A stretch of 64,000 nt of DNA from Trypanosoma brucei (taxonomy: Eukaryota): the NCBI GenBank assembly GCA_000002445.1, contig CH464491.1, forward strand, positions 2,784,001 to 2,848,000, given 5' to 3'. Shown here piece after piece: positions 1-64,000 of this stretch; positions within the stretch are counted from its first letter, which is position 1, and the number at the start of each line of letters is the position of its first letter. The translations under genes were made by a program, and so were the position numbers. Below the pieces are notes generated by a model, which did no database searches, had not been told where the DNA came from, and was given only the letters and a program-made list of their open reading frames with translations.

Positions 1-1122
1 GTTATATTGTGGTTGGTCGGTGAGAACATTCAACTTCACAATGTTATCGCCGCTGCGGCACCGGAATGCTTTCGTATACTCGTGAAATCCTTCAAGACAG
101 AAGGCTCTGAGGTGAGGAAGCAGGTGCTCATGCTTGGGTGCAAGATATGGATGTTCCTTGATGGAAGTGGGGCGGTGGCCGAACGATTTAGGCAACTCTT
201 TTTCTACCTCATTGAACTTGCAAATTTTGATGACGACTACGATGTGCGTGACTATGCACGACTTGTGGGTTGTGCTGTGGACCGACAGAGTGCAACATTC
301 GAAGGACTAAAGCGCATGCTTCTTTTTCGCGAAAAAAAGCAGCCGCAGTCGAGCGATCCGTATGCTGAGCATACCCACTATGAACTGGGCAGTCTGTCTC
401 ATTTCATTGGTAAGCCTTTCACTGGTTATCATCCCCTTCCGCCTTGGGCAACGGTGCCCTCCGATCCACTTTTACGGTTACCTCCTGGATGCGAGGTGCG
501 CGGTGACGGGGCGGATTCGGGTGATGACAGCATGAGCGACGACGGGGATGATGACGATAGCTCAATGATGTATAGTGACAATAGCAGCGACAGTGGCACA
601 TGTAGGGGCAGTGGCAGTAGCGACGCCTCCACTTCGGTACACAGCAGTTATACCGGTGATGACGGCTACTCCTCAACTGACGGATCCCAACAGAGGGGCG
701 GGAACAGCACCAGCGATGAAATGGGCAGAGGTGATGACGAAGAGCAACGAACCCCAGCAGAGGAGGCAGTCATACGGCCATCGGATGCGTCGAGCAAGAC
801 GAACATAACAAATATCGCCGCAGAAGCATCTGACGCTCCCAGACGTCCTGTTGTCAAAGTTACCGTACGACGTCTTGGAGCTCCCAAGCCCGCACCCGAT
901 TCCAAAACAGTCCCCACTGAAACTGAAGGCGGAGTCGCTGCGGCTGTGACGCTAGAGAAGGAGGGATCACGAAGCGGAGGCACTCCCGGTGCTTCCAGTA
1001 CAACGGCAGGTAATAATGCGGTTCGAGAAGTTATTAATGACAAGACAACTGCCTCAGTGGAGGGGGGAAGTGACAGAGCACTGGACACACCCACAAGGGA
1101 GGGTAGTGGTCCCGCGGAGTGA
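1..1122 (+). CDS. AP-3 complex beta subunit (beta-adaptin), C-terminal part. The CDS continues upstream of the window; the frame is open from nt 1.
   Basis: The translation ELANFDDDYDVRDYARLV...YELGSLSHFIGKPFTGYHPLPPWATVPSDPLLR matches the conserved trunk-end/hinge segment of AP-3 beta3 (the human AP3B1 motif NYDIRDRARF...FQLGTLSH...PDPSVR). An Asp/Ser/Gly-rich acidic hinge follows. The frame is open to position 1, so the 5' end is missing. Confidence 0.8.
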   Translation, partial: VILWLVGENIQLHNVIAAAAPECFRILVKSFKTEGSEVRKQVLMLGCKIWMFLDGSGAVAERFRQLFFYLIELANFDDDYDVRDYARLVGCAVDRQSATFEGLKRMLLFREKKQPQSSDPYAEHTHYELGSLSHFIGKPFTGYHPLPPWATVPSDPLLRLPPGCEVRGDGADSGDDSMSDDGDDDDSSMMYSDNSSDSGTCRGSGSSDASTSVHSSYTGDDGYSSTDGSQQRGGNSTSDEMGRGDDEEQRTPAEEAVIRPSDASSKTNITNIAAEASDAPRRPVVKVTVRRLGAPKPAPDSKTVPTETEGGVAAAVTLEKEGSRSGGTPGASSTTAGNNAVREVINDKTTASVEGGSDRALDTPTREGSGPAE

Positions 1123-2124
1123 AACGAGTAGGGACAACAGGAGCAAAAGAAAGGGGGAAAGGCAAGGACAAAATAATAAGGCAAAAGAAGCAGACCGCGA
1201 GAGAACAGTTCCGTTTTTGGCTCGGTGACGTCTCTTTTATAGCGACACGTTCCAGTGCTTCGGGTTCTCTTTTCCATCGTTCGTTGGTTACTTGTGGTGT
1301 TGTGTAGGCTGAGCAGTGCCGTTTCGAAAAGAGACGGTGCTGGTGGCAGTTACAATTATATATCCATATATAGCAAAAGAGTACTGAAAGCAGCAATAAA
1401 GTGCTTATCGCAGATAAAATGATTGTCGACCAACAGTGGGTGGCGGACACGACGTTATAGTTGACGGTGCGTTCGGGGAGGCGGTAAAGGCAGGGAAAAT
1501 AGTGCGGCAGAATAGCCTCATATTGTTGTGGCCCGCATGAATGCTGTCAGGCTTGGCTACCCTCTTCAACTAAATGATGAGATCGCGCCATTTTTTGTTC
1601 CTCTGTTTCTTTCCCCTGCATACACACGAATATATTCCCCTGTCGCTTCCCTCTCTTCACATTGTTTGATATGTTTAATTCACCTGCGTCACTTTCGTTG
1701 TGGCAGTGGATAGCTTACATTTGCGCAGTGTAAAGAGCCTCTAGGGACTAAACTCCTCGTTTTCCTCTCCCTCTGTCTTTCCATAGTAGCAGTAAACAAT
1801 TTGAACGAAGTTTTAGTTCACAGAAGTGCTGTGTTGACTTAGTCCACGTAGCGAAAGAAATAATTGCGCTTCCACGTATATTTATTATATATATAAAGAC
1901 CCCGGATTTATAAGGACGGAAACTGAAAAGAAACCAACCGACGAAGACCATAAAGGAAAAGAGGGACAAAAAAGTACAAGACCATCAACTGTGTTATAGG
2001 CGACACAGGGTAGGAATAGTTTCAACCTTGTGGGAGAAGACGGTGGTAGAGAAGGGGGGAGAAAGCAAAGAAGGGAAAATCCTGTCGAGAGAAGACAAGA
2101 GGTTCACAGGAAAGTGCAACACCC

Positions 2125-2153
2125 ATATATACATATATATATATATATATATA
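2125..2153. repeat. (TA)n microsatellite.
   Basis: A catatatatacatatatatatatatatatata run in the spacer upstream of the giant ORF; a second (TA)n lies at 2407-2425. Confidence 0.9.
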
Positions 2154-2653
2154 AGTGGGAAGGGTGCATCGGCACTCACATATATATTAATCAAAAGCTA
2201 ACATCAACGACAACAACACCGTAAAGTAGTCAAGGAGTCAGCAAAAGTAGAAACCCGTTAAATTTAAGTTGGCGTGTTTCTCCATTCTTTTTTTCCACTT
2301 CCCTTTTTGTAACCGTAGGTGGTGCGTTAACAGGAGTTTGAACCCCTGCACAGCTGCACCGCCCTTTGGTTGTACATACGTATTCTCCCTGATCAGTGTT
2401 TAAACGTATATATATATATATATATCAAATAGCGAAAAAGCTGAGGTGGGGTGTTGTTGTTGTTTTACGTTTCCTTGAAGAAATTTGGGGAAGAAAAAGA
2501 AACAGGTGTGAGTTGGACTACAATAGCGCAAAAGGTACCACTGAACAGTGGTGGAAAGCAGCAAGAGCGCGTGTTGTTGGCGTTACTTCTTTGTTATTAC
2601 GGTTGCTGTTGTGGCAGACGCACATTTTTTGACATTACAACTGCTGCACGTCG

Positions 2654-5600
2654 ATGCCCTTCGCTCCCCAGGGACCTGTGATGGACCTGTACAACTCTGA
2701 TGAAGGGGATCTCCTCGCAATCAGGAGTGAAATGTGGATGTGCGCAGACAGTGAAAAGATGTTCAAGGTGGGCGCTGGCCGGGGGTCAAAGAACATTGTG
2801 AGCATTGAAAACGGGCATTTCTTTGTTTACTCCACTTGCGGAAAGCAGTCGCGGTTGATTAAGGACGTCCCCTTTCATTCAGTAAAGCGCACTGCGTCAT
2901 TTGTACATGATCCAAAGGTGTCTGGTGCGTCCACTGTGTCTGGGATGCAAACGGCGGCTTCGTCCTCGTCATCTTCAGCACGATCACGAGATAGGCGTGC
3001 GGATGTCCAGGTGCCTCCTTACTACTATCTCGTACTGGAGTTCGTACGGGATAAAACGGTAGCCGAGTCGACAAACCTAGCAAAGCGTGAGCACGTTGTG
3101 TTATGCACGGATAACGTGCAGGATTTTCAGTACTGGCAGCAATTCGTTGGGAGGTATAAGTGTCAGTTGAATCGCACTCAGCGACCTGATGAGAGTGTAG
3201 TGGGAGGGCGACGAAGTGGGAAAGGGTGTGTGAAAAGCGCATCACATAAGGAGTGTGATGATAGTGGAAGTGATGAGACGAACCTGGACATCAGCACACT
3301 CACAATGAAACTAGATGAGTTGCAGGAGTGGAAACGAATAGCAGTAGACCTCGCGGATGCGGTGGCGTCGTCGGGGGCGTTCCCTAACTGTAGACGAGAA
3401 TCGTTATCGAATACGGAACCAAATGTGGAGTTTAGTCTGAAATACGTAGAAAAACTGCTTGGTGAGCTGCGGAAAGGGGTGGATTGCCGGTTGAATACAC
3501 TGAACGAGACACAGCCTCCGCTGCCGCTGGTTAAAGATCTTAAACAGCAACTGGAATTGTGGAACAGTCTGTACGACAGAACCTTCTCTGACGACCGCAC
3601 TTCCGAAGCGAGGGGGCTTTTCACAAAAGAGCGGCAACAAGTGCGTGTGCAACGAATGGAAAACATTATTGCGAGGGAACGTACAGAGGGGTGCACAAAA
3701 TTGTCCCCAGTTGTAAGCCGGAGGGAGCTCGTAACATCACCTGAGGAGTGGTTGCAACTTCCCTGCTTGTCTACCTTAAGTGACGCTGATAGTGCACAAA
3801 ACTTAGTTGGAGGACAACGCGAGGGGGGAGTCTTAGACGGTAGCGCAATTACACTGTTAAGCAGTAGCACAGTCCATGCGGATGCACCTCAGGAAGTGTG
3901 GCAACGAGAGCGGAACTTGAGTAGTGCAAATGAAGGTGATATGTTCGCCGAATTGCGGGCGGCGCACCGCAACCTAGGACTGAGATCAGCTCCTCAACAC
4001 GAGTTCCACCAGCTGGAACGCGAGAAGAAAAATACAGAGCGGCTCGCCCGCGAAGGACTCCGTGCTTACACGGAGGCGACAATTGTACTTCTTCAGGCGT
4101 GTTATAGCGAGTACGTAACGGTGGTGGAATGTGTGCTATCTGCCATAAGCGGCGGCGTGGACACACGCGGCGAAAGAAGGCTTGTTACGGCGTATGCGCA
4201 CCTGCAGACGGTTGCAGCACTGGATGAAGCCCGCCGTGCCGCCACGGCGAAGCAGACTCTTCTAGAGAATCTTGTGAACGAACTCAAGGACCTCCAAAAG
4301 ACGCGGGACGAAGAGATTAACGCATTACGCAAAACCTTTTTTCGAGCCAAAGACGGATGGGAGAGTGATCTCGCAGTATTGCAAACAAAGTTAAGGACAC
4401 TGCAGAACACAATGACACAGACAACAGTCGTCGTGCCTTCCGACACGGTGTCATTCCCGCCTCTAGAAAGGGCTCTTTGCGGTGGTGAAAGCAGCCAAGA
4501 ACTGGGGAGGGACAGTGGTGAAGACAAAGTCTCAAACACTAAAATCGAGAGCGTAGACAAAGCAAGTTATGATGAATGTGATGAAGCGGATAGCGACGAA
4601 TCCATTAGGCGGTGGGCAACGCGGCTCACGTGCAGCCACGGTGAACAACGTGGCCACATTATAGCGTTCCGTTTAGAACGGTTCTTTCACTGGACACTCG
4701 AGAACGTCGTACCACTATGCTCCGGCGCAGACACAAACTGTTTGTTAGAACTCGTCATGCGTGCGTTAAGTAATCACATAACACTACTTCAAGCTGCAGG
4801 TGAGGTCTTCGGTACACAGGATGTCAAAGTTAGCGTGGACGACAACGGCGTCCGCGAGAGTAGAGACTTATGCAGTTCAATCCGAGACTTACACACGCAA
4901 CACAGCACCCTGAAGCATCTAGTAGGCAAATATATTGCCCTCACGGAAAATGAAGAAGACAGCCCCGTACTAAGATGCGACGAATTGGAAAAGCAATTAC
5001 AGCTCCACCAGTTTAATACAGCCACATTAGATCATATAAACAGCCTATTAGGAACTGACAACATGACCATAAAAAGGCGAATACAGGATATGATTCAAAA
5101 CGAAGAGCAGCTCCTCAGAATACAGGAAATCACAGGATCAAAAAGAGAAATATGCACAGTACAACACGTGCGACAAAAACACGAAGAACTTCGACAAATG
5201 AGCGAACTGATTAATCGATTAGATCAGTCACGAATGCACCAAGAAAAAGATCTAACAACACAAAATTACGAAGCCTTCACACAAATGAACACATCCGTCA
5301 AGAAAGCAGAGGAAATAATAGAAAATACAACGAAAAAATACAACGAGCTACAGCTACGAATAGACTTCGACAAAATAGAATTCAATGAACGCCTCCAAAT
5401 AGTACACGAATACTACAACGAACATCCACAGCATTACCATAACAACAAGATAAACAAACAAATCGAAGAACTAAATGAAATAATAGAAAAACAACAAAAT
5501 CTCATTGGACATCAAGATAAAAAAGAAAAAAAAACGGAAAGAAACTCATCTACACGTGCCCAGTGCCTACAAGGTATTGAGTCAGCTCTGGCTGTGCTTG

Positions 5601-8600
5601 GTACAACGGAGGCAGAAATGCCACTGGCATCAGCAATTCAGCGTGCTGCCGAGGAAGCTAAGGTTAGGGAAGACACACTGAAGCAAGAGCTAGACGAGGC
5701 TATGGGACGGGAAACTGCTCTGGAGGAACAACTGCGCAATCTGTCGCAAGCAACTATCGCACTACAAGGTACACTGTATGGTGGAGAAATGCCTACGGGG
5801 AATGATGGATCTGCCTTGGATGTTGGTCATGCTGCTATGAGTGCACTGGAGCGTATGCGTGAGGACGCTGCTAAGGCATCGGGGGTCATGACTGCCGCTA
5901 TGCAGGAAGGAGAAATGAGTGTACCCCTGTTAGCAAAATGTCACCATATGGCAGAGACCACGAATGCATTACGCGACAGTGAAAAGCATTACCGTGCGCT
6001 TGTAGGGGAGGACGTCAAGAAGGATAGCGGTTCCACTGGAACAGATGACTCATCTACACGTGCCCAGTGCCTACAAGGTATTGAGTCAGCTCTGGCTGTG
6101 CTTGGTACAACGGAGGCAGAAATGCCACTGGCATCAGCAATTCAGCGTGCTGCCGAGGAAGCTAAGGTTAGGGAAGACACACTGAAGCAAGAGCTAGACG
6201 AGGCTATGGGACGGGAAACTGCTCTGGAGGAACAACTGCGCAATCTGTCGCAAGCAACTATCGCACTACAAGGTACACTGTATGGTGGAGAAATGCCTAC
6301 GGGGAATGATGGATCTGCCTTGGATGTTGGTCATGCTGCTATGAGTGCACTGGAGCGTATGCGTGAGGACGCTGCTAAGGCATCGGGGGTCATGACTGCC
6401 GCTATGCAGGAAGGAGAAATGAGTGTACCCCTGTTAGCAAAATGCCACCATATGGCAGAGACCACGAATGCATTACGCGACAGTGAAAAGCATTACCGTG
6501 CGCTTGTAGGGGAGGACGTCAAGAAGGATAGCGGTTCCACTGGAACAGATGACTCATCTACACGTGCCCAGTGCCTACAAGGTATTGAGTCAGCTCTGGC
6601 TGTGCTTGGTACAACGGAGGCAGAAATGCCACTGGCATCAGCAATTCAGCGTGCTGCCGAGGAAGCTAAGGTTAGGGAAGACACACTGAAGCAAGAGCTA
6701 GACGAGGCTATGGGACGGGAAACTGCTCTGGAGGAACAACTGCGCAATCTGTCGCAAGCAACTATCGCACTACAAGGTACACTGTATGGTGGAGAAATGC
6801 CTACGGGGAATGATGGATCTGCCTTGGATGTTGGTCATGCTGCTATGAGTGCACTGGAGCGTATGCGTGAGGACGCTGCTAAGGCATCGGGGGTCATGAC
6901 TGCCGCTATGCAGGAAGGAGAAATGAGTGTACCCCTGTTAGCAAAATGCCACCATATGGCAGAGACCACGAATGCATTACGCGACAGTGAAAAGCATTAC
7001 CGTGCGCTTGTAGGGGAGGACGTCAAGAAGGATAGCGGTTCCACTGGAACAGATGACTCATCTACACGTGCCCAGTGCCTACAAGGTATTGAGTCAGCTC
7101 TGGCTGTGCTTGGTACAACGGAGGCAGAAATGCCACTGGCATCAGCAATTCAGCGTGCTGCCGAGGAAGCTAAGGTTAGGGAAGACACACTGAAGCAAGA
7201 GCTAGACGAGGCTATGGGACGGGAAACTGCTCTGGAGGAACAACTGCGCAATCTGTCGCAAGCAACTATCGCACTACAAGGTACACTGTATGGTGGAGAA
7301 ATGCCTACGGGGAATGATGGATCTGCCTTGGATGTTGGTCATGCTGCTATGAGTGCACTGGAGCGTATGCGTGAGGACGCTGCTAAGGCATCGGGGGTCA
7401 TGACTGCCGCTATGCAGGAAGGAGAAATGAGTGTACCCCTGTTAGCAAAATGCCACCATATGGCAGAGACCACGAATGCATTACGCGACAGTGAAAAGCA
7501 TTACCGTGCGCTTGTAGGGGAGGACGTCAAGAAGGATAGCGGTTCCACTGGAACAGATGACTCATCTACACGTGCCCAGTGCCTACAAGGTATTGAGTCA
7601 GCTCTGGCTGTGCTTGGTACAACGGAGGCAGAAATGCCACTGGCATCAGCAATTCAGCGTGCTGCCGAGGAAGCTAAGGTTAGGGAAGACACACTGAGGC
7701 AAGAGCTAGACGAGGCTATGGGACGGGAAACTGCTCTGGAGGAACAACTGCGCAATCTGTCGCAAGCAACTATCGCACTACAAGGTACAGTATGTGAAGA
7801 TGGTGCGGATGTGAGTTGTGATATTTCTACTTTTGATCTTTGTAGTGTGGCATTTCTTTCTTTGGGTGTTATTGAAAGTGCTTTTGAGTGTTCAATATCT
7901 CGTGAAGTCTCCCTGAAGAAACAGGTGGAAGAGGCTCATAAAAGAGAAGTTGCGCTCAGGTCTCGATTGAAGTCTTTGGCGAGTGCGGCAACAGCTGTTC
8001 AGAGTACATTGGACGGAAATGCTTCTCCAGAAAGAGTTAGTCCCAAGGAGTCTTCTATTTGTTCTGGTGATGAAGTGGATGGTGACGATGCTTTTGTTGA
8101 TCCTTTTGTTGCCGTTCAACGTGCTGCAGAGGAGTCAAAGGCTTGTAGGAATGCACTGGAAGAAAAACTGAAGGAGGGTGCTGCACGGATTGACGCTGTT
8201 GAGGGACGGCTCTTGCAACTTTCACGTTCCATTATTTGTCTGCACTCTAAGTTGTTTGATGCAGAAATAGGTGGCAATGGTGAGGAACGCGCCGTGGAGT
8301 TAAGTGAGTTGGCTCTTGTTGCTGCTGATGCCATTGAAAACGCTTTTGAGTGTTCAATATCTCGTGAAGTTTCCCTGAAGAAAAAGGTGGAAGAGGCTCA
8401 TAAAAGAGAAGTTGCCCTTAAAACGCGTTTGAAATGCTTGGTTGGTGCGGCAACAGCTGTTCAGTGTACGTTGGAAGGTGGGAATTATTCCTGCACCGCA
8501 GATGACCCTTTAAGTTTGTCGGGTTGTGATATGTCTGCCTCTACCAACCTGGACGATTCTGTACTGGGATCTGTCGCGGCAATTCAGCGTGCTGCCGAGG

Positions 8601-11600
8601 AAGCTAAGGTTAGGGAAGACACACTGAAGCAAGAGCTAGACGAGGCTATGGGACGGGAAACTGCTCTGGAGGAACAACTGCGCAATCTGTCGCAAGCAAC
8701 TATCGCACTACAAGGTACACTGTATGGTGGAGAAATGCCTACGGGGAATGATGGATCTGCCTTGGATGTTGGTCATGCTGCTATGAGTGCACTGGAGCGT
8801 ATGCGTGAGGACGCTGCTAAGGCATCGGGGGTCATGACTGCCGCTATGCAGGAAGGAGAAATGAGTGTACCCCTGTTAGCAAAATGCCACCATATGGCAG
8901 AGACCACGAATGCATTGAATGAGAACGACCGCGAGCTGCGGATGATGTCCAGAAACTTATCCTTTCAACTCTCTGTAGCTATGTTGTTTTTGGAAGAGGC
9001 TGAAGAACGACTAACCCATGTTGTTCGGTATGGATGGGTCCCGGCGAAAGTTGTTTCTGCCGCACTCTGTGGTTGGTTAGTGTTGTGTTGTGCGGGAGAT
9101 TTATTTCACTGCAGCTCTGGCGACACTATTTCTACCTTGGTTGATGTGCGGAAGGAGTTGGATGATCTTCGGAAGCTGTGTGGTTCTCAGAATGCCTTCG
9201 ATCACGGGGAAGTTGCGAATGTGTCGCGGTCGGAATGCTTGCTCGCGATTAAGCGATCCGTCGCTTCTCTTTGCGCTGATGGCGCCGCAGATCCGTCGTT
9301 ACCTCTCCCAACTCAGTTGCAGAAGTGCGTGCAGTCAACCGTGGACGAAATGTATCGCCTTCGTGATGACGCGGATAGTGCGTTGAGTGAAAACGTCAGA
9401 CTAAAACGGGATTTGCAGATGGTTGTCGGGGGCTGTGAAACCTCCCTCGAGTATTTGGGAAGTGCGTGTGGATCCTCTTTGTGTCCCGCACTCAGTCCGC
9501 GATCAGGTGTAGCAGCGGTGTCTAACCTCGTCGTAATGACGGCACGAATTGCAAGTGAGAAATTGTCGAGTCTGCGATCCGTGTGTGAGGAATGTAACTC
9601 TGTTATTGAGCGTGCCCGTAGGAGAGAAGAGCGGTCTCACTCGCGGGAGTCTTCGCCAGCGTCACATCGTGTAGAGGATGGCGCAGAGGCTTTACTTGTG
9701 GAGCGTTGCAAAGAGCTGGTGTCGGAGCTGCTCGTGTTGCGTACCGATCGACGGACTAGCACGGCTGCAATAGACCAGAGGCTTATGGAGAGTGAGTTGA
9801 TGGTGACATCCGTACGAAATGCCATAGAGAACCTACGAACTTCCCTTGATATCGATGTACCTATCGGCACACCTGCCCTGGATTTAGTAAGGACTTCTGG
9901 TAGTTGTGGAGAAGCAGTTGAAGGTGCTATCAGTGAGAAAAGGCAAGTTTCCGCCACCGGACCGAGTTTAGCGGAACTGGACACCTCTATCCGTACCCAG
10001 CTCGAACTCTGCGTGCTTGCAGTGATCAGACAATTACGTGAAAAGGACCGGGTAATTTCCGCTGCGGCAACTTTGTTGGGAGATGCGCTGCGTTCATGCT
10101 CCAGTGCCATTAGAGACGAAGTTACTACTGATTCGCTTTTAGCGGTTGCAAGCGGTACTGCTCACAGTCTGCACTCCCTATTCTCAGAGTTACAGAGTGT
10201 TCGTGCGTCGCTTAAACAATCGCAGCACCACACGGAAGAGCTGCGTACGCGGTTGGAGGGGGGAGAAACAACGCAGCTGGCAACTCTGGAGGCGCAGACG
10301 GAGTCAGTTGCCACAGCGGAACGGCTACTTAATGAGGCACTACAACGACAAGTTGCGGCATCAGCGCAAACAGCAAGACTACAGCGGACGCTCATGGACT
10401 TCGCAGGAAGCATAGCAGCTTCAACGCTTTATGCTGACGATGCAGGTGACCGCGTTGATAAAACGGGAGATGTGGGGGCGTCGGTTTCCGTAGTGGAAGA
10501 GAGATGGCTAGACGGTATTGTAAGGCACGTTGCTCAGCGCATGCAGGAGTCTGAAAGTCTTAAGGGAAAGCTGAAGTTGGTTACATCAGAATTGGAGAGT
10601 GTACGAATAAGGATGACCGCTACTGAGGTGGCTGCACGGGAAGCAGAATTGAATGCGCAGAGTGTGGAAGTCGGTAATCTCACGCGGATAGCTGAAGCAA
10701 CGGCTCGTGTCGAGTTACTTCGCAACGCACTCAGTGAAAGAAGCGTGGAGTTGCAGAAGATGCACCAGCGTGTAGAGCGTCATGAGAAACAGGTGGAAAC
10801 TCTGAAGGCGGAGATTTCAAACGATGCGCGTTCTTTTGACAACGAGCGCTGCAGCCTCCTGCGAGCGCAATCCACGTTGCTAGCAGAAAATACACTGAAA
10901 CAGCAACAACTGGATGAACTTCGCCAAAAGCTATGGGAAGGTGAGAAAAGTCTCCACGAGTTCCTTCATAATTCTCGAGTGGTGTCGTTGGTCGATGCCA
11001 CAAATAAAATACGGAGCCTCTCGGCCAACGCCGTGTGCGGGGTTTTAATGCTTGACGAAATGGAGCGACGCTCCGAGATACTTCAGAGCTATATACTGAG
11101 TTTCCCGACGCAGGAAAGTACCCTTCTGAGTGTTTGTGCTTGCATTGCTAGCACCCTTTCTGAGCGTGAGGTGCAACGACTGCCTGACAGCGTGCACCGA
11201 CTTAACCAGCGGGTGCAGAAGTACAAACATTTGCTAGGAAACCCCACCAAAGTGCCAGGACCTACGCGAGCAGTGGCCGTTTTAGCCTTGCAAAAGTTGG
11301 CTGAAACAGTGGAGCTAGCGGAATCCGTGAGCAGCACATCCTTTGTTTCTAATTTGATCGCAGCCGTTGCCGATTTTCGGACTAGGTATCTAATAGCGAA
11401 CGAGCGGATAGCTAAACTGGAAAAGGAAGTGAATAGCGGCGGAACATTAATGGAGATGTGTGACAGACGGGTATGGGAAATGGTTAAGTTGCTCCGACAG
11501 GCCAACAGTGTCGGAGGGTTACACAGTGGGTCGCAGGAAGGGCCGCGGGGAGAGTGCCAAACCGACGTTGTAGACTTTTCAGTTGCTCAACTTGACGCCC

Positions 11601-14600
11601 TTCAGAGCTTGGCTTTAGAGTGTGGAATTGCTGCTAAATATATCCATCGTCATACCGAAGCAAACAGGAAGGCATTGGAAACTCTGCGTCATGTATATGA
11701 CGGCGAATCGATATTCGAAGCTTGTAGTCACGCCAATGAAATGATGATGAAGTACCGTGAGTCTGAGGAAGACTTGCGGGCTCAACTACTGGACGTACGT
11801 TCGCAGTTGGAAGCATGTCGACACAGCATTGAGGAAAGCTTTAGTGTGTTCGCCGAGACGAGTACGTTGAATGATGCTAAAAAGGTTGAGTTTCTCCAAC
11901 AACAGTGTGCTGCCGCTGCGGCGGAATTAAGGCGTCTCAAAGATGAAGCGCGCGTAGCACAGGGCCTTCTTGCAAGCGCTGGGCACGATACCCATGACGG
12001 TGATATCTGCAGGAACCTCGCAGAGTTGTTGAAAGAAGAAGAAAAGCAGCGAGAGTGTGTGAACCTACTCCAGTCGGAGAAGAAATGCGCGCGAAAGCAG
12101 TTGCAAGAATTAGGGAACAAACTGAGAGCAACGGAAGAAATGAGGAACGCTGAACTAGAAGAGGTGCAAAACCGCAATGACACATTGCGCACACGCTTGG
12201 AGGAACAGTCGAGGCAAAACAATGAATGGTGTCAATTTGTTTCGACATGTGCCGGTGTTGTTGGATGCCCTGTGGAGAACATGCAGTTTGAAAAGAGCAA
12301 AAATAAGATACTTCAAACTTTAAGGAATGTAGCCTCTTCGCAATCCGTATGCGCTGAGGCGGGAATACTCTGCACAACCGCGCAGGAGGAACAACTGCAG
12401 TGCCATCGCGAGGGGGCGAACGCGGCCGTTGCGCGTCTGGACATGCCAGGTAGCGAAAGATACCGCTGCCAACTGCTAGAGTTTGTGGGAAGTGTCGAAG
12501 AAGTCCTTTCCGAGTTGTGTCCCGAGAAGTCTGAAAGCTTTCTAACAACCAAAGATGCTCCTTTGGAGCTCCGCGTGTGCCAGGCGGCTGGACAACTGTG
12601 TTCGGCAAAAGATACTGTGCAGGCGAACATACAAAAACTGGAGGCTGAAATTGCTTCTGCCAAGAAGAAAAACAAAGCTCAAAAAAGAGAGATGGAAGAT
12701 GCGAGGAAGGCCCTTCACAAGGAACTTGAGGTTGGCGGCCCGGCGGTTGCATCTTGTGCTCTTTCAACACTTACTGAAGGCATTCGAAAAAAACTCCGTG
12801 AGACGCTTGACGAAAATCGAAAACTGGGAACGGCCTTGGAGGAGCTACGCATCGATAATGCGCAACTGGAGAGGACTCTAAGGTGTGTGGAACAACAACT
12901 CTCTGAGACGCATACGCAACTACAGTGCATCACAGAGTCAAATGGTGAATGCAGAGGTCAAAATGCCACCCTGCAGGAGAGAGTTGACCCGCTTACTGAA
13001 CCTACTGAAGAGGCTTCCAGGAAGTTCAGGAGCCCAACTCAGTCACCCGACATTGATGCTGATGCCGCCGGCCTTGCGCAAGTTCACGAAGTTTGCTTCG
13101 GTAGGGGGCCGAGCATACAACACCGCAGTGAGGAACCACGGGAGTTTGAGGATAATCTAAGGGGTAACTGCCGCAGTGATGCCGCTGCTGTGATGGACGT
13201 AGGTGTAGCGCCGAAAGAACAGCGTTCACTCCTGGAGAGGCTGCAGCAGGTGACCAAGGAACGCGACGTCTTGACATTGGAATCGGAAAAACTCGTTGAA
13301 CGTGTGCAGAGTGTGCTTTATGAGCACTTGAACGTCCAGCAGGAATTACTTTCCTATTGTAGTAACGCAAATGAAAATGAGTTGGGGGAAAGCGACACAA
13401 CCGTGGGGGATATTGTCCAGCTTTGCGTTGAGCGTCTGGAGCACTACCTCTCTGAAACAAAGACGCTGAGGGAAGACGCTACCTCCGCAAAACTAGAAAG
13501 CGCACGGATGGCAGAAGAGGTGGCTGCACTACGGGGTCGCATCAAACACCTCCAGGACGACAACCACGTAGCGGAACGGGACTCACTCAGGCAAAATGCA
13601 GAATTCGAGAGTCTGTCACGTCAGCTGCAGGCGTTCTTTAACGATGCATTGCACATGGCAGTCAATGACCTGCGACTCCGCTTGCCACCTGTCACAGACA
13701 CAAGCGCCATCGGGGCACTCTACGGTCTCCAGTCTCTTTTCGACTGCATGCTAAGTAAATGTCGTGATTCTATTGCTTTCGATGAAGAAAAGCTAAATTG
13801 CAGACTGAACGAACTGAAAGGAAAGCATGCGAAGGATTTAAAGAGTTTGCATCGCGTTTTTTGCGCCCACGTGACGACGTACACGGACGACCCAAATGAC
13901 GAGGACTCTGCTCGTAGCGAAGGTGACGGCAGCAGTCCCGTCAATTTGCCCACCACCGACAGGCTCAGCGGAGGGCTCACACCAGAACATATTGTTGCTG
14001 CGGGAGACGCACTGCATCACGTGCACAGCAACGTTTGTCACATTGTATGGGCATGTATACGACATGCGGAGAGGGCGCCCCCTCCTTCATTACATACAAT
14101 GGGCCTACCCGCGCTAACAGCACTTTTAGGGGAGGTTGTCGTTGCCTCACTAGAGCGGGCGGAGCTGCTGCAAGGGGCGATGGTGGCTGGGTCGAGGGCA
14201 CTTGGAATTCTTCCAGTGGACCCTTCTTTAAACCAGCAGCACATGGAGGAATGGTTAGAATGTTTTACCTCAGAAATTCAGCGCGTTCAGCGAAGCGGTG
14301 AAGGTTGTGAGCTCTTGCTTAATCATTTAGAGATTCTCCTACAAGACCACGGGATCAGCGTCGGAGAGTTAGTCAGCAACAGCCGCAGCCAAAGCACACT
14401 CAGTAATGTTGGTCGACTTTCACAAGACAACCAACTTGGCTCACCCCGTGGTCCCAGCAGCAGCGTGGCGGTGCAGGATGTCATGGAGTTTCGCTCTCGT
14501 GCACTGCTCGGTGCGTTGCGCGACCTTATTGCACAATTTGAGCACCGCTACAGCACACTGACGTCCGAGTGGCAGGCACTAACAGATCAAAACAACCGGC

Positions 14601-14905
14601 TCAAGACTTCACAGCAGGCAAATGAGGAGGAGTTTGCACGCGTCCAGGAGCAAATGCAAGAGCTGCGGCATGCTGTAAGAAAGAAGGTTGAAGACGACCG
14701 CAAAGTGGAGCAGAGCTTACGTGATCTAGACAACCATCTCGACATGCAAGCAAGGGAGCTTGCCATGAAGTATCGTGCAGACCAAGAGGCGATTTCCAGG
14801 CAGTTTGCAGAGTTGCGTGGGTCGATTCGCAGGGTGGTAATACCAACACAAGAGCAGTTGGGGACGCCGTCTCCGAAATACGATTTCGTGTACCCTAGGG
14901 AATAA
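2654..14905 (+). CDS. Giant (4083 aa) coiled-coil repeat protein with an N-terminal globular region. Function unknown (cytoskeletal/flagellar-type giant protein by inference).
   Basis: This is a single uninterrupted 12.25-kb ORF. It is heptad-rich and Glu/Leu/Ala/Arg/Gln-rich. It contains about 4.4 near-identical 504-nt (168 aa) tandem units at nt 5546-7785 and an additional copy at 8578-8917. A second 462-nt repeat family lies at 7786-8570. An alternative start exists at 2681 (MDLYNS). Confidence 0.8.
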   Translation: MPFAPQGPVMDLYNSDEGDLLAIRSEMWMCADSEKMFKVGAGRGSKNIVSIENGHFFVYSTCGKQSRLIKDVPFHSVKRTASFVHDPKVSGASTVSGMQTAASSSSSSARSRDRRADVQVPPYYYLVLEFVRDKTVAESTNLAKREHVVLCTDNVQDFQYWQQFVGRYKCQLNRTQRPDESVVGGRRSGKGCVKSASHKECDDSGSDETNLDISTLTMKLDELQEWKRIAVDLADAVASSGAFPNCRRESLSNTEPNVEFSLKYVEKLLGELRKGVDCRLNTLNETQPPLPLVKDLKQQLELWNSLYDRTFSDDRTSEARGLFTKERQQVRVQRMENIIARERTEGCTKLSPVVSRRELVTSPEEWLQLPCLSTLSDADSAQNLVGGQREGGVLDGSAITLLSSSTVHADAPQEVWQRERNLSSANEGDMFAELRAAHRNLGLRSAPQHEFHQLEREKKNTERLAREGLRAYTEATIVLLQACYSEYVTVVECVLSAISGGVDTRGERRLVTAYAHLQTVAALDEARRAATAKQTLLENLVNELKDLQKTRDEEINALRKTFFRAKDGWESDLAVLQTKLRTLQNTMTQTTVVVPSDTVSFPPLERALCGGESSQELGRDSGEDKVSNTKIESVDKASYDECDEADSDESIRRWATRLTCSHGEQRGHIIAFRLERFFHWTLENVVPLCSGADTNCLLELVMRALSNHITLLQAAGEVFGTQDVKVSVDDNGVRESRDLCSSIRDLHTQHSTLKHLVGKYIALTENEEDSPVLRCDELEKQLQLHQFNTATLDHINSLLGTDNMTIKRRIQDMIQNEEQLLRIQEITGSKREICTVQHVRQKHEELRQMSELINRLDQSRMHQEKDLTTQNYEAFTQMNTSVKKAEEIIENTTKKYNELQLRIDFDKIEFNERLQIVHEYYNEHPQHYHNNKINKQIEELNEIIEKQQNLIGHQDKKEKKTERNSSTRAQCLQGIESALAVLGTTEAEMPLASAIQRAAEEAKVREDTLKQELDEAMGRETALEEQLRNLSQATIALQGTLYGGEMPTGNDGSALDVGHAAMSALERMREDAAKASGVMTAAMQEGEMSVPLLAKCHHMAETTNALRDSEKHYRALVGEDVKKDSGSTGTDDSSTRAQCLQGIESALAVLGTTEAEMPLASAIQRAAEEAKVREDTLKQELDEAMGRETALEEQLRNLSQATIALQGTLYGGEMPTGNDGSALDVGHAAMSALERMREDAAKASGVMTAAMQEGEMSVPLLAKCHHMAETTNALRDSEKHYRALVGEDVKKDSGSTGTDDSSTRAQCLQGIESALAVLGTTEAEMPLASAIQRAAEEAKVREDTLKQELDEAMGRETALEEQLRNLSQATIALQGTLYGGEMPTGNDGSALDVGHAAMSALERMREDAAKASGVMTAAMQEGEMSVPLLAKCHHMAETTNALRDSEKHYRALVGEDVKKDSGSTGTDDSSTRAQCLQGIESALAVLGTTEAEMPLASAIQRAAEEAKVREDTLKQELDEAMGRETALEEQLRNLSQATIALQGTLYGGEMPTGNDGSALDVGHAAMSALERMREDAAKASGVMTAAMQEGEMSVPLLAKCHHMAETTNALRDSEKHYRALVGEDVKKDSGSTGTDDSSTRAQCLQGIESALAVLGTTEAEMPLASAIQRAAEEAKVREDTLRQELDEAMGRETALEEQLRNLSQATIALQGTVCEDGADVSCDISTFDLCSVAFLSLGVIESAFECSISREVSLKKQVEEAHKREVALRSRLKSLASAATAVQSTLDGNASPERVSPKESSICSGDEVDGDDAFVDPFVAVQRAAEESKACRNALEEKLKEGAARIDAVEGRLLQLSRSIICLHSKLFDAEIGGNGEERAVELSELALVAADAIENAFECSISREVSLKKKVEEAHKREVALKTRLKCLVGAATAVQCTLEGGNYSCTADDPLSLSGCDMSASTNLDDSVLGSVAAIQRAAEEAKVREDTLKQELDEAMGRETALEEQLRNLSQATIALQGTLYGGEMPTGNDGSALDVGHAAMSALERMREDAAKASGVMTAAMQEGEMSVPLLAKCHHMAETTNALNENDRELRMMSRNLSFQLSVAMLFLEEAEERLTHVVRYGWVPAKVVSAALCGWLVLCCAGDLFHCSSGDTISTLVDVRKELDDLRKLCGSQNAFDHGEVANVSRSECLLAIKRSVASLCADGAADPSLPLPTQLQKCVQSTVDEMYRLRDDADSALSENVRLKRDLQMVVGGCETSLEYLGSACGSSLCPALSPRSGVAAVSNLVVMTARIASEKLSSLRSVCEECNSVIERARRREERSHSRESSPASHRVEDGAEALLVERCKELVSELLVLRTDRRTSTAAIDQRLMESELMVTSVRNAIENLRTSLDIDVPIGTPALDLVRTSGSCGEAVEGAISEKRQVSATGPSLAELDTSIRTQLELCVLAVIRQLREKDRVISAAATLLGDALRSCSSAIRDEVTTDSLLAVASGTAHSLHSLFSELQSVRASLKQSQHHTEELRTRLEGGETTQLATLEAQTESVATAERLLNEALQRQVAASAQTARLQRTLMDFAGSIAASTLYADDAGDRVDKTGDVGASVSVVEERWLDGIVRHVAQRMQESESLKGKLKLVTSELESVRIRMTATEVAAREAELNAQSVEVGNLTRIAEATARVELLRNALSERSVELQKMHQRVERHEKQVETLKAEISNDARSFDNERCSLLRAQSTLLAENTLKQQQLDELRQKLWEGEKSLHEFLHNSRVVSLVDATNKIRSLSANAVCGVLMLDEMERRSEILQSYILSFPTQESTLLSVCACIASTLSEREVQRLPDSVHRLNQRVQKYKHLLGNPTKVPGPTRAVAVLALQKLAETVELAESVSSTSFVSNLIAAVADFRTRYLIANERIAKLEKEVNSGGTLMEMCDRRVWEMVKLLRQANSVGGLHSGSQEGPRGECQTDVVDFSVAQLDALQSLALECGIAAKYIHRHTEANRKALETLRHVYDGESIFEACSHANEMMMKYRESEEDLRAQLLDVRSQLEACRHSIEESFSVFAETSTLNDAKKVEFLQQQCAAAAAELRRLKDEARVAQGLLASAGHDTHDGDICRNLAELLKEEEKQRECVNLLQSEKKCARKQLQELGNKLRATEEMRNAELEEVQNRNDTLRTRLEEQSRQNNEWCQFVSTCAGVVGCPVENMQFEKSKNKILQTLRNVASSQSVCAEAGILCTTAQEEQLQCHREGANAAVARLDMPGSERYRCQLLEFVGSVEEVLSELCPEKSESFLTTKDAPLELRVCQAAGQLCSAKDTVQANIQKLEAEIASAKKKNKAQKREMEDARKALHKELEVGGPAVASCALSTLTEGIRKKLRETLDENRKLGTALEELRIDNAQLERTLRCVEQQLSETHTQLQCITESNGECRGQNATLQERVDPLTEPTEEASRKFRSPTQSPDIDADAAGLAQVHEVCFGRGPSIQHRSEEPREFEDNLRGNCRSDAAAVMDVGVAPKEQRSLLERLQQVTKERDVLTLESEKLVERVQSVLYEHLNVQQELLSYCSNANENELGESDTTVGDIVQLCVERLEHYLSETKTLREDATSAKLESARMAEEVAALRGRIKHLQDDNHVAERDSLRQNAEFESLSRQLQAFFNDALHMAVNDLRLRLPPVTDTSAIGALYGLQSLFDCMLSKCRDSIAFDEEKLNCRLNELKGKHAKDLKSLHRVFCAHVTTYTDDPNDEDSARSEGDGSSPVNLPTTDRLSGGLTPEHIVAAGDALHHVHSNVCHIVWACIRHAERAPPPSLHTMGLPALTALLGEVVVASLERAELLQGAMVAGSRALGILPVDPSLNQQHMEEWLECFTSEIQRVQRSGEGCELLLNHLEILLQDHGISVGELVSNSRSQSTLSNVGRLSQDNQLGSPRGPSSSVAVQDVMEFRSRALLGALRDLIAQFEHRYSTLTSEWQALTDQNNRLKTSQQANEEEFARVQEQMQELRHAVRKKVEDDRKVEQSLRDLDNHLDMQARELAMKYRADQEAISRQFAELRGSIRRVVIPTQEQLGTPSPKYDFVYPRE
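5546..7785 (+). repeat. In-frame tandem repeat array, 504-nt unit x ~4.4, >99% nucleotide identity between copies.
   Basis: The string tcatctacacgtgcccagtgcctacaagg recurs at 5546, 6050, 6554, 7058 and 7562, an exact 504-nt period. I saw only two differences between copies: a synonymous T/C at about 5940, and AAG to AGG (K to R) at about 7697 in the last unit. Confidence 0.95.
7786..8570 (+). repeat. Second, more divergent in-frame repeat family (about 462-nt unit, 2 copies) inside the giant ORF.
   Basis: The motif ESAFECSISREVSLKKQVEEAHKREVALRSRLKSLASAATAVQSTLDG is repeated as ENAFECSISREVSLKKKVEEAHKREVALKTRLKCLVGAATAVQCTLEGG. The anchor gcttttgagtgttcaatatctcgtgaagt occurs at about 7881 and about 8343. 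Confidence 0.85.
8578..8917 (+). repeat. Dispersed extra copy (about 340 nt) of the 504-nt repeat unit, separated from the main array by the second repeat family.
   Basis: AAIQRAAEEAKVREDTLKQELDEAMGRETALEEQLRNLSQATIALQGTLYGGEMPTGNDGSALDVGHAAMSALERMREDAAKASGVMTAAMQEGEMSVPLLAKCHHMAETTNAL is identical to the core of the unit at 5546-7785. Confidence 0.9.
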
Positions 14906-15179
14906 TTGTGTACACATATATGTGTGTTTCCAAGCTTGTTAGCTCGCTGAGTTTGGTTTTTTTAAAAAAAAAAGAGCTCGGCGTTTGACGATTGTGCAAT
15001 TAGGTGGGAAATCTAGCAGAAGAAAGGAGGAAAGAACGGTGCAGAGTGGTCACGACGTGAGGAAAATTGAAGATCTTGTGACAGACACGGGTGTGGCCGC
15101 TTTTCTATGAAAAGGAAAAACATACACAATGTCGTCTTGTGGCCGATGGTATTGTTTACTATCTGACTTTTATTATATT

Positions 15180-15330
15180 TGGCCTTTTTCTAAATAATTT
15201 CTTTATCCTCTTACTTCGTTCCCCTCCTCATTTTCCAGACGTGAATTCCTCCAAACGGTCCTATAACATCACTTTATCCTTTATGCTTCTCTTTTGTTTT
15301 TTTGGTTCAGTTTCTTGTAGCCTCACTGGG
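15180..15330 (+). promoter_or_regulatory. Extended polypyrimidine region between the giant ORF and the GH65 gene; likely carries polyadenylation and trans-splicing signals.
   Basis: tttattatatttggcctttttctaaataatttctttatcctcttacttcgttcccctcctcattttccag... is pyrimidine-rich with AG dinucleotides downstream. Confidence 0.35.
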
Positions 15331-15717
15331 TGAAAGCGGGTTGTGGTTAACGAGAAAAAGCAAGCAGATAAGGGTTACCTGCAAAAACTGTTGGATCCTC
15401 TTGGGGGATCGAAGTGAGTACGTCGCCCTTTAGCGCAAGCGGGGCAAACTGGGAGGGTGAAGGAAAAAAACACGGGTGCGCACAAACGGAGTTGTCTTGT
15501 TGTAGTTCAGTCGTGCTTCCGCAGATACGGTTGTAATTCCTAGGGGTTGCAAACCGAGAGAAAACGGGGACTACGCCGGCCAAGGCGTGGATATTAAAGA
15601 GCGGCAAACCATTGATCACATATCCATACCGGTTAGCTATCCCCTTCCTATACATACATACACGCAAACACACTCCGCTTGCATATATAGACATCATACG
15701 CTAAGGTGTAACTGGTC

Positions 15718-18700
15718 TTGATTCTACCGGTGCAAGTCACTATGTCGTCCCGCGATTTGAGGGGTCGGGCGTGTTCAAATTCAACTGCGGCTAGTGCTTC
15801 GCGACTGCTCTGTCTGCCATGGGAACTCGTTGAAGTTGAGCTTCCGAAAGAAATGGATGTTCCGGTAAGTGAATCACTATTTTCTGTTGGAAACGGACGT
15901 GTAACCGTCCGGGGATATACGGAGGAGTCACTCGTTGCGCCCCCGTATTCGAGGGGTACAAACTCTCACGATATAGCCATCCGTAGTCCTGTAGTTTCCT
16001 TGTACGGTGGTATTGGCAATGATGTCATCAAGGTGGGGAACAGGAGTTTGAGCAACAGTCATCTCCTTGGAAACCCATCTTCACCCGTTAGGTGTGACTC
16101 GTTACCCACCGAGGGGCACCCGACCGCCTCCAAAGAATGGAAGCCCCCTGAACGAACCCTGCGTGGGACTTACGTCAACGGGATCTGCGAGGAGCTTCTG
16201 TTAACCCATCATCAGCAGCAAAGGGCATTCACTGTTGGAACTTGTGCTCGTGAGTCATTTCTTGTATGTGCGCCGGATGCCTTTTGCATCGACGTTTTTG
16301 TCGGAGGTGAGCACGTGAATTCAGAAACAGGGATCATACTTTCGCACAGACGCACGTTAGATTATCACACGGGTGAGCTTCGTCGGCACCTGGTGTGGCA
16401 ATCCAGGAGTAATGGGCACGAGGTGACCATTGAGTCTTCAAGAATTGTTTCCCTAACACGGAGGAGCATCGCAGCAGTTAAATATTCTGTTAGTGCCAAG
16501 AACGTCTCCAATACGAATATCCGCATCGTATCTCGTACCATTGTTCCTTCGGGTGTGCGACAACACCTTAAGATTGAAAATGTTATGACTAGGCGCACTC
16601 TGCATGACGCTTCGACAGCGGTGCTTGTGCGCACACGAAATAGTTGCAAGCGGTTAGTGGTGGCTGAGTTTGAGGCTTGTCGTAGCACGCACTACGAGCT
16701 CATTAACACACAGAGTGTGCCGACGTTTTCAACTGTTACAAGTGCAGTAGGAGCACATGGTGCTAACACTCCACCGTGCGCCGTAGCAGCAGATGCGTCT
16801 TTAGCTGCAGGCCGGACACCATTGGCTTCGCCTAAGCCGATGGCACAACCACAGCCGCAACCAACACCATCCTTGACCTTCCTCGCACCGAAATGTTCTG
16901 AGATACGAAACGGCGCAGAAACCATCTACACCAGCGTAATACGTGAGTCTACACGGTTTGAGCTTACCAAATACATTGCCTTCCTAGTTGACGAGGATGC
17001 AGCACCGGAGGATATTTGTGACCTGGGAATGCACCGTGCTCGAGAAGCGGCTGCTGTCACCTACGAGGCCATCTGTCGCGAACAGTTGGACGTTTTGTCA
17101 AATTTCTGGGAGAGAGGGAATGTACATATCAAAGCCAGTGGTCCGTCGCTTGAAAGTGCGGTGAGATTTAACATGCTGCACCTTCTTATGTCGTCGGGAG
17201 GGTTACAAATGCAAAGTCACCCGTCGCGTGGTTTTATGAGTCAGCTGCAGGGAGGCATGCACCAGTGGGATGTAGACGCGTTTATCGTTCCTTTTTTCTC
17301 ACATGTGCGCCCCGAAGTCGCACGCGGGTTGTTGCAGTTTCGTATTGACACGCTGCCGCAAGCGAGAAGCCTTGCGGCGGACGTTGATCTTCCACGAGGT
17401 GCACTATACCCACAGAGGACTGTGAACGGTTTGGAAAGCAATCCTCCGCCGTTCTGCGCGGCCTTCCTGTTTACAAATGCGGTTGTTGCGTACGGTATGA
17501 AGCAGTATATTACTGCCACAAATGATTTCTCCATTCTACCGCAAGGTGGTGCTGATGTTCTCTTTTCTACTGCGCTCATTTGGCTTATATGGGGTACGTG
17601 GGATAAAGCAGAGTTCCACGTTAGATCTGTGGGGGGACCCGATGATTACAGCTGTCTCGGTGATAATAATTACTTTACAAATCTCATGGCAAAGTTTCAC
17701 ATGCAGTGGGCGGTGCAAATAGCCGCATCGATGCAAAGAGACTATCCTAACGAATGGGAAGGCGTGAAGGAGAGATGCCAACTAACTGATGATGACCTTG
17801 CAATGATGGACAAGGCCGCTGCAAAGGTGGTACTAGTTTTCGATGCCAAAAATCGTGTGCACCCTGTTGATCAGTTATTCATGAGGAAGAAAAAGTGGAA
17901 ATTTGATGAACTGAAGAAGAAGAAAAGTCTTCTATTTCGTACGTTTGACCCTTCTGTTGTTTACCGACATCAGGTATGTCGCATTCCCGACGTGGTTCTT
18001 GCCTCGCTTTTATTGCCGGAAAAGTGCACAAAAGACGAGGTGCGTGCCAACTACAATTTCTATGAGCCTATCACCACAAGCGATTGCTCGCTTACCTCGA
18101 TGATATTTAGTATCATTGCAATACAACTTGATATGTTGGACAAGGGAATGCACTATTTCCACCAGGCTCTCTTCAACGATATTGAAAATGCGCTCGGTAA
18201 TACAGCCCGCGGCATCCACTGCAGCTCCGCGGCGGGATCTTGGTGGTGTTTGACCGTTGGATTCGGTGGAATGAGGGTAGTTGATGACACACTGCACTTT
18301 AACCCTGTTCTCCCTGACGCGTGGGAGGAGTACCAGTTTTTTGTGCGCCATCACGGTTGCCTTATCAAGGTGCTTATTACTCGCAGGATGGTCACATATA
18401 CGGCTGTGGAGGGGTGCTTCGACAGGTGCGGTTTGCCGATTTATCATACGGAGATCAACACCATCCACCTGAAGGAAGGCATGTCTGAATCCGTGAGGCT
18501 TTACCGCGATGTTCGCGTATTTGACTTCGACTGTGTGGTGTTTAATCTTGACAGTTTGATCGAGGACCTGGAGGACCATCACTACCGCGCATGGAAGCAA
18601 ACCCTCGAGAAATACCTTCACGAAATGGGGCAAACTTCATTTGTGCTTACAGAGGACATATATCTTGCATACCTCAAGAATGGAAATTCGTTCACATCAT

Positions 18701-19341
18701 CTCAACGCCTTCTTGCGAAGAACGGCATTACAAACATCCCTCCTGGTTGCCCAGATGATACCGTTGAGACGGACACAGTATATGGGTTGCTGCAGCGCAA
18801 GCGGCATAACTTCCGCGTTCAGATTCGGGAGGAGGGGCTCAAAGTAAAAAAAGGGGCGCTGCACCTCATGGCGGAGCTCCGACAGAACGGCATTTCCATT
18901 GGTTGTGTGACAGACAGTAAAAGTGGTCAGTGGATGCTGCGAAGGGTGCCACAAGTTATGTGCCTAATCGACCGCTGCATTGATGGAAGTGATGGGGAAG
19001 TTCTTTCCCTCTGCTGGCGCCCGGAGGTGGACTACTTCTGCTCTCTGTGCAAACAACTCAATACCAGCTTCGAACGGACTATCGTTATTATGCGTGGGAT
19101 TGGGGGGTTCTCGAAAAGCGCACTGGAACAGTTCAAATTAGTTGTGGACGTGCAGCGCGATGCGGAGTATGTGCCGGGTGGAGTGCATCCTGTGAATGTG
19201 CCGTGCATGAGCGTGTTAACACTCGGCAAGTTGGATGAGTATGCCTCGAAAAGGAAATTAGTTGCCGTAGCGGGGGATGCCGATAGGCCCGCCACCGCAC
19301 CAAATAATATGGAGGGCGCTCCACCGGACCAGTTGGAATGA
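15718..19341 (+). CDS. Glycoside hydrolase family 65 (maltose/trehalose/kojibiose-phosphorylase-like) fused to a C-terminal HAD-superfamily (beta-phosphoglucomutase-like) domain.
   Basis: The N-terminal motif ESLFSVGNGRVTVRGYTEE resembles the GH65 N-domain signature ESLFxxxNGYLGxRG. The central motif LESAVRFNMLHLLMS resembles the GH65 catalytic-domain motif xIRFNLFHLLQ. The C-terminal 250 aa carry the HAD motif-I-like FDFDCVVFNLDSL (DxDG-type). An alternative start lies at 15742 (MSSRDL). Confidence 0.8.
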   Translation: MILPVQVTMSSRDLRGRACSNSTAASASRLLCLPWELVEVELPKEMDVPVSESLFSVGNGRVTVRGYTEESLVAPPYSRGTNSHDIAIRSPVVSLYGGIGNDVIKVGNRSLSNSHLLGNPSSPVRCDSLPTEGHPTASKEWKPPERTLRGTYVNGICEELLLTHHQQQRAFTVGTCARESFLVCAPDAFCIDVFVGGEHVNSETGIILSHRRTLDYHTGELRRHLVWQSRSNGHEVTIESSRIVSLTRRSIAAVKYSVSAKNVSNTNIRIVSRTIVPSGVRQHLKIENVMTRRTLHDASTAVLVRTRNSCKRLVVAEFEACRSTHYELINTQSVPTFSTVTSAVGAHGANTPPCAVAADASLAAGRTPLASPKPMAQPQPQPTPSLTFLAPKCSEIRNGAETIYTSVIRESTRFELTKYIAFLVDEDAAPEDICDLGMHRAREAAAVTYEAICREQLDVLSNFWERGNVHIKASGPSLESAVRFNMLHLLMSSGGLQMQSHPSRGFMSQLQGGMHQWDVDAFIVPFFSHVRPEVARGLLQFRIDTLPQARSLAADVDLPRGALYPQRTVNGLESNPPPFCAAFLFTNAVVAYGMKQYITATNDFSILPQGGADVLFSTALIWLIWGTWDKAEFHVRSVGGPDDYSCLGDNNYFTNLMAKFHMQWAVQIAASMQRDYPNEWEGVKERCQLTDDDLAMMDKAAAKVVLVFDAKNRVHPVDQLFMRKKKWKFDELKKKKSLLFRTFDPSVVYRHQVCRIPDVVLASLLLPEKCTKDEVRANYNFYEPITTSDCSLTSMIFSIIAIQLDMLDKGMHYFHQALFNDIENALGNTARGIHCSSAAGSWWCLTVGFGGMRVVDDTLHFNPVLPDAWEEYQFFVRHHGCLIKVLITRRMVTYTAVEGCFDRCGLPIYHTEINTIHLKEGMSESVRLYRDVRVFDFDCVVFNLDSLIEDLEDHHYRAWKQTLEKYLHEMGQTSFVLTEDIYLAYLKNGNSFTSSQRLLAKNGITNIPPGCPDDTVETDTVYGLLQRKRHNFRVQIREEGLKVKKGALHLMAELRQNGISIGCVTDSKSGQWMLRRVPQVMCLIDRCIDGSDGEVLSLCWRPEVDYFCSLCKQLNTSFERTIVIMRGIGGFSKSALEQFKLVVDVQRDAEYVPGGVHPVNVPCMSVLTLGKLDEYASKRKLVAVAGDADRPATAPNNMEGAPPDQLE

Positions 19342-20733
19342 GTGACCACAACCCTTCCAGCTACTTAAGCACGCGTAGGATGGGGGAAAACGAAAGCGGT
19401 TGCGCGTTTATTTTTTATATTTATTTGTTTGTGGAAACATATGTGCGGAACGGATAGGGATCTTTGATCATTTATGTTGCTAACATTGTGTAATAATAAG
19501 CAACCTAATATGTATACATGTGCATTTACTTGTTTGCATCCATCTAGTTGACGAGGGGAATGAGTCGTGATGCAAGATTGGCGAAAAGATGAAAGGATGT
19601 GAAGGGGGAAAATGGAAAAATGGGCGCCGAGTAGAGCCGCCTAGCGGGCGCGGCAACACCAAAAGGATATCGTGGCGTGCACTTCGCTGGCTGAATGTAC
19701 CGTTGAGACAGAAAGTGATGGTTCAGCTGATTCATTTCCTCCCTTATTATTTTTGTTTCATCAGTTAAGTAATGCGGTGGGGGCTGTGAGGAGGCTCCAG
19801 TTGTGAAAACCCGCTCGTTGCAGATGTGTTTATTGTTAGTACGTGTTGTGCCACCACAGCAAAGATTGTTATTATTTTGTTCTTTATTTGTTCAATCGCA
19901 CGTTGAAGTGCGGAGGGGAGAGATAATAAGATGGATTGAAGGAAATTTGTGATATTTGTTTCCAAAGGGCAAATAAGCAGGTGCGCTTGCATTTGTGTTA
20001 ATTAAAAAAGAGAAGAGTGAAACTCAGGTGGAAAGGAAAATGCAGGTCAAATATCGGTTGTAAATTTTTTAATTTTATTTTGTTTGCCTTTACGATTTTT
20101 TCTTTCTTTATGGCGACGGCGCTGTTCTTGGATGCAGCAGCCGCTGCAATGCCTTTCTTCTACAATTACTGTACATTTAAGCTATTTTTCAAAATCAGTC
20201 GTTTAGGAAGTGCGGCGAACCTTTCTGTGGTCAACTTCAGGCCATATGTGCAAAAAAGGGGGAAGGGAAGGGGGAAAAAAAAGACGAGGCATTTGCATGC
20301 GTATGGAAAGGAGTATGGAAGGGAAAGACAAAATATGAGAAGTAATAACAAAAAAGAAGCATACGGAGTCGGATTACTTGCTTCTTTTTTATGCCCGTTC
20401 TTCACGCATTTCCCGCGCTTGTTCACCTGCGCCAGCACGAACCATCACTTTGAATCTCATCGTGGGCTCTTCATGGAGTTTGCCATTTCTGCATCAATGC
20501 GTTATCTTAACTTTACCTTATGCGGGTATCATGGTAGAAAGGTAGCTGGATCAAAGCGTAGGGGGTACTATAATTAACTATAACAGTAGTAGTGTTTACT
20601 TTACAGCTTATTTCCCTTATCCTTTAAAGAAAAAAAAGCGCAAAAAGGGAAGATTATAAGTGTAGGAGGAAGGAGAGAAGGAGTTTGATTTAACAATCGC
20701 ATTTGCACTCGCAATAATTCTGCACGTTCCCCT

Positions 20734-21960
20734 ATGAAGAGGCAAAGAACTGCATCCAGGGGCCTATTGGCATCCGCGCGGAAAACCCTCTACCGCCAGC
20801 GGTGGTTGGTTGCTGCCGCGGCGGCTTTTCTGCTTGTCGGCTACTTGCTGCACGAAACCCAGGAGAATAGCCCTTTTGGTCCTCTAATTGATGCCGTTGC
20901 CGACGATGCGGCATTCCTTTCGGAAGCGCTAGATGCGGCAAAGGTGGACCAGAAGGAAGAAAACCTCGCGCACTTCAGCAGGGGTATGATACAAATTGGA
21001 AGTACATTGGAAAAGGTCGTTGGGGTTGCGGCGAGAAACAAGGCCGAACCAGCAGTTATCATGGAACCCTATATAAACCGTGCCGTTGCCATTTACCGGA
21101 GTGCGGTGGATTTTGCATTACAGATGCTGGATCCTCTGCTCAAACGGGAGGAACAAAAACAGAGGGAAAATCAGCCGATGTGGGGCGTTAAGGGCGCCGT
21201 TTCGTACGCGACCACAGTTGTCCTTCCTGAGTATTATTTTGCCATTGATGACACTACCTCACACAGCGCGACGCTGGTAAGGGGAATGCAGCTTCTTCTG
21301 CAGATATCAAATACGTTGCCGATCGCTGAAACTCCATCTCCACCCACCAACACTACTCCCAAGACTTTGGTTGATTGTAGACGCCACGGGACTGACTTGG
21401 AGTGGTTGCAATTTTGTGTGAGCAGTTTCAAGAATCGCACAACGTTAGCGATTCGTCGCGCCGCCGTACTAGAGGAACTCATCGCGCTGCACCCCGAGTA
21501 CGCACCGCTGCGCCTCCACTACGCAGCTGCCATAGCATTAGATCGCGATGTCATCCAAGCACACACCGTGGTTACCTTTATAACAGGTGAGATGGAGAAG
21601 TCAAGTAAACGTGCTTATCCAGATCCTCTCCACGCCGCTATGCTCCGCCTCTTAAAGGCGTTTGTACTGCCCTTCGACTCCTCCCCCACTCCACCAAGCC
21701 CTTCCGATTTGGACTCCGCAGCGCGCGAGGCATTAAAGGGTGTCGATGAAATTGGAAACTGCAGTAATCTCATTCGTCCTTTTGGTGCCGAGAGTAATAG
21801 CAGTTGGAATCGCCGTTTCCGTGGCGTCAAACGTCCAGATGTTATGGATAAGTGGCAGGCAAAACAACTTTTGAAAGCTATGAGGATGCTCAAGCAACGT
21901 CTGCAAGCAGGCAGCGAGGGCTCAGATATTCTTCCCGCTGGATTCGCTGAATGCAGCTGA
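20734..21960 (+). CDS. Hypothetical protein, predicted type-II/signal-anchor membrane protein.
   Basis: A 408-aa ORF in the same orientation as its neighbours. A basic N-terminus is followed by one hydrophobic segment (WLVAAAAAFLLVGYLL). I recognise no family. Confidence 0.45.
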   Translation: MKRQRTASRGLLASARKTLYRQRWLVAAAAAFLLVGYLLHETQENSPFGPLIDAVADDAAFLSEALDAAKVDQKEENLAHFSRGMIQIGSTLEKVVGVAARNKAEPAVIMEPYINRAVAIYRSAVDFALQMLDPLLKREEQKQRENQPMWGVKGAVSYATTVVLPEYYFAIDDTTSHSATLVRGMQLLLQISNTLPIAETPSPPTNTTPKTLVDCRRHGTDLEWLQFCVSSFKNRTTLAIRRAAVLEELIALHPEYAPLRLHYAAAIALDRDVIQAHTVVTFITGEMEKSSKRAYPDPLHAAMLRLLKAFVLPFDSSPTPPSPSDLDSAAREALKGVDEIGNCSNLIRPFGAESNSSWNRRFRGVKRPDVMDKWQAKQLLKAMRMLKQRLQAGSEGSDILPAGFAECS

Positions 21961-22212
21961 TGCACGGCATTCTCTTCATTGTTAATACGGTGTCTCTGAA
22001 CTGCTCCCCATATTGGCGGATGCTCCGCTGTGCTTGGAAAAAGAACTAAGTCGTGGCTCAAAAAAAAAAAAAAGCCAATCCTTGTTACCAACACTGGTTG
22101 TTCATGTTGCACAATTTCATGTTTATTTTTTTTTCTTTTGCAAAACTGTTTAGTTTTGGAAGTTAACAGCACAAACGCAACGTTGGCACCGTTTCCTTTT
22201 ATCCCTTGTGTA

Positions 22213-23001
22213 ATGTATGCGACTCGTGCTAAGGTGCTGTTGTTCCGGTTAGCGACTTTCGTGCTTGTGTCTGTTGTGCGTGGCCAAGAGGAAGTCACTG
22301 AACACAAATACAACATCGTGTTCTCTCGCGACCCAGTCCCCAGTGGACTAAGTGAGGAACAGTACTATCCAATGCGGCTTAGCAACGGTTCGGCCTACTT
22401 GTGCGTGCTGCCTGACATTACTGTCGAAGAGAAGAAGACACTTCAGGCCGAGGACAGTGAACTAGATGTTCCGCTCTCCTTAGAACATGTGGCTGTGGTT
22501 AACAGAGCGCTGAAGAACATGTGCTACACGATGGAGGAATCGTGGTGGACGTACCGATTATGTTGGGGGTCAGGTGTGGAGCAGTTTCACCGTTCTGCGG
22601 TTGCCGGGGATAGCAAATCGAATGCTCCGAAGCAAATGAAAGAGGACCCGCACTTCGTGTTGGGAGTGGCCCCACCTGCGGACGTGTTGGACTTGCGCTA
22701 CGGCGTGAACACAAAAGGCTTGCGATATATTTACACCATATACAGCGATGGTTTAACGTGTGATCTCACACAACTCCCCCGGACAACGGAGGTGCAGTTG
22801 TACTGCGCACGCGAGGGCGAAGGTAACAGTCCAACTATGCGTGTGCGAGAGGCAGAAGTGTGTCGCTACATCGTTAGTTTAACAGCCAAAGAGGTGTGTC
22901 TACTAGGGTTGAAGGAAATTCAACAGCGGTATGGTGTGATTACGTGTCATGAAACAAAACCCACGAACACAGTAGATTGGAACAATAAACAACAGGGTTA
23001 G
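22213..23001 (+). CDS. Putative ER lectin with MRH (mannose-6-phosphate receptor homology) domain, OS-9/Yos9-like.
   Basis: A signal-peptide-like start (MYATRAKVLLFRLATFVLVSVV) is followed by Cys spacing and motifs typical of MRH domains (CYTMEESWWTYRLCWG..., YGVNTKGLRYIYTIYSDGLTCDLTQ..., EVQLYCAREGEG..., EVCRYIVSLTAKEVC). The ORF track starts at 22030, but an M at 22213 fits a signal peptide. Confidence 0.45.
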   Translation: MYATRAKVLLFRLATFVLVSVVRGQEEVTEHKYNIVFSRDPVPSGLSEEQYYPMRLSNGSAYLCVLPDITVEEKKTLQAEDSELDVPLSLEHVAVVNRALKNMCYTMEESWWTYRLCWGSGVEQFHRSAVAGDSKSNAPKQMKEDPHFVLGVAPPADVLDLRYGVNTKGLRYIYTIYSDGLTCDLTQLPRTTEVQLYCAREGEGNSPTMRVREAEVCRYIVSLTAKEVCLLGLKEIQQRYGVITCHETKPTNTVDWNNKQQG

Positions 23002-23434
23002 GTAGGCTCTGAGGAGGCGTCGGGTGCTCGTGTACGGAACGGCGTGGTGGGGTTGGCGGAGAACTGCTTCTAGCCAACAAGCTATCCGGTGTCTGTTGCT
23101 ATTGGGTGCCCTCTTTTATCACGTTTGTCGTGCTTCCGTTCGTATAGGTGTGTACATATATTTTTATGTGCGTGGGTGTATTATTTGTTGTTGGCGTTGT
23201 TCTTTCCTCCACATTTTCTGCCATTCGGGGTAAACCCCATGGGTGTGAAGCAAAGTTTGCGCTGGTCAAAATGTAACTTTTAACAGTTGGAGCTTTGGGC
23301 GAAAGCCACTTTCTCGGTGAGGTGGGCCGTCCACTTAAGTGTTTGTTTTCTCCCGTTTTTCCCTTAAAATCAACCCGTACGTGTTGCCCATAGCCTGTAA
23401 CGCAAACGCACGGAAGGGGGAAAGGTTATGCAAA

Positions 23435-26400
23435 ATGCGGCCCCAGGCTGATAGAAGCAGCTTCCTACACGCCCCAGTGACGGCCGTGTCTGTCAGTTCA
23501 TCGTGGTTTTGCCTCGCGGTTGGGCACCGTGTGCTGGCCTCATCGGTCGATGATGACATGGACCACGGCAGTGTATTTGTAGTTACAGAACTCCCTAATG
23601 GTGCGGTGATCACCGCCTTAGAGCAGCACAGAATGAGTTGCATTGCCACAAATGAACTCATCACTTCAGCTGTTGTAATCGGAAGTGCGGATCGCGTGTA
23701 CGCTGCTCCTCTGTATCGGAATGAGCTGCGTGAGGGAGCCCCCCCTGCAGCGAAGCCGCACAACAGTGTGTTGTTGCTGTCGCTCAATAATTTTGCGCGG
23801 GTCCTGTACATCCAAAGTCTTGGAGACGTTGCGGCCATTTTGGTGCTAACGACGCTCAACTCGGCACACGTAATCCCTGAACAGCACTTGATGGTTGGCT
23901 GGGACGCTTCTGCGGGGGTCGCAAGGAGGGAGGAGAGTCAAGGAATCGTGTTGAGACGCACCGTGAAAGGACTGGGAATTGCCTTAGCCGCATCGGCTCT
24001 GATGACTGCGGACAGATACAACATCCTGATTTTCACCGGTACGTACGCCGGGGGAGTTGCTGTGTGGAGCGTTCCTATAGCGAGCGCGGAGCAGCAGCTA
24101 AGAGGAATGGATGATGGTACTGAGTCACTTCCCGTCCTCTCGCGTATCAGTGCCCACAGCCCCGGTTGTGCTGTGTTTGCCGTGAAGGCAGTTGCGATAG
24201 GTGGTAGCGGAGAGCAGCGCAACGGATCTGCGGTCACTTCACGCATTTGCGTGGCCACTTGTAGCGATGATCGTACTGCCACAGTATATGTCTCACATAG
24301 CGATCATTCCGTCGGGGAAGACACGTGCACTGCGAGCCATTATCAGTTAACGGAAAAAACGAGGTGGGTTTGTTGCTGGCGCGGGAGCCGGGCGGCGCTC
24401 GCCCGCAGGCGCCTGTTTGACATATCCATTCTGCCGACGCGGACACATTCAAGAGTTGTTGTTGCTACAGGTGGTGAAGACGGTACTGTGAATGTCTTGT
24501 GCTTTAACCAGGGGGAACTAGAAGCGGCGGAAACACCGTTGAAGCCTCAAACTATTCATTGTCGTACCCACCAGCATGAGGGTAGCGGGGTGTACAAGGT
24601 AGCTCTAGTGGAGCACGCTGTGAGCAGCGGATATGTGACTGCCGTCGTCTCTTGTGGATTCGATGGGTGCGTTTATTACACAAGGCTCCAGCCGTCAGAG
24701 TTGCGAAAGGCAACACTTATCCCGTGCACCCCCATCAAGCAGAGATGCCATGTAAGGGGGCTGCATTGCGACGATAATGGAACGTTGTTGGCGTGCACGG
24801 AGGATGAGTTTATCATTATTCATTTTCACAAGGGGGACACATCCCCGCACGAGCAGCGTTTCCCCCTTCCTACAACTTGTTCGGGCAAAAAGGATGTACC
24901 GTCATGTCTTAGTGCCATCACCTCCTTGTCGCCTCCACTGGTCCCGTCGAACAATTTTGCACCAAAGCACATCGCACTTATAGGTACAACGGGGGGAGGC
25001 GTATATGGAGTTCTGTATGGCGCATGGTATTCAAATGCAGCAGAGAAGGAAAATGGAGGTAGAGCTCCGACTACTGTGGTGAAGTTGATGACATCATCCT
25101 CCAAGGTGCTCTTTGTTCGAGGATTACAGTATCAACAACACCTAGTCTTGGCTACTGTCCATGCGGGTGGTCAGCTTGTCGTCTCTGCGTTTGAGAATAT
25201 TTACGAACGTTCAACTGAATGGCTTTCTGCTGTCTGCGCGGGTACGCACACTACCGCCCTCACTCTGCGCCTCATGAAACGGACTTTACGACGAGAGTGT
25301 CTCTGTATACTCACTGGTGATGATGAAGGTAGCCTCTATATTCACACAGTGGAGCCGGGCGAGTCACAGGAAACTCAGCCGCTGGCGTGGCGGGACCGCC
25401 TCTTTCAGTCTCCGGTAGCGGCTGTTGACACCGAAGAGGTGGTCTTGCCAACGAGTAATTCTGAAACACGGGTCACGGTGTTATCGCATCAGGGTGAATG
25501 GCGAGCATTAGTTGTGGACAGCGATGATATTCTGAAAGTAGATATTCGGTCCATCTCCTGTCCACTGCTCCTGCCGTGGCGTGTCTCCACCGTTCTGGCC
25601 TGGAGCAATGGTGCGGCAAAGTGTGGAAAGGGCAGCAATGACCTGAGTTTCGCGGTGACATTGTTTGGTACAGATATCACCGTCTTTTCCAGGCGCTCGC
25701 AGATTAGTGGTTGGCACCCCATTGCCCAGTGTCATGAGGTGCGAGCCCCGCGGTTGCTAACAGCAGCCGTTTCGTCAGGTGTAGCAGCCGATGGAGCGGA
25801 GGGAAAAGGGCAGTACGCCTATGTGTGTCACTGTTCAAATGGAAGGGAAGGAGAATGGTGCGAGTACAACCCAGAAAACTCTTCGCGACTCTTGTACGGT
25901 GGTGTGGCAACGGGTCGGGATTACAACACAGTTATTGTTTTACCAGAGCCGGCCGCATGCATACTTTGTGGAGCGGAGCAATCCACAGTAAGTGTACTGA
26001 GCCTTCCGTCGAAGGCCACTAACGCCATGGAGACACCACAAACCCTCTCAGGACCGCATGAGTCCAATATACTCGGAATGTCGTATTGTAGCATTGCCGA
26101 TGGATCGGTGACTTGCGGTGAGGAAGTCCGGTTTGTAACCGTCGGCAGCCTCGCCACTGTTGCCGTTTGGGAGTGGTCGGTCCGCCACAGCTGGCGTGTA
26201 ATGGCCCACATGAATGTGAGGCAGCAGCGGGTGAGGGGCAACGGCGACTCCGCTGTTGACGGCCCTACAGCCACCACCAGCCAGTGTGTTCCGCGGTTTC
26301 TTTCAGTGTGCACAACAGCAAAAGACATCGTCGTTGGGGGCAGCGACGGTGCACTGAGGATATTTGGGTTCACCTCCAAGCTGATACTTCGACAAAAAGT

Positions 26401-26983
26401 GGTGTTGGACCCTCAAACACCGCGACCCGTGACTGCCGTGTGTGCCCTTAGCATAATGGGGGGGCTCGTCATAGCGGGTGACACTGGTGGGGCGCTGTGT
26501 GTGTGCTGTGCTCAAAAAGGAGAGGTATTATCAAGAAGGGTTTGGAAGAAGGTGGCTGTCGACGCCCTTTCGGTTGAGAAACAAGAGCGGAGAGAAGGAA
26601 CTGGAGCCGCATCGTGGCGTGTGCTTGCGGCGATGGACTCTGGTGATATCGTGCTTGTGCGTGCTTCAACGCAGGGAATAGAGACGTTGAGTTCTGTGCG
26701 CGTGGGGTTAACGGCGGGTCGGGGGGTGAGTTGGATAAATTGTGGGGAAACGGAAAGCATGAAGGAGCACGATGGGATGGCAGTTGCGGTGAATGATGAG
26801 CGGCTCACTTTTCTACAGATTAGGGGGGACGTTTTCCACGTAGCAGGAGAGAGGCGTGTAAACGTCCGCGGGGTCAGTGGGCTTGCCATCGACCCATCCG
26901 CATCACCGCCAGATATGTGCGTGGTGGTGGGTCAGGGTGTTGAGACCGTACCGTTACGATGGGAATCATGCTTCGTTGCATGA
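23435..26983 (+). CDS. Large WD40-repeat-like protein (hypothetical).
   Basis: Recurrent WD-like strands appear (TGGEDGTVNVLCF, VVGGSDGALRIFGF, IAGDTGGALCVCC, CGFDGCVYYTRL). The ORF opens at 23339, but its first 32 codons are hydrophobic junk; M at 23435 (MRPQADRSS) is the likely start. Confidence 0.45.
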   Translation: MRPQADRSSFLHAPVTAVSVSSSWFCLAVGHRVLASSVDDDMDHGSVFVVTELPNGAVITALEQHRMSCIATNELITSAVVIGSADRVYAAPLYRNELREGAPPAAKPHNSVLLLSLNNFARVLYIQSLGDVAAILVLTTLNSAHVIPEQHLMVGWDASAGVARREESQGIVLRRTVKGLGIALAASALMTADRYNILIFTGTYAGGVAVWSVPIASAEQQLRGMDDGTESLPVLSRISAHSPGCAVFAVKAVAIGGSGEQRNGSAVTSRICVATCSDDRTATVYVSHSDHSVGEDTCTASHYQLTEKTRWVCCWRGSRAALARRRLFDISILPTRTHSRVVVATGGEDGTVNVLCFNQGELEAAETPLKPQTIHCRTHQHEGSGVYKVALVEHAVSSGYVTAVVSCGFDGCVYYTRLQPSELRKATLIPCTPIKQRCHVRGLHCDDNGTLLACTEDEFIIIHFHKGDTSPHEQRFPLPTTCSGKKDVPSCLSAITSLSPPLVPSNNFAPKHIALIGTTGGGVYGVLYGAWYSNAAEKENGGRAPTTVVKLMTSSSKVLFVRGLQYQQHLVLATVHAGGQLVVSAFENIYERSTEWLSAVCAGTHTTALTLRLMKRTLRRECLCILTGDDEGSLYIHTVEPGESQETQPLAWRDRLFQSPVAAVDTEEVVLPTSNSETRVTVLSHQGEWRALVVDSDDILKVDIRSISCPLLLPWRVSTVLAWSNGAAKCGKGSNDLSFAVTLFGTDITVFSRRSQISGWHPIAQCHEVRAPRLLTAAVSSGVAADGAEGKGQYAYVCHCSNGREGEWCEYNPENSSRLLYGGVATGRDYNTVIVLPEPAACILCGAEQSTVSVLSLPSKATNAMETPQTLSGPHESNILGMSYCSIADGSVTCGEEVRFVTVGSLATVAVWEWSVRHSWRVMAHMNVRQQRVRGNGDSAVDGPTATTSQCVPRFLSVCTTAKDIVVGGSDGALRIFGFTSKLILRQKVVLDPQTPRPVTAVCALSIMGGLVIAGDTGGALCVCCAQKGEVLSRRVWKKVAVDALSVEKQERREGTGAASWRVLAAMDSGDIVLVRASTQGIETLSSVRVGLTAGRGVSWINCGETESMKEHDGMAVAVNDERLTFLQIRGDVFHVAGERRVNVRGVSGLAIDPSASPPDMCVVVGQGVETVPLRWESCFVA

Positions 26984-27452
26984 TTCATTTCTTTTTCACC
27001 CCTTAATCGTTCTAACGTTGATAGCTTAATATTTACCGGACCGCAAACTGTGTTGTGCTTCTGGTGAAGCTTCGTTGCCGTCTTGCCTGGGCGAACCGGT
27101 CTCTGCATCACAGTTAATTCTTGCTTTCGTGAGTTTTGTTTGATGATAAATACGCCCTTTGCACTCCCGTTCACTACCTCTCATCGCCATCTTTTCCACC
27201 CTTGCATAAACACCTCGCTAAGTGCCGCCAACGTCTAGCTCAGGTCCCAAAAGCGAGCGCCACGAATATCGCGGGTGGCACAAAACCTATTTGTCCGGTC
27301 ACTTCGCCGTGGATGTGTTACTGCCGTAACTTTTCTTAAAAAGAGAGACAGCAGCCGCAAAACGGTAGGAGAGAGAGAGAGAGCGAGAGGTATCAGAGGG
27401 AGAGCACAAAGATAAATCTCAGCATCACAAGGAGCTTAGCTACCACACATAG

Positions 27453-30209
27453 ATGGTGTACAACAAAGTGCTGCGAGCTTTAGTTTGTCGCGCTGCTGCA
27501 TATAACCGTCCCTTCAACAGCCACGACTCCCTGCTGATATTGAAGTCTCTCCACACATTGCGGTACCGCAGCAGTGAGGTAAAGGTGATATGTGAGAAAT
27601 GCGCCTTCGCGATAGCCTCCGCGCACATCTCCGTGCCGGTGGAACGTGTGATTGAGGCTCTGAATGCCCTCACTTCTCTTCAAGCGGGAAGTAAACCAGT
27701 GGTGTGGGAACGCTTAGCAGCGCGGTTGTTGGAAGTAACAACAAGAACTGCCTCCCCACAGGCTGTGCAAAAAGCCGCTGTGGTGGTTGTTAAACTGGGC
27801 AGGCGATATGGTAGAAGGGATGTAGCAGAGCACATATTTGATGTACTAATGGAGCTGCTGCCTCTGTACCCACAGGATGTAGCGCTGCGGCTAGCCGTCA
27901 TTAGCGTGTTTCCATACACTGTTTCCAACAACGGCAGTGGTGCGGTAAGCATCGGGGGACAAATTGAGGGAAACACGCGTGTGGATGGAGTTCTCAATGC
28001 GGCCCTCCACTTAGTTGAGACTGGGACTCTTCGTACTGTGCGAGGTAACAGTGCACTACAAGCGCTCCACATGTATCCTGTTATAGCGTGGTGTTGGAAG
28101 GAGTCGGGCATCCACGGCTGTCAAGTAGGCGATGAATTAGCCAATCCCACAGGCGGTAAAAAGCAGGGTCTGTGGGCAGATCCATGGGTGAAAGTGAAGA
28201 ATGCTTTTTTTGAAGATCTACGTTTACACACCGTCGTTCCAGGCGGTTATGCTCAGTTTCTGCACGACTTCCTTTCGTCATGTGCCAGAAAGGGCGATCA
28301 AAGTAACGACTACCAATTCACCCTTAAACTTCTCGGTGTGGCCCTGCACAGGGACTTCAAGAGGGCGTTGAACTCATACGACGTGGCCAAAATGGCGACT
28401 GTAGTAAGCGGTGAGGTTCAGAGGCACGGCAGGTATTTGGAAGAAACGCAAAGGGGTGAACAGAAGGATCAAGGGGTTGTGCCTCCAAGAGACGAAATTA
28501 GTATGATGTTGCTTCGAGTTGTGGAGAGCCTTGTAGAACAAGTGCAGTTCTTTTACAATACTTCTTGGTCATGTCGAAACCAAGTCGGTAACACTGGCAA
28601 TCGTGTCGACCAAGTGGTCATTGGTGCTGTGTGGGGAGCGGTGCAGAAGTTGGTTTGCACTCTTCCCGTAGAACCAACAAAGGTGAAGGCGCTGATGGAA
28701 ATGCTGGTCGGCCTGACCAGCGACACGGCTGGTGATCTTCAGAGCGTATGGTCGTGGGTGTTCTACTCCATGAGTATGTGTGCGCGCACCCCTGTGTTTA
28801 CAGAAGAGCTTAGTCAGGCGGCTAAGAAGGTTGTGAAGGAATCTTCCATTCTTCGGAACGGAGATCACATGTTTGAACGCCATCCGTTCACAATGCGATC
28901 TGCCGTCCAGGCCCTCTACGCGGTTGCGTTGTGGGTGCCGGATGGGGTGACAAAAAAGGGTGCAGGAGAAAAACAAATCAATGAGGGTAATCCTACTCAC
29001 TGGGGTCCTGCGCAGTTGCTAGCGGATAAACTGGTGAAGCAACTGGAGCAGTGCCGCTACAAGGAATATCTCGCGGATGACCTACCAATGCTTCTTCGAG
29101 CTCTTGTCAACCTCACCGAAGCCGGCATCCTTGAGCCAAAAGAGCATTCGTCGGCGCTCAAGTTGGTTGAGAATGTGCTGTATTATATGAAAGGCTTACG
29201 CGATGATGGGTGGTGCCACAGGCATGGTATTAACGTTTGTTGCAGTCTTGTGTCACTTGGTGAGTATCTACTCGGCAACGAATTGGTGACAGACGTTGTC
29301 AAATATCTAGCGAGTGGAATGTCCGTTTCTGTTCCCGAGAACCTCGAAGAGCTCCGCCGACTATTGAGGTGCATGCTCTCACTTAAGCATAGCGTCCCTC
29401 CTGCCGCAACCGATGCAACGACGGGCCTCAGCAGTAGTTCTGTAACACTTTTTAAAGCCGTCGCTGACTGCATCCTTCCAGTTGTGGTAGAAACAGTGCA
29501 GCGCATCTGTGGTGCCAGTAAGAGTAATAGCACGGGAAAGAATATTTCTCTTGCTCTCAGCGTTACTGAGCTCGCTTCCAAACTTGGAGCCACTCTAACA
29601 TTCACGTTTTCTGCTAACAAAGTCGGCGAAATCGTTGCCAACGGTGATTTATGCTCGTCACGAACGGTCGTTGAGCTAAACGTCCCCGCTCTACTTGAAA
29701 AGGTTCAGATGACAGCAGCAGATTCAGCACATATGCTTTACTTGATTAGCTTTGCTTTGAGTAGTGTAACCGTCTCTCAGAAAATGTGCAGAGAGTCCAA
29801 ATCGTGCATACTACGGCTTCGTCAGGCCGCCATTAGCGATAAACCACCAGGTAGCATGCGCGTGGAGACCTTAGTGCACCTACTTCGAGCAAATGCTAAG
29901 CTGCCAGTGTCTAAGATTCTGTTTGATGAAAGGGATCTCCTGACCATAATGGAGGCTGTGTGTTACCATCTAACGTCCTATCGCGAAAAAACAGCGGTGT
30001 TGAAACGTGGCGGAGATGCGGAAAGGGTCGTGCACGCGCTGGTCTACTCGCAGGTGCTTCTGCGGCTGAAGCGTACCCTGAAGAGTTACGCAGGTTTGAT
30101 GGAGACAGTGAGTGACATACTCAGTAAGATGGAAGCGGAGCAAACGGAAACGCCCGAGACATTGTTTCAGCTGCGTCTGTTATGTGATGCTGGGGAGATT
30201 GTGTGGTGA
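27453..30209 (+). CDS. Hypothetical protein (918 aa), helical-repeat rich.
   Basis: A long ORF on the coding strand of the unit with periodic Leu/Ala-rich helices. I cannot assign a family. Confidence 0.45.
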   Translation: MVYNKVLRALVCRAAAYNRPFNSHDSLLILKSLHTLRYRSSEVKVICEKCAFAIASAHISVPVERVIEALNALTSLQAGSKPVVWERLAARLLEVTTRTASPQAVQKAAVVVVKLGRRYGRRDVAEHIFDVLMELLPLYPQDVALRLAVISVFPYTVSNNGSGAVSIGGQIEGNTRVDGVLNAALHLVETGTLRTVRGNSALQALHMYPVIAWCWKESGIHGCQVGDELANPTGGKKQGLWADPWVKVKNAFFEDLRLHTVVPGGYAQFLHDFLSSCARKGDQSNDYQFTLKLLGVALHRDFKRALNSYDVAKMATVVSGEVQRHGRYLEETQRGEQKDQGVVPPRDEISMMLLRVVESLVEQVQFFYNTSWSCRNQVGNTGNRVDQVVIGAVWGAVQKLVCTLPVEPTKVKALMEMLVGLTSDTAGDLQSVWSWVFYSMSMCARTPVFTEELSQAAKKVVKESSILRNGDHMFERHPFTMRSAVQALYAVALWVPDGVTKKGAGEKQINEGNPTHWGPAQLLADKLVKQLEQCRYKEYLADDLPMLLRALVNLTEAGILEPKEHSSALKLVENVLYYMKGLRDDGWCHRHGINVCCSLVSLGEYLLGNELVTDVVKYLASGMSVSVPENLEELRRLLRCMLSLKHSVPPAATDATTGLSSSSVTLFKAVADCILPVVVETVQRICGASKSNSTGKNISLALSVTELASKLGATLTFTFSANKVGEIVANGDLCSSRTVVELNVPALLEKVQMTAADSAHMLYLISFALSSVTVSQKMCRESKSCILRLRQAAISDKPPGSMRVETLVHLLRANAKLPVSKILFDERDLLTIMEAVCYHLTSYREKTAVLKRGGDAERVVHALVYSQVLLRLKRTLKSYAGLMETVSDILSKMEAEQTETPETLFQLRLLCDAGEIVW

Positions 30210-30639
30210 CATGGAACACAATTAAAATCCGGCTACTGTGCCATCATAGATGCGTAAGAATAAAGGGGGTTTGGGACACCTGCAGGTACGTGCGCACAAG
30301 TCACTTCTGTTTTTTAAAAAACTTACTTCGTTCGGGCCCCCGTGCCGTCCCTTCCTTAATGTCTTATTCATACAACCGCTTTTATTTCACCTGAACTTCA
30401 CGTCATGCACTTGCTGCTATTTGTTTATCGCTTTTTCCCCCTAAACGTGGAGTCCTTCAGCAGAAGGGAATTGAGGGGGGGGCTGGGGCAGTTTCTTTAC
30501 CGACCCCAAAATAACCTAACGAGGAACGAGAAAAAGGAAAAGAGAAGGAAGTAAAACCTTAACTGCAACGAAGCACGGTGCTACTGAGCAGAAAGAACAA
30601 GTTATTGTCACCACACTTTCTTCTTTTTTTTTCCGGATA

Positions 30640-33600
30640 ATGTCAAGTTCGCGAAAACGCCCCCGCGAGAGTGGTGTTGGTGATTTACACATCACTGTCG
30701 AGGCCCAACAAGCAGACGGTATTCCCCCCACAGCTTGTGCCCGACATCTTTCGTTGCTTTTGCAGCAGCGTCAACAGCAGCGGCTGCGACTTGCCGCGGC
30801 CCCTCTTTCTTTCAGCTATGCACCCGTCACTGTCCTTTCGCCATGGCAGCGGGTGACTCTGTCCTCTTTCCAGCGTCTGCACGGCAGTGAACAGGATGAA
30901 CGTCACGCCGTCGGCCTCCGCCGCGCGCTCCAGCGGGATCTCGGGCGATACATGGAGGACACGAAACGCCGTGAAGAGCGCATTCGAGCGGAGCAACGGG
31001 AGGCACGTGCAAGGCTTGGGGCTAGACTCTCCACCGCTGTGGGGAAATTGTGGTCGAGGCGTGGGGACATTTTCCAGCAGCTCCTGGCGGTCGAGTTTGA
31101 CGAGGTGAAACAACGTCGGGCGGAGCAACGGCAGGAAGATCTGTTGCGGGAAGCTGAAAACCTCACTCGCACGCTCTTGGAAAGCATCTTTTCCGATGTG
31201 AAGTGTAACGATAAAGATGATGGGGGGAGAGGTGGGAACATCAGTGAAAATGTGGTTGCACTTCTGGAGGGCGGGGATGAAACAAATATAAGCTGTGGTG
31301 CACAGCTGGAGACCTCACTGTCATTACTCGATACTCAAGGGGGCAGCAGGCAGCTGCGTGACTATCAGCGCTCCGCTCTCCGTTGGATGACAAACCTGTA
31401 CAGCAGGGGGCTGAACGGTATTTTAGCTGATGAAATGGGGCTTGGGAAAACTATTCAGACAATTGCATTGCTTGCTTACTATGCTGAGTACAAGAACGAC
31501 TGGGGACCTCACCTTATTGTCGTCCCCACAACGGTTGTGTTAAACTGGAAGGCGGAATTCCAGCGCTGGTGTCCGGGTCTTCAGGTCATTGTATATATGG
31601 GCTCAAAAAAAGAACGACATCGGGTGCGACAGGGGTGGATGCAGGAGGATGCATTTAATATTTGCATTACCTCGTACAACCAGGTGGTGAAAGACCGAGT
31701 GGTCTTTCGCCGGCGCCCATGGGGATTCCTCGTCCTTGATGAGGCGCATCAAGTTAAGAACTTTATGAGCAAAAAATGGCAATCTCTCTTTGACCTTCAG
31801 GTCGAATATCGGCTGCTGCTGACCGGCACGCCTCTACAAAACTCTATAATGGAGCTTTGGTCTCTTTTTCACCTGCTCCTTCCGTCCGCATCGGCGTTTA
31901 GCTCCGATCAGGAGTTTCGCGAGTGGTTCAGTAATCCCATGGAGGAAATGGTCACGGGGCGCGCCGCCCTCAACGAAGGTATCGTGCGTCGGCTGCAGGC
32001 TTTGCTTCGACCTTTCATGCTTCGACGACTGAAAAAGGACGTGGAGGCACAGCTACCCTCCAAGACGGAGAAGGTCGTCATGTGCCGACTATCACGGCGA
32101 CAGCGAATGCTCTACGATGATTATATGCAGCTGGCAGAAACGCGTGAGCGAATTAGCGGTGGGGCGCGCGGCGTATTGGGAGTTTTATTGGCACTCCGTA
32201 AGGTCTGCAATCACCCAGATATGTTTGAGGAGCGGCGAACCGTTACGCCAATGGCCTTAGACCATCAAAGTGAGATTGTGATTGAAGTCCCACGAGATGT
32301 CTTGCTTCGTGGAAATAACTACAGCGGCTGTTACAGGTTTCAGAAGTGGAGGTTATGCATCGACGATGTATCCCTCCCTTCCCAAAGAGGAGAACCGCAT
32401 GACGTGGCACGTGTGGAGGACGGCACCTTATTCGACGATTCCTGGTTACATTGCACCAAGTTGTATGTACTGACAGTAGATCATTGGTGGAGGATGCAAG
32501 AACAGGAAATCAGTCGGTACATCGCCAGATACTCGACTGATAACTTCCATTGGCCATCTGATGTGCCCCGGATCCCGCCAGGGAACGAAGGGTTGAGTGA
32601 AGACATCATGTCGGTGATACAGAACTACGTAGAGGAAGAAATGATGACGACGGACCAACGCCGACGTATGACAACTACCATACAGGTAGAGCGGTATCAT
32701 AGAATGAGTGCTTCAGTGTGTGTAGGGTACCCAAATTGTCTTCACATTGCTCTCCCATTCCAGGAACAAGAGGATGTGCGATGGGGCGAAGGGAAATGTT
32801 GCGCTTTGTCGCACTTACCAAGGGGATTGAGGCCGACGTTGAGACAACGCGTCAACGCTGTTCTCCCCATAGCGTTTAAGGTTGCTGTCTACGTACCAGC
32901 CGCGGTAGCCGCTCGACCTCCGCGGTTGCACTGTCGTCTACCGGTGGCCCATTATCAGTCATTCCGCGCACACTGCCGAAGGAGCCTTGCTCCGTTGCTT
33001 GCCATAGCTTTACCTCCACCAGCTTCGCAATTTTCTCGTAAGACGAGTAATCGCGCAAACTTATTTGATGCTTCGCCCTTTCTTTACGAGCTTTGGCCAC
33101 TCTACGTCCGTCGTTGCTTCAGCTTCCCAGACAGGCATCTGCTTATTCACGACTGTGGCAAACTGCAGTTCTTGAAACACTGCCTCAAGCAGCTGAGGCG
33201 GGAGGGGCATCGTATGCTTATATTCACACAGTTTGTTCACATGCTCAACATACTGGAACGCTTTTTAGCCCTTATCGGTTTGCCATACCTGCGTATTGAT
33301 GGTAGCACGCAGCCGGAGCGGCGCCAGGCATACGTCGACTGGTTCAATGAAGATGAACGCATTACGTGCATGATTTTGTCCACCCGCTCGGGCGGCATCG
33401 GACTCAACCTGACAGGAGCGGATACGGTGATTTTCTACGACAGCGACTGGAACCCTACAATGGATCTCCAAGCGCAGGACCGTTGCCACCGCATAGGACA
33501 AACAAAGCCGGTGACAATATATCGGCTTATCAGTGAGCATACCGTGGAAGAGAGTATTTTGCAAAAGGCACGCGAGCGGAAGAAACTCAACAATGTGGTC

Positions 33601-34275
33601 ATCCGTGGAGGGCAGTTCCATGCCATGGCAAACGTGGATGACGTCTATGAAGACACTAGTGCAGCCTTAGCTGCACTGTCGAATCCCGTGCAGTTGCGAA
33701 GCTTTTTCCACGATTTGGATGAAGACGCCACTGTCGTGGCGGACGACCCTCTTCCAGGCAACGGACACCAGGACAACGGTGGACGCTGTGACATTAAGGA
33801 AGGTAGCGGAACAGAAAACAACGAAGCAGTGGACATCCGTGTGGAAATGATGAGACTGGAGGATCAAGAGGATCGCGAGGCACAGCAGAATGTGGAGGAG
33901 GAACTGCGCAAGCTTGAGGAGCAGAAGCGGAACGATGAAGAGGAACTTGGTGATGAAGATAAAGATGAGGAGGATGAGGATGAGGACGGGCACCCACAGC
34001 AAAGGAGAGGCGAAGGAAGAGAGGAAGGGGAAATGATGGCAGACCCGATGGTTGCCGTCAGCCTCATGTCGGGACGCGGATCGCCCGCTGTGCTCCAGAA
34101 ACGACGTGACATATTGAGGCGTCAGCGGACTCCCCTCGACCAATTGCTGTCGCTGCAGTACGCTGTTTGCCACAACGTCGAAGCGCGACGGCGTTACGCT
34201 GGGTTGTGTGAAAGTTACGCACGGCAAGTAGGTGAAGATGAGTTGCCTCTATTTACGGAAACATTTAACTCGTAA
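30640..34275 (+). CDS. SNF2-family chromatin remodeling ATPase with a split ATPase domain (SWR1/INO80-type).
   Basis: Motif I is LADEMGLGKTIQTIALLAY and motif II is LVLDEAHQVKN, followed by LLLTGTPLQNSIMELWSLFHLLLP. The helicase-C region carries GLNLTGADTVIFYDSDWNPTMDLQAQDRCHRIGQTKPVTIYRLI. About 300 aa are inserted between the two RecA lobes (nt ~32230-33160). The tail is acidic and Glu/Asp-rich. Confidence 0.9.
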   Translation: MSSSRKRPRESGVGDLHITVEAQQADGIPPTACARHLSLLLQQRQQQRLRLAAAPLSFSYAPVTVLSPWQRVTLSSFQRLHGSEQDERHAVGLRRALQRDLGRYMEDTKRREERIRAEQREARARLGARLSTAVGKLWSRRGDIFQQLLAVEFDEVKQRRAEQRQEDLLREAENLTRTLLESIFSDVKCNDKDDGGRGGNISENVVALLEGGDETNISCGAQLETSLSLLDTQGGSRQLRDYQRSALRWMTNLYSRGLNGILADEMGLGKTIQTIALLAYYAEYKNDWGPHLIVVPTTVVLNWKAEFQRWCPGLQVIVYMGSKKERHRVRQGWMQEDAFNICITSYNQVVKDRVVFRRRPWGFLVLDEAHQVKNFMSKKWQSLFDLQVEYRLLLTGTPLQNSIMELWSLFHLLLPSASAFSSDQEFREWFSNPMEEMVTGRAALNEGIVRRLQALLRPFMLRRLKKDVEAQLPSKTEKVVMCRLSRRQRMLYDDYMQLAETRERISGGARGVLGVLLALRKVCNHPDMFEERRTVTPMALDHQSEIVIEVPRDVLLRGNNYSGCYRFQKWRLCIDDVSLPSQRGEPHDVARVEDGTLFDDSWLHCTKLYVLTVDHWWRMQEQEISRYIARYSTDNFHWPSDVPRIPPGNEGLSEDIMSVIQNYVEEEMMTTDQRRRMTTTIQVERYHRMSASVCVGYPNCLHIALPFQEQEDVRWGEGKCCALSHLPRGLRPTLRQRVNAVLPIAFKVAVYVPAAVAARPPRLHCRLPVAHYQSFRAHCRRSLAPLLAIALPPPASQFSRKTSNRANLFDASPFLYELWPLYVRRCFSFPDRHLLIHDCGKLQFLKHCLKQLRREGHRMLIFTQFVHMLNILERFLALIGLPYLRIDGSTQPERRQAYVDWFNEDERITCMILSTRSGGIGLNLTGADTVIFYDSDWNPTMDLQAQDRCHRIGQTKPVTIYRLISEHTVEESILQKARERKKLNNVVIRGGQFHAMANVDDVYEDTSAALAALSNPVQLRSFFHDLDEDATVVADDPLPGNGHQDNGGRCDIKEGSGTENNEAVDIRVEMMRLEDQEDREAQQNVEEELRKLEEQKRNDEEELGDEDKDEEDEDEDGHPQQRRGEGREEGEMMADPMVAVSLMSGRGSPAVLQKRRDILRRQRTPLDQLLSLQYAVCHNVEARRRYAGLCESYARQVGEDELPLFTETFNS

Positions 34276-35062
34276 TTCCAGCGAAGGAAAAAGGAGAGTG
34301 CCCGAAGAGGGGTGTGAGGTTCCGAGGGCACGGTCTTGCGATGCCTTGTGCTCCTCCCGCTCGTCGTTTTGTATGTTTTTACAGGTACCCAGCTTATTTT
34401 GCCATGAACGTTCATCGGGACGAACAAAACGGCGGGTTGGCGCATGCACCGGAGAGTTTGTCGGTTGTAGGTCATCGATCCAAGAAGCCGGAGCTGGAAA
34501 TGATTTCGGAATACCCGAGGGCGCACGTAATGAGACGTGACCCCGAGGTATGCGTTCCGGGCGGCGTTTTTAGCGGGCCTCGGCGCTACAACTCACTTTT
34601 GTCTTCGGTCCTGGATCCGTTGTGCGCTGCAACACGGACCCTATCAATGTCCGCCTGTCCTCCTGTATTTGCACTGCTTCACCCTGTATCGCAAGTCGTG
34701 GCCGTTTAATAATGAAGTGCCATACCGCGACGCATTTCGTTGAGTGTGGCTTGGCCCTGGAGCCCGCTTGACTTACAGTGTGGCTCCTTCTGTTTTTTGG
34801 GGACAAAAACGTAAAAATCCCACCTCCCCCCCCCTCATGGTTCTGTTGTACCCGAATTTAAGACGCGTTTGCACGTGTGAAGAACGTATGTGTGACGGTT
34901 TTCCGAATAAAGGTCTCTCTATCCCCCCTTCTCCTTTTGTAACCACTGTTCCGGTTGTTCCCCTGTATGCACGGTAGTGAGGGAAACGTGAACCGGTGCA
35001 CTGGTGAGTCGTGCATTAGTAAGAAAGGGAACCATAGTAGCAGCGCAGGCATATAGATTGAA

Positions 35063-35719
35063 ATGGAAGTGGCATTCACCATTTCGCCGGGAGAACGGCA
35101 ACATGTGGAATATCTTGCAGACCTATTTGCAATTATTCTCGCGATTGAGAAAGTGGAGAAGGCCACGTTACGCGATATCATTACGCAAGAACAATACAGT
35201 TCTACCATTACACGGTTGTTAGACAAGTACAAGTCTACTGTTACCTACCTCGAACAAAGTCGCAATCCGTTCTACTCCACTATTGACTCGTTTTGGGAGA
35301 ACTACGGTTCTAGGTGTCCCGCTGCCCGCACGCGCATTCAGCTTTCGTTTGATGACGCCAAGCAACAACAACAACAGCAGCAAGACAGTGATGTTAATGG
35401 TACTGTGGATCCTAGGCTAGTGCTAGAGTGTGGTCAGCACTTCATTACACTAATGGATTCGCTAAAACTACAACAAACGGCGGTTGATCAGTTGTACACG
35501 TTACTTGCAGACCTTGTGCGTGGCTTGCAGCGGCTTGGTGTCACAGATCAGAGCTTCTTTCACCGTCTTACGACGTGGAAAGAAAAGTTTGATACCATGA
35601 ATGCCTCAGACGAACTGAGTGAACGGGACACACGCGAGTTTGCGTTTGTTTTGGAGTGTGGCTACCAGGCCTTCCACGCGTACCTTAGCGAGTCATCTGC
35701 GCGACGGCCAAAGGCGTAA
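35063..35719 (+). CDS. VPS28: ESCRT-I subunit VPS28.
   Basis: The N-domain LADLFAIILAIEKVEKATLRDIITQEQYSSTITRLLDKYK matches VPS28 [40 protein letters not shown]. The C-domain FDTMNASDELSERDTREFAFVLECGYQAFHAYL matches LSGMSASDELDDSQVRQMLFDLESAYNAFNRFL. Confidence 0.85.
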   Translation: MEVAFTISPGERQHVEYLADLFAIILAIEKVEKATLRDIITQEQYSSTITRLLDKYKSTVTYLEQSRNPFYSTIDSFWENYGSRCPAARTRIQLSFDDAKQQQQQQQDSDVNGTVDPRLVLECGQHFITLMDSLKLQQTAVDQLYTLLADLVRGLQRLGVTDQSFFHRLTTWKEKFDTMNASDELSERDTREFAFVLECGYQAFHAYLSESSARRPKA

Positions 35720-35987
35720 CGCATCTAATGGGCTGTGAAAGCATTAGGTAGAATTAGTCAAGGAGGAAATTGCTGAAGCCTAAGTTGGAGGATTGGAGGT
35801 TTCCTTTACAGACTTGGGCGTTACACTTGAGGTGTGGAGTTAGCACAGATTCATTGATATCGTTCTCTTCTTTCGATGCACAAGCGTCGTTGCCGTCAAG
35901 TAAGAAAATAAATCATCCTGGCACTTTTGGTACTCCACTCGTTTTTTTTGTTAAGTCCACAAAGAAAGTAGAAAGGGCGACCATTGC

Positions 35988-37733
35988 ATGTCACGCTACA
36001 TCCCACCACACCGAAAACGCGCCAGTGAAGTTGAGAGCGGCAATAGTAAAGGCCCTGGAGATGAGACCGTCCAGCACGAGGCCTGGCGGGCACTAGGCCG
36101 CAGCATCACAGGTATTGTGAACAGAGTGAGCGGTGAAAATGTTGAATTATCGGCAACAGAGCTGTTCCGTGAAAATATAATTCGCGGTCGCGGGCTGCTC
36201 TGTCGTAGTCTTATGCGGGCGCAGTTGGTCAACCCTGACATAACAAACGTGCTTGCAGCACTTGTAAGTCGCGTGAACAAAGAGGTCTCCACTGTCGGGG
36301 CCCTACTATGCAAGCGGCTCGTGGTACAGTGGCGGCGGCTACATCGGCGAAAAGACTGGGAAGGCTTGCGATGCGTAAGTCGTTTCATTGGGTGGTTGTA
36401 CGTGTTCAATATAGTAAACGTGGAGGTCGTCTATCAAATCATGCTCACACACCTTACGGCGGAGCCGCGTACTGACGATGACGTTGACCAAGCGGCCTCA
36501 TTGTTCCGTGAGACGTTCCGCTCCATGTCACAGCGTGCTGTCTCCGAATTCCACATGCACGTGCTGACGCCTATCCGTGACCTACTTGCAATGGACAACG
36601 ACGAGTGGCGGCTCTCAGCGCGTGCCCAAACACTACTAGAGGGATGTTTACACGAAGTACAGCAGTGGGAGCGCGTGAAACATTCGATGAGTATAATCCC
36701 GGAGCACCTCCTTTTAGTGGATCCCACAGGACAGAACTGCCACGAGGTGGACTTGGAGGAAGTGACGGAAGCAGAAACAGAGGAAAAACTTGACCGCTTC
36801 GTCTACGACTCGGAGTATGAAGCCCACGAAGAAGCTTATGAGAAGGTGCGTTGCGCAATTCTGGGCGATAACTGGGAGGCGGAGTTGTTGGAGGGGATCG
36901 TTGCCGCAGAAGATGCTGATGAAGAGGAAGAGGAGGGGGAGGGAGCGGAAGAACAAGGGGAGACGCAAGGCGGTGTTGACCCATCTAAACAACTTATTGA
37001 TGAGCGGGAGCGGCAAATTCGCAGGGAGGTGTACATGGCGATGCGTAGTAGCGTTCGGGCGGACGAAGTGGTGCACAAGATACTGAAGTCCATTCAACCG
37101 GATGCGGAACGTACCGTGTGCTTTATGGTGATAGAAGGCTCTTCTGAGGAGACCTCCTACAGGAAGATATACGGTATGGTAGCAGAACGACTGTGTAAAA
37201 GCAACACGAAGTTTCAAGGATATTTTGCAGAGGCGTTCCGTCTGCGGTACACGCGTGCCGAGGATCTAGAGGAAAAACAGATCGAGTACACATGCAAAAT
37301 TTATGTCCACTTACTCAGGACGGATTCACTCCCATGGCACAAGTGTCTTTCCGTACTTGATATTGTTGAAAACAACATGTCACAGCGTCTAGTCATTCAG
37401 TGGCTTCTACAGGGGCTTGCAGAGGCAATGGGAATGCGTGCACTCATAAAGAGGTTTGAAGACGACAAGGAATTGAGAATCAGCACACACAAACTCTTTC
37501 CCATAGACTCAAACACTTCCGAAGAGGAACTGGAGCGGGCGGTTAATATGTTTGAGGCAATGGGGTTGGGTGACTTGGGAAGTAAAACAAGAGGACGGCT
37601 GGAAGAGATCCGCGCCGCAAGACGAGCGAACAGCAGTCACCATTACTACGGGGCTTCGGGTGATCCTAGTTATTGTGACAATCAAAAGAAACCCAGCAAG
37701 CGACTTCGCGATGGCGCACTGGAGTACGCGTGA
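35988..37733 (+). CDS. MIF4G + MA3 domain protein, CWC22/NOM1-like.
   Basis: ELFRENIIRGRGLLCRSLMRAQ resembles the start of the CWC22 MIF4G domain. The C-terminal MA3-like block is ERTVCFMVIEGSSEETSYRKIYGMVAERLCK...YTCKIYVHLL. Acidic linker (DADEEEEEGEGAEEQGE). Confidence 0.6.
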   Translation: MSRYIPPHRKRASEVESGNSKGPGDETVQHEAWRALGRSITGIVNRVSGENVELSATELFRENIIRGRGLLCRSLMRAQLVNPDITNVLAALVSRVNKEVSTVGALLCKRLVVQWRRLHRRKDWEGLRCVSRFIGWLYVFNIVNVEVVYQIMLTHLTAEPRTDDDVDQAASLFRETFRSMSQRAVSEFHMHVLTPIRDLLAMDNDEWRLSARAQTLLEGCLHEVQQWERVKHSMSIIPEHLLLVDPTGQNCHEVDLEEVTEAETEEKLDRFVYDSEYEAHEEAYEKVRCAILGDNWEAELLEGIVAAEDADEEEEEGEGAEEQGETQGGVDPSKQLIDERERQIRREVYMAMRSSVRADEVVHKILKSIQPDAERTVCFMVIEGSSEETSYRKIYGMVAERLCKSNTKFQGYFAEAFRLRYTRAEDLEEKQIEYTCKIYVHLLRTDSLPWHKCLSVLDIVENNMSQRLVIQWLLQGLAEAMGMRALIKRFEDDKELRISTHKLFPIDSNTSEEELERAVNMFEAMGLGDLGSKTRGRLEEIRAARRANSSHHYYGASGDPSYCDNQKKPSKRLRDGALEYA

Positions 37734-38308
37734 GTGAGAATCTGTCATGACTTGTGGAGGCCAACTTTCGTATGTGGAAAAGAGGCAACTTTTTATTTTT
37801 CCAACAGTACTGCATTAACGTGCAGTGTTGTCTAAAACCGTAAGGGTTTCGGATGGACCCTTTTCCCTTCGAGTTAAAGGTTAGGGATAAGGAAATTCCC
37901 CATAGGATGATACCGCGCACTCATGCAGCGTTCGTTTACTTTGGTGTAACTTGTTGTGGAGAGCACTGGCGTTGTTTCTTGTGTTGTTGTTTGCGCTGTT
38001 TGACGGGCTCTTGATCACTAGGCAAAAACAATTTTTTTTTCTTAACTGTACTTCTGTCTGTTGTAAGACGAATAAATTTTAGATATTTGAATTTCCTGAA
38101 ATAATATATTACGGGTAGTTTAGAAAAGGCAAACTTACAAAAAGAAAATAAAGAGAGGAAAACAACACTATTAGACAGCACCGTACCAGTTACATACGCC
38201 TAAATATTTTATTTGGTAAACACATATTTAGAAGAAAAGAAAGTGTGTTTCGGAAAGGAAAGAAATTTGTCAAGGGGAAAGTCAAAGTCATAATAGTAAC
38301 CTATTGAA

Positions 38309-40162
38309 ATGCAAGCCGACACATTTGCTTATGCGCGTGTGGTCGTGCGAGTTCGGCCCTTCACCGACGAAGAGGCGAAGGTCTGTCCTGAGGACAGTCC
38401 CGTTCCGCGGGAAATTGTTGTTTGGGATGGAAACAGGACCTTAACAGTTCTCGATGCTACCAACGAGTTTCTACCACGCAAAAACGGAAAGTTTGAAGTG
38501 CAAAAAGTGATGTGGTCTTTTGTGGACGACTACCAACCAAGCGCGGTGGTACATAAACAAAAGGATGTTTACGACGCAATTATGAAACCTGCTATTGGGC
38601 GTATCCTAGACGGGCAAAACACCGCGTTTTGTGTAATGGGAGGGGCGGGGAGCGGGCGTGTGTATTCTCTCTACGGCAATAGCGTCGATGGATTAGAGGG
38701 CGGCATTCTTCCACGCTTTACTGACGAAATATTGGCCGCCTTCAAGCGCGAAAAGCGGGAGGACAGCACTGTCAAGTGCCAAGTTGAGGCAATTGATGTG
38801 TCCAACGAGACCTATGTGGATCTGCTTTCGCCAAAGCGTAAACCCGGGGCTAACGCTCAACAGGAGTACAAACTCGTACTTGATCCAGTGGAGGGTACCA
38901 AACTTCAGGGGGTGACGCGCGTTGATGTGCAAAAACCGGCCGACATGCTAAACATAGTGAGGCAGCTGTCGCAAGTGGTGCCCAAGCGTAACTCCTGTCA
39001 CACTGTCACTCTACGCATTGTTGAGTCCTTTCAGTTCACTGATCCCGAGCAAGGTCAGGCAGTCACAATGTCACGTCGCGTAAACGTTCTTTTTGCCCTT
39101 TTGCGGAACATGCCGCTCGGTTTCCAGCGCTGCGTTGACATTGCTGTGGAGCGTGACAGTGGTGAGAACCCTTTGGGGAAGGTGCCAACACGCGACACGG
39201 CTTTTACGAAGCTCTTCCCTGACTTACTGCAGCACGGCTACCACTTGAATTTCCTTTGCTGCGTCAGCCCCTTCTATGAGCATGTCCGTGAGACGATGCA
39301 GACGCTTACAGTAGCAACGAAGTTATCGAAACTGAAATGCAGCCCGAAGCGCTCACAAGATGAGGCACTGGTTCAACTGCGAACACTGGCTGCAGAGGTA
39401 AAGAATCTTAAGTCCGAGATGGTAAAGCAATCAGAGTCCACGAAGATTGTACAAAATGAACTCAATGCACGTGAATTGGCGTTGATGAAGCAGGAAGCCG
39501 CCCACCATGAATGCCGGAACAAGTTGTTGGCATCTTCAGAGAGATTGAGCATAGCAAGGACAGCGTTCAAGTTGAATGTGATCCGCACGGCAGTGCATCG
39601 CAAGAAGTTCCAAGATTCGGTGAGCAAGTTAAGGCGGGCTTTGGCGGATGTGGAGGTGGAAAAGGACAAAGCGGACGCCAATATGGTTGCGGCATCCCGT
39701 GAGACGGGGGAAATTGAAAAGAGGATACTGCACACAAATAGGCAAATCAAAACTCAGGAAGAAGTTAATGCTGTGTGCGAGGAAAAGGTTCAGAAGCGGG
39801 TTGATGGCGAAACGAAGTTGAAGAAGATCCTCGCATTCTTGAATGCATCTCCCGAGGAGAGGTTGCGCCTAATCGAGATGGACGTGGAGGCCAAAGAGCA
39901 AGGGCGGGCTGAAGAGGAGCAGCTGGAAAAGGAAATGGCAAAGATCACAAAGGAACTTGAGGAAATGGAGGCACGTTGCCGGGCTATCGAAAAGGAATTC
40001 GAATCGGTGCATCAAAAGGAGGGGGTAACCCGTGAGAAGGTGGACCTAAAGGCGAGACTCAGCAGTATGGAAAAGGATATCGCGGGAAAGGAAGAAGAAA
40101 ACAGGCAGCTGAGGATTCAGGCCGAGACTAAGTCTTCAGGATGCCAGTGTGTTACCATGTAA
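38309..40162 (+). CDS. Kinesin-like protein with divergent motor domain and C-terminal coiled coil.
   Basis: The kinesin-type N-terminus is ARVVVRVRPFTDEE. The P-loop position reads MGGAGSGRVYSLYG instead of GQTGSGKT. The motor end is LNFLCCVSPFYEHVRETMQTLTVATKLSKLK (compare ISPxxxNxEETLSTLRYAxRAK), followed by about 270 aa of coiled coil. Confidence 0.7.
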   Translation: MQADTFAYARVVVRVRPFTDEEAKVCPEDSPVPREIVVWDGNRTLTVLDATNEFLPRKNGKFEVQKVMWSFVDDYQPSAVVHKQKDVYDAIMKPAIGRILDGQNTAFCVMGGAGSGRVYSLYGNSVDGLEGGILPRFTDEILAAFKREKREDSTVKCQVEAIDVSNETYVDLLSPKRKPGANAQQEYKLVLDPVEGTKLQGVTRVDVQKPADMLNIVRQLSQVVPKRNSCHTVTLRIVESFQFTDPEQGQAVTMSRRVNVLFALLRNMPLGFQRCVDIAVERDSGENPLGKVPTRDTAFTKLFPDLLQHGYHLNFLCCVSPFYEHVRETMQTLTVATKLSKLKCSPKRSQDEALVQLRTLAAEVKNLKSEMVKQSESTKIVQNELNARELALMKQEAAHHECRNKLLASSERLSIARTAFKLNVIRTAVHRKKFQDSVSKLRRALADVEVEKDKADANMVAASRETGEIEKRILHTNRQIKTQEEVNAVCEEKVQKRVDGETKLKKILAFLNASPEERLRLIEMDVEAKEQGRAEEEQLEKEMAKITKELEEMEARCRAIEKEFESVHQKEGVTREKVDLKARLSSMEKDIAGKEEENRQLRIQAETKSSGCQCVTM

Positions 40163-40313
40163 GCGCGTAGACGTTTGCTGTACTCCTCCATACCGTTTCC
40201 ATGGTGCATCGTTCAAACGTCCAAGCCAGAATCCGTTAATACACCCCGCGGTTTGCGGGTGACATACTGCGCGTGGGTCCACATGATATACCCACCTGCT
40301 TTTGTAATTATAT

Positions 40314-40315
<2 letters not shown>

Positions 40316-40353
<38 letters not shown>
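40316..40353. repeat. (GT)19 dinucleotide microsatellite.
   Basis: An uninterrupted gtgtgt... run directly downstream of the kinesin-like stop. Confidence 0.95.
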
Positions 40354-40356
<3 letters not shown>

Positions 40357-41900
40357 AATTAGGAAGTGGCAGCTTTGGTTGGTTGGTGAGTGAAGAAAGA
40401 GGAAGGGAGGTTCGTTGGAAGGAAATTATTCATCGCCATTTCCAAGTCTGTAAACACAGAAGAACCTCACGGCCACCACCATAAAACTCGTATCTGAGAT
40501 ATTTGTTTCCAGATAGAACTACTGTATAAGAAAGAGAAATAACAAGGTCCGTTCTTTTTTTCTATTTCTACTATTCAATAGGACAAGAAAACGGAGCACC
40601 GTGGGCCCTTTCGGAGTCGAAGGGATGACAGTTGACGACGGTAGAGAGAATATAGCAAGGGGAAAATAGATGAGCAGTGGGTCGCGGCGCAAGCGTCAGG
40701 AATGCAACCCACACACCAACATCATTTGTGTTTTCGGTGGTTAACCAACTTCAACCGTTTCATGCGTAAACTAAAAAAAAAAAACGGCCGCGGTCGTAAA
40801 TGGAGGAAGCGTGTCGAAGGGTAAAGGGGAGCTACCACCAGTCTCAGGGAAGGGAAGAAAAAAGAAGATGTTTTGGAGGCGTTGAGAAAGAACTGAGGAA
40901 GTAAAGTGGGTCTCTTGTTCTTTTTTTTTTCATTTTCTGCTTGTTTGTTTGCCGCCAAAAATCAAAAAGGTATGAACCACTGCAGAGTCGAAGGTGGTGC
41001 AGGAGAAATAAAGGAGTGTACATGGCCACGAACTTGTACATCAATTCACATCGACGTCCCATCGGTTCGGAATCGTTTTCTCTTCTATCTTTGGAAACGT
41101 CTTCCTTACTTGTGTATTTTTTTTTTCAGAATTTTCGGCCGTTATCATTTTTTCTAGTCTTGTTCGTCCATTTCCCCCCTTCTTTGATATCCCACTCTCT
41201 GTTGGTTGATTTTGTTCCGTCACCTCAACAAACATTACGTGGTCCCTCACACCCTGCAAGCCTACGGAAAACTCGATAAATATGATAAAGTTGGTATTTT
41301 TTTTTTCTTGCCCTCTTCCTCTTTCGACTGGCAGACTTAACAAGGGTTACGATTAGAAGGGTTTATATTAATACGTGTGCGTCTTGTGTATTTGATAGGC
41401 TCATTTTTCATCAACTGGTGGCTGCTTGTTCGTTTGTTTGGTGTGAGGAAATGCGACTCTGGGGGTTCCTCATGTGGACTCTGGAAAGTAACTCATGTTA
41501 CTGATGGGGAGGTGTAATACTTGCCCTCTGTTGTAGTTTGCCTCTTCCGGTTATTCGATCCTCGGGCACTTCCCCTGTGGCGTTTCCCTGACCTGGGGGA
41601 AATGAGAAGCTGTGAGAAGATTTGGACTGGTGAAATACAAAAAAAAAATTGGTTAAAGGAATGGAAGGCGACGGTAAAACAAGTAGAGAAGAAGCCGCTT
41701 CCGTGGATGCCGGAGTGCTGTACGGATTTCGTTTTCAACCCACTGTGTGCACTTATGTATGCACGCACGTAGGAAATGTTTGTTTGGTAAAGAATGAATC
41801 TGTTTCGCCCTTTTCTCCTTCTCGTTTTGTGTGACTTTAACCAGGGAAAAAAGGGGGGAATCGAAAAGAAAAAAGAGAAAAAAGAGGGAAAACAAAAAGA

Positions 41901-43277
41901 ATGGTGCTCCTCTCTGTTCTGGATAAAGCAAAGGACATGGCTTCGCGTCTTCTACCAACGCCTTACCTGGAACTTGTAGAGGAGGCCACTGAACCATGCT
42001 TAAGTACTCCTAAACTATCGGCTGTGACGCTGCTATGCGACAATGCCAATACGCGGGCGGAAAGCGTGGCCGATGTTGTGCGGGCTGTCCGCCGCCGCAT
42101 CGCCAATTCTGATCCAACTGTGCAGTATCTCACAGTTATTGTGCTGGAGTCGCTTGTCAAAAATTGTAACACGAAGTTGCACACGGAAGTCGCTGCGCAG
42201 AAAGGCATTGTGAAGGAACTGTACAACATTGCCACCCGCAGCGCTACCAGTGAGAAGGAGTGCTTAGCGAAGGAAGCAGCTTTGGCGCTCATTCTTAATT
42301 TCTCTGTTTGGTTTGCAGGGCATCCCAACAGCCGGTTAAAGTTCTTGACGTCAGTCGCTGAGGCTGTTCGACGGGCTGTAGGGCCCAATGCATTTGATGG
42401 AATCCAGCCCGACATTGATACGCGACTCTCCATGGCAGTAGGCCCAACGGGCCAGCGCACCCGTCCCCCGGCGAAGCAACCGAACAAATCAATACACCAT
42501 CCACCAGAAACTGGACTCCCGCCGGGAGCACACGTGGTAGACGCAATTGGCATCGTTTTACCAACGGACGAGGAGCTAGGTACCATGCTTGACGTATGTA
42601 TGACCCTTGCAGAATACCTCAATGACATCAAAGTGAACGAGGACGGAAGTGTAGAAATGGATGACGTTATCGAGAGTATTCTCAGTAGTATACGCAGCAG
42701 CAATAAACTAATTTTATTGATCCTTGGTTCTGATCTGAAGCCGAGTAACAGGGAAATGCTTGTGGATGTTTGCAACAGCCAAAATAATCTGATGCAGCGC
42801 CTGTCCAAGCGGGCACCTTCACAAGATACACGACAGGGCGGCACCACAGCACAATCGACTTCAGATTCACTGTCGGGGGCCTCGGTGGCTGCGACCGCTA
42901 AAACGCCATCAGCAAGTTCAAAAATGACGGCGGCAAGTGCAGCAAAGCCAAGTGCCCCACCCGAAACCCCAAAGGAGCAGCCGGTGAAATTGTTGGGCGC
43001 ATCTCAAACAGTGAAAAGGCCAGTGAAGCCAACAGGGGGTGAAAGTGCCGCACATCCACAAAACCCTCTTGACCTACTTGACGACCTATTCCCGGCTGCG
43101 CCCGCCCAGGCTCCTGCAGCGGCACCGCCGGCAGTTGAGGCGGTGGGAAAGGGAGCAGAAAATAACTGTGAAGATATGTACAGTAGTGAAGAGGTTTCTG
43201 AAGAAAGAAACCGGAAACCGGTTAAGCACGTTTATACCGATTTTGAAGACCTTTTGGCGCGACAGGCACCAAAGTAG
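41901..43277 (+). CDS. VHS-domain protein (TOM1/Hrs-like endosomal adaptor), with a Ala/Pro/Ser-rich low-complexity C-terminus.
   Basis: The N-terminal ~140 aa have VHS-like helices (DNANTRAESVADVVRAVRRRIANSDPTVQYLTVIVLESLVKNCNTKLHTEVAAQKGIVKELYNIA). An alternative start at 41937 (MASRLL) is possible. Confidence 0.55.
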   Translation: MVLLSVLDKAKDMASRLLPTPYLELVEEATEPCLSTPKLSAVTLLCDNANTRAESVADVVRAVRRRIANSDPTVQYLTVIVLESLVKNCNTKLHTEVAAQKGIVKELYNIATRSATSEKECLAKEAALALILNFSVWFAGHPNSRLKFLTSVAEAVRRAVGPNAFDGIQPDIDTRLSMAVGPTGQRTRPPAKQPNKSIHHPPETGLPPGAHVVDAIGIVLPTDEELGTMLDVCMTLAEYLNDIKVNEDGSVEMDDVIESILSSIRSSNKLILLILGSDLKPSNREMLVDVCNSQNNLMQRLSKRAPSQDTRQGGTTAQSTSDSLSGASVAATAKTPSASSKMTAASAAKPSAPPETPKEQPVKLLGASQTVKRPVKPTGGESAAHPQNPLDLLDDLFPAAPAQAPAAAPPAVEAVGKGAENNCEDMYSSEEVSEERNRKPVKHVYTDFEDLLARQAPK

Positions 43278-43974
43278 TGTTAGCAATAACTCTCCACTGG
43301 GTGGGTAGTACACCAAGTATACATGATATTAGCATGGGTAGATTTGCGTGCGTGCGTGTTGGGTCGTTTTACGTAATGCAAATATGTTCAAGATCCTTTT
43401 CGTCTCAACTGGCATTTCGAATCAAAAGACAAGGGGGAAAAAGCAAAGGAAGGAGATGGCGCAACCAGATCCTCATTTTTTGTTCCTGAATTTGTACCGG
43501 TGGTTTGAACGTAAGTGGAGCGTTGTCGCAAGCTCTGGTCCCATGCGTTTAGTGCAGTTTTTAAGTATGGTACCGTTTTGTAGCGCTCGCAGGGCTCTAA
43601 GCATCATTTTTGTGGATACCACTACGCGAAAAAAAGGAAGTTGTTATGTGTTTTTATTTCCACTCCCGCACACTAGCATCAACATCTTTATCGTGCAGTG
43701 GTTACCTATGTTATTTCTTTTTTTTTTATTAGTGTCAGTCCTACTATTTATTCATTTTTGCAACTATCAGGACTAACTGAGCTTGGCTCTGCAATCTCAC
43801 GGCGTGACGGTCCACATCTCCTTTCCTGTGTAACTAAAGGTAAAAGAAAAGGTCAATACAAGGCACTAACACGCATTCCTAACTCAGAGAAGGACAGCAA
43901 TTGGAGTCTCATCGTTCCACAAAAAAAAGGGGGCGTAGAGAAAAGCGACGGTGCTTTAAAAGAAAGGAAAGAAG

Positions 43975-44814
43975 ATGGGTCCCAGTGAGTACGATGAGTT
44001 GGAGAACATCGTCGAACGCTGTAGCGCAAGAGGCCCAAACACATGTGGGTGGAAAATCACTATGACAGAGGACATACACGATGAACCGGACCGTCTCAAT
44101 GGCTACCCATTTGCTGACCACAACGGTATCGGAGTGCGGTTATCTTACACCAAAGGAAGCATCACGGTCCGGGCTAATGTGAGTTCGAACCCCAAGACCA
44201 CATGGTGTGATCTTCTTCCTACTCTCAAATGGAGGCGAGACGCGCATGGCGCCCAACATACCTTTTTCCTCCACATGGCCGCAACGCCCAGGTTTACGTA
44301 CACATTGCGTCACCCGGAGTTTTTTATCACATCGGACACAAATCTGGTGGATGGGTTTGTCTCCAGATGCACAGCAACCACACGCATATCACCAAAAAAT
44401 CAGGTGGGTGTGTCATTTACGTATGACCCCAGCAGAAGTGGTTTGAAAGACTACACGTTTCTTTTTGCACGGGAGGCGTGTGCCGCCGTGCTCGGTGGTG
44501 ACGTCGTGGCCAAGTATAACGCCACCCGCGGTATAGGCCTTCACCTTCGTGTTCCGACGAACGCATACACCAGTGCGGTTGTCTTGGCAGAAAAGCAGCG
44601 GTTCATAGTGGGAGCAGAGGCTCGCTCATCCTGCGGTGCTCAGATGTTAATGAATATAAACCTAGTCGACCAGAGGGCTGAAGTGGCTCTTTCGCGATTC
44701 TTTGGCCCAGTCTGGCAAGTGGCACTCAACTACTCAGCAGTTCTGAACAAGCCTACCACTGGGTATATTTCGACAGTGTCCCCGCGGTTTGGTATTGTTT
44801 TCACAGGAAGGTGA
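43975..44814 (+). CDS. Hypothetical protein; possible beta-rich (porin-like) fold.
   Basis: A 279-aa ORF with alternating polar/hydrophobic short strands along its length (RLSYTKGSITVRANVSS, YTFLFAREA, RFGIVFTGR). I recognise no family; the porin idea is weak. Confidence 0.35.
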   Translation: MGPSEYDELENIVERCSARGPNTCGWKITMTEDIHDEPDRLNGYPFADHNGIGVRLSYTKGSITVRANVSSNPKTTWCDLLPTLKWRRDAHGAQHTFFLHMAATPRFTYTLRHPEFFITSDTNLVDGFVSRCTATTRISPKNQVGVSFTYDPSRSGLKDYTFLFAREACAAVLGGDVVAKYNATRGIGLHLRVPTNAYTSAVVLAEKQRFIVGAEARSSCGAQMLMNINLVDQRAEVALSRFFGPVWQVALNYSAVLNKPTTGYISTVSPRFGIVFTGR

Positions 44815-45235
44815 AATACGATACGGAACACAACAAGAAGGAAGGCGAAAACAGCAAAGTGGAAAACTGTGTTTTTCAGAACAAAACAAATTTCTCTACG
44901 ACCAAGTATTGTGAACCGCAATATTCCCTAAGGCACCTCATGAGAAACGTGAGAATGGAACATTTTAGTGCAAGGAGTTTACGTTTCTAAAACGCGATGT
45001 CAGGAAGGAAAGAAACAATACTCAGAGTCAGCGTCCGAGTAAATATCCCATCGCATGATAAGGATTATTAAATCTACGACGCAAACGTTGCCTCAATCGG
45101 AAGCAGAAGTATAAGCGCGGGTCATAACATCCACACGAGCTCAGATAAACAACACAAAGTTTTCAAACGGAAACAAACCACTGACACAAGGTGAAAAAAA
45201 AAGCGAATTATCCCGTCGTGACCTTATTTTCCTTG

Positions 45236-45265
45236 TGCTTTCACCCTTCTCTCCCTCTCTTAGTT
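45236..45265 (+). promoter_or_regulatory. Polypyrimidine tract + AG, a putative trans-splice acceptor region for RPSA.
   Basis: tcacccttctctccctctcttag lies immediately upstream of the RPSA ATG. Confidence 0.4.
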
Positions 45266-45297
45266 CCAAAGCATTACGCAACTCCCACACACGCAAT

Positions 45298-46032
45298 ATG
45301 ACCTCCGTCTCGTCCGGCGCTAAGGTCCTCCGAATGAAGGAGAGCGACGTGCAGAAGTTGCTCGCCATGCACTGCCACCTCGGCACGAAGAACAGCAGCA
45401 GCGCCATGAAGAAGTACATCCACGGGCGCACAAGCGACGGCACAAATATCATTGATATCCACATGACGTGGGAGAAGCTGATCCTTGCCGCCCGTGTGAT
45501 CGCTGCGGTGGAGAACCCACAGGATGTCACCGTCTGTTCCACACGCCTATTCGGGCAGCGCGCCATCTTCAAGTTTTCCCAACTCGTTGGGACATCGTTC
45601 CTCGGTGGCCGGTTTATTCCCGGTACATTCACCAACCAGATCCAGAAGAAGTTCATGCAGCCACGCGTTCTGGTTGTCACGGATCCCCGCACAGACCACC
45701 AGGCCCTACGTGAAGCGAGCCTTGTCAACATCCCCGTCATTGCTTTCTGCGACACGGACGCACCACTGGAGTTTGTTGACATTGCCATCCCGTGCAATAA
45801 CCGTGGACGCCATTCTATCAGCATGATGTATTGGCTGTTAGCCCGGGAGGTGCTGAGGCTCCGTGGCACCATCCCACGTAGTGTCCCATGGGAAGTGAAA
45901 GTGGACCTCTTCTTCTACCGTGACCCTGAAGAGGCATTGAAGCAAGAGGAGGCCACCGCCGCAGCTGAGGTCCATGAAGAAGCTGACGAGGGTTATGGAT
46001 GGGTGGAGCGCGACAACACATGGGAGCAGTAA
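45298..46032 (+). CDS. RPSA: 40S ribosomal protein SA (uS2, p40).
   Basis: [177 protein letters not shown] is a textbook uS2/RPSA sequence. The ORF-track start at 45235 is in the polypyrimidine tract; the true ATG is at 45298. Confidence 0.95.
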
Positions 46033-46578
46033 GCGAATTGTTGCCTTGGGACAAGCACAGTTGTTTAACATATATGTCTTGGTTGTTACCTCCGTATAAT
46101 TTTTAATTTTTTTTCTTTTCGGTGACCGCGTGCGGCATCGCTAACTTTAGGGAGGAATGAGGCGCTGCGCATTCGAAGGTGCTCTGCCGCTGAACAATGA
46201 CTGCCTCATGACACTATACAACCAACACCTCATTATTGCCCTAAGCGTCGTTTGACAATATTGCATCTCCTCTACAATACCTGTTTCTGTGTGATATTTT
46301 GTATCTGATGTTATATTTCCTTCTTCTTTTCTCTTAACTTCCTTCATTTCCGTACCATCTATTGCAGCGACAAACCCAGGGCAGCGCCAACGGGTGGTGA
46401 GTGAGCACTGGACCCTGCCTAGAGGCCACTCAAAAGTAACTGTCAAGCGGTCGCGCAGGAAAGGCTAAAAGTAGGCAAGGAATTGTGCGTGCACCACTGT
46501 GTAATTGAAACTCATCGGTACTTGTATCAATCACGTATTGTCAAAGCTCATTTTTAGTGCTCGGGAACTATTGCTGAG

Positions 46579-47382
46579 TTGGAGCGTGCCACGATGGAGC
46601 CAAGTAAAACCAGCACCCGGCGCAATCCCGATCAGTGCTATGCGTGCTACTCCGAGATTGCTAATATTGTAGCCCAAATGGGTGGGTTGTACTGTCACCA
46701 AAGCAGAAACGCTGGTCCCCAGTTACTCTGTCGTATATGGCGTACACTGTGCGAATCAGTGGAAGAAACCCTCGTGAGAAAGCGTTCTTGCATAATACCA
46801 GACTTCTTACATGCCAGCATCAAGGTGCAGAGGGTCTCGCCATTCGATGGTGAAATTAATTTGTACAAACCACAGATGGTGTTGCTTCCTGACTTTCTTT
46901 CAAAATTCCACGTTCAGAACGTTCTCACCTTTCGCGATGCGCACTATCATGCCACAGTCCCAAATATCATAAGCTTCGATGAGATAGCAGCGATTGTTGG
47001 AACAGATCGGCATATAGTGAAAGCGGCTGTGAGTGAGTCCGTGCGTGAAATTGGGAAATATTTGGATCGCAACAAGTGCGCGGTGTTATCTATCGATGTT
47101 GGTGTTGCTTTTTTGGAATTCCGGGGACGCGAATACCGAATCAAGTGGGCCGACACTTTTCTGGAACGGCTCAAGAGGGAAGTTGGACCCCGCTCCTTCG
47201 TCGAACCGTACATTCCACCAACCATGGCACCAGACGCGAGGGGTTGTCGCTTCCAATCAGAGTGCTTGACGAAGGAATCGCTACATGGGTCGCTAAACGA
47301 TACACTGCAGCGAGAAAGTCGAACTCAGGTGGTGGAGATGTGCGGCTCGCAAAACAAACAGTTTACGCTATCACCTTCTTGA
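46579..47382 (+). CDS. Hypothetical protein (267 aa).
   Basis: An ORF on the coding strand of the unit. An alternative start is at 46594 (MEPSKT). I recognise no family. Confidence 0.45.
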   Translation: MERATMEPSKTSTRRNPDQCYACYSEIANIVAQMGGLYCHQSRNAGPQLLCRIWRTLCESVEETLVRKRSCIIPDFLHASIKVQRVSPFDGEINLYKPQMVLLPDFLSKFHVQNVLTFRDAHYHATVPNIISFDEIAAIVGTDRHIVKAAVSESVREIGKYLDRNKCAVLSIDVGVAFLEFRGREYRIKWADTFLERLKREVGPRSFVEPYIPPTMAPDARGCRFQSECLTKESLHGSLNDTLQRESRTQVVEMCGSQNKQFTLSPS

Positions 47383-47822
47383 AAACATCAGTTGCCGCGC
47401 CGGTAGTCTTCAGATGAGAAGAGTTTGAACAGGGAAAAGAATGTGTGCAAGAGGGTTGGAAAAAAAAAACGGCAGTAGTGAGGGTGAACTGATCCTCATC
47501 ACGCGAAATGTACAAATACATTTACTGTCATTATTTTACTTAGAGACTCTGAGAAGGGGGCGTGATTTTGGTGTTGTTTGGTTTTGAAACATGTAGAAGA
47601 GCAAGTTGTAGAAATGGTGTTCTGAAAGGAGGCTGGAGCGGGTACGTGTTGGGGTGTGGTACGACATTTGATATGGTACAAGAGCCCTTCAATCTCTCTC
47701 GGTTTAGTCGACGCATGGAACGGCTGTTGTTCAGTTCTCTGTTTGTCTAACACAAGAAGCGCATATACAGCACCGGCCCGCACGCTGCTGTTGGTTATCT
47801 GGTGATTGAGTGTTGCTTCTAA

Positions 47823-50498
47823 ATGGTATCCCCTGACAGGTGCATGAACAAAGGTTCCTCCCCCACATTCACTGATTTCCCCCCTCTTCTTTTGCTACTT
47901 CTTTCGACTTCGCCATCACCGAATCTACTACAAATAGTTACTCTTGCGCACACACGGATGAACGTCGCGTGGGGGACAAAGACTACACGTAATTGTAATG
48001 AACATATGCTAATGGCTTCTCCAGTGGCAGATGGATCGTGGAATCGGTCAGTGCGTTCTCTCCGTTGCTACAGCACGGAGTCTCATAGGTACAACCATAC
48101 CCCGTGCGACGGCAGCATTCCCATTGCATTTGCTCCGGTGGGCCTATCTTGCCTCCAAACGGGAGCCATCGTGGGGCATGCAAACCAGAATTCATCCATT
48201 CCAGTAGCATGCCAACGTGGCTTATGCACCTACGGTCACGATGTACAACTATTGCAGCATCATCACCAGCTCTACAACCAACGTCAAAGGTTGAGACGCG
48301 GCGCCCCACGCGAAGCCCCCGTAGCAAAAGAGACCGGGAGTGTTGAATACGGCGCGGGCCCTCCGACAGGATCTAACAGCAAGAGACCGCTTCGGTGGGA
48401 GGGTAGTCAGTCTTCTTTGAACGAGTCTCGTAAACAAAAGAAAAGGAACAGTGGGAGTGTGCGCGATCTGCTATTTGTTGCACATGTGTCCAACTTTTCC
48501 CAGTTGGAAGAGTTGCGGCGTACTAATTCCCTTCCGGATTTCCTACAGTCGTTTGTGCCGAAGCAGGCCAATCCGCCAACCACAAGTATGCCGATGAGGT
48601 TCTTGATCGTGGTTGAAAAGTTGTACCTTGCAGCCTGCGTGTCAATCCCACCGTCACCTGAAGATGTTGTTCTCTCTGAGAGGACGGCAGTGGAGTTTCT
48701 TGAGGTTCGGTACGTGCACTGCGACGATGGGCACCTCCTGGTGGACCTAAAGAGCGGTACATGCGTTGCCAAACGCATTCACTCAACATTTCGGAAGGCA
48801 CTGGTGCAACTTTCAAAACTTGAAGCAAAGTTGCTCACCGGTGAATATGCTGGAACCATGCAAGTCCTCCAGGATAAGTCACTTTTCAGAGGCATCTCCT
48901 ACAACCCCCTGGTCTATGCTGCGCTTTTCAACCTCTTAACGCAGAATGGGGGAGAAGAAGACATTGATGCCGCAGACTTGTGGTCAAAACTTATCCGTGA
49001 GCCTACACCCAACAGTTCACACAGTGACACGGCGGAGAGAAGCCATACACGATATGAGAAAGCAGAAGATGGTGAAAAACACTTGGTTGGCGACACTGCT
49101 TCGCTTCTCCCCTCCTGTGGAGTTGCGCTCTTCTCAACTGTTTACGGAGTTCGTTTGTTTAAGCGAGTAATGGGTATCCCCGGGTTGCGGAGGCTTTTTT
49201 TCCAACTGTTGGTGGAAGCAGCGCAGCCGATGTCAGTAACCGAAGTAACGACACCACCACCCTTGAAAGATGATGAAGCACTTGAAAGATCCACGGCCAA
49301 TGTTACGAAACGCCCCTCTGAGCAGTGCTTCATGGCCATCTTCTCGTGCTCACTCACGTCGTATTTCCTCTTTGAGTGCTTCGGTCTCGTGGATGGAGCA
49401 GACTGTTGCGAAGAGGAAGTGGATATCATTTGTGCCTGTCTAAAGCGATCTGCGGTGAAGGTTGCCTGTAGCAACGGTGGAAGCTTCACGATGATTGGGT
49501 TAATCAAGGCCCTTTCCACCCGTCGTTTCGGCGAATGCCAAAGGAACTGGCAGGGGGACGAAGGCAGCGTAATTGTGCACGAAAAGAGTGCGAGTATTAT
49601 CGACCCAAACAGCGAGAGTAATGTCCTCAGCACCTCTTCACCACATGAAAGGCTGCGAGAACGGCGGGTGGAAAGTGACGAAAAGTTTTTCCGCGCGGTC
49701 ATCAGGGGATTTGTGGCCGGTGAAGGCCCAGGAAGTACACGTGAAGAGAAAGTTTCACGAGGCCGCCGCGTGAAGTTTCTTACGCAGCACGTCATCGCAT
49801 GCCGTGTGACGCAGAGCCTCATTCCGGTACTTGTGGATTCCATCCACCTTATGGAGGATCGGATGAAAAAGCGCCAACGGCAGGAACCAGTCAGAAGGGG
49901 GGAAGAGGAGGAGGAGGATTTGTTGGAAGTGCAGTACTTCGAGGACTGTACGGCATTTCTTGAAGAAGCAACTGACCAGTGTGGGTTGATGGTAAACCAC
50001 GCGCATGGGAACTATGTACTTCAGGCGCTCATACGCGAATTAGTTAAGCGTAGTACACCACGGTCATTTGTTGAGAAAATGCTACAGAAAGTGTCAGATA
50101 TGCTCATTGCGTCCATACTTGAGGTTAGCAAGGAAAAATTTGCATCCAACTGCTTAGAAGCAATGATTGACGCCTGCAAGACAGCGCGTGGGGGAAATGG
50201 GATGATTTTATGCCTCGGGTCAACTTTACTCCGTAAGGGAAGGGACCGCATGCTACAAGTGACATTTGATCAATATGGAAACTACGTCGTGCGCAAAATG
50301 CTCAATCATATCACAGCCCTCGCGGTGGGTGAACAGAAAGCAATGGAGAGTGAACGAGAGGAAGCACGCAGACTGAGAGGGCAGTATTTTAGTATACTTG
50401 CGCAAAATTCCGAACAACTTCGCACCGCGCGATACGGATCAGGCATTTACGACTGGATATGTTGCCAGAGCTCCGGAATTCCTGCATCGCATAAATAA
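47823..50498 (+). CDS. Pumilio/PUF-family RNA-binding protein, with a long N-terminal extension.
   Basis: C-terminal PUF repeats carry canonical motifs: HAHGNYVLQALIRE, KFASNCLEAMIDAC and FDQYGNYVVRKMLNH. The true start is probably downstream of 47823, because the first ~30 codons are polypyrimidine-derived. Confidence 0.75.
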   Translation: MVSPDRCMNKGSSPTFTDFPPLLLLLLSTSPSPNLLQIVTLAHTRMNVAWGTKTTRNCNEHMLMASPVADGSWNRSVRSLRCYSTESHRYNHTPCDGSIPIAFAPVGLSCLQTGAIVGHANQNSSIPVACQRGLCTYGHDVQLLQHHHQLYNQRQRLRRGAPREAPVAKETGSVEYGAGPPTGSNSKRPLRWEGSQSSLNESRKQKKRNSGSVRDLLFVAHVSNFSQLEELRRTNSLPDFLQSFVPKQANPPTTSMPMRFLIVVEKLYLAACVSIPPSPEDVVLSERTAVEFLEVRYVHCDDGHLLVDLKSGTCVAKRIHSTFRKALVQLSKLEAKLLTGEYAGTMQVLQDKSLFRGISYNPLVYAALFNLLTQNGGEEDIDAADLWSKLIREPTPNSSHSDTAERSHTRYEKAEDGEKHLVGDTASLLPSCGVALFSTVYGVRLFKRVMGIPGLRRLFFQLLVEAAQPMSVTEVTTPPPLKDDEALERSTANVTKRPSEQCFMAIFSCSLTSYFLFECFGLVDGADCCEEEVDIICACLKRSAVKVACSNGGSFTMIGLIKALSTRRFGECQRNWQGDEGSVIVHEKSASIIDPNSESNVLSTSSPHERLRERRVESDEKFFRAVIRGFVAGEGPGSTREEKVSRGRRVKFLTQHVIACRVTQSLIPVLVDSIHLMEDRMKKRQRQEPVRRGEEEEEDLLEVQYFEDCTAFLEEATDQCGLMVNHAHGNYVLQALIRELVKRSTPRSFVEKMLQKVSDMLIASILEVSKEKFASNCLEAMIDACKTARGGNGMILCLGSTLLRKGRDRMLQVTFDQYGNYVVRKMLNHITALAVGEQKAMESEREEARRLRGQYFSILAQNSEQLRTARYGSGIYDWICCQSSGIPASHK

Positions 50499-53400
50499 GC
50501 GAGGAAGTGGTGCCGAAGTGGAAAAATAAAAGATAAAAGGTAAAAAAAAAAAAAATGTCCTGGAGAATGAATGTATGGTTCTAAGAAGGGATACAAAAAA
50601 AAAAAGAAAAAGAACACTGATCAAATATACGGAAAAATAAGGGAAGACAAGACCACGGTTTTTTTTTGTACTCTAAGCGGTCACGCACCGCCGCGTGATG
50701 ATAAATGTCGTCTTTGTCGCTTCCCCCCTCCCCTTTTGGGGAGAATGTGTTTAACGTCAAAATTGTTATTTTGTCCTTTATGTCCTTTCGTGTCTTTGTC
50801 TTTCTTTTCTTTGCCTTTACTTATAACGGATGAACGCCGTTATTATTACCGTCGTTTCGAGAATAAAATGGAGAGGAAGGCTGACGTGCAGGGAGAAGGG
50901 AAAGTACATTGTCTCTTTTCTTTTTTTTTTTGCTTGTTTCGAATTCCCTTGCTTTTTTTTCCTAATCTCAAAAAAAAAAACGTAATAACACGTGTCCGAA
51001 GTGAAAATTAGCAGGGAAATGAGGAGGAAATTAAAAGGCGAAAGAAGAGGTTTTAAAGAAGCTGCTGATGCTGTATCCTTAACTTTTTAGTGACGGTATT
51101 TGAAAAAAAAAACAGAAATAGAGATTTGTTGATCAGCGCAATGCATTGAACGCATGGTTCCGCTATTTCAAAAAAAAAAGAAACGAAGTGATAAATGGTG
51201 GTTCATGCAGCTAAGTAAAGAACTAAATTGTAGAAAGAAGGTGCAAAGTTTACCAATAACCACAATGACTTTTCTCCCTGCTCTTTTTTATTCTATTCCT
51301 CAAAAAGTAAAGCAAAAAAAACTGCAAGGCAACCAGTCACCACCTCGAAGACTGAGGATTGTGCTTCAGACGGTAAATAAATAATAATAATAATAACAAT
51401 GACAATAAATATAATAAATGTAGCGTTCACTCACAGTTTCTCAAATTTTGATGTTGCCGTTGTTCCATCTTATAACGGTTGAGCTGAAGGGCTACGAAAG
51501 GGAATCCCTCTTTGCTTGCGCCGTGCGTATTTTGCGTGCGCCTGCGCTTTTGTTTGTTCTGTTTTTTTTGTTTGTTTTTGATCTTTAATTTGTTGTGTGT
51601 TGATTATCTTTATCATCTTTTTTTTTTTCACCCTCTTCCTCTGTTGTTGTTGCTATTGTTGAAATGCTTTATACTCTTCTTGCGACTGCAAGTTACTACT
51701 GTCGTTAAAAAACTTTATATTAATGATTTTCTTTTTTGTTGTTAAATACGTTGAATCACTGCTGCAGTAGACGTATTTTAAAAAAAAAAGAAAGTGGGGG
51801 AAGAAGTTTTGCTCATGAACGGCACGCTCTTTTATATGTGTGTGCTGTTTTTAATTCACGCTTGTTGCCACTTGCGACGGGCGGTGCCGGTATTAATTTT
51901 CATTTGTTTTGTTTGTTTGTTTTTTTTCGTTTGTTTTTTTTTACTTTTTATGAAGATACGAATGTAACCATTCGTCACCGCTTCTTCCCCCACACTTACC
52001 TCTTATGTACATTTTTTTTTGTTTTTGTCTGATATTGTCATCCTTGAAAACAACAACGGCAACAGCAACAACAACAACAACAACAGTAACAATAATAATA
52101 ATAATATATTATTATTATTATGTTATATTATATATTTTGTGTTATAAATGTTACTACTATTGTATAATATGTATACGTATGAAGAATATTTATACAATTA
52201 TATATCTCAATATGCTTTGAGTTTCCTTTCCTTACTTTCCCCCTCTATCCTTTCTTTTGTTTTTCCTTTCTATCAGTTTTTTTTTCTTGTATTATCCAAA
52301 ATTGGGGTACTCCTCTTTCATTTATTGATTTGTTAATGTATTTATGAACTTACAGTTTTTTTTTTAAAAAAATAAAAACGTTCATCTTTATATATTGAAA
52401 TATATCTTTATATATTTATTTATGTATTTTACCAGACAGTTTTGCCTCCTCTGCCCCCTCATTGTTTCAAGTACTGTTGTAATGCAATTTTGGTTTGCTT
52501 CCTTTTAACTTTTTTCCATAACAAATTTGATTTTTCTTTAACGCGAGAGAAACAAATATAATTTATAAATATGATATATAATTATCTGACTTAATTTGTT
52601 TTGTTTTGTTTTTTTAATGTTTCATATAGAAGGGGACACAACATTGATAAGTAAATAGATAAATAAATAATTTATTTCAAGTCTTTTGTTTGGTTTTTTT
52701 TTGAAAATGAAAAGCTATGAGTGAAACGGGGGGGGAAGCGGAGGGCTCACGGGACTATTTCGTCACTCCTTCTTTTTTTTTCAGTACAATTGTGACGAAA
52801 AGAAAAGAAAATGTAGGGAAGGGAGTCGGTAATATTAATATTTAAAAAAAAAAGGGAAATAGGAAATTTTTTTACCACTATTGTTGCTACTAATACCGGT
52901 GTTTGTTTGGTGCCAAACACCATCTGTTTCCATTTTAATTCTTTTGTGTTTATATGTTTTCTTTTTCTTTTGCCTCTTCTTTCCTACTTTATCCTCTTGT
53001 TTGTTTGACTTTTTTTTTCTCCCACTGATTCCTTCATGATCCACTTAGGCCCGTGAATTTGGACCGTTGTTTGTTGGCTCTTTTAGTTTGTTCGTTTGTT
53101 TGTTTGTTTGTTTTTGTTTTTGTTTTTGTTTTTTTTTGTTTTGCCTTTACTTTACTTTGCTTTGCTCGAGTGTTCCACCACAAGACGCCGCGCAGGTCGA
53201 CCAGCGCTGACAGTTTGCAGAAAAAAAAAGGAAATAAAATTTGTAAATAAAATAAAACAGAGTCACAAGAAGGAAACAAGGGGGAACGGCGTAGTGGAGG
53301 CAGCGGTATCACCGACTTAACCCACCTCTTCGTACTCACTTACTCCGTGTGTGTGTGTGTACGCGCGCGCTGTTGTATTTGTTTGTGTGTCTGGTTTATT

Positions 53401-53546
53401 AGAGGGGGAAACAAAAGGAAAGAAACCAACAAAAACAACAGGAAAACGCTGGAAGGCAAACTAACAGAGAGGCAACAGTAACAGTCAGATAAAAGAGGGG
53501 AAGGGAAAAGGAAAGTAGAAAGGAGGAATAACAAAAAAGGACAGGT
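50499..53546. repeat. About 3 kb AT-rich low-complexity intergenic region with multiple microsatellites.
   Basis: It contains poly(A)/poly(T) runs, (CAA)n and (AAT/ATT)n near 52047-52135, (GTTT/GTTTT)n at 53085-53148, and (GT)n near 53345. No ORF in it has a credible composition. Confidence 0.8.
53085..53148. repeat. (GTTT)n/(GTTTT)n microsatellite.
   Basis: gtttgttcgtttgtttgtttgtttgtttttgtttttgtttttgttttttttt upstream of CK2 beta. Confidence 0.9.
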
Positions 53547-54431
53547 ATGAACTACCCGATGTATGTTGGCGAGTACTCCGATGATCGTACAGGCTTCGAT
53601 GAGGAGGTTGACGAGGAAGTCATACCGTGGATTGTGTGGTTCTGCGAAATGAAGAGCCACGAGTTTTTCTGCGTGGTGGACAGGGACTTCATTGACGATG
53701 AGTTCAACCTTACCGGTCTTTCCTCCATGGTATCCTTCTACCACTATGCGCTCGATCTGATTCTGGACCTCGAAACGCAGAGCAGCTCCCGGCTGACGGA
53801 AGAACAACAGCGGCTTGTGGAGTCCTCCGCCGAAACGCTTTACGGTCTCATCCACGCCCGCTTCATCACGACACCGCGCGGTTTGAAGCTTATGGAAGAA
53901 AAATTTGTCGAAGGGGAGTTTGGCCGGTGCCCCCGAGTGTTTTGTGGCGGCCAAGCGGTGTTACCCGTGGGCCAGAGTGACGTGGTGCGCGAAAGCTCAG
54001 TGAAACTCTTCTGTCCAAAATGTCAGGACATTTATTATCCGCGGTCCTCACGACACCGCGCACTAGACGGTGCCTTCTGGGGGACAACGTTCCCACACCT
54101 CTTTCTTATGCATCTCAGGGAGAATGGAAAGGTGATTGGGCGCCCCAAGCAGCAATATATCCCTCGTATCTACGGCTTTCGGCTGCACAACAAGGAAAAG
54201 TGCGTTCGCGACGAAGATGTGGAGCGGGCCGGGAGTGTTGGCGGTGGTGCTGCAGGCGCCGACGAGGGAGATGCCGAAGAAGAGGAAGAACAAGAGGAAG
54301 AGGAGGGAAGTCACCACCAGCAACAAATTGGTGGGGAGGGCAGTACACGACAAAATACACCCAACTCTCGTAAGGGACGGAGTGGCGCTAGGGGGCCCAG
54401 AGGAGAGCCTGAGGAGACACCAAAGAGATAA
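53547..54431 (+). CDS. CK2B: Casein kinase II regulatory (beta) subunit.
   Basis: IPWIVWFCEMKSHEFFCVVDRDFIDDEFNLTGL, LYGLIHARFITTPRGLKLMEEKF, FGRCPRVFCGGQAVLPVGQSDVVRESSVKLFCPKCQDIYYPRSSRHRALDGAFWGTTFPHLF. This includes the CPxxC...CPKC zinc-finger signature of CK2 beta. Acidic/Gly-rich C-terminal tail. Confidence 0.95.
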   Translation: MNYPMYVGEYSDDRTGFDEEVDEEVIPWIVWFCEMKSHEFFCVVDRDFIDDEFNLTGLSSMVSFYHYALDLILDLETQSSSRLTEEQQRLVESSAETLYGLIHARFITTPRGLKLMEEKFVEGEFGRCPRVFCGGQAVLPVGQSDVVRESSVKLFCPKCQDIYYPRSSRHRALDGAFWGTTFPHLFLMHLRENGKVIGRPKQQYIPRIYGFRLHNKEKCVRDEDVERAGSVGGGAAGADEGDAEEEEEQEEEEGSHHQQQIGGEGSTRQNTPNSRKGRSGARGPRGEPEETPKR

Positions 54432-55471
54432 AGGAAATGAAGAAAAGACAAAGTAATAAGAGGGAAAATCTGTGGACGTAAGCCGAATGTGGTGACGGTG
54501 GTGGTGGTGGTGGTTTGATAGGCTTGGGTATCTGAGAGGGCGGTGTGACGTATATTTATTTAAAAATACGTGTGGTTGTGGAAGGTGAAGAAGCGGAGGT
54601 AGGCAGAAGTGAATGAGAGTTGCCTTCCTGTTTCCAATTACCCACCGTCCTCCCAGACGATGATGGACGTACACCTCACTTCTGAATGAAGAACGAGGGG
54701 TGAACAGAATGGAAGAAGTTGCGCAGTTGTTTTCAATGTTTTTCGTTTTCGTGTCCATGGCAGTGACTGTGGAATGGAGGCGTGTGTTGGGGGTTGTAGG
54801 AATGAAGGAGAGGTGGGGAAACAGGACGTCTTGGAAAGGTTACGGACGTACTGGAGTGATGAGAGGATGAAGCAAAAGGATGTAAAAGAAAGACTTTCAC
54901 CGGACTGTGGTCAAGCACGTTCAACTGAACATGCATTAAATCCATTTCAAAAGATGCGAGGCGGTAGTTGCGCGGTACTCCCCGCTGTATCTCATCCCTT
55001 ATTTTCTTTTGTTGTGTGTGATAAGGTGTTTTCATGTGGTGGTCTTTTATTATATATATATTTTTGTGTAAGTGCTCTTTCTTTGTACGGATGGTTGGTG
55101 TCGTTGCAAACGTGTGATCCTCTTTTACCGGGTGTACTGTCATTGTTCTCGGTCGGTGATGCCGTCTGTCCTTTACTCTGCCACGCTGGAACCAAGGACG
55201 CCACCCACAACGTGCATAGATATATACATATCTATATATACATGCGTATAACGTAAATGAGTGACCGCTGCATGGACGTAAGTATAGATGGGGGGTGGGG
55301 GCTGTGACTGCTCTGAATTCCATTGCCCAGCCGACTTTTCTCCCCTGCGCTGTTGTTTTGGCACTCATTTAATTTACTTCCCTACCGCATCGTGTCTCCC
55401 GAGACGCCGTTAGTGGAAGGAGGTGTTTAGTACCGAAAGGTTAGGGGAAAACTGGGAGAGGCTTCATCTCG

Positions 55472-57049
55472 TTGAGAACAGGAAGGAATACAGTTAAGAA
55501 CCGTGCTTGGATAGGTGGAGTTCCTTTGCATAAGAAAGCAGTCAGCGGGATGAATCCGCCGACTACTCAGGCCAATGGTGATAGACCTCAAAGACAATTT
55601 TCGGGGGCGAATCGTCAACCAGCCACACTCAGCCATGAAAAGAGTCACCACACACCAATGCGGCGTCTGATTATGACAAATCACAACCGCCATGCTGAGC
55701 AAAAGGGCCAACGACAGGGAAATGAAGCGGCTCAAAGTGATGGGGAGCTCTTGGGGCGTGCGAAGACCCACTCAAGTTTCGCGGAGCTCCGCCGTTCCCT
55801 GGTGGATGCGTCAGCCGTTGCGGAATTCATCCAGAAGAACTACACCGGAAGGTTACGCGACCCCAAACAACTCAATAACTTTTTTCAGGCCCTCAGTAAC
55901 CGACCGGAGACTATTTTTACGGAGCTTTGTGGATTGTACAAGAAAGAGGTTTGCCTCATGCTTGAGCGAATGCTGGAGGTGTACTCCACAGCCACCTCCA
56001 CTTCAGCGGTGCCAATTTCTCCAGCGGCACATGAGTTTATTATTCGCTGCGAGCAGAACGGTGTGCGAAGGATGACGTGGGCGGATGAGCTTACACAAAC
56101 CAACGGCACGCAAAAGGTGGAAAAGGGAGAGGAAGGAGAAGAAGGTGTGGACGCCAAAGCAAGTGCATCTGCATCCGGTCCGGTACCGGTGCTGTTGTTT
56201 TCGCCGCGCGAACTCATAAAGAAGGTTGCAAATGTAGAACCACGGGGTAGGCTAGAGCGTATGATTGAAATGTCCACCACGACAGCTGACCTTGAAAGCT
56301 GTGCACGGAAACTTCAAACTGTTGCAACACCAGCGCAGGAAGGTAAGAAGAATTTGGAGTACGCGGCGGTATGCCGGCTGCTCAGTAAGCTTGCCTCCAA
56401 GACGCGTCGCACATGTGAAGCCATAATTCGCACCGCCACGGAGGCAGGAAAGCTGCCTGTAGATGATCTATCTGCACTTGATCAAGTGATAGGTACGCTT
56501 CTCGCCGTGACCCAGCGTTCATTTTCTGAACGCCCACCCGTAGTGCAGCAACACCCCATAGCGAAACTCTCTAACCTAGTCAAGTGGTGCAACACACATA
56601 ATTTGCTTCAGTACAACGCTGATAAATACTCAGCACTCGTGGAAGCTCTCGAAAAGCAGTCGTCACTGGAGTTACACGCACAGGCAGCACAGTTGGAAAC
56701 AGTGTTGCTTCTCAAAGGGCTGCAACCCGGTGATGATGCGGCGGCTACGGAGACGCTTCAGAAACTGTGGAATGAGTCTCTGGGACGGTACGAACCGTGC
56801 AGTGCCGACGTTTTGTCATCCATTGCTGTCGTGTGTCGGGCCGATGGAATTTCCGATACTCTCCGTACGCAGGTTGCACAGCGCCTCGTCCTTACGCAAC
56901 AATGCGTGCAGAGGGAAAGGAAAAGCAACGAAACAATTCTTCCCAGGCGCGCACTGAGCTTCGTGCTGGTGGAGCAATCAAAAGAAAAGCGAGACGCCGT
57001 CAAGCGGATGCTGGCCAAAGAAGAGAATAAGAAAAGAGGAAGAGATTGA
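55472..57049 (+). CDS. Hypothetical protein (about 500 aa), helical.
   Basis: A long ORF on the coding strand. A possible true start is at about 55550 (MNPPTTQ). I recognise no family. Confidence 0.45.
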   Translation: MRTGRNTVKNRAWIGGVPLHKKAVSGMNPPTTQANGDRPQRQFSGANRQPATLSHEKSHHTPMRRLIMTNHNRHAEQKGQRQGNEAAQSDGELLGRAKTHSSFAELRRSLVDASAVAEFIQKNYTGRLRDPKQLNNFFQALSNRPETIFTELCGLYKKEVCLMLERMLEVYSTATSTSAVPISPAAHEFIIRCEQNGVRRMTWADELTQTNGTQKVEKGEEGEEGVDAKASASASGPVPVLLFSPRELIKKVANVEPRGRLERMIEMSTTTADLESCARKLQTVATPAQEGKKNLEYAAVCRLLSKLASKTRRTCEAIIRTATEAGKLPVDDLSALDQVIGTLLAVTQRSFSERPPVVQQHPIAKLSNLVKWCNTHNLLQYNADKYSALVEALEKQSSLELHAQAAQLETVLLLKGLQPGDDAAATETLQKLWNESLGRYEPCSADVLSSIAVVCRADGISDTLRTQVAQRLVLTQQCVQRERKSNETILPRRALSFVLVEQSKEKRDAVKRMLAKEENKKRGRD

Positions 57050-57468
57050 GGCGAATATGACAGTTGGGAAGAGAATGCATTGCGAATGCTGATTTGGGTT
57101 TTGTGCGCGTTTATGCACACTTGCGTTTATTCGGTTAATTGATAATCCTTTACAGGACCTAGCGTCGCGTCCTCTGCTTAGTATTCGTGTCGCTCGTTAC
57201 TTAGTTATTATTCGTCAATATACAGTGTGCCCTGAACGTCCCAGTTGTTCCATTGCCATGTGCAACGCCTTGTTTTCTTTACTTCCTTTTTTAGTGCCAC
57301 CATTGCTCGTTGGACTGTAGTTGCACTCTCCGTTCGCTCAACCGGTTACGGAAAAGAGGGGGGAACTTCAAGTCGTGGCAAAGACACCTGTACTTTGGTG
57401 CCGTCACGAAGTTCGGTGGCACAGTGCTCAAGTTTTATCTTTAAGACCATTGTAGCGCCAACAGCCGG

Positions 57469-58728
57469 ATGCTAAACCTGGAGTCGCTTAACACAGGCCT
57501 CACACGAGTCGTGAGCGTGAAGAAATACCCTGTCACACGAAGGCAGCAACTGCACCTGTCACGCACCACCAAAGGTCGTGTTTTCCGGATTGGGGTCCTT
57601 CACAGCAAAGAAATGACTGAAGCAATGCTCCTGAAGAACCGACGTGGGTTTGTCAACAGTCAGGTGAATACGGTGGCTCACGCCCCATCCCTCTATCACT
57701 GGCTTTTTCACCGCTGCGGTGTGCCGTTTGAGGAGGCTGCAGAGTTGGCAAGCAGCGGCGGTTTAACCGTTAATGGCATCACGGTTGACCGCAGCGAGCT
57801 GGAGGCGCAGAGAGACTGGGCTGCGTTCCAGCAAAAGGACATCCTCATCCGCGTGCCGGCTCCACTGTCTGAACGCACCGCCGGCCTATCGAGCCGCTAT
57901 GGGAACAAAGAAACTCCCTCCAATAGAGACAATAACGGTGAAACTAACGGTAGTAGCAGTTCTAAAGCTTCGCTGTGGGTTCCAGCACTGAAACGGGCAT
58001 TACACCGGCAGTACTTTCTTATCTATCTTCACCCCGGGGTATCCATCACCTCAGATCAAACGGATCCCCGGAGTTTCGTACACCGACTCACTCCGACTAT
58101 TGGAAGCACAGCGGGGCTCGGAATGAATATTCTACGGCCGATCGGTTTTATGAATGGAATGAAGGGTATAGGAATCGCAACAAACGATGTCTCCATGGTG
58201 CGCTACTGGAACAACGAGTTCTTGGGGAATTTTGGTGTCTACGACGTTCGATTCCCGAGAGGTGTGCCGCCCGAAGTATTGTGGCGACTGTCAGAGGAAA
58301 TAAATGCAGACTTGGATAACGGAATCAGGAAGCAACTAAGTCGAGATGTGAAGGTACCCTGCACCTGTGCAGTCGAGCCCGTCCCAATATTTAAGCAGCA
58401 TCGACAAACGCAACGACGCGATGTCGTGTCTGACGTGTACCCCCAAGCACTTCATAACGAACGACTAGTGATAAGAACTCCGCTCCTCCCTTATCGAGTG
58501 GCTCGGAAGATACGGCATGCCAGTGGTCTTACGACGTTGGTGCGCTCCGGCCCGTTCGTATTTCCGCCATCACTACCTGAGGTAAAGGCCCGCCAGTTGT
58601 CACCACAGGAGCTGGCTCTCATGTTCACATTTGAGCGCAAACTCAAGACGAACCGTGTGATACTTAGCCTGCGTGAGTTTGAAGCAGATGCACACGACGA
58701 CATTGCGGGGGAACGACGTGGGCTATGA
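57469..58728 (+). CDS. S4-like RNA-binding + RsuA/RluB-family pseudouridine-synthase-like protein, possibly catalytically inactive.
   Basis: The S4-like segment is LYHWLFHRCGVPFEEAAELASSGGLTVNGITVDR. The RsuA motif-I-like segment YFLIYLHPGVSITSDQTDPRS compares with YFMLNKPQGYVCSTDDP. The motif-II position reads RPIGFMNGMKGIGIATND against the consensus GRLDxDTxGLLLLTNDG, so the catalytic Asp position appears to be Asn. The similarity is weak. Confidence 0.35.
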   Translation: MLNLESLNTGLTRVVSVKKYPVTRRQQLHLSRTTKGRVFRIGVLHSKEMTEAMLLKNRRGFVNSQVNTVAHAPSLYHWLFHRCGVPFEEAAELASSGGLTVNGITVDRSELEAQRDWAAFQQKDILIRVPAPLSERTAGLSSRYGNKETPSNRDNNGETNGSSSSKASLWVPALKRALHRQYFLIYLHPGVSITSDQTDPRSFVHRLTPTIGSTAGLGMNILRPIGFMNGMKGIGIATNDVSMVRYWNNEFLGNFGVYDVRFPRGVPPEVLWRLSEEINADLDNGIRKQLSRDVKVPCTCAVEPVPIFKQHRQTQRRDVVSDVYPQALHNERLVIRTPLLPYRVARKIRHASGLTTLVRSGPFVFPPSLPEVKARQLSPQELALMFTFERKLKTNRVILSLREFEADAHDDIAGERRGL

Positions 58729-59117
58729 TTAAGGGGAATAGTTTCGCGCAAATTTTTTCCATGTGTTGATGGTTGGATGGGACGGTTCTTTGACTTGGGC
58801 GAAGCGGATGGCTTTTGGCCCTGGAAAGGGGGAAGAGTAGGGCTGGAAGTAACACACTGTAACGCGGCTACCCACACTTTGAGATGGCGGGCGAATGAAA
58901 ATTGTTTGAGAAACATCACTTTGGTTGTAACCATGCTGGGCTATCTCTACGTGAATAAATATACGTTAAGCACGGTACATCACCCATTTTACCCGTTAAA
59001 TTTCTAGTAGTCACACGTGCATGTCCCTTCCTGTCCCATTTGTCTCCTCCCCTTTCCATTTCTCCCAACACGTAATGCAGGTGTTTGAAGGGTGTATAAG
59101 AAGCCGCAACGGTAATT

Positions 59118-60416
59118 ATGTCGTGGGCTGCACTTGTGGAGAAAGCGAAGGATGTCACGCCGGCGGTGACGGAACCGAAACGAGTTGCGTTTGCGGTAGA
59201 ACCCGGTGAAGGAAGAAAAAAGGAGAGCAATAGTGCGGAAGGTAAAGATGGCAACGATGTGGTGGGGGATGTAGTGGGTGTGGAAGTGCCCTCATTCTCG
59301 AAAGGCCTTTTGGTTCTTGATGCGAACGCCTTCATCAAAGGTATGAATTTGCTAGACGGCACAGCTGATGCACTCGTAACGACCTCACAGGTTATTTCCG
59401 AGGTGCGCGATCGTGCAGCTCGCCAGATGCTGGAAAGGCTTCCAACGCACCTCCATGTATTGGAACCCTCGAAGGAGTCGGTGACCGCCATCGTCAACAT
59501 CGCACAGAAAACAGGTGACTTAGGCACTCTGAGCCGAACAGATATTCGTGTGTGTGCACTTGCGCTGGATTGTTGCAAGGCCACTAATACGCTTTTGGAG
59601 CCAATAGCGCCTCGAGCTGCGGTGATCAACCCTGAGTGTAGCGACGGAACAAAGATTGTAACAGAGCTGAAAGATGAAAGTGAAGAAGCACAAAGCGAGG
59701 ATGATCAAAACGATGAAGGTGTAGCTGATCATAAGAACGATACGGAAAGAGGGGACGACGACGATGAAGGCTGGATTACGCCAGAAAATATTCATTTATG
59801 TAAGGCAAACGAGGGCTCGAGTGCCGGAGCCGCTGCAGGGGAACGGTTTGAGTGTGGGGTCGCATGCGTTACGTCAGACTATGCGATGCAAAACACTCTG
59901 CTGCACGTTGGTGTCCCAATAGTTGGACCGCACGGCATGAGAATACGCGAAGTGCGGCAATGGCTGCTCCGCTGCACCGCCTGTTTCACTATCAATGCAG
60001 ACACGACACGACAGTTCTGCAGTGAATGCGGTAGCGGTAATACGCTTCGGCGTGTGCAGTATGTCGTCACCACTGACGGAGAACGGCAATTGTTTATTAA
60101 CTTCCGTAAGCGGATTAGCACCCGTGGAACAGTGTACAATCTCCCAAAACCACGTGGAGGACGAAGGGGAACAAACAGATGTCTGGTGCTTCGCGAAGAT
60201 CAATTGGCACACCTTATCCGTGGAACCACCTCCATGAAAATGAAAGAGAAACTTGCCACACGATCTGGAAACGGCGGACTCGATGATGATCTGGCTGCCT
60301 TCGGTGAGGCACCGAAGCAACGTAAGCGGGACCCCGATCAACCACGAGTGACCTCATCCTATCATAAGTACAATGTGAACGAACGGAAAAAGCTTCGCGC
60401 GGCGCGACGGAAGTGA
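59118..60416 (+). CDS. NOB1: NOB1-like PIN-domain endonuclease (18S rRNA 3'-end, D-site maturation).
   Basis: The N-terminal PIN domain is LVLDANAFIKGMNLLDG...VTTSQVISEVRD. The central acidic insert is typical of Nob1. The C-terminal zinc ribbon is LRCTACFTINADTTRQFCSECGSGNTL, followed by a basic tail. Confidence 0.75.
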   Translation: MSWAALVEKAKDVTPAVTEPKRVAFAVEPGEGRKKESNSAEGKDGNDVVGDVVGVEVPSFSKGLLVLDANAFIKGMNLLDGTADALVTTSQVISEVRDRAARQMLERLPTHLHVLEPSKESVTAIVNIAQKTGDLGTLSRTDIRVCALALDCCKATNTLLEPIAPRAAVINPECSDGTKIVTELKDESEEAQSEDDQNDEGVADHKNDTERGDDDDEGWITPENIHLCKANEGSSAGAAAGERFECGVACVTSDYAMQNTLLHVGVPIVGPHGMRIREVRQWLLRCTACFTINADTTRQFCSECGSGNTLRRVQYVVTTDGERQLFINFRKRISTRGTVYNLPKPRGGRRGTNRCLVLREDQLAHLIRGTTSMKMKEKLATRSGNGGLDDDLAAFGEAPKQRKRDPDQPRVTSSYHKYNVNERKKLRAARRK

Positions 60417-60787
60417 TTTGTGCGTGTGTGTGCGTGTGTGTGTGTCCTCACCAGATGAATCTTGCCTCCCTCTCCCCCCCGTACCGAAAAGGATAGAGGG
60501 CTGAGCAGGTGAAACTGTAGGAGGGGGATGTGAACGGCACCTGAGGAACTCGCTAACTGGTCCACACATAATTGCACGGCAGAACCGCGTGGACATCCTC
60601 CTGGTTATGTCGTACATTTTTAGTTAAAATGGTTGTAGCCTACGACTATAAGGTAAATAAGACAGTTCGTCGTCAGTACGTGTAGTAAATAAAGTGCTAT
60701 TGCGTGAACGAAGCAGCCGTATATGGCCATTCTACGGGAGTTGCACGTGACCGTAGGTACGAAAATGCTTTATAAAATCGCCTGGCG

Positions 60788-61639
60788 ATGGCGTCCTGCG
60801 TGACCCCCCACACCCGCGTATTTCTTTTCATCTGTTTTTTTTTCCTCCTCTTTCCATGCCTTTCTTTAACTTGTAGATCCGGGCCGGGTGGGTGGGACGA
60901 AAACGAAGGGATGCGTTACCCGGGGCGAAGGACTTTCTGCCGGGTCGCTTCCACGGCCACCTGTGGAGTTCTACTGGCAAACACGCTGCTCATCTCCTAC
61001 GCATGTTATGGAAAAGACACTTTTTTTCTTCAGCACTGGAATTATGGTAAACCAGTTATAATGAAGAAAACGCATTTGTTGGCGTTTTGGGAAAACGCCC
61101 TCAGTGCTGGGGAACGAGGTTGTGTTCAGGCTTGGTTAGACGCAATGAGTCTGAAGTCGCCATCCCACTCATTATTTTCCCCGCTTTTCGTGTTGCAAGA
61201 CACATTACTTTTTGTGTGTGGCTTACCGGAGTGGCGCAGCGCGGTCCTCACGCTGAGTAAACTGTTGGGTACAGATGTGGTGCCGTATTGCATGGAAATA
61301 CGACGGGAACGGCAAGGTGATGTGATTTTTCTGCATCTCAAACTGGAGACAGAGTTGAGACCCCGTTTTCTCCAATGGGCGAAAGGCGAGAAGGGCGGAA
61401 CACTCTCGTTTCCGTCAGTGGCAACATTGCAACTGGAAGAAAATAGCCCTGGAAGTGTTGGTAGTAATAAGTGGCGAATTGCTGCCGCAGAGCACCGTTG
61501 GTTCGGCGGTCCCATTGTGTCGCAGCAAAGCGCAACGTTGCGCTCGCCGTGGGGAGACGTGGGGGATATCCTGCGGCGTTTCTTCGCCTATTCCATGTTG
61601 GGCATTTCCCGTATTTTAGTTCGAGAAAAAGAGTTGTGA
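60788..61639 (+). CDS. Hypothetical protein.
   Basis: An ORF on the coding strand; the first ~25 codons look like UTR (a poly-Phe run from the poly-T tract). A likely start is at about 60911 (MRYPGRR). I recognise no family. Confidence 0.4.
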   Translation: MASCVTPHTRVFLFICFFFLLFPCLSLTCRSGPGGWDENEGMRYPGRRTFCRVASTATCGVLLANTLLISYACYGKDTFFLQHWNYGKPVIMKKTHLLAFWENALSAGERGCVQAWLDAMSLKSPSHSLFSPLFVLQDTLLFVCGLPEWRSAVLTLSKLLGTDVVPYCMEIRRERQGDVIFLHLKLETELRPRFLQWAKGEKGGTLSFPSVATLQLEENSPGSVGSNKWRIAAAEHRWFGGPIVSQQSATLRSPWGDVGDILRRFFAYSMLGISRILVREKEL

Positions 61640-62646
61640 GGTTGCGTGGCCGTCCGTCTGCTTGCCCTTGTGTGCGTGTGTTTGTGACCACTTGAAATGA
61701 AATAACAAACACTGACGCGAAGGTTGGTCCCAAAGAGAGGCGTTACAAATGTTAAGCGAAGGAGATTAATGAAGGAAATAACTGACACATTATAGCCGGA
61801 ACACCCACGAATGCGGGGACGGGTTTGGGTTCAACCGAAAGATTCGAGCTTGAGCTTAACGAATTGGGGATATAACCAAAGGTTCCAAAAAAAAAAAAAA
61901 GAATGGGACCTGACATTCCTCTATTACCACGTTATCTTCCTGTCACAACTTCGTGACGCATGATCTGCATTACTATCGGCAGATGAAAGGGTTGGAGAAA
62001 GGCGCCGCCTGTTCCAACAAGTGATTCATTTATATTAGGGGTTTGCGGGGAGCAACAACGTGACGCAAAGCTTGCCTAACCAGCATTTATCATTTTCCCG
62101 TCGTCCATTACTGGTCTTAATATTTATGTGGGCGGGAAAATGTAAGATAGGATTCTTATGCCGCTCCAGTGCCCGCTCGTTCGTGAGCCGCGGGTTATTG
62201 TCGTGCCGTATTGCTCCGAAGCGGTTCATTCCTACGTGTTGAGAAGGTCGCTGGCGTATAATTATTTTTTTTGAGAAGCTTTGACTAGCGTTTGCTTCGT
62301 TTTGGACACTCGTTATTGTAGGAAGCTGCTCATTCAGGCAGAAAGGGTTATTGAAGTCGCATATTCCTCGTGACAACCTCTTGGTGTAAATTGTTATTTA
62401 CATTTGACAGTGGTGGTAAGTGGACATCTATGCTCACAGAAGGACGTTCATATGCATATATTCAGGGAACTGCAACACGGTTAGTGGGTTCTGACTTGAT
62501 AGGCGCGTGGGCAACCGTGTCCTCGTTTCGCCTAATGCTATCGGGAACTTCAAGTGGTGTGGAGCCTCCCGTTACTGTTGGTAACGTTTGGAAAAAGGAA
62601 ACAACTCGCCGCATTGAGCTTCCTTCATCTACTGGCATCTACAGAA

Positions 62647-64000
62647 ATGCCAGCCCTCCGACCTCCCATGCTTGAAAACCATGCACTTGTTGTTGCAGCG
62701 CTTGCCATGTCATTCCCCTCCCCACACGTGTCTTCTCTAATACTTTTGTTTTTTAGTCCTGAGATGCTTCGCCGTACACTTTCGCGCTGCTTTTCTGCGG
62801 ATGCCATTGGCCCCGTGCACCCCGATGTGATGTGGGGATATATGGACGCCCGCTACGCAGGGCCGGGGTGGGTGAGTTGGATCAAGCAGTTGCCCGTCGA
62901 AACGCTCACCATGCAGGGTGGCACCTCCATGACAAATATGAACGACCGTACCGGCGTCATTGCCGACCCAGAGGATCCCCGGCATCCAATAGCGCTCATA
63001 CAATGGGGACCCATGAACCACTATGACGGAGCCTTCATGCAACTCTCCTACGGAGACTACGGTCCAATCAGCCAAGGCTCCCGACTAATGCAGGTGCTCT
63101 ACGATAACTATTTGGAACCCTTTTCCATGAACCGGGTGTGTGCCCAGCTGTACTTCTATCAGAAGGTGCCGAACAACTACCACGAGTCTGTTGAGGCTTC
63201 TGCCGAATATATTGGCCAAACTGCCTCGCTCATTGGGCAAGTGTTGGTAGGAATGGGTTCTGTTATTATGGAAGGTGTGACGGTGAAGGGTGACACGAAC
63301 TGTGTGTACATTGCAGAGGGCGTACAAGTGTTGGAAAACACGTGTATAGTGAGTGACGCTCCAACCGACCTCCTTGCCTATCAGCGGCACGAGGCAATCA
63401 ACCCCTACCAGCAATGGGACGGCATGGATGGTGTGTGTAGAATCATGCAGAACACGATCATTGAACCTAACTGCTTCTTGGATAGCTGTTCCATCGGGCC
63501 TTTCAATCGCATAGGTCACAATACCAAGATCATGAAGGGGGTAACGACAGGAACGATGGTCCATATCCTCCCGGGAAGCGTTGTAACAAAGGACACAAAA
63601 ATTGGCGACGGTGAGCTTTGGGGTGGTGCTCCTGCGGTTAAAATTGGAAAAGTGAGCAAATTCGAGTGGAAACGTCCCTACTTCGCCTCCCTCCTGCACA
63701 GAGAGAGCGTAGTGGAGTCTTACCGCAACATGTCGCGGTATGGTGACCAGGTGGTGCACTTTCAAGACAAGATGGGAAAGTTAGATACGCTCATGCTGCA
63801 ATATGAAAAGGATGTTCCAGCTTCTGTGAAGGCGAAGATAAAGGAGTTTGTACAGGGGCGTGAACCGTTCCATCATATGCTGACGCGGATCACGCAAGGT
63901 TGGTCGCCCGCTAACCGCCCAGACGACAAGAACTACAATCTGTGCCCACCGCTTCCGGGAGTGAAACTGTTTGCGGAGCACAATAACGATTCCTCTGATA
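62647..64000 (+). CDS. Gamma-carbonic-anhydrase-like protein (left-handed beta-helix; mitochondrial complex-I-associated type). The 3' end is truncated by the window.
   Basis: By my own translation, frame 1 is open from the TAA at 62533-62535 to the window end; this ORF is absent from the track because it has no stop. Hexapeptide-repeat beta-helix motifs are present (GSVIMEGVTVKGDTNCVYIAEGVQVLENTCIV; IIEPNCFLDSCSIGPFNRIGHNTKIMKGVTTGTMVHILPGSVVTKDTKIGDGELWGGAPAVKIGKV). In-frame ATGs occur at 62647, 62668, 62707 and 62764; the N-terminal extension is consistent with a mitochondrial presequence. Confidence 0.7.
   Translation, partial: MPALRPPMLENHALVVAALAMSFPSPHVSSLILLFFSPEMLRRTLSRCFSADAIGPVHPDVMWGYMDARYAGPGWVSWIKQLPVETLTMQGGTSMTNMNDRTGVIADPEDPRHPIALIQWGPMNHYDGAFMQLSYGDYGPISQGSRLMQVLYDNYLEPFSMNRVCAQLYFYQKVPNNYHESVEASAEYIGQTASLIGQVLVGMGSVIMEGVTVKGDTNCVYIAEGVQVLENTCIVSDAPTDLLAYQRHEAINPYQQWDGMDGVCRIMQNTIIEPNCFLDSCSIGPFNRIGHNTKIMKGVTTGTMVHILPGSVVTKDTKIGDGELWGGAPAVKIGKVSKFEWKRPYFASLLHRESVVESYRNMSRYGDQVVHFQDKMGKLDTLMLQYEKDVPASVKAKIKEFVQGREPFHHMLTRITQGWSPANRPDDKNYNLCPPLPGVKLFAEHNNDSSD

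What the first reader, a model, noticed from the sequence alone, without database searches (positions are those of the whole stretch)
5546..8917. Near-identical 504-nt in-frame tandem repeats (about 4.4 copies plus one dispersed copy) inside a 4083-aa coiled-coil giant ORF
Exact 504-nt periodicity: the same 29-mer recurs at 5546, 6050, 6554, 7058 and 7562. I counted only two substitutions across about 2.2 kb, and a further identical 340-nt copy sits about 800 nt downstream beyond a second, more divergent 462-nt repeat family. That level of identity in coding DNA implies very recent expansion or ongoing concerted evolution (gene conversion or unequal crossover). It also means the copy number here is likely collapsed or variable between strains and assemblies. 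Each unit encodes a 168-aa coiled-coil module. The protein therefore looks like a molecular ruler or scaffold whose length could vary with repeat number, as seen for kinetoplastid cytoskeletal and flagellar giant proteins. The N-terminal ~170 aa (up to about 3170) look globular and may be the targeting domain.
Basis: seen in the sequence. Interest (0 to 1): 0.65.

Follow-up and report, generated by a model that had tools for sequence, protein, structure and literature searches.

The report
Repeat array of trypanosome basal-body protein BBP590
The near-identical 504-base repeats are real and lie inside the already named Trypanosoma brucei basal-body giant protein TbBBP590; this version of the reference sequence carries far fewer copies than a long-read assembly does, so the true protein is probably much longer than annotated.

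Summary
Four full 504-nt units plus a 235-nt partial unit lie at 5544-7794, with two substitutions. A 784-nt diverged spacer follows, then a 338-nt copy at 8579-8916 that is identical to units 2-4. All are in frame in ORF 2654-14905.

The ORF is exactly T. b. brucei TREU927 XP_829130.1 (Q383L3). By its neighbours it is Tb927.11.10660, published as TbBBP590, a protein tagged to the mature basal body.

Copy number differs between assemblies: 4.5 units here, 6.5 in T. b. gambiense, and 18.5 + 4.3 + 0.7 with a duplicated spacer in a T. b. equiperdum assembly. The published 590.1 kDa mass equals this protein plus one spacer block and five units. The window therefore holds a collapsed version.

Four substitutions are fixed in every copy within a lineage, which indicates concerted evolution. 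Orthologues from Leishmania to Bodo keep a PH-like N-terminal domain and a conserved C-terminus. Most have their own homogenised array at the same position, with units of 28-170 aa.

The unit is predicted as four helices, and only one of them looks coiled-coil-like. A p197-like length-setting spacer is the best functional guess, but it is untested. This is a solid, modestly novel new member of a known kind.

The parts
2654..14905 (+). Giant ORF of 4083 aa and 450.3 kDa. It is identical to T. b. brucei TREU927 XP_829130.1 / EAN80018.1 / UniProt Q383L3, and is inferred to be Tb927.11.10660 (TbBBP590).
   Evidence: The gene ID is inferred from the flanking genes: AP-3 beta (Tb927.11.10650) upstream and the GH65 putative trehalose phosphorylase (Tb927.11.10670) downstream.
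2708..3178 (+). N-terminal PH/PTB-like domain (aa ~19-175), with a disordered Ser-rich insert at aa ~88-120. It is conserved from Trypanosoma to Bodo.
5544..7794 (+). Tandem array A: units at 5544-6047, 6048-6551, 6552-7055 and 7056-7559, plus a partial unit at 7560-7794. Each unit is 504 nt (168 aa).
7795..8578 (+). Spacer block S (784 nt). It holds two diverged copies of part of the unit, which form the 462-nt family at 7848-8016 and 8310-8478. S is present once here and in gambiense, and twice (identical copies) in the equiperdum assembly.
   Evidence: At the protein level, S matches unit aa 31-113 and 22-125 at 31-33% identity. Searches give the copy counts in the other assemblies.
8579..8916 (+). 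Terminal partial unit (unit positions 90-427), 100% identical to units 2-4. Every S block in all three assemblies is followed by a copy entering at unit position 90; after the first S of equiperdum that copy opens a second tandem array, and this 338-nt copy corresponds to the one after the last S.
14444..14899 (+). Conserved C-terminal region (aa ~3931-4082), 39-49% identical to the Leishmania orthologues and about 32% to an unnamed bodonid-like protein.

Best explanation
The repeats are the central repeat domain of TbBBP590 (Tb927.11.10660). This is a giant, largely alpha-helical protein of the mature basal body of Trypanosoma brucei.

Shown here:
- The array is genuine.
- It is kept nearly identical within each lineage while diverging between lineages. 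This is concerted evolution, most simply by unequal recombination or gene conversion between units.
- Its copy number differs between assemblies.
- The window holds a collapsed version. It lacks at least one whole higher-order block (spacer plus flanking units) and several units. In a T. b. equiperdum assembly the reconstructed protein would be about 7,400 aa.

Inferred:
- The protein has two conserved ends, a PH/PTB-like N-terminal domain and a ~150-aa C-terminal region. These act as anchors.
- The homogenised four-helix 168-aa modules between them act as an extensible alpha-helical spacer, and their number sets the reach of the molecule at the side of the mature basal body. This is the same logic demonstrated for p197 of the tripartite attachment complex.
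For: Identity:
- The sequence is an exact match to XP_829130.1 / Q383L3.
- The neighbours are Tb927.11.10650 (AP-3 beta) and Tb927.11.10670 (GH65 trehalose phosphorylase).
- Tb927.11.10660 was a TbPLK BioID hit in the cytoskeletal pellet and tagged to the basal body (PMC4551316).
- It was named TbBBP590, found as a TbCEP57 BioID prey, and seen as a single focus at the side of the mature basal-body cartwheel (PMC5210500).
- It is a candidate CK1.2 substrate (PMC12222847).

Real array and copy number:
- The same architecture occurs in three independent assemblies, with 4.47, 6.47 and 18.47 units in array A.
- The equiperdum assembly also has a second spacer and a 4.3-unit array B.
- A short-read T. 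equiperdum OVI gene model starts immediately after the repeats.
- The 590.1 kDa given for this gene ID in 2017 equals the window protein plus one [S + flanks] block plus 5 units (590.1). It does not equal units alone, since 8 extra units give 592.6.

Concerted evolution:
- Lineage-fixed differences are present in nearly all copies.
- The T. cruzi unit is 170 aa, near-identical within the species but only 48% identical to the T. brucei unit.
- Leishmania and Novymonas arrays start at aa ~941-956 with units of 74-96 aa.
- Each Leishmania unit matches a Trypanosoma-only profile of helices 1-2 in register (21 matched stretches).

Anchor-spacer-anchor layout:
- The N- and C-termini are conserved and the middle is diverged.
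- The unit is predicted all-helical.

Precedent:
- p197 is listed in TriTrypDB with 3.5 repeats of 175 aa but really has about 26.
- Its length sets the distance between basal body and outer membrane (PMC9546609).
Against: - No experiment addresses BBP590 function, the orientation of its ends, or its size on gels.
- The unit model has low confidence (pLDDT 58.6, 3-sequence alignment), so the tertiary arrangement is unknown.
- Lotmaria and Bodo orthologues have no near-identical array, so homogenised repeats are not obligatory for the family.
- For p197 a non-repeat helical segment could substitute physically, so repeats as such need not be functional.
- The equiperdum array contains 17 single-base deletions, 8 of them in homopolymers. 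The assembly is therefore error-prone and its exact copy number could be off.
- The perfect identity of TREU927 units 2-4 may partly reflect consensus calling in a collapsed assembly.
- The match to 590.1 kDa is arithmetic. I did not see the sequence behind that figure.
- The gene ID rests on gene order, not on a direct ID-to-sequence table.
Confidence: 0.6

Rival explanations
1. The array is a neutral coding satellite. An alpha-helical filler region tolerates expansion and contraction by unequal recombination, so copy number drifts and has no length-setting role.
For: Unit length (28-170 aa) and copy number (about 3 to 57) vary widely between species and between deposited versions. Lotmaria and Bodo lack near-identical arrays. 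The p197 repeats can be physically replaced by a non-repeat helical region.
Against: An array sits at the same position (aa ~941-956) in Trypanosoma, Leishmania and Novymonas. The helix 1-2 motif at the start of the unit is conserved across them. The reading frame is preserved in every error-free assembly. Shortened p197 variants did not support function.
Confidence: 0.25
2. The array is a multivalent docking or phospho-regulation platform. Each unit presents the same binding or kinase site, for example in the Ser/Thr-rich linker DSGSTGTDDSSTR, for TbPLK, CK1.2 or a basal-body partner. Copy number would then set valency rather than length.
For: BBP590 lies in TbPLK and TbCEP57 proximity proteomes. 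Its phosphopeptides fall after CK1.2 knock-down. The most conserved part of the unit is a short motif at its start, STRAQCL.GIE.AL..LG.
Against: I did not obtain the positions of the phosphosites, and no binding partner is known. The Leishmania units lack the second half of the Trypanosoma unit and its Ser/Thr-rich linker.
Confidence: 0.12
3. The copies are an assembly artefact: false duplications created by the assembler from a single-copy segment.
For: Perfect identity of units 2-4 is what a mis-assembly could produce.
Against: Three independent assemblies, made for different subspecies, all contain the array with the same flanks, and the equiperdum one has more copies, not fewer. Within-array variants are shared between gambiense and equiperdum. 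Orthologous arrays exist in T. cruzi and Leishmania.
Confidence: 0.02

Closest known systems
TbBBP590 / Tb927.11.10660 (Dang et al. 2017, mBio, PMC5210500; McAllaster et al. 2015, MBoC, PMC4551316)
   Same: This is the same gene. The protein is an exact match to the TREU927 record, lies at the same chromosomal position between AP-3 beta and the trehalose phosphorylase, and is a giant coiled-coil-rich protein.
   Different: The published mass is 590.1 kDa, against 450.3 kDa encoded here, so the window is a shorter (collapsed) version. The papers do not describe the repeat array: 'repeat' occurs 0 times in the Dang et al. main text. Table S1 lists '8 x ISXO2-like transposase', which a Pfam scan of the unit does not reproduce.
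p197 (Tb927.10.15750), exclusion-zone filament protein of the tripartite attachment complex (Aeschlimann et al. 2022, PNAS, PMC9546609)
   Same: Both are giant basal-body-linked T. brucei proteins with a central domain of nearly identical alpha-helical repeats of ~170 aa (175 versus 168). Both have conserved termini and a repeat number under-counted in the reference (3.5 versus about 26 for p197; 4.5 versus at least 23 unit-equivalents here).
   Different: Sequence homology to p197 was not tested. p197 has an N-terminal zinc finger, whereas BBP590 has a PH-like domain. p197 orthologues outside T. brucei lack repeats, whereas BBP590 orthologues in T. cruzi, Leishmania and Novymonas have their own arrays. 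The ruler function is shown for p197 only.
Other trypanosome repeat-bearing cytoskeletal giants: NUP-1, FAZ1, FLAM3, ClpGM6, MARP (named from my own knowledge; NUP-1 and MARP1 appear in the table of PMC4551316)
   Same: These are large structural proteins with near-perfect in-frame tandem repeats that are prone to assembly collapse.
   Different: They sit at different locations (nuclear lamina, flagellum attachment zone, subpellicular corset) and have different unit lengths. No homology to any of them was tested here.

Membership tests
TbBBP590 (Tb927.11.10660) orthologue group | Sequence identity with the TREU927 protein record | tested here: met
   The exact sequence is XP_829130.1 / EAN80018.1 / Q383L3.
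TbBBP590 (Tb927.11.10660) orthologue group | Chromosomal position between Tb927.11.10650 (AP-3 beta) and Tb927.11.10670 (GH65 trehalose phosphorylase) | tested here: met
   An Adaptin_N ORF lies upstream and a GH65+HAD ORF downstream. The IDs come from PMC4263762, PMC4711719 and bioRxiv 2021.05.26.445766. I had no direct ID-to-sequence table.
TbBBP590 (Tb927.11.10660) orthologue group | Localisation to the mature basal body | not testable with these tools
   Literature only.
p197-like repeat spacer (single-molecule ruler) | Central domain of nearly identical alpha-helical repeats of ~170 aa | tested here: met
p197-like repeat spacer (single-molecule ruler) | Termini more conserved than the central region | tested here: met
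   only the N-terminal region (PH-like domain plus a weaker block at aa ~420-1030) and the C-terminal ~150 aa align to the orthologues; the ~2,900 aa between them do not.
p197-like repeat spacer (single-molecule ruler) | The two ends are anchored to different structures, and molecule length sets their distance | not testable with these tools
   This needs expansion microscopy with N- and C-terminal tags and length variants, as was done for p197.
p197-like repeat spacer (single-molecule ruler) | Sequence homology to p197 | not tested
Canonical coiled coil (for the 168-aa unit) | Continuous heptad periodicity without helix breakers along the module | tested here: not met
   In a crude heptad scan of my own, only unit aa ~29-75 score above the 99th percentile of a shuffled control. 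AF2 predicts four helices of 16, 52, 31 and 33 aa separated by Gly/Pro-rich loops. Across the whole protein, 33 segments covering 1806 of 4083 aa score as coiled-coil-like, in line with the '31 x CC' in Dang et al. Table S1.
PH / PTB superfold (N-terminal domain) | Seven-stranded beta-sandwich capped by a C-terminal alpha-helix | tested here: met
PH / PTB superfold (N-terminal domain) | Match to a Pfam PH or PTB sequence model | tested here: not met
   No PH or PTB family is found at E <= 10. The assignment is at fold level only.
Spectrin-type repeat | ~106-aa three-helix bundle recognised by sequence or fold | tested here: not met
   There is no Pfam hit. Foldseek returns only generic long-helix proteins with TM <= 0.27. 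The model confidence is low, so this result is weak.
ISXO2-like transposase (DDE_Tnp_IS1595), as listed for BBP590 in Dang et al. Table S1 | Significant match to PF12762 | tested here: not met
   It is not reported for the unit or the whole protein. It appears only as a 'faint' precomputed hit on an equiperdum fragment.

The most novel reading that the evidence does not exclude
BBP590 is a second p197-type single-molecule ruler. Its PH-like N-terminus and conserved C-terminus would be fixed to two different structures at the mature basal body. The number of homogenised modules, which differs between T. brucei subspecies (about 23 unit-equivalents in equiperdum) and is re-invented with different unit lengths across Kinetoplastida, would set a lineage-specific spacing in the basal-body / flagellar-pocket region.
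Probability: 0.25. Interest if true: 0.6.

Novelty: new member of a known kind. Interest (0 to 1): 0.35.

Why it matters
The practical point is that the deposited TREU927 protein (4083 aa, 450 kDa) is too short. Its mass, domain counts, peptide mapping, RNAi and tagging designs, and any structural fitting that uses Q383L3 all inherit this error. The last applies to Q383L3's listing among the candidates for a central-apparatus density.

The biological point is that a basal-body protein with conserved ends carries a repeat array that is re-homogenised in each lineage and sits at the same site from Trypanosoma to Leishmania. That makes it a ready-made natural experiment for the idea that repeat number sets cytoskeletal distances, which so far has been demonstrated only for p197.

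The phenomenon is not of a new kind. Near-identical repeats in trypanosome structural giants, and their collapse in assemblies, are well known.

Tried and rejected
- TRF found nothing in the region because its maximum period is 500. The repeat finder and my own scripts were used instead.
- The whole-protein homology search timed out.
- A search with a single unit returned only a T. cruzi marinkellei fragment.
- Pfam gave no family for the whole protein, the unit, the N-terminus or the C-terminal half.
- Rfam and tRNA scans of the window were empty.
- Foldseek on the two-unit model gave only generic helical proteins.
- BLASTP of the T. brucei or T. cruzi unit against the L. donovani unit was not significant. 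Only a profile of helices 1-2 detects the relationship, and those matches carry high compositional bias.
- The old-style IDs I guessed (Tb11.01.2430, Tbg972.11.11960) were blind guesses. They found nothing and should be ignored.
- The cryo-EM preprint lists Q383L3 only as one of five DomainFit candidates for an Ig-like density. I do not treat that as localisation evidence.
- Adding units alone does not reproduce 590.1 kDa, so that simple model was rejected in favour of an added spacer block.
Full report
**1. The observation**

The window has no Ns.

A base-by-base comparison at lag 504 shows an unbroken match from 5544 to about 7790. BLASTN of one unit against the window gives:
- four full units: 5544-6047, 6048-6551, 6552-7055 and 7056-7559;
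- a partial fifth unit at 7560-7794, covering unit positions 1-237 with one gap;
- a separate 338-nt copy at 8579-8916, covering unit positions 90-427, which is 100% identical to units 2-4.

Units 2-4 are identical to each other. Unit 1 differs at 5941 (TGT versus TGC, both Cys). The partial unit differs at 7698 (AAG to AGG, Lys to Arg).

Between the array and the last copy lies a 784-nt block, which I call S. It holds the 462-nt repeat family, 7871-8016 against 8333-8478 at 86% identity. At the protein level S consists of diverged copies of part of the unit, 31-33% identical to unit residues 22-125.

Everything is in frame in ORF 2654-14905, which encodes 4083 aa. TRF reported nothing only because its maximum period is 500.

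**2. What the gene is**

The ORF is, residue for residue, the T. brucei brucei TREU927 protein XP_829130.1 / EAN80018.1 / UniProt Q383L3, annotated 'hypothetical protein, conserved'.

The gene ID follows from the neighbours:
- The upstream ORF is an adaptin. AP-3 beta is Tb927.11.10650 (PMC4263762).
- The downstream ORF has GH65 N, central and C domains plus a HAD domain. It corresponds to Tb927.11.10670, a lateral-transfer candidate and putative trehalose phosphorylase.

The giant ORF between them is therefore Tb927.11.10660. This is an inference from gene order, because I had no ID-to-sequence table.

The literature on that gene is small:
- It was recovered in the cytoskeletal pellet fraction of a TbPLK BioID experiment and localised to the basal body by endogenous tagging (PMC4551316).
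- It was recovered again as a TbCEP57 BioID prey and named TbBBP590, at 590.1 kDa, with the motifs '31 x CC; 8 x ISXO2-like transposase; 2 x IncA'. 3D-SIM showed a single focus at the side of the mature basal-body cartwheel (PMC5210500).
- It is listed among potential CK1.2 substrates (PMC12222847).
- It is one of five DomainFit candidates for an Ig-like density in the central apparatus. I regard that evidence as weak.

None of these papers describes the repeat array. The word 'repeat' does not occur in the main text of Dang et al..

**3. Copy number**

| Assembly | Array A | After array A | Source |
|---|---|---|---|
| T. b. brucei TREU927 (this window) | 4 full units + 235-nt partial | S, then 338-nt copy | |
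| T. b. gambiense DAL972 (4419 aa = 4083 + 2 x 168) | 6 full units + partial | same S, same 338-nt copy | |
| T. b. equiperdum GCA_003543875.1 | 18 full units + partial | S; array B (unit positions 90-504, three full units, the 235-nt partial); a second S identical to the first; 338-nt copy; unique downstream sequence | |

The locus is therefore a higher-order repeat.

The equiperdum gene is annotated as many fragments because its units are 500-504 nt long. Array A carries 17 single-base deletions, 8 of them in homopolymers. I read these as sequencing errors. My recollection that this is a PacBio assembly is from memory, not from a tool. If they are errors, the intact protein would be 7417 aa.

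A short-read T. equiperdum OVI gene model begins immediately after the repeats, as expected when contigs break at such arrays.

The mass of 590.1 kDa that Dang et al. give for Tb927.11.10660 is not reproduced by adding units alone, since 8 extra units give 592.6 kDa. It is reproduced to 0.1 kDa by the window protein plus one [S + flanking partial units] block plus five units, which comes to 5401 aa. Another version of the same reference gene therefore most probably already contains a second S block. The window holds a collapsed version.

**4. Concerted evolution**

I projected all 39 units and partial units from the three assemblies onto one reference unit. Only 12 positions vary.
- Four positions (221, 248, 257, 299) carry one base in all TREU927 copies, including the 338-nt copy, and another base in all, or for one site (299) all but two, gambiense and equiperdum copies. 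Three of these changes are synonymous. The change at 248 turns Met into Ile.
- Positions 20, 104, 151 and 249 are polymorphic within the gambiense and equiperdum arrays. Two of the variants are shared between those two arrays.

Real arrays are therefore about 99-100% identical rather than perfectly identical. The perfection seen in TREU927 may partly reflect consensus calling in a collapsed assembly.

Between species:
- The T. cruzi orthologue has 170-aa units that are near-identical to each other but only 48% identical to the T. brucei unit.
- T. melophagium has a nested 28-aa repeat inside the long helix of the first unit.

**5. The family and its architecture**

An exhaustive profile search with the N-terminal ~960 aa found 27 proteins. 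They include giant orthologues in Leishmania species, Lotmaria, Novymonas, Angomonas and Bodo saltans.

BLASTP shows that two regions align well across the family:
- the N-terminal ~150 aa, 41-45% identical to Leishmania and about 30% to Bodo;
- the C-terminal ~150 aa, 39-49% identical to Leishmania (not detected in Bodo saltans; ~32% to an unnamed bodonid-like protein).

A weaker alignment (23-28% identity) covers aa ~420-1030 in Leishmania and Lotmaria only, and the ~2,900 aa between that region and the C-terminus do not align.

Near-identical arrays (at least 90% identity) start at residues 941-956 in most orthologues, with lineage-specific periods:

| Organism | Unit (aa) | Copies |
|---|---|---|
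| T. brucei | 168 | see section 3 |
| T. cruzi | 170 | not fully assembled |
| L. donovani | 92 | about 19 |
| L. martiniquensis | 92 | - |
| L. mexicana | 82 | about 6 |
| L. braziliensis | 74 | 34 or 57 in two deposited versions |
| Novymonas | 96 | - |
| Lotmaria, Bodo | none | - |

A profile built only from Trypanosoma helices 1-2 matches every Leishmania unit in register. Per-unit i-E values are 1e-6 to 1e-9 against a nine-sequence target set, with high compositional bias, so confidence is moderate. Plain BLASTP does not detect the relationship.

**6. Domains**

*Repeat unit.* A two-unit AF2 model, built from a 3-sequence alignment with pLDDT 58.6, predicts four helices per unit of 16, 52, 31 and 33 residues, separated by Gly/Pro-rich loops. 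My crude heptad scan marks only unit residues ~29-75 as coiled-coil-like. Over the whole protein it marks 33 segments covering 1806 of 4083 residues, close to the '31 x CC' in the published table. 'Coiled-coil module' is therefore only partly right for the unit. No known fold was recognised for it.

**7. How it most likely works**

Shown here:
- The array is real.
- It is homogenised within lineages.
- Its copy number differs between assemblies and is under-counted in this window.
- The protein has conserved ends and a variable helical middle.

From the literature:
- The protein sits at the side of the mature basal body.
- It lies close to TbPLK and TbCEP57.

Inferred:
- The ends are anchors.
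- The array is a length-setting flexible spacer, as demonstrated for p197. The reference lists 3.5 repeats of 175 aa for p197, but the real number is about 26, and shortened variants reduce the distance between basal body and outer membrane (PMC9546609).

Rival explanations are a functionally neutral coding satellite, a multivalent docking or phosphorylation platform, and an assembly artefact. The last is effectively excluded.

**8. Novelty and score**

The gene, its name and its localisation are published. The general phenomenon is well known in trypanosomes.

What appears new, at least within the open-access literature I could search:
- the explicit anatomy of the array, including its higher-order structure;
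- the evidence that the GenBank model is collapsed;
- the lineage-fixed substitutions;
- the PH-like N-terminal domain;
- the kinetoplastid-wide conservation of an array at the same site with different unit lengths.

I rate this a new member of a known kind, with interest 0.35.

Noticed in passing
window 50500-53500: A 3-kb stretch is ORF-poor and AT-rich (GC 0.37-0.39, against about 0.50 elsewhere) and holds many short T-rich repeats. It lies between a PUF-repeat ORF (47823-50498) and ORF 53547-54431. It may be a long UTR or an intergenic region.
   Followed up: no
window 15718-19341: This ORF is a GH65 (N, central and C domains) plus HAD fusion. It corresponds to Tb927.11.10670, a putative trehalose phosphorylase and a lateral gene transfer candidate in trypanosomatids.
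   Followed up: partly
window 38309-40353: A kinesin-like ORF (38309-40162) has a Pfam match covering only motor-domain positions 1-183 of 327. A perfect (GT)19 microsatellite follows at 40316-40353.
   Followed up: no
window 2654-2680: All orthologues align from Met10 of the T. brucei ORF (MDLYNSDEGDLL...). The annotated start may therefore be nine codons too early. An (AT)14 microsatellite lies upstream at 2125-2153.
   Followed up: no
P0023 and P0044 (L. braziliensis orthologues): Two deposited versions of the same L. braziliensis protein differ by 2651 aa: 3544 aa against 6195 aa, or about 34 against 57 copies of a 74-aa unit. The collapse or variation problem seen in T. brucei also affects the Leishmania orthologues.
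   Followed up: partly
P0003 (T. melophagium orthologue), aa ~1007-1131: A nested, near-identical 28-aa repeat (QLAEAAERASGLETMVAEHAEREERLEV) has expanded inside the long helix of the first unit. This is a different repeat solution at the same site.
   Followed up: no
Dang et al. 2017 Table S1, and L001 17795-19999: The published motif list for BBP590 includes '8 x ISXO2-like transposase'. A faint PF12762 hit is recorded on an equiperdum fragment. My Pfam scan of the unit at E <= 10 does not reproduce it. It is probably a spurious hit multiplied by the repeats.
   Followed up: partly
window 5322-5543: An A-rich, Lys/Asn/Glu/Gln-rich low-complexity segment lies immediately 5' of the array. AT skew is 0.30 over 4001-6000, and there is a 13-nt direct repeat at 5322-5346.
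   Followed up: no

What the first reader, a model, noticed from the sequence alone, without database searches (positions are those of the whole stretch)
15718..19341. Rosetta-stone fusion: GH65 disaccharide phosphorylase domain fused to a HAD/beta-phosphoglucomutase-like domain in one 1207-aa polypeptide
In bacteria, GH65 maltose/trehalose/kojibiose phosphorylases release beta-glucose-1-phosphate, which a separately encoded HAD-family beta-phosphoglucomutase converts to glucose-6-phosphate. The two are classically adjacent genes. Here the N-terminal ~950 aa carry GH65 N- and catalytic-domain signatures (ESLFSVGNGRVTVRGYTEE; VRFNMLHLL). The C-terminal ~250 aa carry a HAD motif-I-like FDFDCVVFNLDSL. 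That would put both steps in one chain, in a eukaryotic parasite whose genes otherwise lack bacterial-type sugar phosphorylases. It is a candidate horizontally acquired, subsequently fused catabolic module. The variant DxDC (Cys in place of the usual Gly or Thr) in HAD motif I, and whether the general acid of GH65 is conserved, would decide whether either half is active.
Basis: partly seen in the sequence, partly recalled or inferred. Interest (0 to 1): 0.6.

Follow-up and report, generated by a model that had tools for sequence, protein, structure and literature searches.

The report
Catalytically degenerate GH65–β-phosphoglucomutase fusion protein
The trypanosome gene really does join a bacterial-type sugar phosphorylase to a beta-phosphoglucomutase-like domain, but this fusion is common in bacteria and other protists and the gene is already known, and in Trypanosoma brucei the residues that do the chemistry are replaced in both halves, so it is most likely a conserved non-catalytic relic, not a two-step enzyme.

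Summary
The ORF is real: 15742..19341 (+), 1199 aa from the first ATG. It is T. brucei Tb927.11.10670. Pfam finds GH65 N, catalytic and C domains. The C-terminal 225 aa are a HAD domain closest to beta-phosphoglucomutase (Rv3400, 8H5S).

1. The fusion is not special. 68 of the 165 closest cluster representatives carry a beta-PGM domain, and 12 of 35 bacterial loci holding both halves are single ORFs. A diplonemid has the same architecture. The gene is already published as a horizontally acquired "trehalose phosphorylase" of all trypanosomatids.

2. "DFDC" is not HAD motif I. By alignment and by model, motif I is N935-L-D937, so the nucleophile Asp is Asn. The Mg-binding Asp170 equivalent is Arg1118. 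T16, G46, R49, K145 and E169 are also replaced.

3. The GH65 general acid Glu is Asp635 and varies D/G/N/E/M/I/T/H among orthologues. It is Glu in 137 of 137 outgroup representatives. T. brucei keeps only 5 of 11 canonical active-site residues.

All folded domains are nevertheless under purifying selection (dN/dS 0.09-0.18).

Best reading: a conserved double pseudoenzyme. Loss of activity is inferred, not assayed. Interest is modest.

The parts
15742..19341 (+). Coding sequence of the GH65-HAD fusion protein (1199 aa plus TGA). It is Tb927.11.10670 by 99% identity to the T. b. equiperdum 'glycosyl hydrolase'.
   Evidence: gene identifier from PMC8483307
15802..16992 (+). GH65 N-terminal beta-sandwich domain (aa 21-417), interrupted by two trypanosomatid-specific low-confidence insertions.
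   Evidence: Pfam PF03636 at 7e-28; AF2 strands at 183-317 and 378-417
15895..16269 (+). Insertion 1 (aa 52-176), predicted disordered. It is absent from the bacterial GH65 proteins in alignment A1.
   Evidence: alignment A1; pLDDT below 50
16699..16863 (+). Insertion 2 (aa 320-374), a low-complexity P/Q-rich stretch of variable length among orthologues.
   Evidence: alignment A1; pLDDT below 50; highest dN/dS, 0.48
17005..18264 (+). Helical linker plus (alpha/alpha)6-barrel domain, the former catalytic domain (aa 422-841).
   Evidence: Pfam PF03632 at 9e-68; Foldseek TM 0.81 to kojibiose phosphorylase 6W0P
17227..17271 (+). Loop carrying R496 (CsKP K330), Q503 (Y337), Q508 (F342), W509 (W343) and D510 (D344). 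The Tyr and the Phe platform are lost.
   Evidence: residue roles from table 2 of PMC11442529
17644..17646 (+). Codon of Asp635, at the position of the GH65 general acid (LbMP E487, CsKP E483), inside an otherwise invariant G-P-D-x-Y.
17980..17985 (+). R747-I748 in place of the invariant Lys-Gln of subsite -1 (CsKP K596/Q597).
18085..18090 (+). C782-S783 in place of the phosphate-binding Ser-Ser (CsKP S631/S632).
18217..18219 (+). H826, the retained phosphate-site His (CsKP H675).
18274..18498 (+). GH65 C-terminal beta domain (aa 845-919).
   Evidence: Pfam PF03633 at 5e-13; AF2 strands
18520..19197 (+). HAD/beta-phosphoglucomutase-like domain (aa 927-1152). It has a Rossmannoid core plus a helical C1 cap with the Rv3400-type cap insertion.
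18523..18534 (+). It is conserved in trypanosomatids but lies before strand beta1 and is not HAD motif I.
18544..18552 (+). True HAD motif I, N935-L936-D937. The nucleophile Asp8 is replaced by Asn; the general acid/base Asp10 is kept.
   Evidence: residue roles from PMC9171722
18910..18924 (+). HAD motif II and distal phosphate loop, T1057-D-S1059-K1060-S1061 (beta-PGM S114, A115, S116, K117, N118). Largely retained.
19018..19020 (+). HAD motif III. Arg1093 replaces Lys145, as in all trypanosomatid orthologues.
19090..19095 (+). HAD motif IV. M1117-R1118 replace E169-D170, so the Mg2+ ligand is lost.
19339..19368 (+). TGA stop followed in frame by VTTTLPAT and TAA. T. b. equiperdum has CGA (Arg) here and reads through 9 more codons.

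Best explanation
This is the T. brucei copy (Tb927.11.10670) of a gene that an ancestor of the kinetoplastids obtained from bacteria. The ancestral gene encoded an alpha-glucoside (trehalose-type) GH65 phosphorylase joined at its C-terminus to an Rv3400-type beta-phosphoglucomutase. Whether the acquisition dates to an earlier euglenozoan ancestor is not resolved. The ancestral protein would have cleaved a disaccharide with phosphate to beta-glucose-1-phosphate and then isomerised that to glucose-6-phosphate. In trypanosomatids both active sites have decayed. In T. brucei the GH65 general acid Glu is Asp, and 6 of 11 canonical active-site residues are replaced, including the Tyr, the Phe platform, the Lys-Gln of subsite -1 and the first phosphate-binding Ser. 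In the HAD half the phospho-accepting Asp is Asn and the Mg2+-binding Asp is Arg. The hinge Thr16 is Leu and the cap residues G46 and R49 are Asn and Ser. The folds are nevertheless kept under purifying selection. The protein therefore most likely works as a non-catalytic pseudoenzyme, through binding of a ligand or partner. The retained W509/D510/H826 and the S-K-S distal phosphate loop are the plausible remnants of a sugar or sugar-phosphate binding site. Shown here: homology, architecture, residue replacements, their lineage pattern, and selection. Inferred: loss of both activities and a binding or scaffolding role. The actual cellular role is unknown.
For: Architecture and homology.

GH65 active site. 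The 11 residues defined in PMC11442529 and PMC8626586 are kept 11/11 in 129 and 10/11 in 8 of 137 outgroup representatives. T. brucei keeps 5/11, other trypanosomatids 3-7/11, and the diplonemid Flectonema and an MMETSP protist 11/11. The general acid column reads D,G,D,N,E,E,E,M,M,I,T,H in orthologues between invariant Asp634 and Tyr636. E-to-Q at this residue abolishes activity in a characterised GH65, and loss of activity on mutating the catalytic acid is reported for several others. Among 60 columns at least 95% conserved in bacteria, trypanosomatids keep the bacterial residue at 74% of non-active-site columns but only 39% of active-site columns (Mann-Whitney p = 0.004).

HAD. 43 mostly bacterial fused beta-PGM domains keep D8, D10, T16, H20, G46, R49, S114 (as S/T), S116, N118, K145, E169 and D170 in at least 40 of 43. 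T. brucei has N, D, L, H, N, S, T, S, S, R, M, R at those positions (alignment). Residue roles are from PMC9171722. The same N935 and R1118 are present in an independent genome, T. b. equiperdum. T. vivax has N and N.

Selection. dN/dS for T. conorhini against T. rangeli is 0.165 overall, 0.14 for the barrel and 0.10 for the HAD. ORFs are intact, and the two loci examined (L001, L002) show the same neighbouring gene pattern.
Against: No activity was measured. Asp635 is chemically able to act as a general acid. The T. cruzi, T. rangeli and T. conorhini orthologues still have Glu there, plus HAD D8, D10 and D170, so some lineages may retain activity. Strong purifying selection on the barrel is equally what a working enzyme with a remodelled site would show. 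Arg for K330 is an allowed variant in phosphorylases, and Arg for HAD motif III Lys occurs in some active HADs (my own knowledge). The dN/dS estimate comes from a lineage that still has the Glu. Within T. brucei only 7 synonymous and 7 non-synonymous changes were available (omega about 0.3, noisy). Published genome papers treat the gene as a functional trehalose phosphorylase (PMC3916237, PMC8483307), though without assays.
Confidence: 0.6

Rival explanations
1. The GH65 half is still an enzyme with a remodelled active site and a different substrate or chemistry, for example using Asp635 or another carboxylate on a non-glucoside alpha-glycoside. The HAD half is a dead or regulatory appendage.
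For: W509, D510 and H826 are retained, and S782 and R496 are retained in most orthologues. D634 and Y636 are invariant. dN/dS of the barrel is 0.14. GH65 is known to have evolved hydrolase, phosphorylase and transferase chemistries by small active-site changes (PMC11442529).
Against: The acid position changes between close relatives: D, G, N, E in Trypanosoma and M, I, T, H elsewhere. This is incompatible with a conserved catalytic role at that site. No conserved Glu appears at the hydrolase general-base loop. The subsite -1 residues F342, K596 and Q597, conserved in all GH65 reaction types, are all replaced. The active-site loops are the low-confidence parts of the model.
Confidence: 0.22
2. 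It is a fully working bifunctional trehalose (or other alpha-glucobiose) phosphorylase plus beta-phosphoglucomutase. This is what the first reader and published genome papers assume. It would let the parasite use trehalose in the insect vector.
For: Domain architecture. Statements in PMC3916237 and PMC8483307. Intact-looking homologues in a diplonemid and in bacteria.
Against: Only 5/11 GH65 residues are canonical. The HAD nucleophile is Asn and the Mg ligand is Arg, and D170N in beta-PGM already loses the catalytic Mg (PMC9171722). A 2026 survey scores Trypanosoma and Leishmania as lacking trehalose breakdown pathways (PMC13237430).
Confidence: 0.08
3. It is a decaying relic, a unitary pseudogene in the making, with no function.
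For: Catalytic residues are lost in both halves. This window's allele carries a TGA that removes the last 9 conserved-looking residues relative to T. b. equiperdum. The within-T. brucei ratio is 7 non-synonymous to 7 synonymous changes.
Against: Full-length intact ORFs of about 1150-1270 aa in all full-length orthologues examined, with the same neighbouring gene pattern at the two loci checked. dN/dS is 0.09-0.18 in every folded domain. Structural Gly, Pro and core positions are kept at 74%.
Confidence: 0.05

Closest known systems
GH65 glycoside phosphorylases (kojibiose phosphorylase 6W0P/3WIQ, L. brevis maltose phosphorylase 1H54, trehalose phosphorylases)
   Same: Same four-region fold: N beta-sandwich, helical linker, (alpha/alpha)6 barrel, C beta-domain. 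phmmer gives 3e-56 to 1e-49 and Foldseek gives TM about 0.8. The phosphorylase-type site is partly recognisable (Arg for K330, Ser783, His826).
   Different: The general acid Glu is Asp. Y337, F342, K596, Q597 and S631 are replaced. There are two long disordered insertions and a C-terminal HAD domain.
Beta-phosphoglucomutase (M. tuberculosis Rv3400, 8H5S; L. lactis PgmB, 1LVH)
   Same: HAD core plus C1 helical cap. The Rv3400-type cap insertion (…P.G.P.D….T..GL..RK) is present. D10, H20, K45, S116 and K117 equivalents are kept.
   Different: D8N, T16L, G46N, R49S, N118S, K145R, E169M and D170R. The Pfam and NCBIfam scores are below the curated cutoffs.
Bacterial single-chain GH65-beta-PGM fusions (e.g. 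Dyella sp. WP_090449079.1, 1033 aa; Paenibacillus xerothermodurans locus L006; Gracilinema caldarium L030; metagenomic P0032)
   Same: Same domain order: GH65 N-m-C followed by beta-PGM. P0032 also has the Rv3400-type HAD.
   Different: The bacterial proteins keep all catalytic residues in both halves and lack the two insertions. Most carry the L. lactis-type HAD without the cap insertion.
Euglenozoan and protist fused homologues (Flectonema neradi EP01060_P029254; MMETSP A0A7S4LEI1)
   Same: Eukaryotic, with the same domain order and the same HAD subtype. They share the derived T16 to I/V and the loss of E169.
   Different: GH65 site is 11/11 intact, and HAD D8, D10, R49 and K145 are intact. 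Orthology with the trypanosomatid clade is not resolved (NJ bootstrap 58/200).
Eukaryotic GH65 hydrolases (PGGHG/ATHL1, fungal acid trehalase) and bacterial kojibiose hydrolase FjGH65A
   Same: Same family fold.
   Different: Much more distant (phmmer 4e-17 to 2e-15, Foldseek 3e-25 to 8e-22). No conserved general-base Glu in the corresponding loop. Not the origin of this gene.

Membership tests
GH65 (CAZy family, by sequence and fold) | Significant match to the GH65 N, central and C domain models, and the four-region fold | tested here: met
   Pfam PF03636, PF03632 and PF03633 all above gathering scores. Foldseek 7e-45 with TMt 0.81 to 6W0P.
GH65 active enzymes (all reaction types) | Catalytic general acid Glu (LbMP E487, CsKP E483), stated to be conserved in all GH65 enzymes | tested here: not met
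   Asp635 in T. brucei. The column is E in 137/137 outgroup representatives but D/G/N/E/M/I/T/H among orthologues. The rule is from PMC11442529 and PMC8626586.
GH65 active enzymes (all reaction types) | Subsite -1 residues F342, W343, D344, K596, Q597 (CsKP numbering) | tested here: not met
   Q508, W509, D510, R747, I748: only 2 of 5 are kept.
GH65 glycoside phosphorylases | Phosphate site: Lys/Arg (K330), Tyr337, Ser631-Ser632, His675 | tested here: not met
   R496 (allowed), Q503, C782-S783, H826. The Tyr and the first Ser are lost.
GH65 glycoside hydrolases (PGGHG, acid trehalase, FjGH65A type) | General base Glu (FjGH65A E616) in place of the phosphate site | tested here: inconclusive
   No Glu is conserved among orthologues in the loop before H826 (alignment A1). 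That loop was not aligned directly with a hydrolase. Overall similarity to the hydrolases is far weaker than to the phosphorylases.
HAD superfamily (fold) | Rossmannoid core with the motif I loop after strand 1, plus a C1 cap | tested here: met
   phmmer 3e-12 to 8H5S. Foldseek probability 1.0 to Rv3400 and beta-PGM. Secondary structure in the models. The Pfam scores are below gathering.
HAD phosphotransferases (catalytically active) | Motif I DxD with a nucleophilic first Asp | tested here: not met
   N935-L-D937. The first position is Asn also in T. b. equiperdum and T. vivax, Glu in three other trypanosomatids, and Asp in the T. cruzi group.
HAD phosphotransferases (catalytically active) | Motif II Ser/Thr and motif III Lys/Arg | tested here: met
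   T1057 and R1093.
HAD phosphotransferases (catalytically active) | Motif IV acidic residues binding Mg2+ (beta-PGM E169, D170) | tested here: not met
   M1117 and R1118. D170N already loses the catalytic Mg in beta-PGM (PMC9171722).
Beta-phosphoglucomutase (EC 5.4.2.6) | Specific residues: T16 hinge, H20, G46, R49 and S116/K117/N118 distal phosphate site | tested here: not met
   L943, H947, N980, S983, S1059, K1060, S1061. Four of seven are lost. The bacterial fused domains keep each of these residues except the K/R-variable position 117 in at least 40/43.
Beta-phosphoglucomutase (EC 5.4.2.6) | Interconversion of beta-G1P and G6P | not testable with these tools
   Needs an enzyme assay.

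The most novel reading that the evidence does not exclude
A horizontally acquired two-enzyme catabolic module was converted, at the base of the trypanosomatids, into a double pseudoenzyme. It has been kept under purifying selection across the trypanosomatid species sampled because it acquired a new non-catalytic job, for instance sensing or sequestering a sugar or sugar phosphate, or scaffolding a partner. On this reading the published 'trehalose phosphorylase' of trypanosomes does not exist as an enzyme.
Probability: 0.45. Interest if true: 0.55.

Novelty: new variant of a known kind. Interest (0 to 1): 0.38.

Why it matters
Genome papers on Phytomonas and on T. brucei in the tsetse fly use this gene to argue that trypanosomatids can feed on insect trehalose. 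A 2026 survey scores them as lacking any trehalose pathway. The residue-level analysis reconciles the two views: the gene is there, but its chemistry-bearing residues are gone in T. brucei. That changes metabolic reconstructions. It removes a supposed bacterial-type drug target. It also supplies a clean natural series, from intact in a diplonemid to progressively decayed in trypanosomatids, for studying how a fused two-step enzyme becomes a conserved pseudoenzyme.

Tried and rejected

2. PGGHG/ATHL1-type eukaryotic origin. Rejected, because similarity to the phosphorylases is far stronger.

3. Eukaryote-specific fusion. Rejected. Of the 165 top representatives, 56 have a C-terminal and 12 an N-terminal beta-PGM domain. 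12 of 35 bacterial loci with both halves are single ORFs.

4. Decaying pseudogene. Rejected by dN/dS.

5. A second word-index homologue search with an alignment returned only sequences already in hand and no Leishmania orthologue. The Leishmania orthologues (LmjF.36.5240 and others) were identified only from a supplement and their sequences were not examined.

6. Donor and sister group. The NJ tree with 200 bootstraps supports the 21-member eukaryote-type clade (200/200). It does not resolve its neighbour; clade plus the diplonemid pair gets 58/200. No maximum-likelihood program was available.

7. The HAD-only AF2 model was confident only for aa 931-1080 (mean pLDDT 61). The full-length model has mean pLDDT 68.7 with weak active-site loops, so no side-chain geometry was interpreted.

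8. Literature searches for Tb927.11.10670 and its Leishmania and T. cruzi orthologue identifiers found no functional, localisation or knockout data.

9. Tandem Repeats Finder missed the upstream 504-nt repeats because its period limit is 500. The repeat finder found them.

10. The five neighbouring ORFs scanned against Pfam showed no sugar-metabolism domain, so genomic context gives no functional hint.

Full report
**Observation**

The window is a stretch of a Trypanosoma brucei chromosome. All ORFs of at least 250 aa but two lie on the + strand, and those two overlap larger + strand ORFs. The target protein is 99% identical to a T. b. equiperdum 'glycosyl hydrolase'. The ORF reported at 15718..19341 exists. 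Its first eight codons depend on an in-frame TTG. The first ATG is at 15742 and gives 1199 aa, the same start as the T. b. equiperdum protein.

Pfam finds Glyco_hydro_65N (aa 41-310, 7e-28), Glyco_hydro_65m (aa 475-834, 9e-68) and Glyco_hydro_65C (aa 844-891, 5e-13). All three are above the gathering scores. It also gives weak HAD hits at aa 930-1116: Hydrolase at 3e-4 and HAD_2 at 0.01, both below gathering. NCBIfam places the tail in the beta-phosphoglucomutase family, TIGR02009 at 2.6e-14, below its cutoff.

Against solved structures, the N-terminal 933 aa match kojibiose and maltose phosphorylases (3e-56 to 1e-49). They match PGGHG only at about 6e-16. The C-terminal 283 aa match beta-PGM Rv3400 (8H5S, 3e-12) and L. 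lactis beta-PGM (4e-7).

AlphaFold2 models agree. [quoted passage not shown] Foldseek gives 6W0P kojibiose phosphorylase at 7e-45 (TMt 0.81), against 6e-23 for PGGHG. The HAD model hits Rv3400 first, then among others L. lactis beta-PGM. The two-domain architecture is therefore real.

**Identity and prior knowledge**

The gene is Tb927.11.10670. Naguleswaran et al. call it a putative trehalose phosphorylase (PMC8483307). Porcel et al. describe a bacterial-type alpha,alpha-trehalose phosphorylase, acquired by HGT and present in all sequenced trypanosomatids (PMC3916237). The gene is in the lateral-transfer gene set of Vikeved et al., with orthologues LmjF.36.5240 and TcCLB.504703.10 (PMC4711719).

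Conversely, a 2026 survey scores Trypanosoma and Leishmania as lacking trehalose breakdown pathways (PMC13237430). I found no functional, localisation or knockout data.

**The fusion is common**

An exhaustive HMMER search of 1.84 billion cluster representatives gave 4903 hits. Of the 165 sequences analysed, 56 carry a C-terminal and 12 an N-terminal beta-PGM-like domain.

- Named C-terminal examples are Dyella (WP_090449079.1, 1033 aa), a Sphaerochaetaceae MAG (973 aa) and Paenibacillus (1013 aa).
- A named N-terminal example is Trueperaceae (1036 aa).

A scan of one genome per bacterial species found 35 loci where both halves match in one orientation. Twelve of these are single stop-to-stop ORFs, including Paenibacillus xerothermodurans, Gracilinema caldarium, Massilia, Chloroflexota, Spirochaetota, Cellulomonas, Cellulosimicrobium and Marisediminicola. 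The other 23 are the classical adjacent gene pair.

Eukaryotic fused homologues also exist, in the diplonemid Flectonema neradi and in an MMETSP protist.

The T. brucei HAD is of the Rv3400 subtype, with a roughly 20-aa cap insertion. Most bacterial C-terminal fusions have the shorter L. lactis type. One metagenomic protein, P0032, has the same domain order, the Rv3400-type HAD and intact residues. It sits on a contig with an overlapping stop and start, which looks bacterial. 'Fused after transfer' is thus not required and not supported, though it is not excluded.

**Phylogeny**

In an NJ tree of the catalytic domain, T. brucei falls in a 21-member clade. All members but two (P0025 and P0033, in which no HAD domain was detected) have a C-terminal HAD, and the clade has bootstrap 200/200. 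It contains the trypanosomatids (200/200) and several unnamed sequences. The one unnamed member whose contig I examined (P0029) has eukaryotic neighbours: PTPA genes and an EGF/NHL giant. Its nearest neighbour is unresolved; clade plus the diplonemid pair gets 58/200.

Two of the loci examined, L001 and L002, show the same gene pattern as the window: a large upstream gene (in L001) and a gene of about 410-440 aa downstream.

**GH65 active site**

The 2024 GH65 review lists the residues common to the family, in CsKP numbering: F342, W343, D344, the catalytic acid E483 ('conserved in all GH65 enzymes'), K596 and Q597. For phosphorylases it adds K330 (Lys or Arg), Y337, S631, S632 and H675 (PMC11442529). 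E-to-Q at the acid abolishes activity (PMC8626586).

In my alignment, 129 of 137 outgroup representatives have 11/11 of these residues and 8 have 10/11. T. brucei has R496, Q503, Q508, W509, D510, D635, R747, I748, C782, S783 and H826, which is 5/11. Other trypanosomatids score 3-7/11. Flectonema and the MMETSP protist score 11/11.

The acid column, flanked by invariant D634 and Y636, reads as follows:

| Lineage | Residue at the acid position |
|---|---|
| T. brucei, T. theileri, T. congolense | D |
| T. vivax | G |
| T. grayi | N |
| T. cruzi, T. rangeli, T. conorhini | E |
| Two unnamed trypanosomatids | M |
| Angomonas | I |
| Strigomonas | T |
| A eukprot sequence | H |

Among the 60 columns at least 95% conserved in bacteria, trypanosomatids keep the bacterial residue at 74% of the 50 non-active-site columns. 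They keep it at only 39% of the 10 active-site columns (Mann-Whitney p = 0.004). The decay is therefore aimed at the active site and not at the fold.

**HAD active site**

Predicted strand beta1 is aa 931-935 (CVVFN). Motif I is therefore N935-L-D937: the phospho-accepting Asp8 is Asn, and the general acid/base Asp10 is kept.

| Beta-PGM residue | T. brucei equivalent |
|---|---|
| T16 | L943 |
| H20 | H947 |
| G46 | N980 |
| R49 | S983 |
| S114 | T1057 |
| S116 | S1059 |
| K117 | K1060 |
| N118 | S1061 |
| K145 | R1093 |
| E169 | M1117 |
| D170 | R1118 |

Forty-three mostly bacterial fused beta-PGM domains keep each of these residues except the K/R-variable position 117 in at least 40 of 43. 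Residue roles come from PMC9171722: D8 is the phosphorylated nucleophile, D10 the acid-base, T16 acts in domain closure, D170 is the Mg ligand, and R49, S116, K117 and N118 form the distal phosphate site.

The nucleophile is Asn in T. brucei, T. b. equiperdum and T. vivax. It is Glu in Angomonas, Strigomonas and one unnamed species, and Asp in the T. cruzi group. R49 and T16 are lost in all trypanosomatids.

**Selection**

Codon alignment of T. conorhini against T. rangeli gives dS 0.56, dN 0.093 and dN/dS 0.165.

| Region | dN/dS |
|---|---|
| N-domain | 0.18 |
| Barrel | 0.14 |
| C-domain | 0.09 |
| HAD | 0.10 |
| Two disordered insertions | 0.42 and 0.48 |

The protein is maintained, not drifting. 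Within T. brucei there are 7 synonymous and 7 non-synonymous differences (omega about 0.3, too few to interpret), plus a stop-codon difference.

**Interpretation**

The most economical account is as follows. An ancestral bifunctional phosphorylase/mutase of bacterial origin still looks intact in a diplonemid. It lost both catalytic centres stepwise in trypanosomatids while the folded domains were retained for a non-catalytic role (confidence about 0.6). Loss of activity and the new role are inferences.

- The main rival is a remodelled enzyme using different residues or a different substrate (about 0.22).
- The literature's working trehalose phosphorylase plus beta-PGM is unlikely for T. brucei (about 0.08).
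- A functionless relic is contradicted by dN/dS (about 0.05).

**Verdict**

The rarity of the fusion, fusion after transfer, the DxDC motif and a working two-step module do not. The gene and its HGT origin are already published, and the architecture is ordinary.

What seems new is that both halves are catalytically degenerate yet conserved. That is of moderate interest to trypanosome metabolism and to pseudoenzyme evolution (interest 0.38).

Noticed in passing
window 19339-19368: This window's allele ends at a TGA. T. b. equiperdum has CGA (Arg) there and reads on through RVTTTLPAT. That extension resembles the C-terminal ...[S/T]-L-x-T ending of most orthologues (SLVT, SLST, TLKT, TLET, SLAT). 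It is a nonsense polymorphism trimming a conserved-looking C-terminus.
   Followed up: partly
window 2654-14905 (+), repeats at 5544-8789: The upstream 4083-aa ORF contains a 504-nt (168-aa) tandem repeat: four copies matching at 100% over the 300-nt reference stretch, then copies at 87% and 78%. Tandem Repeats Finder missed it because the period exceeds 500. There is no Pfam match in the first 1000 aa.
   Followed up: partly
window 15718-15741: The bacterial-code ORF caller starts the gene at an in-frame TTG, 8 codons upstream of the first ATG. For a trypanosome the ATG at 15742 is the credible start.
   Followed up: yes
window 50001-54000: A marked A+T-rich dip (GC 0.37-0.39 against about 0.50 elsewhere). 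No ORF of at least 250 aa lies between 50498 and 53547, inside an otherwise one-directional gene array. Its nature was not examined.
   Followed up: no
window 30640-34275 (+): A 1211-aa SNF2-family helicase (SNF2-rel_dom 2e-86, Helicase_C 5e-24). Four other neighbouring ORFs (20734-21960, 23339-26983, 27453-30209, and the first 1000 aa of 2654-14905) have no Pfam match. The ORFs scanned show no link to sugar metabolism.
   Followed up: partly
protein P0165 (ENA metagenome contig, 63 kb): An 871-aa protein made of three and a half tandem beta-PGM-like HAD domains, each about 1e-24 to 1e-26 to the T. brucei HAD, with no GH65 part. It is an unusual tandem array of the same HAD subtype.
   Followed up: no
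proteins P0022 (2856 aa) and P0026 (1870 aa): Giant members of the same eukaryote-type clade, in which the HAD domain is split into pieces by long insertions. The GH65 acid Glu is kept, but Q597 is Ile and S631 is Val. Organism unknown.
   Followed up: no
proteins P0025 (L086), P0033 and P0019: A fast-evolving sister group of the Angomonas/Strigomonas-type orthologues. It has only 2-3 of 11 GH65 active-site residues, and even the phosphate-site His is Asp. In P0025 and P0033 no HAD domain is detectable. Organisms unknown (Logan SRA assemblies and eukprot).
   Followed up: partly
literature (PMC3916237, PMC8483307 against PMC13237430): Published statements conflict. Two papers invoke this gene as a trehalose phosphorylase that lets trypanosomatids use insect trehalose. 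[quoted passage not shown]
   Followed up: partly

What the first reader, a model, noticed from the sequence alone, without database searches (positions are those of the whole stretch)
38309..40162. Kinesin-like protein whose nucleotide-binding P-loop is degenerate
The ORF opens with the canonical kinesin N-terminus (ARVVVRVRPFTDEE) and ends its motor with the conserved ISPxxxxxxETxxTLxxAxxxK region (CVSPFYEHVRETMQTLTVATKLSKLK). At the Walker-A position it reads MGGAGSGRVYSLYG instead of GQTGSGKT/S, and I cannot find a clean DLAGSE switch-II motif. Together with the long C-terminal coiled coil this suggests a pseudo-motor: a kinesin fold retained for microtubule or partner binding without ATPase activity, a recurring theme among kinetoplastid-specific kinesins.
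Basis: seen in the sequence. Interest (0 to 1): 0.5.

Follow-up and report, generated by a model that had tools for sequence, protein, structure and literature searches.

The report
TbKIN-D: lipid-tailed kinesin, dismantled ATPase site
This ORF is the already-studied Trypanosoma brucei kinesin KIN-D; its head keeps the kinesin fold but has lost almost every ATP-hydrolysis residue, and it ends in a conserved, untested lipid-anchor signal, so the reported ATPase activity and its link to the membrane deserve a second look.

Summary
ORF 38309..40162 (+, 617 aa) is a kinesin-fold protein whose P-loop reads GGAGSGRV instead of GQTGSGK[ST]. Switch I (SSRSH) is deleted except for the His. Switch II (DLAGSE) is replaced by LLRNM, and about 28 residues (loop L11 plus half of helix α4) are missing.

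It is not a new gene. It is T. brucei Tb927.11.10760 = Tb11.01.2530 = XP_829140.1 = kinesin-D (TbKIN-D). KIN-D is the essential partner of TbKIN-C, a coiled-coil heterodimer that organises the subpellicular microtubule corset. It was flagged "divergent" in 2010. The literature cites in-vitro ATPase activity for it, which the sequence makes hard to explain; I could not read that primary paper.

New here:
- About 31 kinetoplastid relatives all lack DxxGxE. The Mg-binding P-loop position holds 11 different residues, while the Gx4G[KR] scaffold is kept in all 31.
- A prokinetoplastid sister sequence shows an intermediate state.
- Every complete member ends in CC/CxC-aaX, with X = M, Q, S or A (CVTM here). 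This farnesylation-type box was catalogued in 2011, never tested, and is masked by the C-terminal tags used in the KIN-D constructs I could read.

Best reading: a non-catalytic, probably lipid-anchored subunit of the KIN-C/KIN-D complex.

The parts
38309..40162 (+). Complete ORF of TbKIN-D (Tb927.11.10760 = Tb11.01.2530 = XP_829140.1 = UniProt Q383K3), 617 aa, 69.9 kDa
   Evidence: ORF. Exact-sequence match to XP_829140.1. XP_829140.1 = Tb11.01.2530. Neighbours TbSWR1 Tb927.11.10730 and CWC22 Tb927.11.10750 fix the ID order. Annotated 'kinesin-D'.
38309..39343 (+). Kinesin-fold head (aa 1-345), closest in fold to kinesin-3 heads
   Evidence: Pfam PF00225 E=5.3e-26. AF2 pLDDT about 80-92 over the head. 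Foldseek to KIF13B/KIF14/KIF1A, E about 1e-25, TMt 0.77-0.83.
38348..38359 (+). N4 motif RVRP (aa 14-17), retained
   Evidence: V15, R16 and P17 are invariant in alignment A1.
38639..38662 (+). Degenerate P-loop GGAGSGRV (aa 111-118) in place of GQTGSGK[ST]: Lys to Arg, Ser/Thr to Val, Gln-Thr to Gly-Ala; glycine scaffold kept
   Evidence: Aligned under GQTGSGKS/T. Family statistics.
38984..39004 (+). Switch I remnant KRNSCHT (aa 226-232): the SSR of NxxSSRSH is deleted or replaced, only His231 is kept
   Evidence: MAFFT with active kinesins. H231 is at least 90% conserved.
39089..39115 (+). Switch II position LFALLRNMP (aa 261-269) replacing LVDLAGSE, followed by a ~28-residue deletion of L11 and the N-terminal half of α4
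   Evidence: No DxxGxE at this position in any of 31 family members.
39122..39193 (+). Family-specific, near-invariant block FQRCVDIAVERDSGENPLGKVPTR (aa 272-295), corresponding to the C-terminal half of α4 and L12
   Evidence: R274, C275, D277, A279, D283, S284, G285, E286, P288, K291, P293 and R295 are invariant. Blocks 221-290 and 291-345 are jointly the best conserved, mean column identity 0.76 each. Aligns to LRRVIDVL...PFRES of active kinesins.
39260..39337 (+). β8/α6 end of the head, CVSPFYEHVRETMQTLTVATKLSKLK (aa 318-343), canonical
   Evidence: Aligned to ...VSP....EETL.TLRYA.RAK.I of KIF14/KIF13B/KIF4.
39359..40129 (+). Helical coiled-coil stalk (aa 351-607); published KIN-C interaction region
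   Evidence: AF2 helices 351-511, 515-527 and 536-607. Lower conservation, 0.42-0.47. Heterodimerisation through the C-terminal coiled coils (PMC3772034).
40142..40159 (+). C-terminal CQCVTM (aa 612-617): CaaX box CVTM with a second Cys two residues upstream; predicted farnesylation, possibly plus palmitoylation
   Evidence: C612 and C614 invariant, M617 at least 90%. 29 of 30 complete family members end in CC-aaX or CxC-aaX, with X = M23, Q4, S2, A1. [quoted passage not shown] S1). TB-PFT prefers X = Met or Gln.

Best explanation
The ORF encodes TbKIN-D, one half of the essential KIN-C/KIN-D kinesin heterodimer that keeps the trypanosome subpellicular microtubule corset organised.

Shown by others: KIN-D pairs with KIN-C through the C-terminal coiled coils. 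The two proteins stabilise each other against proteasomal degradation. Both associate with the microtubule cytoskeleton. Knock-down disorganises the corset in procyclic forms and blocks cytokinesis in bloodstream forms. TrypTag places the protein at the posterior tip, where KIN-C is also enriched.

Shown here: the KIN-D head keeps a complete kinesin-3-like fold, the RxRP motif and the Gx4G[KR] phosphate-loop scaffold. It has lost the Mg-binding Ser/Thr, has no SSR of switch I, has none of Asp/Gly/Glu of switch II, and has no loop L11. These losses are shared by the whole kinetoplastid family. The Mg-binding P-loop position drifts freely across the family.

Inferred:
- The head cannot hydrolyse ATP by the kinesin mechanism. 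At most it binds nucleotide. It acts as a non-catalytic second head, in the manner of KIN-B with KIN-A or Vik1/Cik1 with Kar3. KIN-C would supply any motor activity and the plus-end (posterior-tip) targeting.
- The conserved CxC-aaM tail is farnesylated, and the upstream Cys possibly palmitoylated. That would tie the tail of the heterodimer to a membrane, most plausibly the inner face of the plasma membrane that the corset underlies.
For: Identity.

Published biology of KIN-C/KIN-D: PMC3772034. Posterior-tip localisation among 12 proteins including EB1 and XMAP215: PMC9981465.

Fold.

Motif loss.

Family-wide pattern:
- 0 of 31 members have DxxGxE at switch II.
- Gx4G[KR] is kept in 31 of 31.
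- P-loop position 7 is R in 17 and K in 14.
- Position 8 holds 11 residue types and is S/T in only 8.
- Intact GxxxxGK[ST] occurs in only 5.
This drift at catalytic positions, next to strict conservation of neighbouring structural positions, is what relaxed selection on hydrolysis predicts.

Order of loss: the prokinetoplastid sequence P0046 keeps GKS, FVDLAPTD and L11 and is sister to the rest in an NJ tree.

Purifying selection on the head: column identity 0.65-0.76 in the head against 0.42-0.47 in the stalk.

Lipid tail. Catalogue entry CVTM. TB-PFT prefers X = Met/Gln, and another T. brucei kinesin (KinesinCaaX, Tb927.10.12440) is proven to be farnesylated with localisation dependent on the box: PMC3206815.

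Precedent for a dead-head partner in the same organism: KIN-B (PMC10987093).
Against: - The literature states that TbKIN-D has ATPase activity in vitro (PMC3772034 citing Hu et al. 2012). I could not read the primary assay, so I cannot say whether it had a mutant or contaminant control.
- I never obtained the KIN-C sequence, so 'KIN-C provides the live head' is an assumption.
- C-terminally tagged KIN-D (EYFP, 3HA, PTP), which should not be prenylatable, still associated with the cytoskeleton, bound KIN-C and was stable. The lipid is therefore not needed for those properties.
- Farnesylation of this protein has never been shown.
- The L12-equivalent block is acidic or neutral (ERDSGENP), and L11 is missing. 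Direct microtubule binding by the KIN-D head is uncertain. The analogous KIN-B head did not bind microtubules.
Confidence: 0.6

Rival explanations
1. KIN-D is a genuine, if atypical, ATPase motor, as published. The Gx4GR loop and RxRP still bind ATP, and hydrolysis uses non-canonical residues, for example from the invariant RCxDxA...DSGE block. The KIN-C/KIN-D pair would then be a two-live-head heterodimer.
For: A published statement of in-vitro ATPase activity. Strict conservation of the P-loop glycines, [KR]117 and RxRP across 31 members. The replaced segment is one of the two best-conserved blocks of the protein, which could mean a new function rather than decay.
Against: The residues that coordinate Mg and the gamma-phosphate, and that activate water in every characterised kinesin and myosin, are absent: P-loop S/T, switch I SSR, switch II D, G and E. 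The Mg-ligand position takes 11 different residues in the family, including V, I, L, W, Y and H, which is not how a catalytic residue behaves. The DSGE block maps to L12 on the microtubule face, not to the nucleotide pocket (placement inferred from the alignment). ATPase assays on E. coli preparations are prone to contaminating ATPases (general knowledge).
Confidence: 0.2
2. KIN-D is a dead head, but the C-terminal Cys motif is not a lipid anchor. It is unmodified, or it serves another purpose such as metal binding, a disulphide or a protein contact. The protein would act purely as a soluble or cytoskeletal stabilising partner of KIN-C.
For: C-terminally tagged KIN-D behaves well: it is stable, binds KIN-C and fractionates with the cytoskeleton. 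Farnesylation has not been demonstrated. In CVTM the a2 residue is Thr, less aliphatic than in the ideal CVIM.
Against: The Cys sits exactly four residues from the end in 30 of 30 complete family members at down to about 30% identity, although the adjoining stalk is poorly conserved. X is M, Q, S or A only, the farnesyltransferase set, and never L or F. The extra adjacent Cys mirrors the CC/CxC-aaX pattern of dually lipidated proteins such as H-Ras, RhoB and PRL phosphatases (my own knowledge). Only one allele was tagged in the published lines, so the untagged allele could supply the function.
Confidence: 0.25
3. The ORF is a decaying pseudogene or a mis-annotated reading frame.
For: Loss of catalytic motifs.
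Against: The full-length ORF is conserved across Trypanosoma and beyond at 29-56% identity, with 68 invariant columns. The head is more conserved than the stalk. The protein has been tagged, localised and shown essential by RNAi.
Confidence: 0.01

Closest known systems
TbKIN-D (kinesin-D, Tb927.11.10760) of Trypanosoma brucei, partner of TbKIN-C (Hu et al. 2012 J Cell Sci; Wei et al. 2013 PLoS One, PMC3772034)
   Same: It is this gene. The sequence matches XP_829140.1 exactly, which is Tb11.01.2530 and Tb927.11.10760 'kinesin-D'.
   Different: The literature I could read treats it as an ATPase-active orphan kinesin. It does not discuss the missing switch motifs, the L11 deletion or the CaaX tail; in PMC3772034 'P-loop' and 'farnesyl' occur 0 times.
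TbKIN-B, the inactive-motor partner of KIN-A in the trypanosome chromosomal passenger complex (PMC10987093)
   Same: [quoted passage not shown]
   Different: A different gene: 624 aa, nuclear/kinetochore, partner KIN-A. KIN-D keeps the P-loop scaffold, works at the cortical cytoskeleton and has a CaaX tail.
KinesinCaaX (Tb927.10.12440), the farnesylated T. brucei kinesin (PMC3206815)
   Same: A kinetoplastid-specific N-terminal kinesin with a coiled coil and a C-terminal CaaX ending in Met. For KinesinCaaX, farnesylation and CaaX-dependent localisation were shown experimentally.
   Different: 832 aa, CVIM, all motor motifs intact, and it moves microtubules in vitro. It did not appear among the close relatives of KIN-D. 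KIN-D's CVTM was only listed in that paper's Fig. S1.
Kar3-Vik1 / Kar3-Cik1 of yeast (a kinesin-14 with a non-catalytic motor-homology-domain partner)
   Same: A heterodimer in which one head has the kinesin fold but no ATPase, joined to a live head by a coiled coil (my own knowledge; not tested here).
   Different: Vik1 and Cik1 have no recognisable P-loop and have C-terminal heads. KIN-D is N-terminal, kinesin-3-like in fold, keeps Gx4G[KR] and carries a lipidation box.
Kinesin-3 family heads (KIF13B, KIF14, KIF1A)
   Same: Best sequence and fold matches. The least-degenerate relative, P0046, carries a KEGG KIF13 label.
   Different: No FHA domain, no K-loop and no catalytic switches. Wickstead et al. 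2010 left it unassigned ('ND, divergent').

Membership tests
Kinesin superfamily (motor-domain fold, Pfam PF00225) | Significant match to the kinesin motor-domain profile | tested here: met
   PF00225 E=5.3e-26, 91.8 bits against a cut-off of 29.3, but in two stretches with the middle unmatched.
Kinesin superfamily (motor-domain fold, Pfam PF00225) | Kinesin motor fold in three dimensions | tested here: met
   AF2 head pLDDT about 80-92. Foldseek E about 1e-25, TMt 0.77-0.83 to KIF13B/KIF14/KIF1A. This is a predicted model, not a solved structure.
Catalytically competent kinesin motor | N1 P-loop GxxxxGK[ST] | tested here: not met
   GGAGSGRV: Lys to Arg, Ser/Thr to Val.
Catalytically competent kinesin motor | N2 switch I NxxSSRSH | tested here: not met
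   KRNSCH: the SSR is absent and the segment is 6-8 residues shorter; only the His is kept.
Catalytically competent kinesin motor | N3 switch II DxxGxE followed by loop L11 | tested here: not met
   LLRNM in place of DLAGSE, and a ~28-residue deletion of L11 plus half of α4. 0 of 31 family members have DxxGxE there.
Catalytically competent kinesin motor | N4 RxRP | tested here: met
   RVRP, aa 14-17; R16 and P17 invariant.
Catalytically competent kinesin motor | Microtubule-stimulated ATP hydrolysis | not testable with these tools
   Literature cites in-vitro ATPase activity. The primary paper was not available.
Kinesin-3 family | Family-specific neck, FHA domain and K-loop in L12 | tested here: not met
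   No FHA hit in Pfam. L12 reads ERDSGENPLGK, not Lys-rich. Unassigned in Wickstead 2010. The resemblance is in the head fold and sequence only.
KIN-D orthologue group (kinetoplastid) | Exact identity with the T. brucei reference protein and syntenic position | tested here: met
   Exact match to XP_829140.1. Flanked by TbSWR1 and CWC22 as in chromosome 11 numbering. Annotated kinesin-D.
CaaX-prenylated proteins (farnesyltransferase substrates) | Cys at position -4 with X = Met or Gln for T. brucei PFT | tested here: met
   CVTM. TB-PFT preference for Met/Gln (PMC3206815). Conserved in 30 of 30 complete relatives.
CaaX-prenylated proteins (farnesyltransferase substrates) | Demonstrated covalent prenyl group | not testable with these tools
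   Only catalogued in Fig. S1 of PMC3206815. No paper in the library links KIN-D and farnesylation.
Dead-head kinesin heterodimer partner (KIN-B / Vik1 / Cik1 type) | Obligate heterodimer with a second kinesin through a coiled coil | tested here: met
   Met from the literature, not from my own computation: KIN-C/KIN-D complex, coiled-coil dependent, mutually stabilising (PMC3772034).
Dead-head kinesin heterodimer partner (KIN-B / Vik1 / Cik1 type) | The partner head is catalytically intact | not tested
   I did not obtain the KIN-C sequence.

The most novel reading that the evidence does not exclude
KIN-D is a farnesylated (and perhaps palmitoylated) pseudo-kinesin that fastens the KIN-C motor to the inner face of the plasma membrane. 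The KIN-C/KIN-D heterodimer would then be one of the long-sought links between the subpellicular microtubules and the membrane.

The reported ATPase activity would be an artefact or a trace activity. The published 'whole cell body' localisation would reflect C-terminal tags that blocked lipidation. Loss of farnesylated KIN-D would contribute to the toxicity of protein farnesyltransferase inhibitors in T. brucei.

The family would record stepwise conversion of a kinesin-3-like motor into a lipid-anchored adaptor across Kinetoplastea.
Probability: 0.25. Interest if true: 0.65.

Novelty: already known. Interest (0 to 1): 0.33.

Why it matters
The gene itself is known and its cell biology is described, so the finding is not a discovery of a new element. 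Three points could still matter to trypanosome cell biologists.

1. The sequence says the KIN-D head cannot hydrolyse ATP by the kinesin mechanism, while the literature counts it as an ATPase. Resolving this changes the model of the KIN-C/KIN-D complex from two coordinated motors to one motor plus an adaptor head.

2. A strictly conserved farnesylation-type tail was catalogued in 2011 but never followed up, and it was masked by C-terminal tags in the KIN-D constructs I could read about. It offers a concrete, testable route by which a corset-organising kinesin complex could be coupled to the membrane.

3. KIN-D is essential in bloodstream forms and carries the X = Met box that T. brucei farnesyltransferase prefers. 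That makes it a second candidate, after KinesinCaaX, for mediating the effect of farnesyltransferase inhibitors.

Tried and rejected
- **KIN-B hypothesis (my first guess from memory): rejected.** KIN-B is 624 aa and acts at kinetochores with KIN-A. This ORF is 617 aa and lies on the 5.26 Mb contig, chromosome 11 by size.
- **KinesinCaaX identity: rejected.** That protein is Tb927.10.12440, 832 aa, ends in CVIM and has intact motifs.
- **KinesinCaaX as closest paralogue or partner: no support.** None of the single-stretch generic kinesin hits I examined ends in CaaX.
- **Guessed old ID Tb11.01.3110: wrong.** It is HSP70. The right old ID, Tb11.01.2530, came.
- **Literature searches by accession (Q383K3, XP_829140, EAN80028), by 'CVTM', and by Tb927.11.10760 in main text:** nothing found. 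The gene name surfaced only from supplementary tables.
- **EB1-type SxIP motif to explain posterior-tip targeting:** none conserved.
- **Primary KIN-D and KIN-C papers and Wickstead & Gull 2006:** not held. I could not inspect the ATPase assay or obtain the KIN-C gene ID or sequence.
- **Genomic context:** unrelated genes of one polycistronic + strand unit. It gives no functional clue, as expected for trypanosomes.
- **tRNA, Rfam and tandem-repeat scans of the window:** empty.
- **Leishmania:** no Leishmania-named orthologue appeared.
Full report
**1.

An ORF of 617 codons runs from 38309 to 40162 on the + strand, with an ATG start and a TAA stop.

The protein is an unambiguous kinesin homologue:
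- Pfam Kinesin PF00225 gives E = 5.3e-26.
- phmmer against all PDB chains gives 130 kinesin hits.
- A profile of 14 orthologues reaches E = 8e-36 against KIF14.
- An AlphaFold2 model has head pLDDT about 80-92. It superposes on kinesin-3 heads (KIF13B, KIF14, KIF1A) with Foldseek E about 1e-25 and target TM-scores of 0.77-0.83.

All sequence methods match the head in two pieces, roughly aa 9-221 and aa 287-345. The piece between them does not align.

**2. Motif by motif.**

I also made a MAFFT alignment with four active kinetoplastid kinesins from the same search. Those four have intact GQTGSGKT, SSRSH and DLAGSE. The alignment shows:

| Motif | Active kinesins | KIN-D |
|---|---|---|
| N4 | RxRP | RVRP, kept |
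| N1 (P-loop) | GQTGSGK[ST] | GGAGSGRV: Lys to Arg, Mg-binding Ser/Thr to Val, Gln-Thr to Gly-Ala |
| N2 (switch I) | NxxSSRSH | KRNSCH, 6-8 residues shorter, only the His survives |
| N3 (switch II) | LVDLAGSE | LFALLRNM |
| L11 and N-terminal half of α4 | present | about 28 residues missing |

From the C-terminal half of α4 onward the protein aligns again with ordinary kinesins:
- FQRCVDIAV aligns with LRRVIDVL.
- VPTRDTAFTKL aligns with PFRESVLTYL.
- CVSP...ETMQTL..A.K aligns likewise.

Of the residues that bind Mg and the gamma-phosphate and activate water in kinesins, only a conservative substitute of the P-loop Lys remains. Those residues are the P-loop Lys and Ser/Thr, the two Ser and the Arg of switch I, and the Asp, Gly and Glu of switch II (established kinesin enzymology, from my own knowledge).

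**3. Identity of the gene.**

- The protein is identical over its full length to XP_829140.1 / UniProt Q383K3 of T. brucei brucei TREU927, on the 5.26 Mb contig.
- The upstream ORF (35988..37733) has a computed mass of 66,829 Da. The published value for CWC22, Tb927.11.10750, is 66,828 Da.
- The SNF2 ORF further upstream (30640..34275) corresponds to TbSWR1, Tb927.11.10730.
- Gene numbers therefore rise along the + strand, and this ORF is Tb927.11.10760.
- A genome-wide RNAi table carries the TriTrypDB product name 'kinesin-D' for that ID, between CWC22 and a VHS-domain protein exactly as in the window.
- The kinesin census of Wickstead et al. 2010 equates XP_829140.1 with Tb11.01.2530, leaves its family as 'ND' and flags it 'divergent'.

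**4. What is already known about KIN-D.**

From Wei et al. 2013 (PMC3772034):
- Each is degraded by the proteasome when the other is depleted.
- Both associate with the microtubule cytoskeleton. [quoted passage not shown]
- In procyclic forms, RNAi disorganises the subpellicular corset and produces cytoplasmic microtubules.
- In bloodstream forms, RNAi blocks basal-body segregation and cytokinesis, enlarges the flagellar pocket and is lethal.

TrypTag lists Tb927.11.10760 among twelve proteins of the posterior-tip subdomain of the cortical cytoskeleton, together with EB1 and XMAP215.

[quoted passage not shown] Those are not in the library. I could not judge the assay.

**5. What the family adds.**

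An exhaustive HMMER search with the head (aa 1-360) found about 22 cluster representatives that align across the whole head, including the divergent middle (E ≤ 1e-20). After a sharp break come thousands of ordinary kinesins that align only in two pieces. Together with the close orthologues this gives 31 sequences.

Named sources are Trypanosoma species, Trypanoplasma (Cryptobia) borreli, the prokinetoplastid Apiculatamorpha spiralis, and a 'Colponema' transcriptome that may contain kinetoplastid prey.

Family statistics:
- None of the 31 has DxxGxE at the switch II position.
- All 31 keep Gx4G[KR].
- P-loop position 7 is Arg in 17 and Lys in 14.
- The Mg-ligand position 8 holds eleven different residues (V, A, I, L, M, N, H, T, S, W, Y) and is Ser/Thr in only eight.
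- Only five members have a formally intact GxxxxGK[ST].

The Apiculatamorpha protein P0046 keeps GASGCGKS, FVDLAPTD and a full-length L11, but has already lost SSR. It is sister to all the others in a neighbour-joining tree rooted on active kinesins. That tree is quick and has no support values.

I read this as stepwise loss. The switches went first, and the P-loop catalytic positions then drifted while the glycine scaffold stayed. That is the pattern expected if hydrolysis is no longer selected but the loop still has a structural or nucleotide-binding role.

The head is not decaying:
- Its column identity is 0.65-0.76, against 0.42-0.47 for the stalk.
- The remodelled block at aa 221-290 is one of the two best-conserved parts, at 0.76.
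- That block has an invariant RCxDxA...DSGExP.AKxPxR signature.

**6. The tail.**

Every complete family member ends in a Cys four residues from the C-terminus, with a second Cys next to it or two residues upstream: CxC-aaX in 14, CC-aaX in 15, and a variant in 1. The final residue is Met in 23, Gln in 4, Ser in 2 and Ala in 1, and never Leu or Phe. Here the tail is CQCVTM.

- T. brucei farnesyltransferase prefers Met or Gln at X (PMC3206815).
- That paper's Fig. [quoted passage not shown]
- No paper in the library connects KIN-D with farnesylation.
- The 2013 KIN-D paper never mentions it.
- All KIN-D constructs in that paper are C-terminal fusions (pC-TbKIN-D-EYFP, -3HA, -PTP). Such fusions would block CaaX processing. 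This could bear on why KIN-D-EYFP looked spread over the cell body, whereas TrypTag scores the posterior tip. I do not know which terminus gave the TrypTag signal.

**7. Mechanism I consider most likely.**

KIN-D is the non-catalytic head-bearing subunit of the KIN-C/KIN-D heterodimer.

Inferred:
- There is no ATP hydrolysis by the kinesin mechanism, though nucleotide binding may persist.
- KIN-C provides motility and plus-end accumulation.
- The tail is farnesylated and perhaps palmitoylated, and anchors the complex to a membrane, most plausibly the plasma membrane lining the corset.

The last step is the weakest. C-terminally tagged KIN-D still binds KIN-C and the cytoskeleton, so the lipid is not needed for those properties. 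The KIN-D head may also not bind microtubules itself, because L11 is gone and L12 is not basic.

**8. Comparison with known systems.**

- It works like KIN-B with KIN-A in the same organism, and like Vik1/Cik1 with Kar3 in yeast (my own knowledge).
- It is not a member of the kinesin-3 family despite the head resemblance: it has no FHA domain and no K-loop, and it was unassigned in 2010.
- It fails three of the four nucleotide-motif tests for a catalytically competent kinesin.
- It resembles KinesinCaaX in having a farnesylation box, but it is not closely related to it.

**9. Verdict.**

The gene is already known and functionally described, so novelty is low.

What remains of interest is the discrepancy between sequence and reported ATPase, the family-wide evolutionary pattern, and an overlooked, testable lipid-anchor signal on an essential cytoskeletal regulator.

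Noticed in passing
window 40142..40159 (aa 612-617 of the same ORF): C-terminal CQCVTM: a CaaX box with a second upstream Cys, conserved as CC/CxC-aaX in all complete relatives. It was catalogued in 2011 (PMC3206815 Fig. S1) but never tested. The C-terminal tags used in the KIN-D constructs of the 2013 paper would mask it.
   Followed up: yes
window 2654..14905 (+): A very large ORF of 4083 aa with no Pfam match at E ≤ 0.001. Its function is unknown from these data.
   Followed up: partly
window 15718..19341 (+): A 1207-aa protein that fuses a complete glycoside hydrolase family 65 core (N-terminal, catalytic and C-terminal domains; catalytic domain E = 1e-67) to a C-terminal HAD-type hydrolase domain. 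This looks like a phosphorylase/phosphatase-type fusion, unusual for a trypanosome. Origin and substrate were not examined.
   Followed up: no
window 50001..54000: GC content drops to 0.37-0.39, against about 0.50 elsewhere. Between 50498 and 53547 there are only short ORFs. No tRNA, Rfam family or tandem repeat was found there. It is probably a long intergenic/UTR region within the polycistron.
   Followed up: partly
window 41901..43277 (+): The VHS-domain protein (Tb927.11.10770) is 458 aa here and in TREU927 but 494 aa in the T. b. gambiense and Logan versions. This suggests alternative start-codon calls.
   Followed up: no
window 30640..37733 (+): The upstream neighbours are the SWR1-type SNF2 ATPase TbSWR1 (Tb927.11.10730) and the splicing factor CWC22 (Tb927.11.10750). 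All ORFs of at least 250 aa lie on the + strand except two that overlap longer + strand ORFs, as expected for one polycistronic unit.
   Followed up: yes
P0026 (relative from a metagenome/SRA assembly; not in the window): A 910-aa family member contains an internal duplication of about 225 residues of the head (the segment from 'MFGSASQIASSV...' to '...KARRVNV' occurs twice). It may be an assembly artefact or a real tandem duplication.
   Followed up: no
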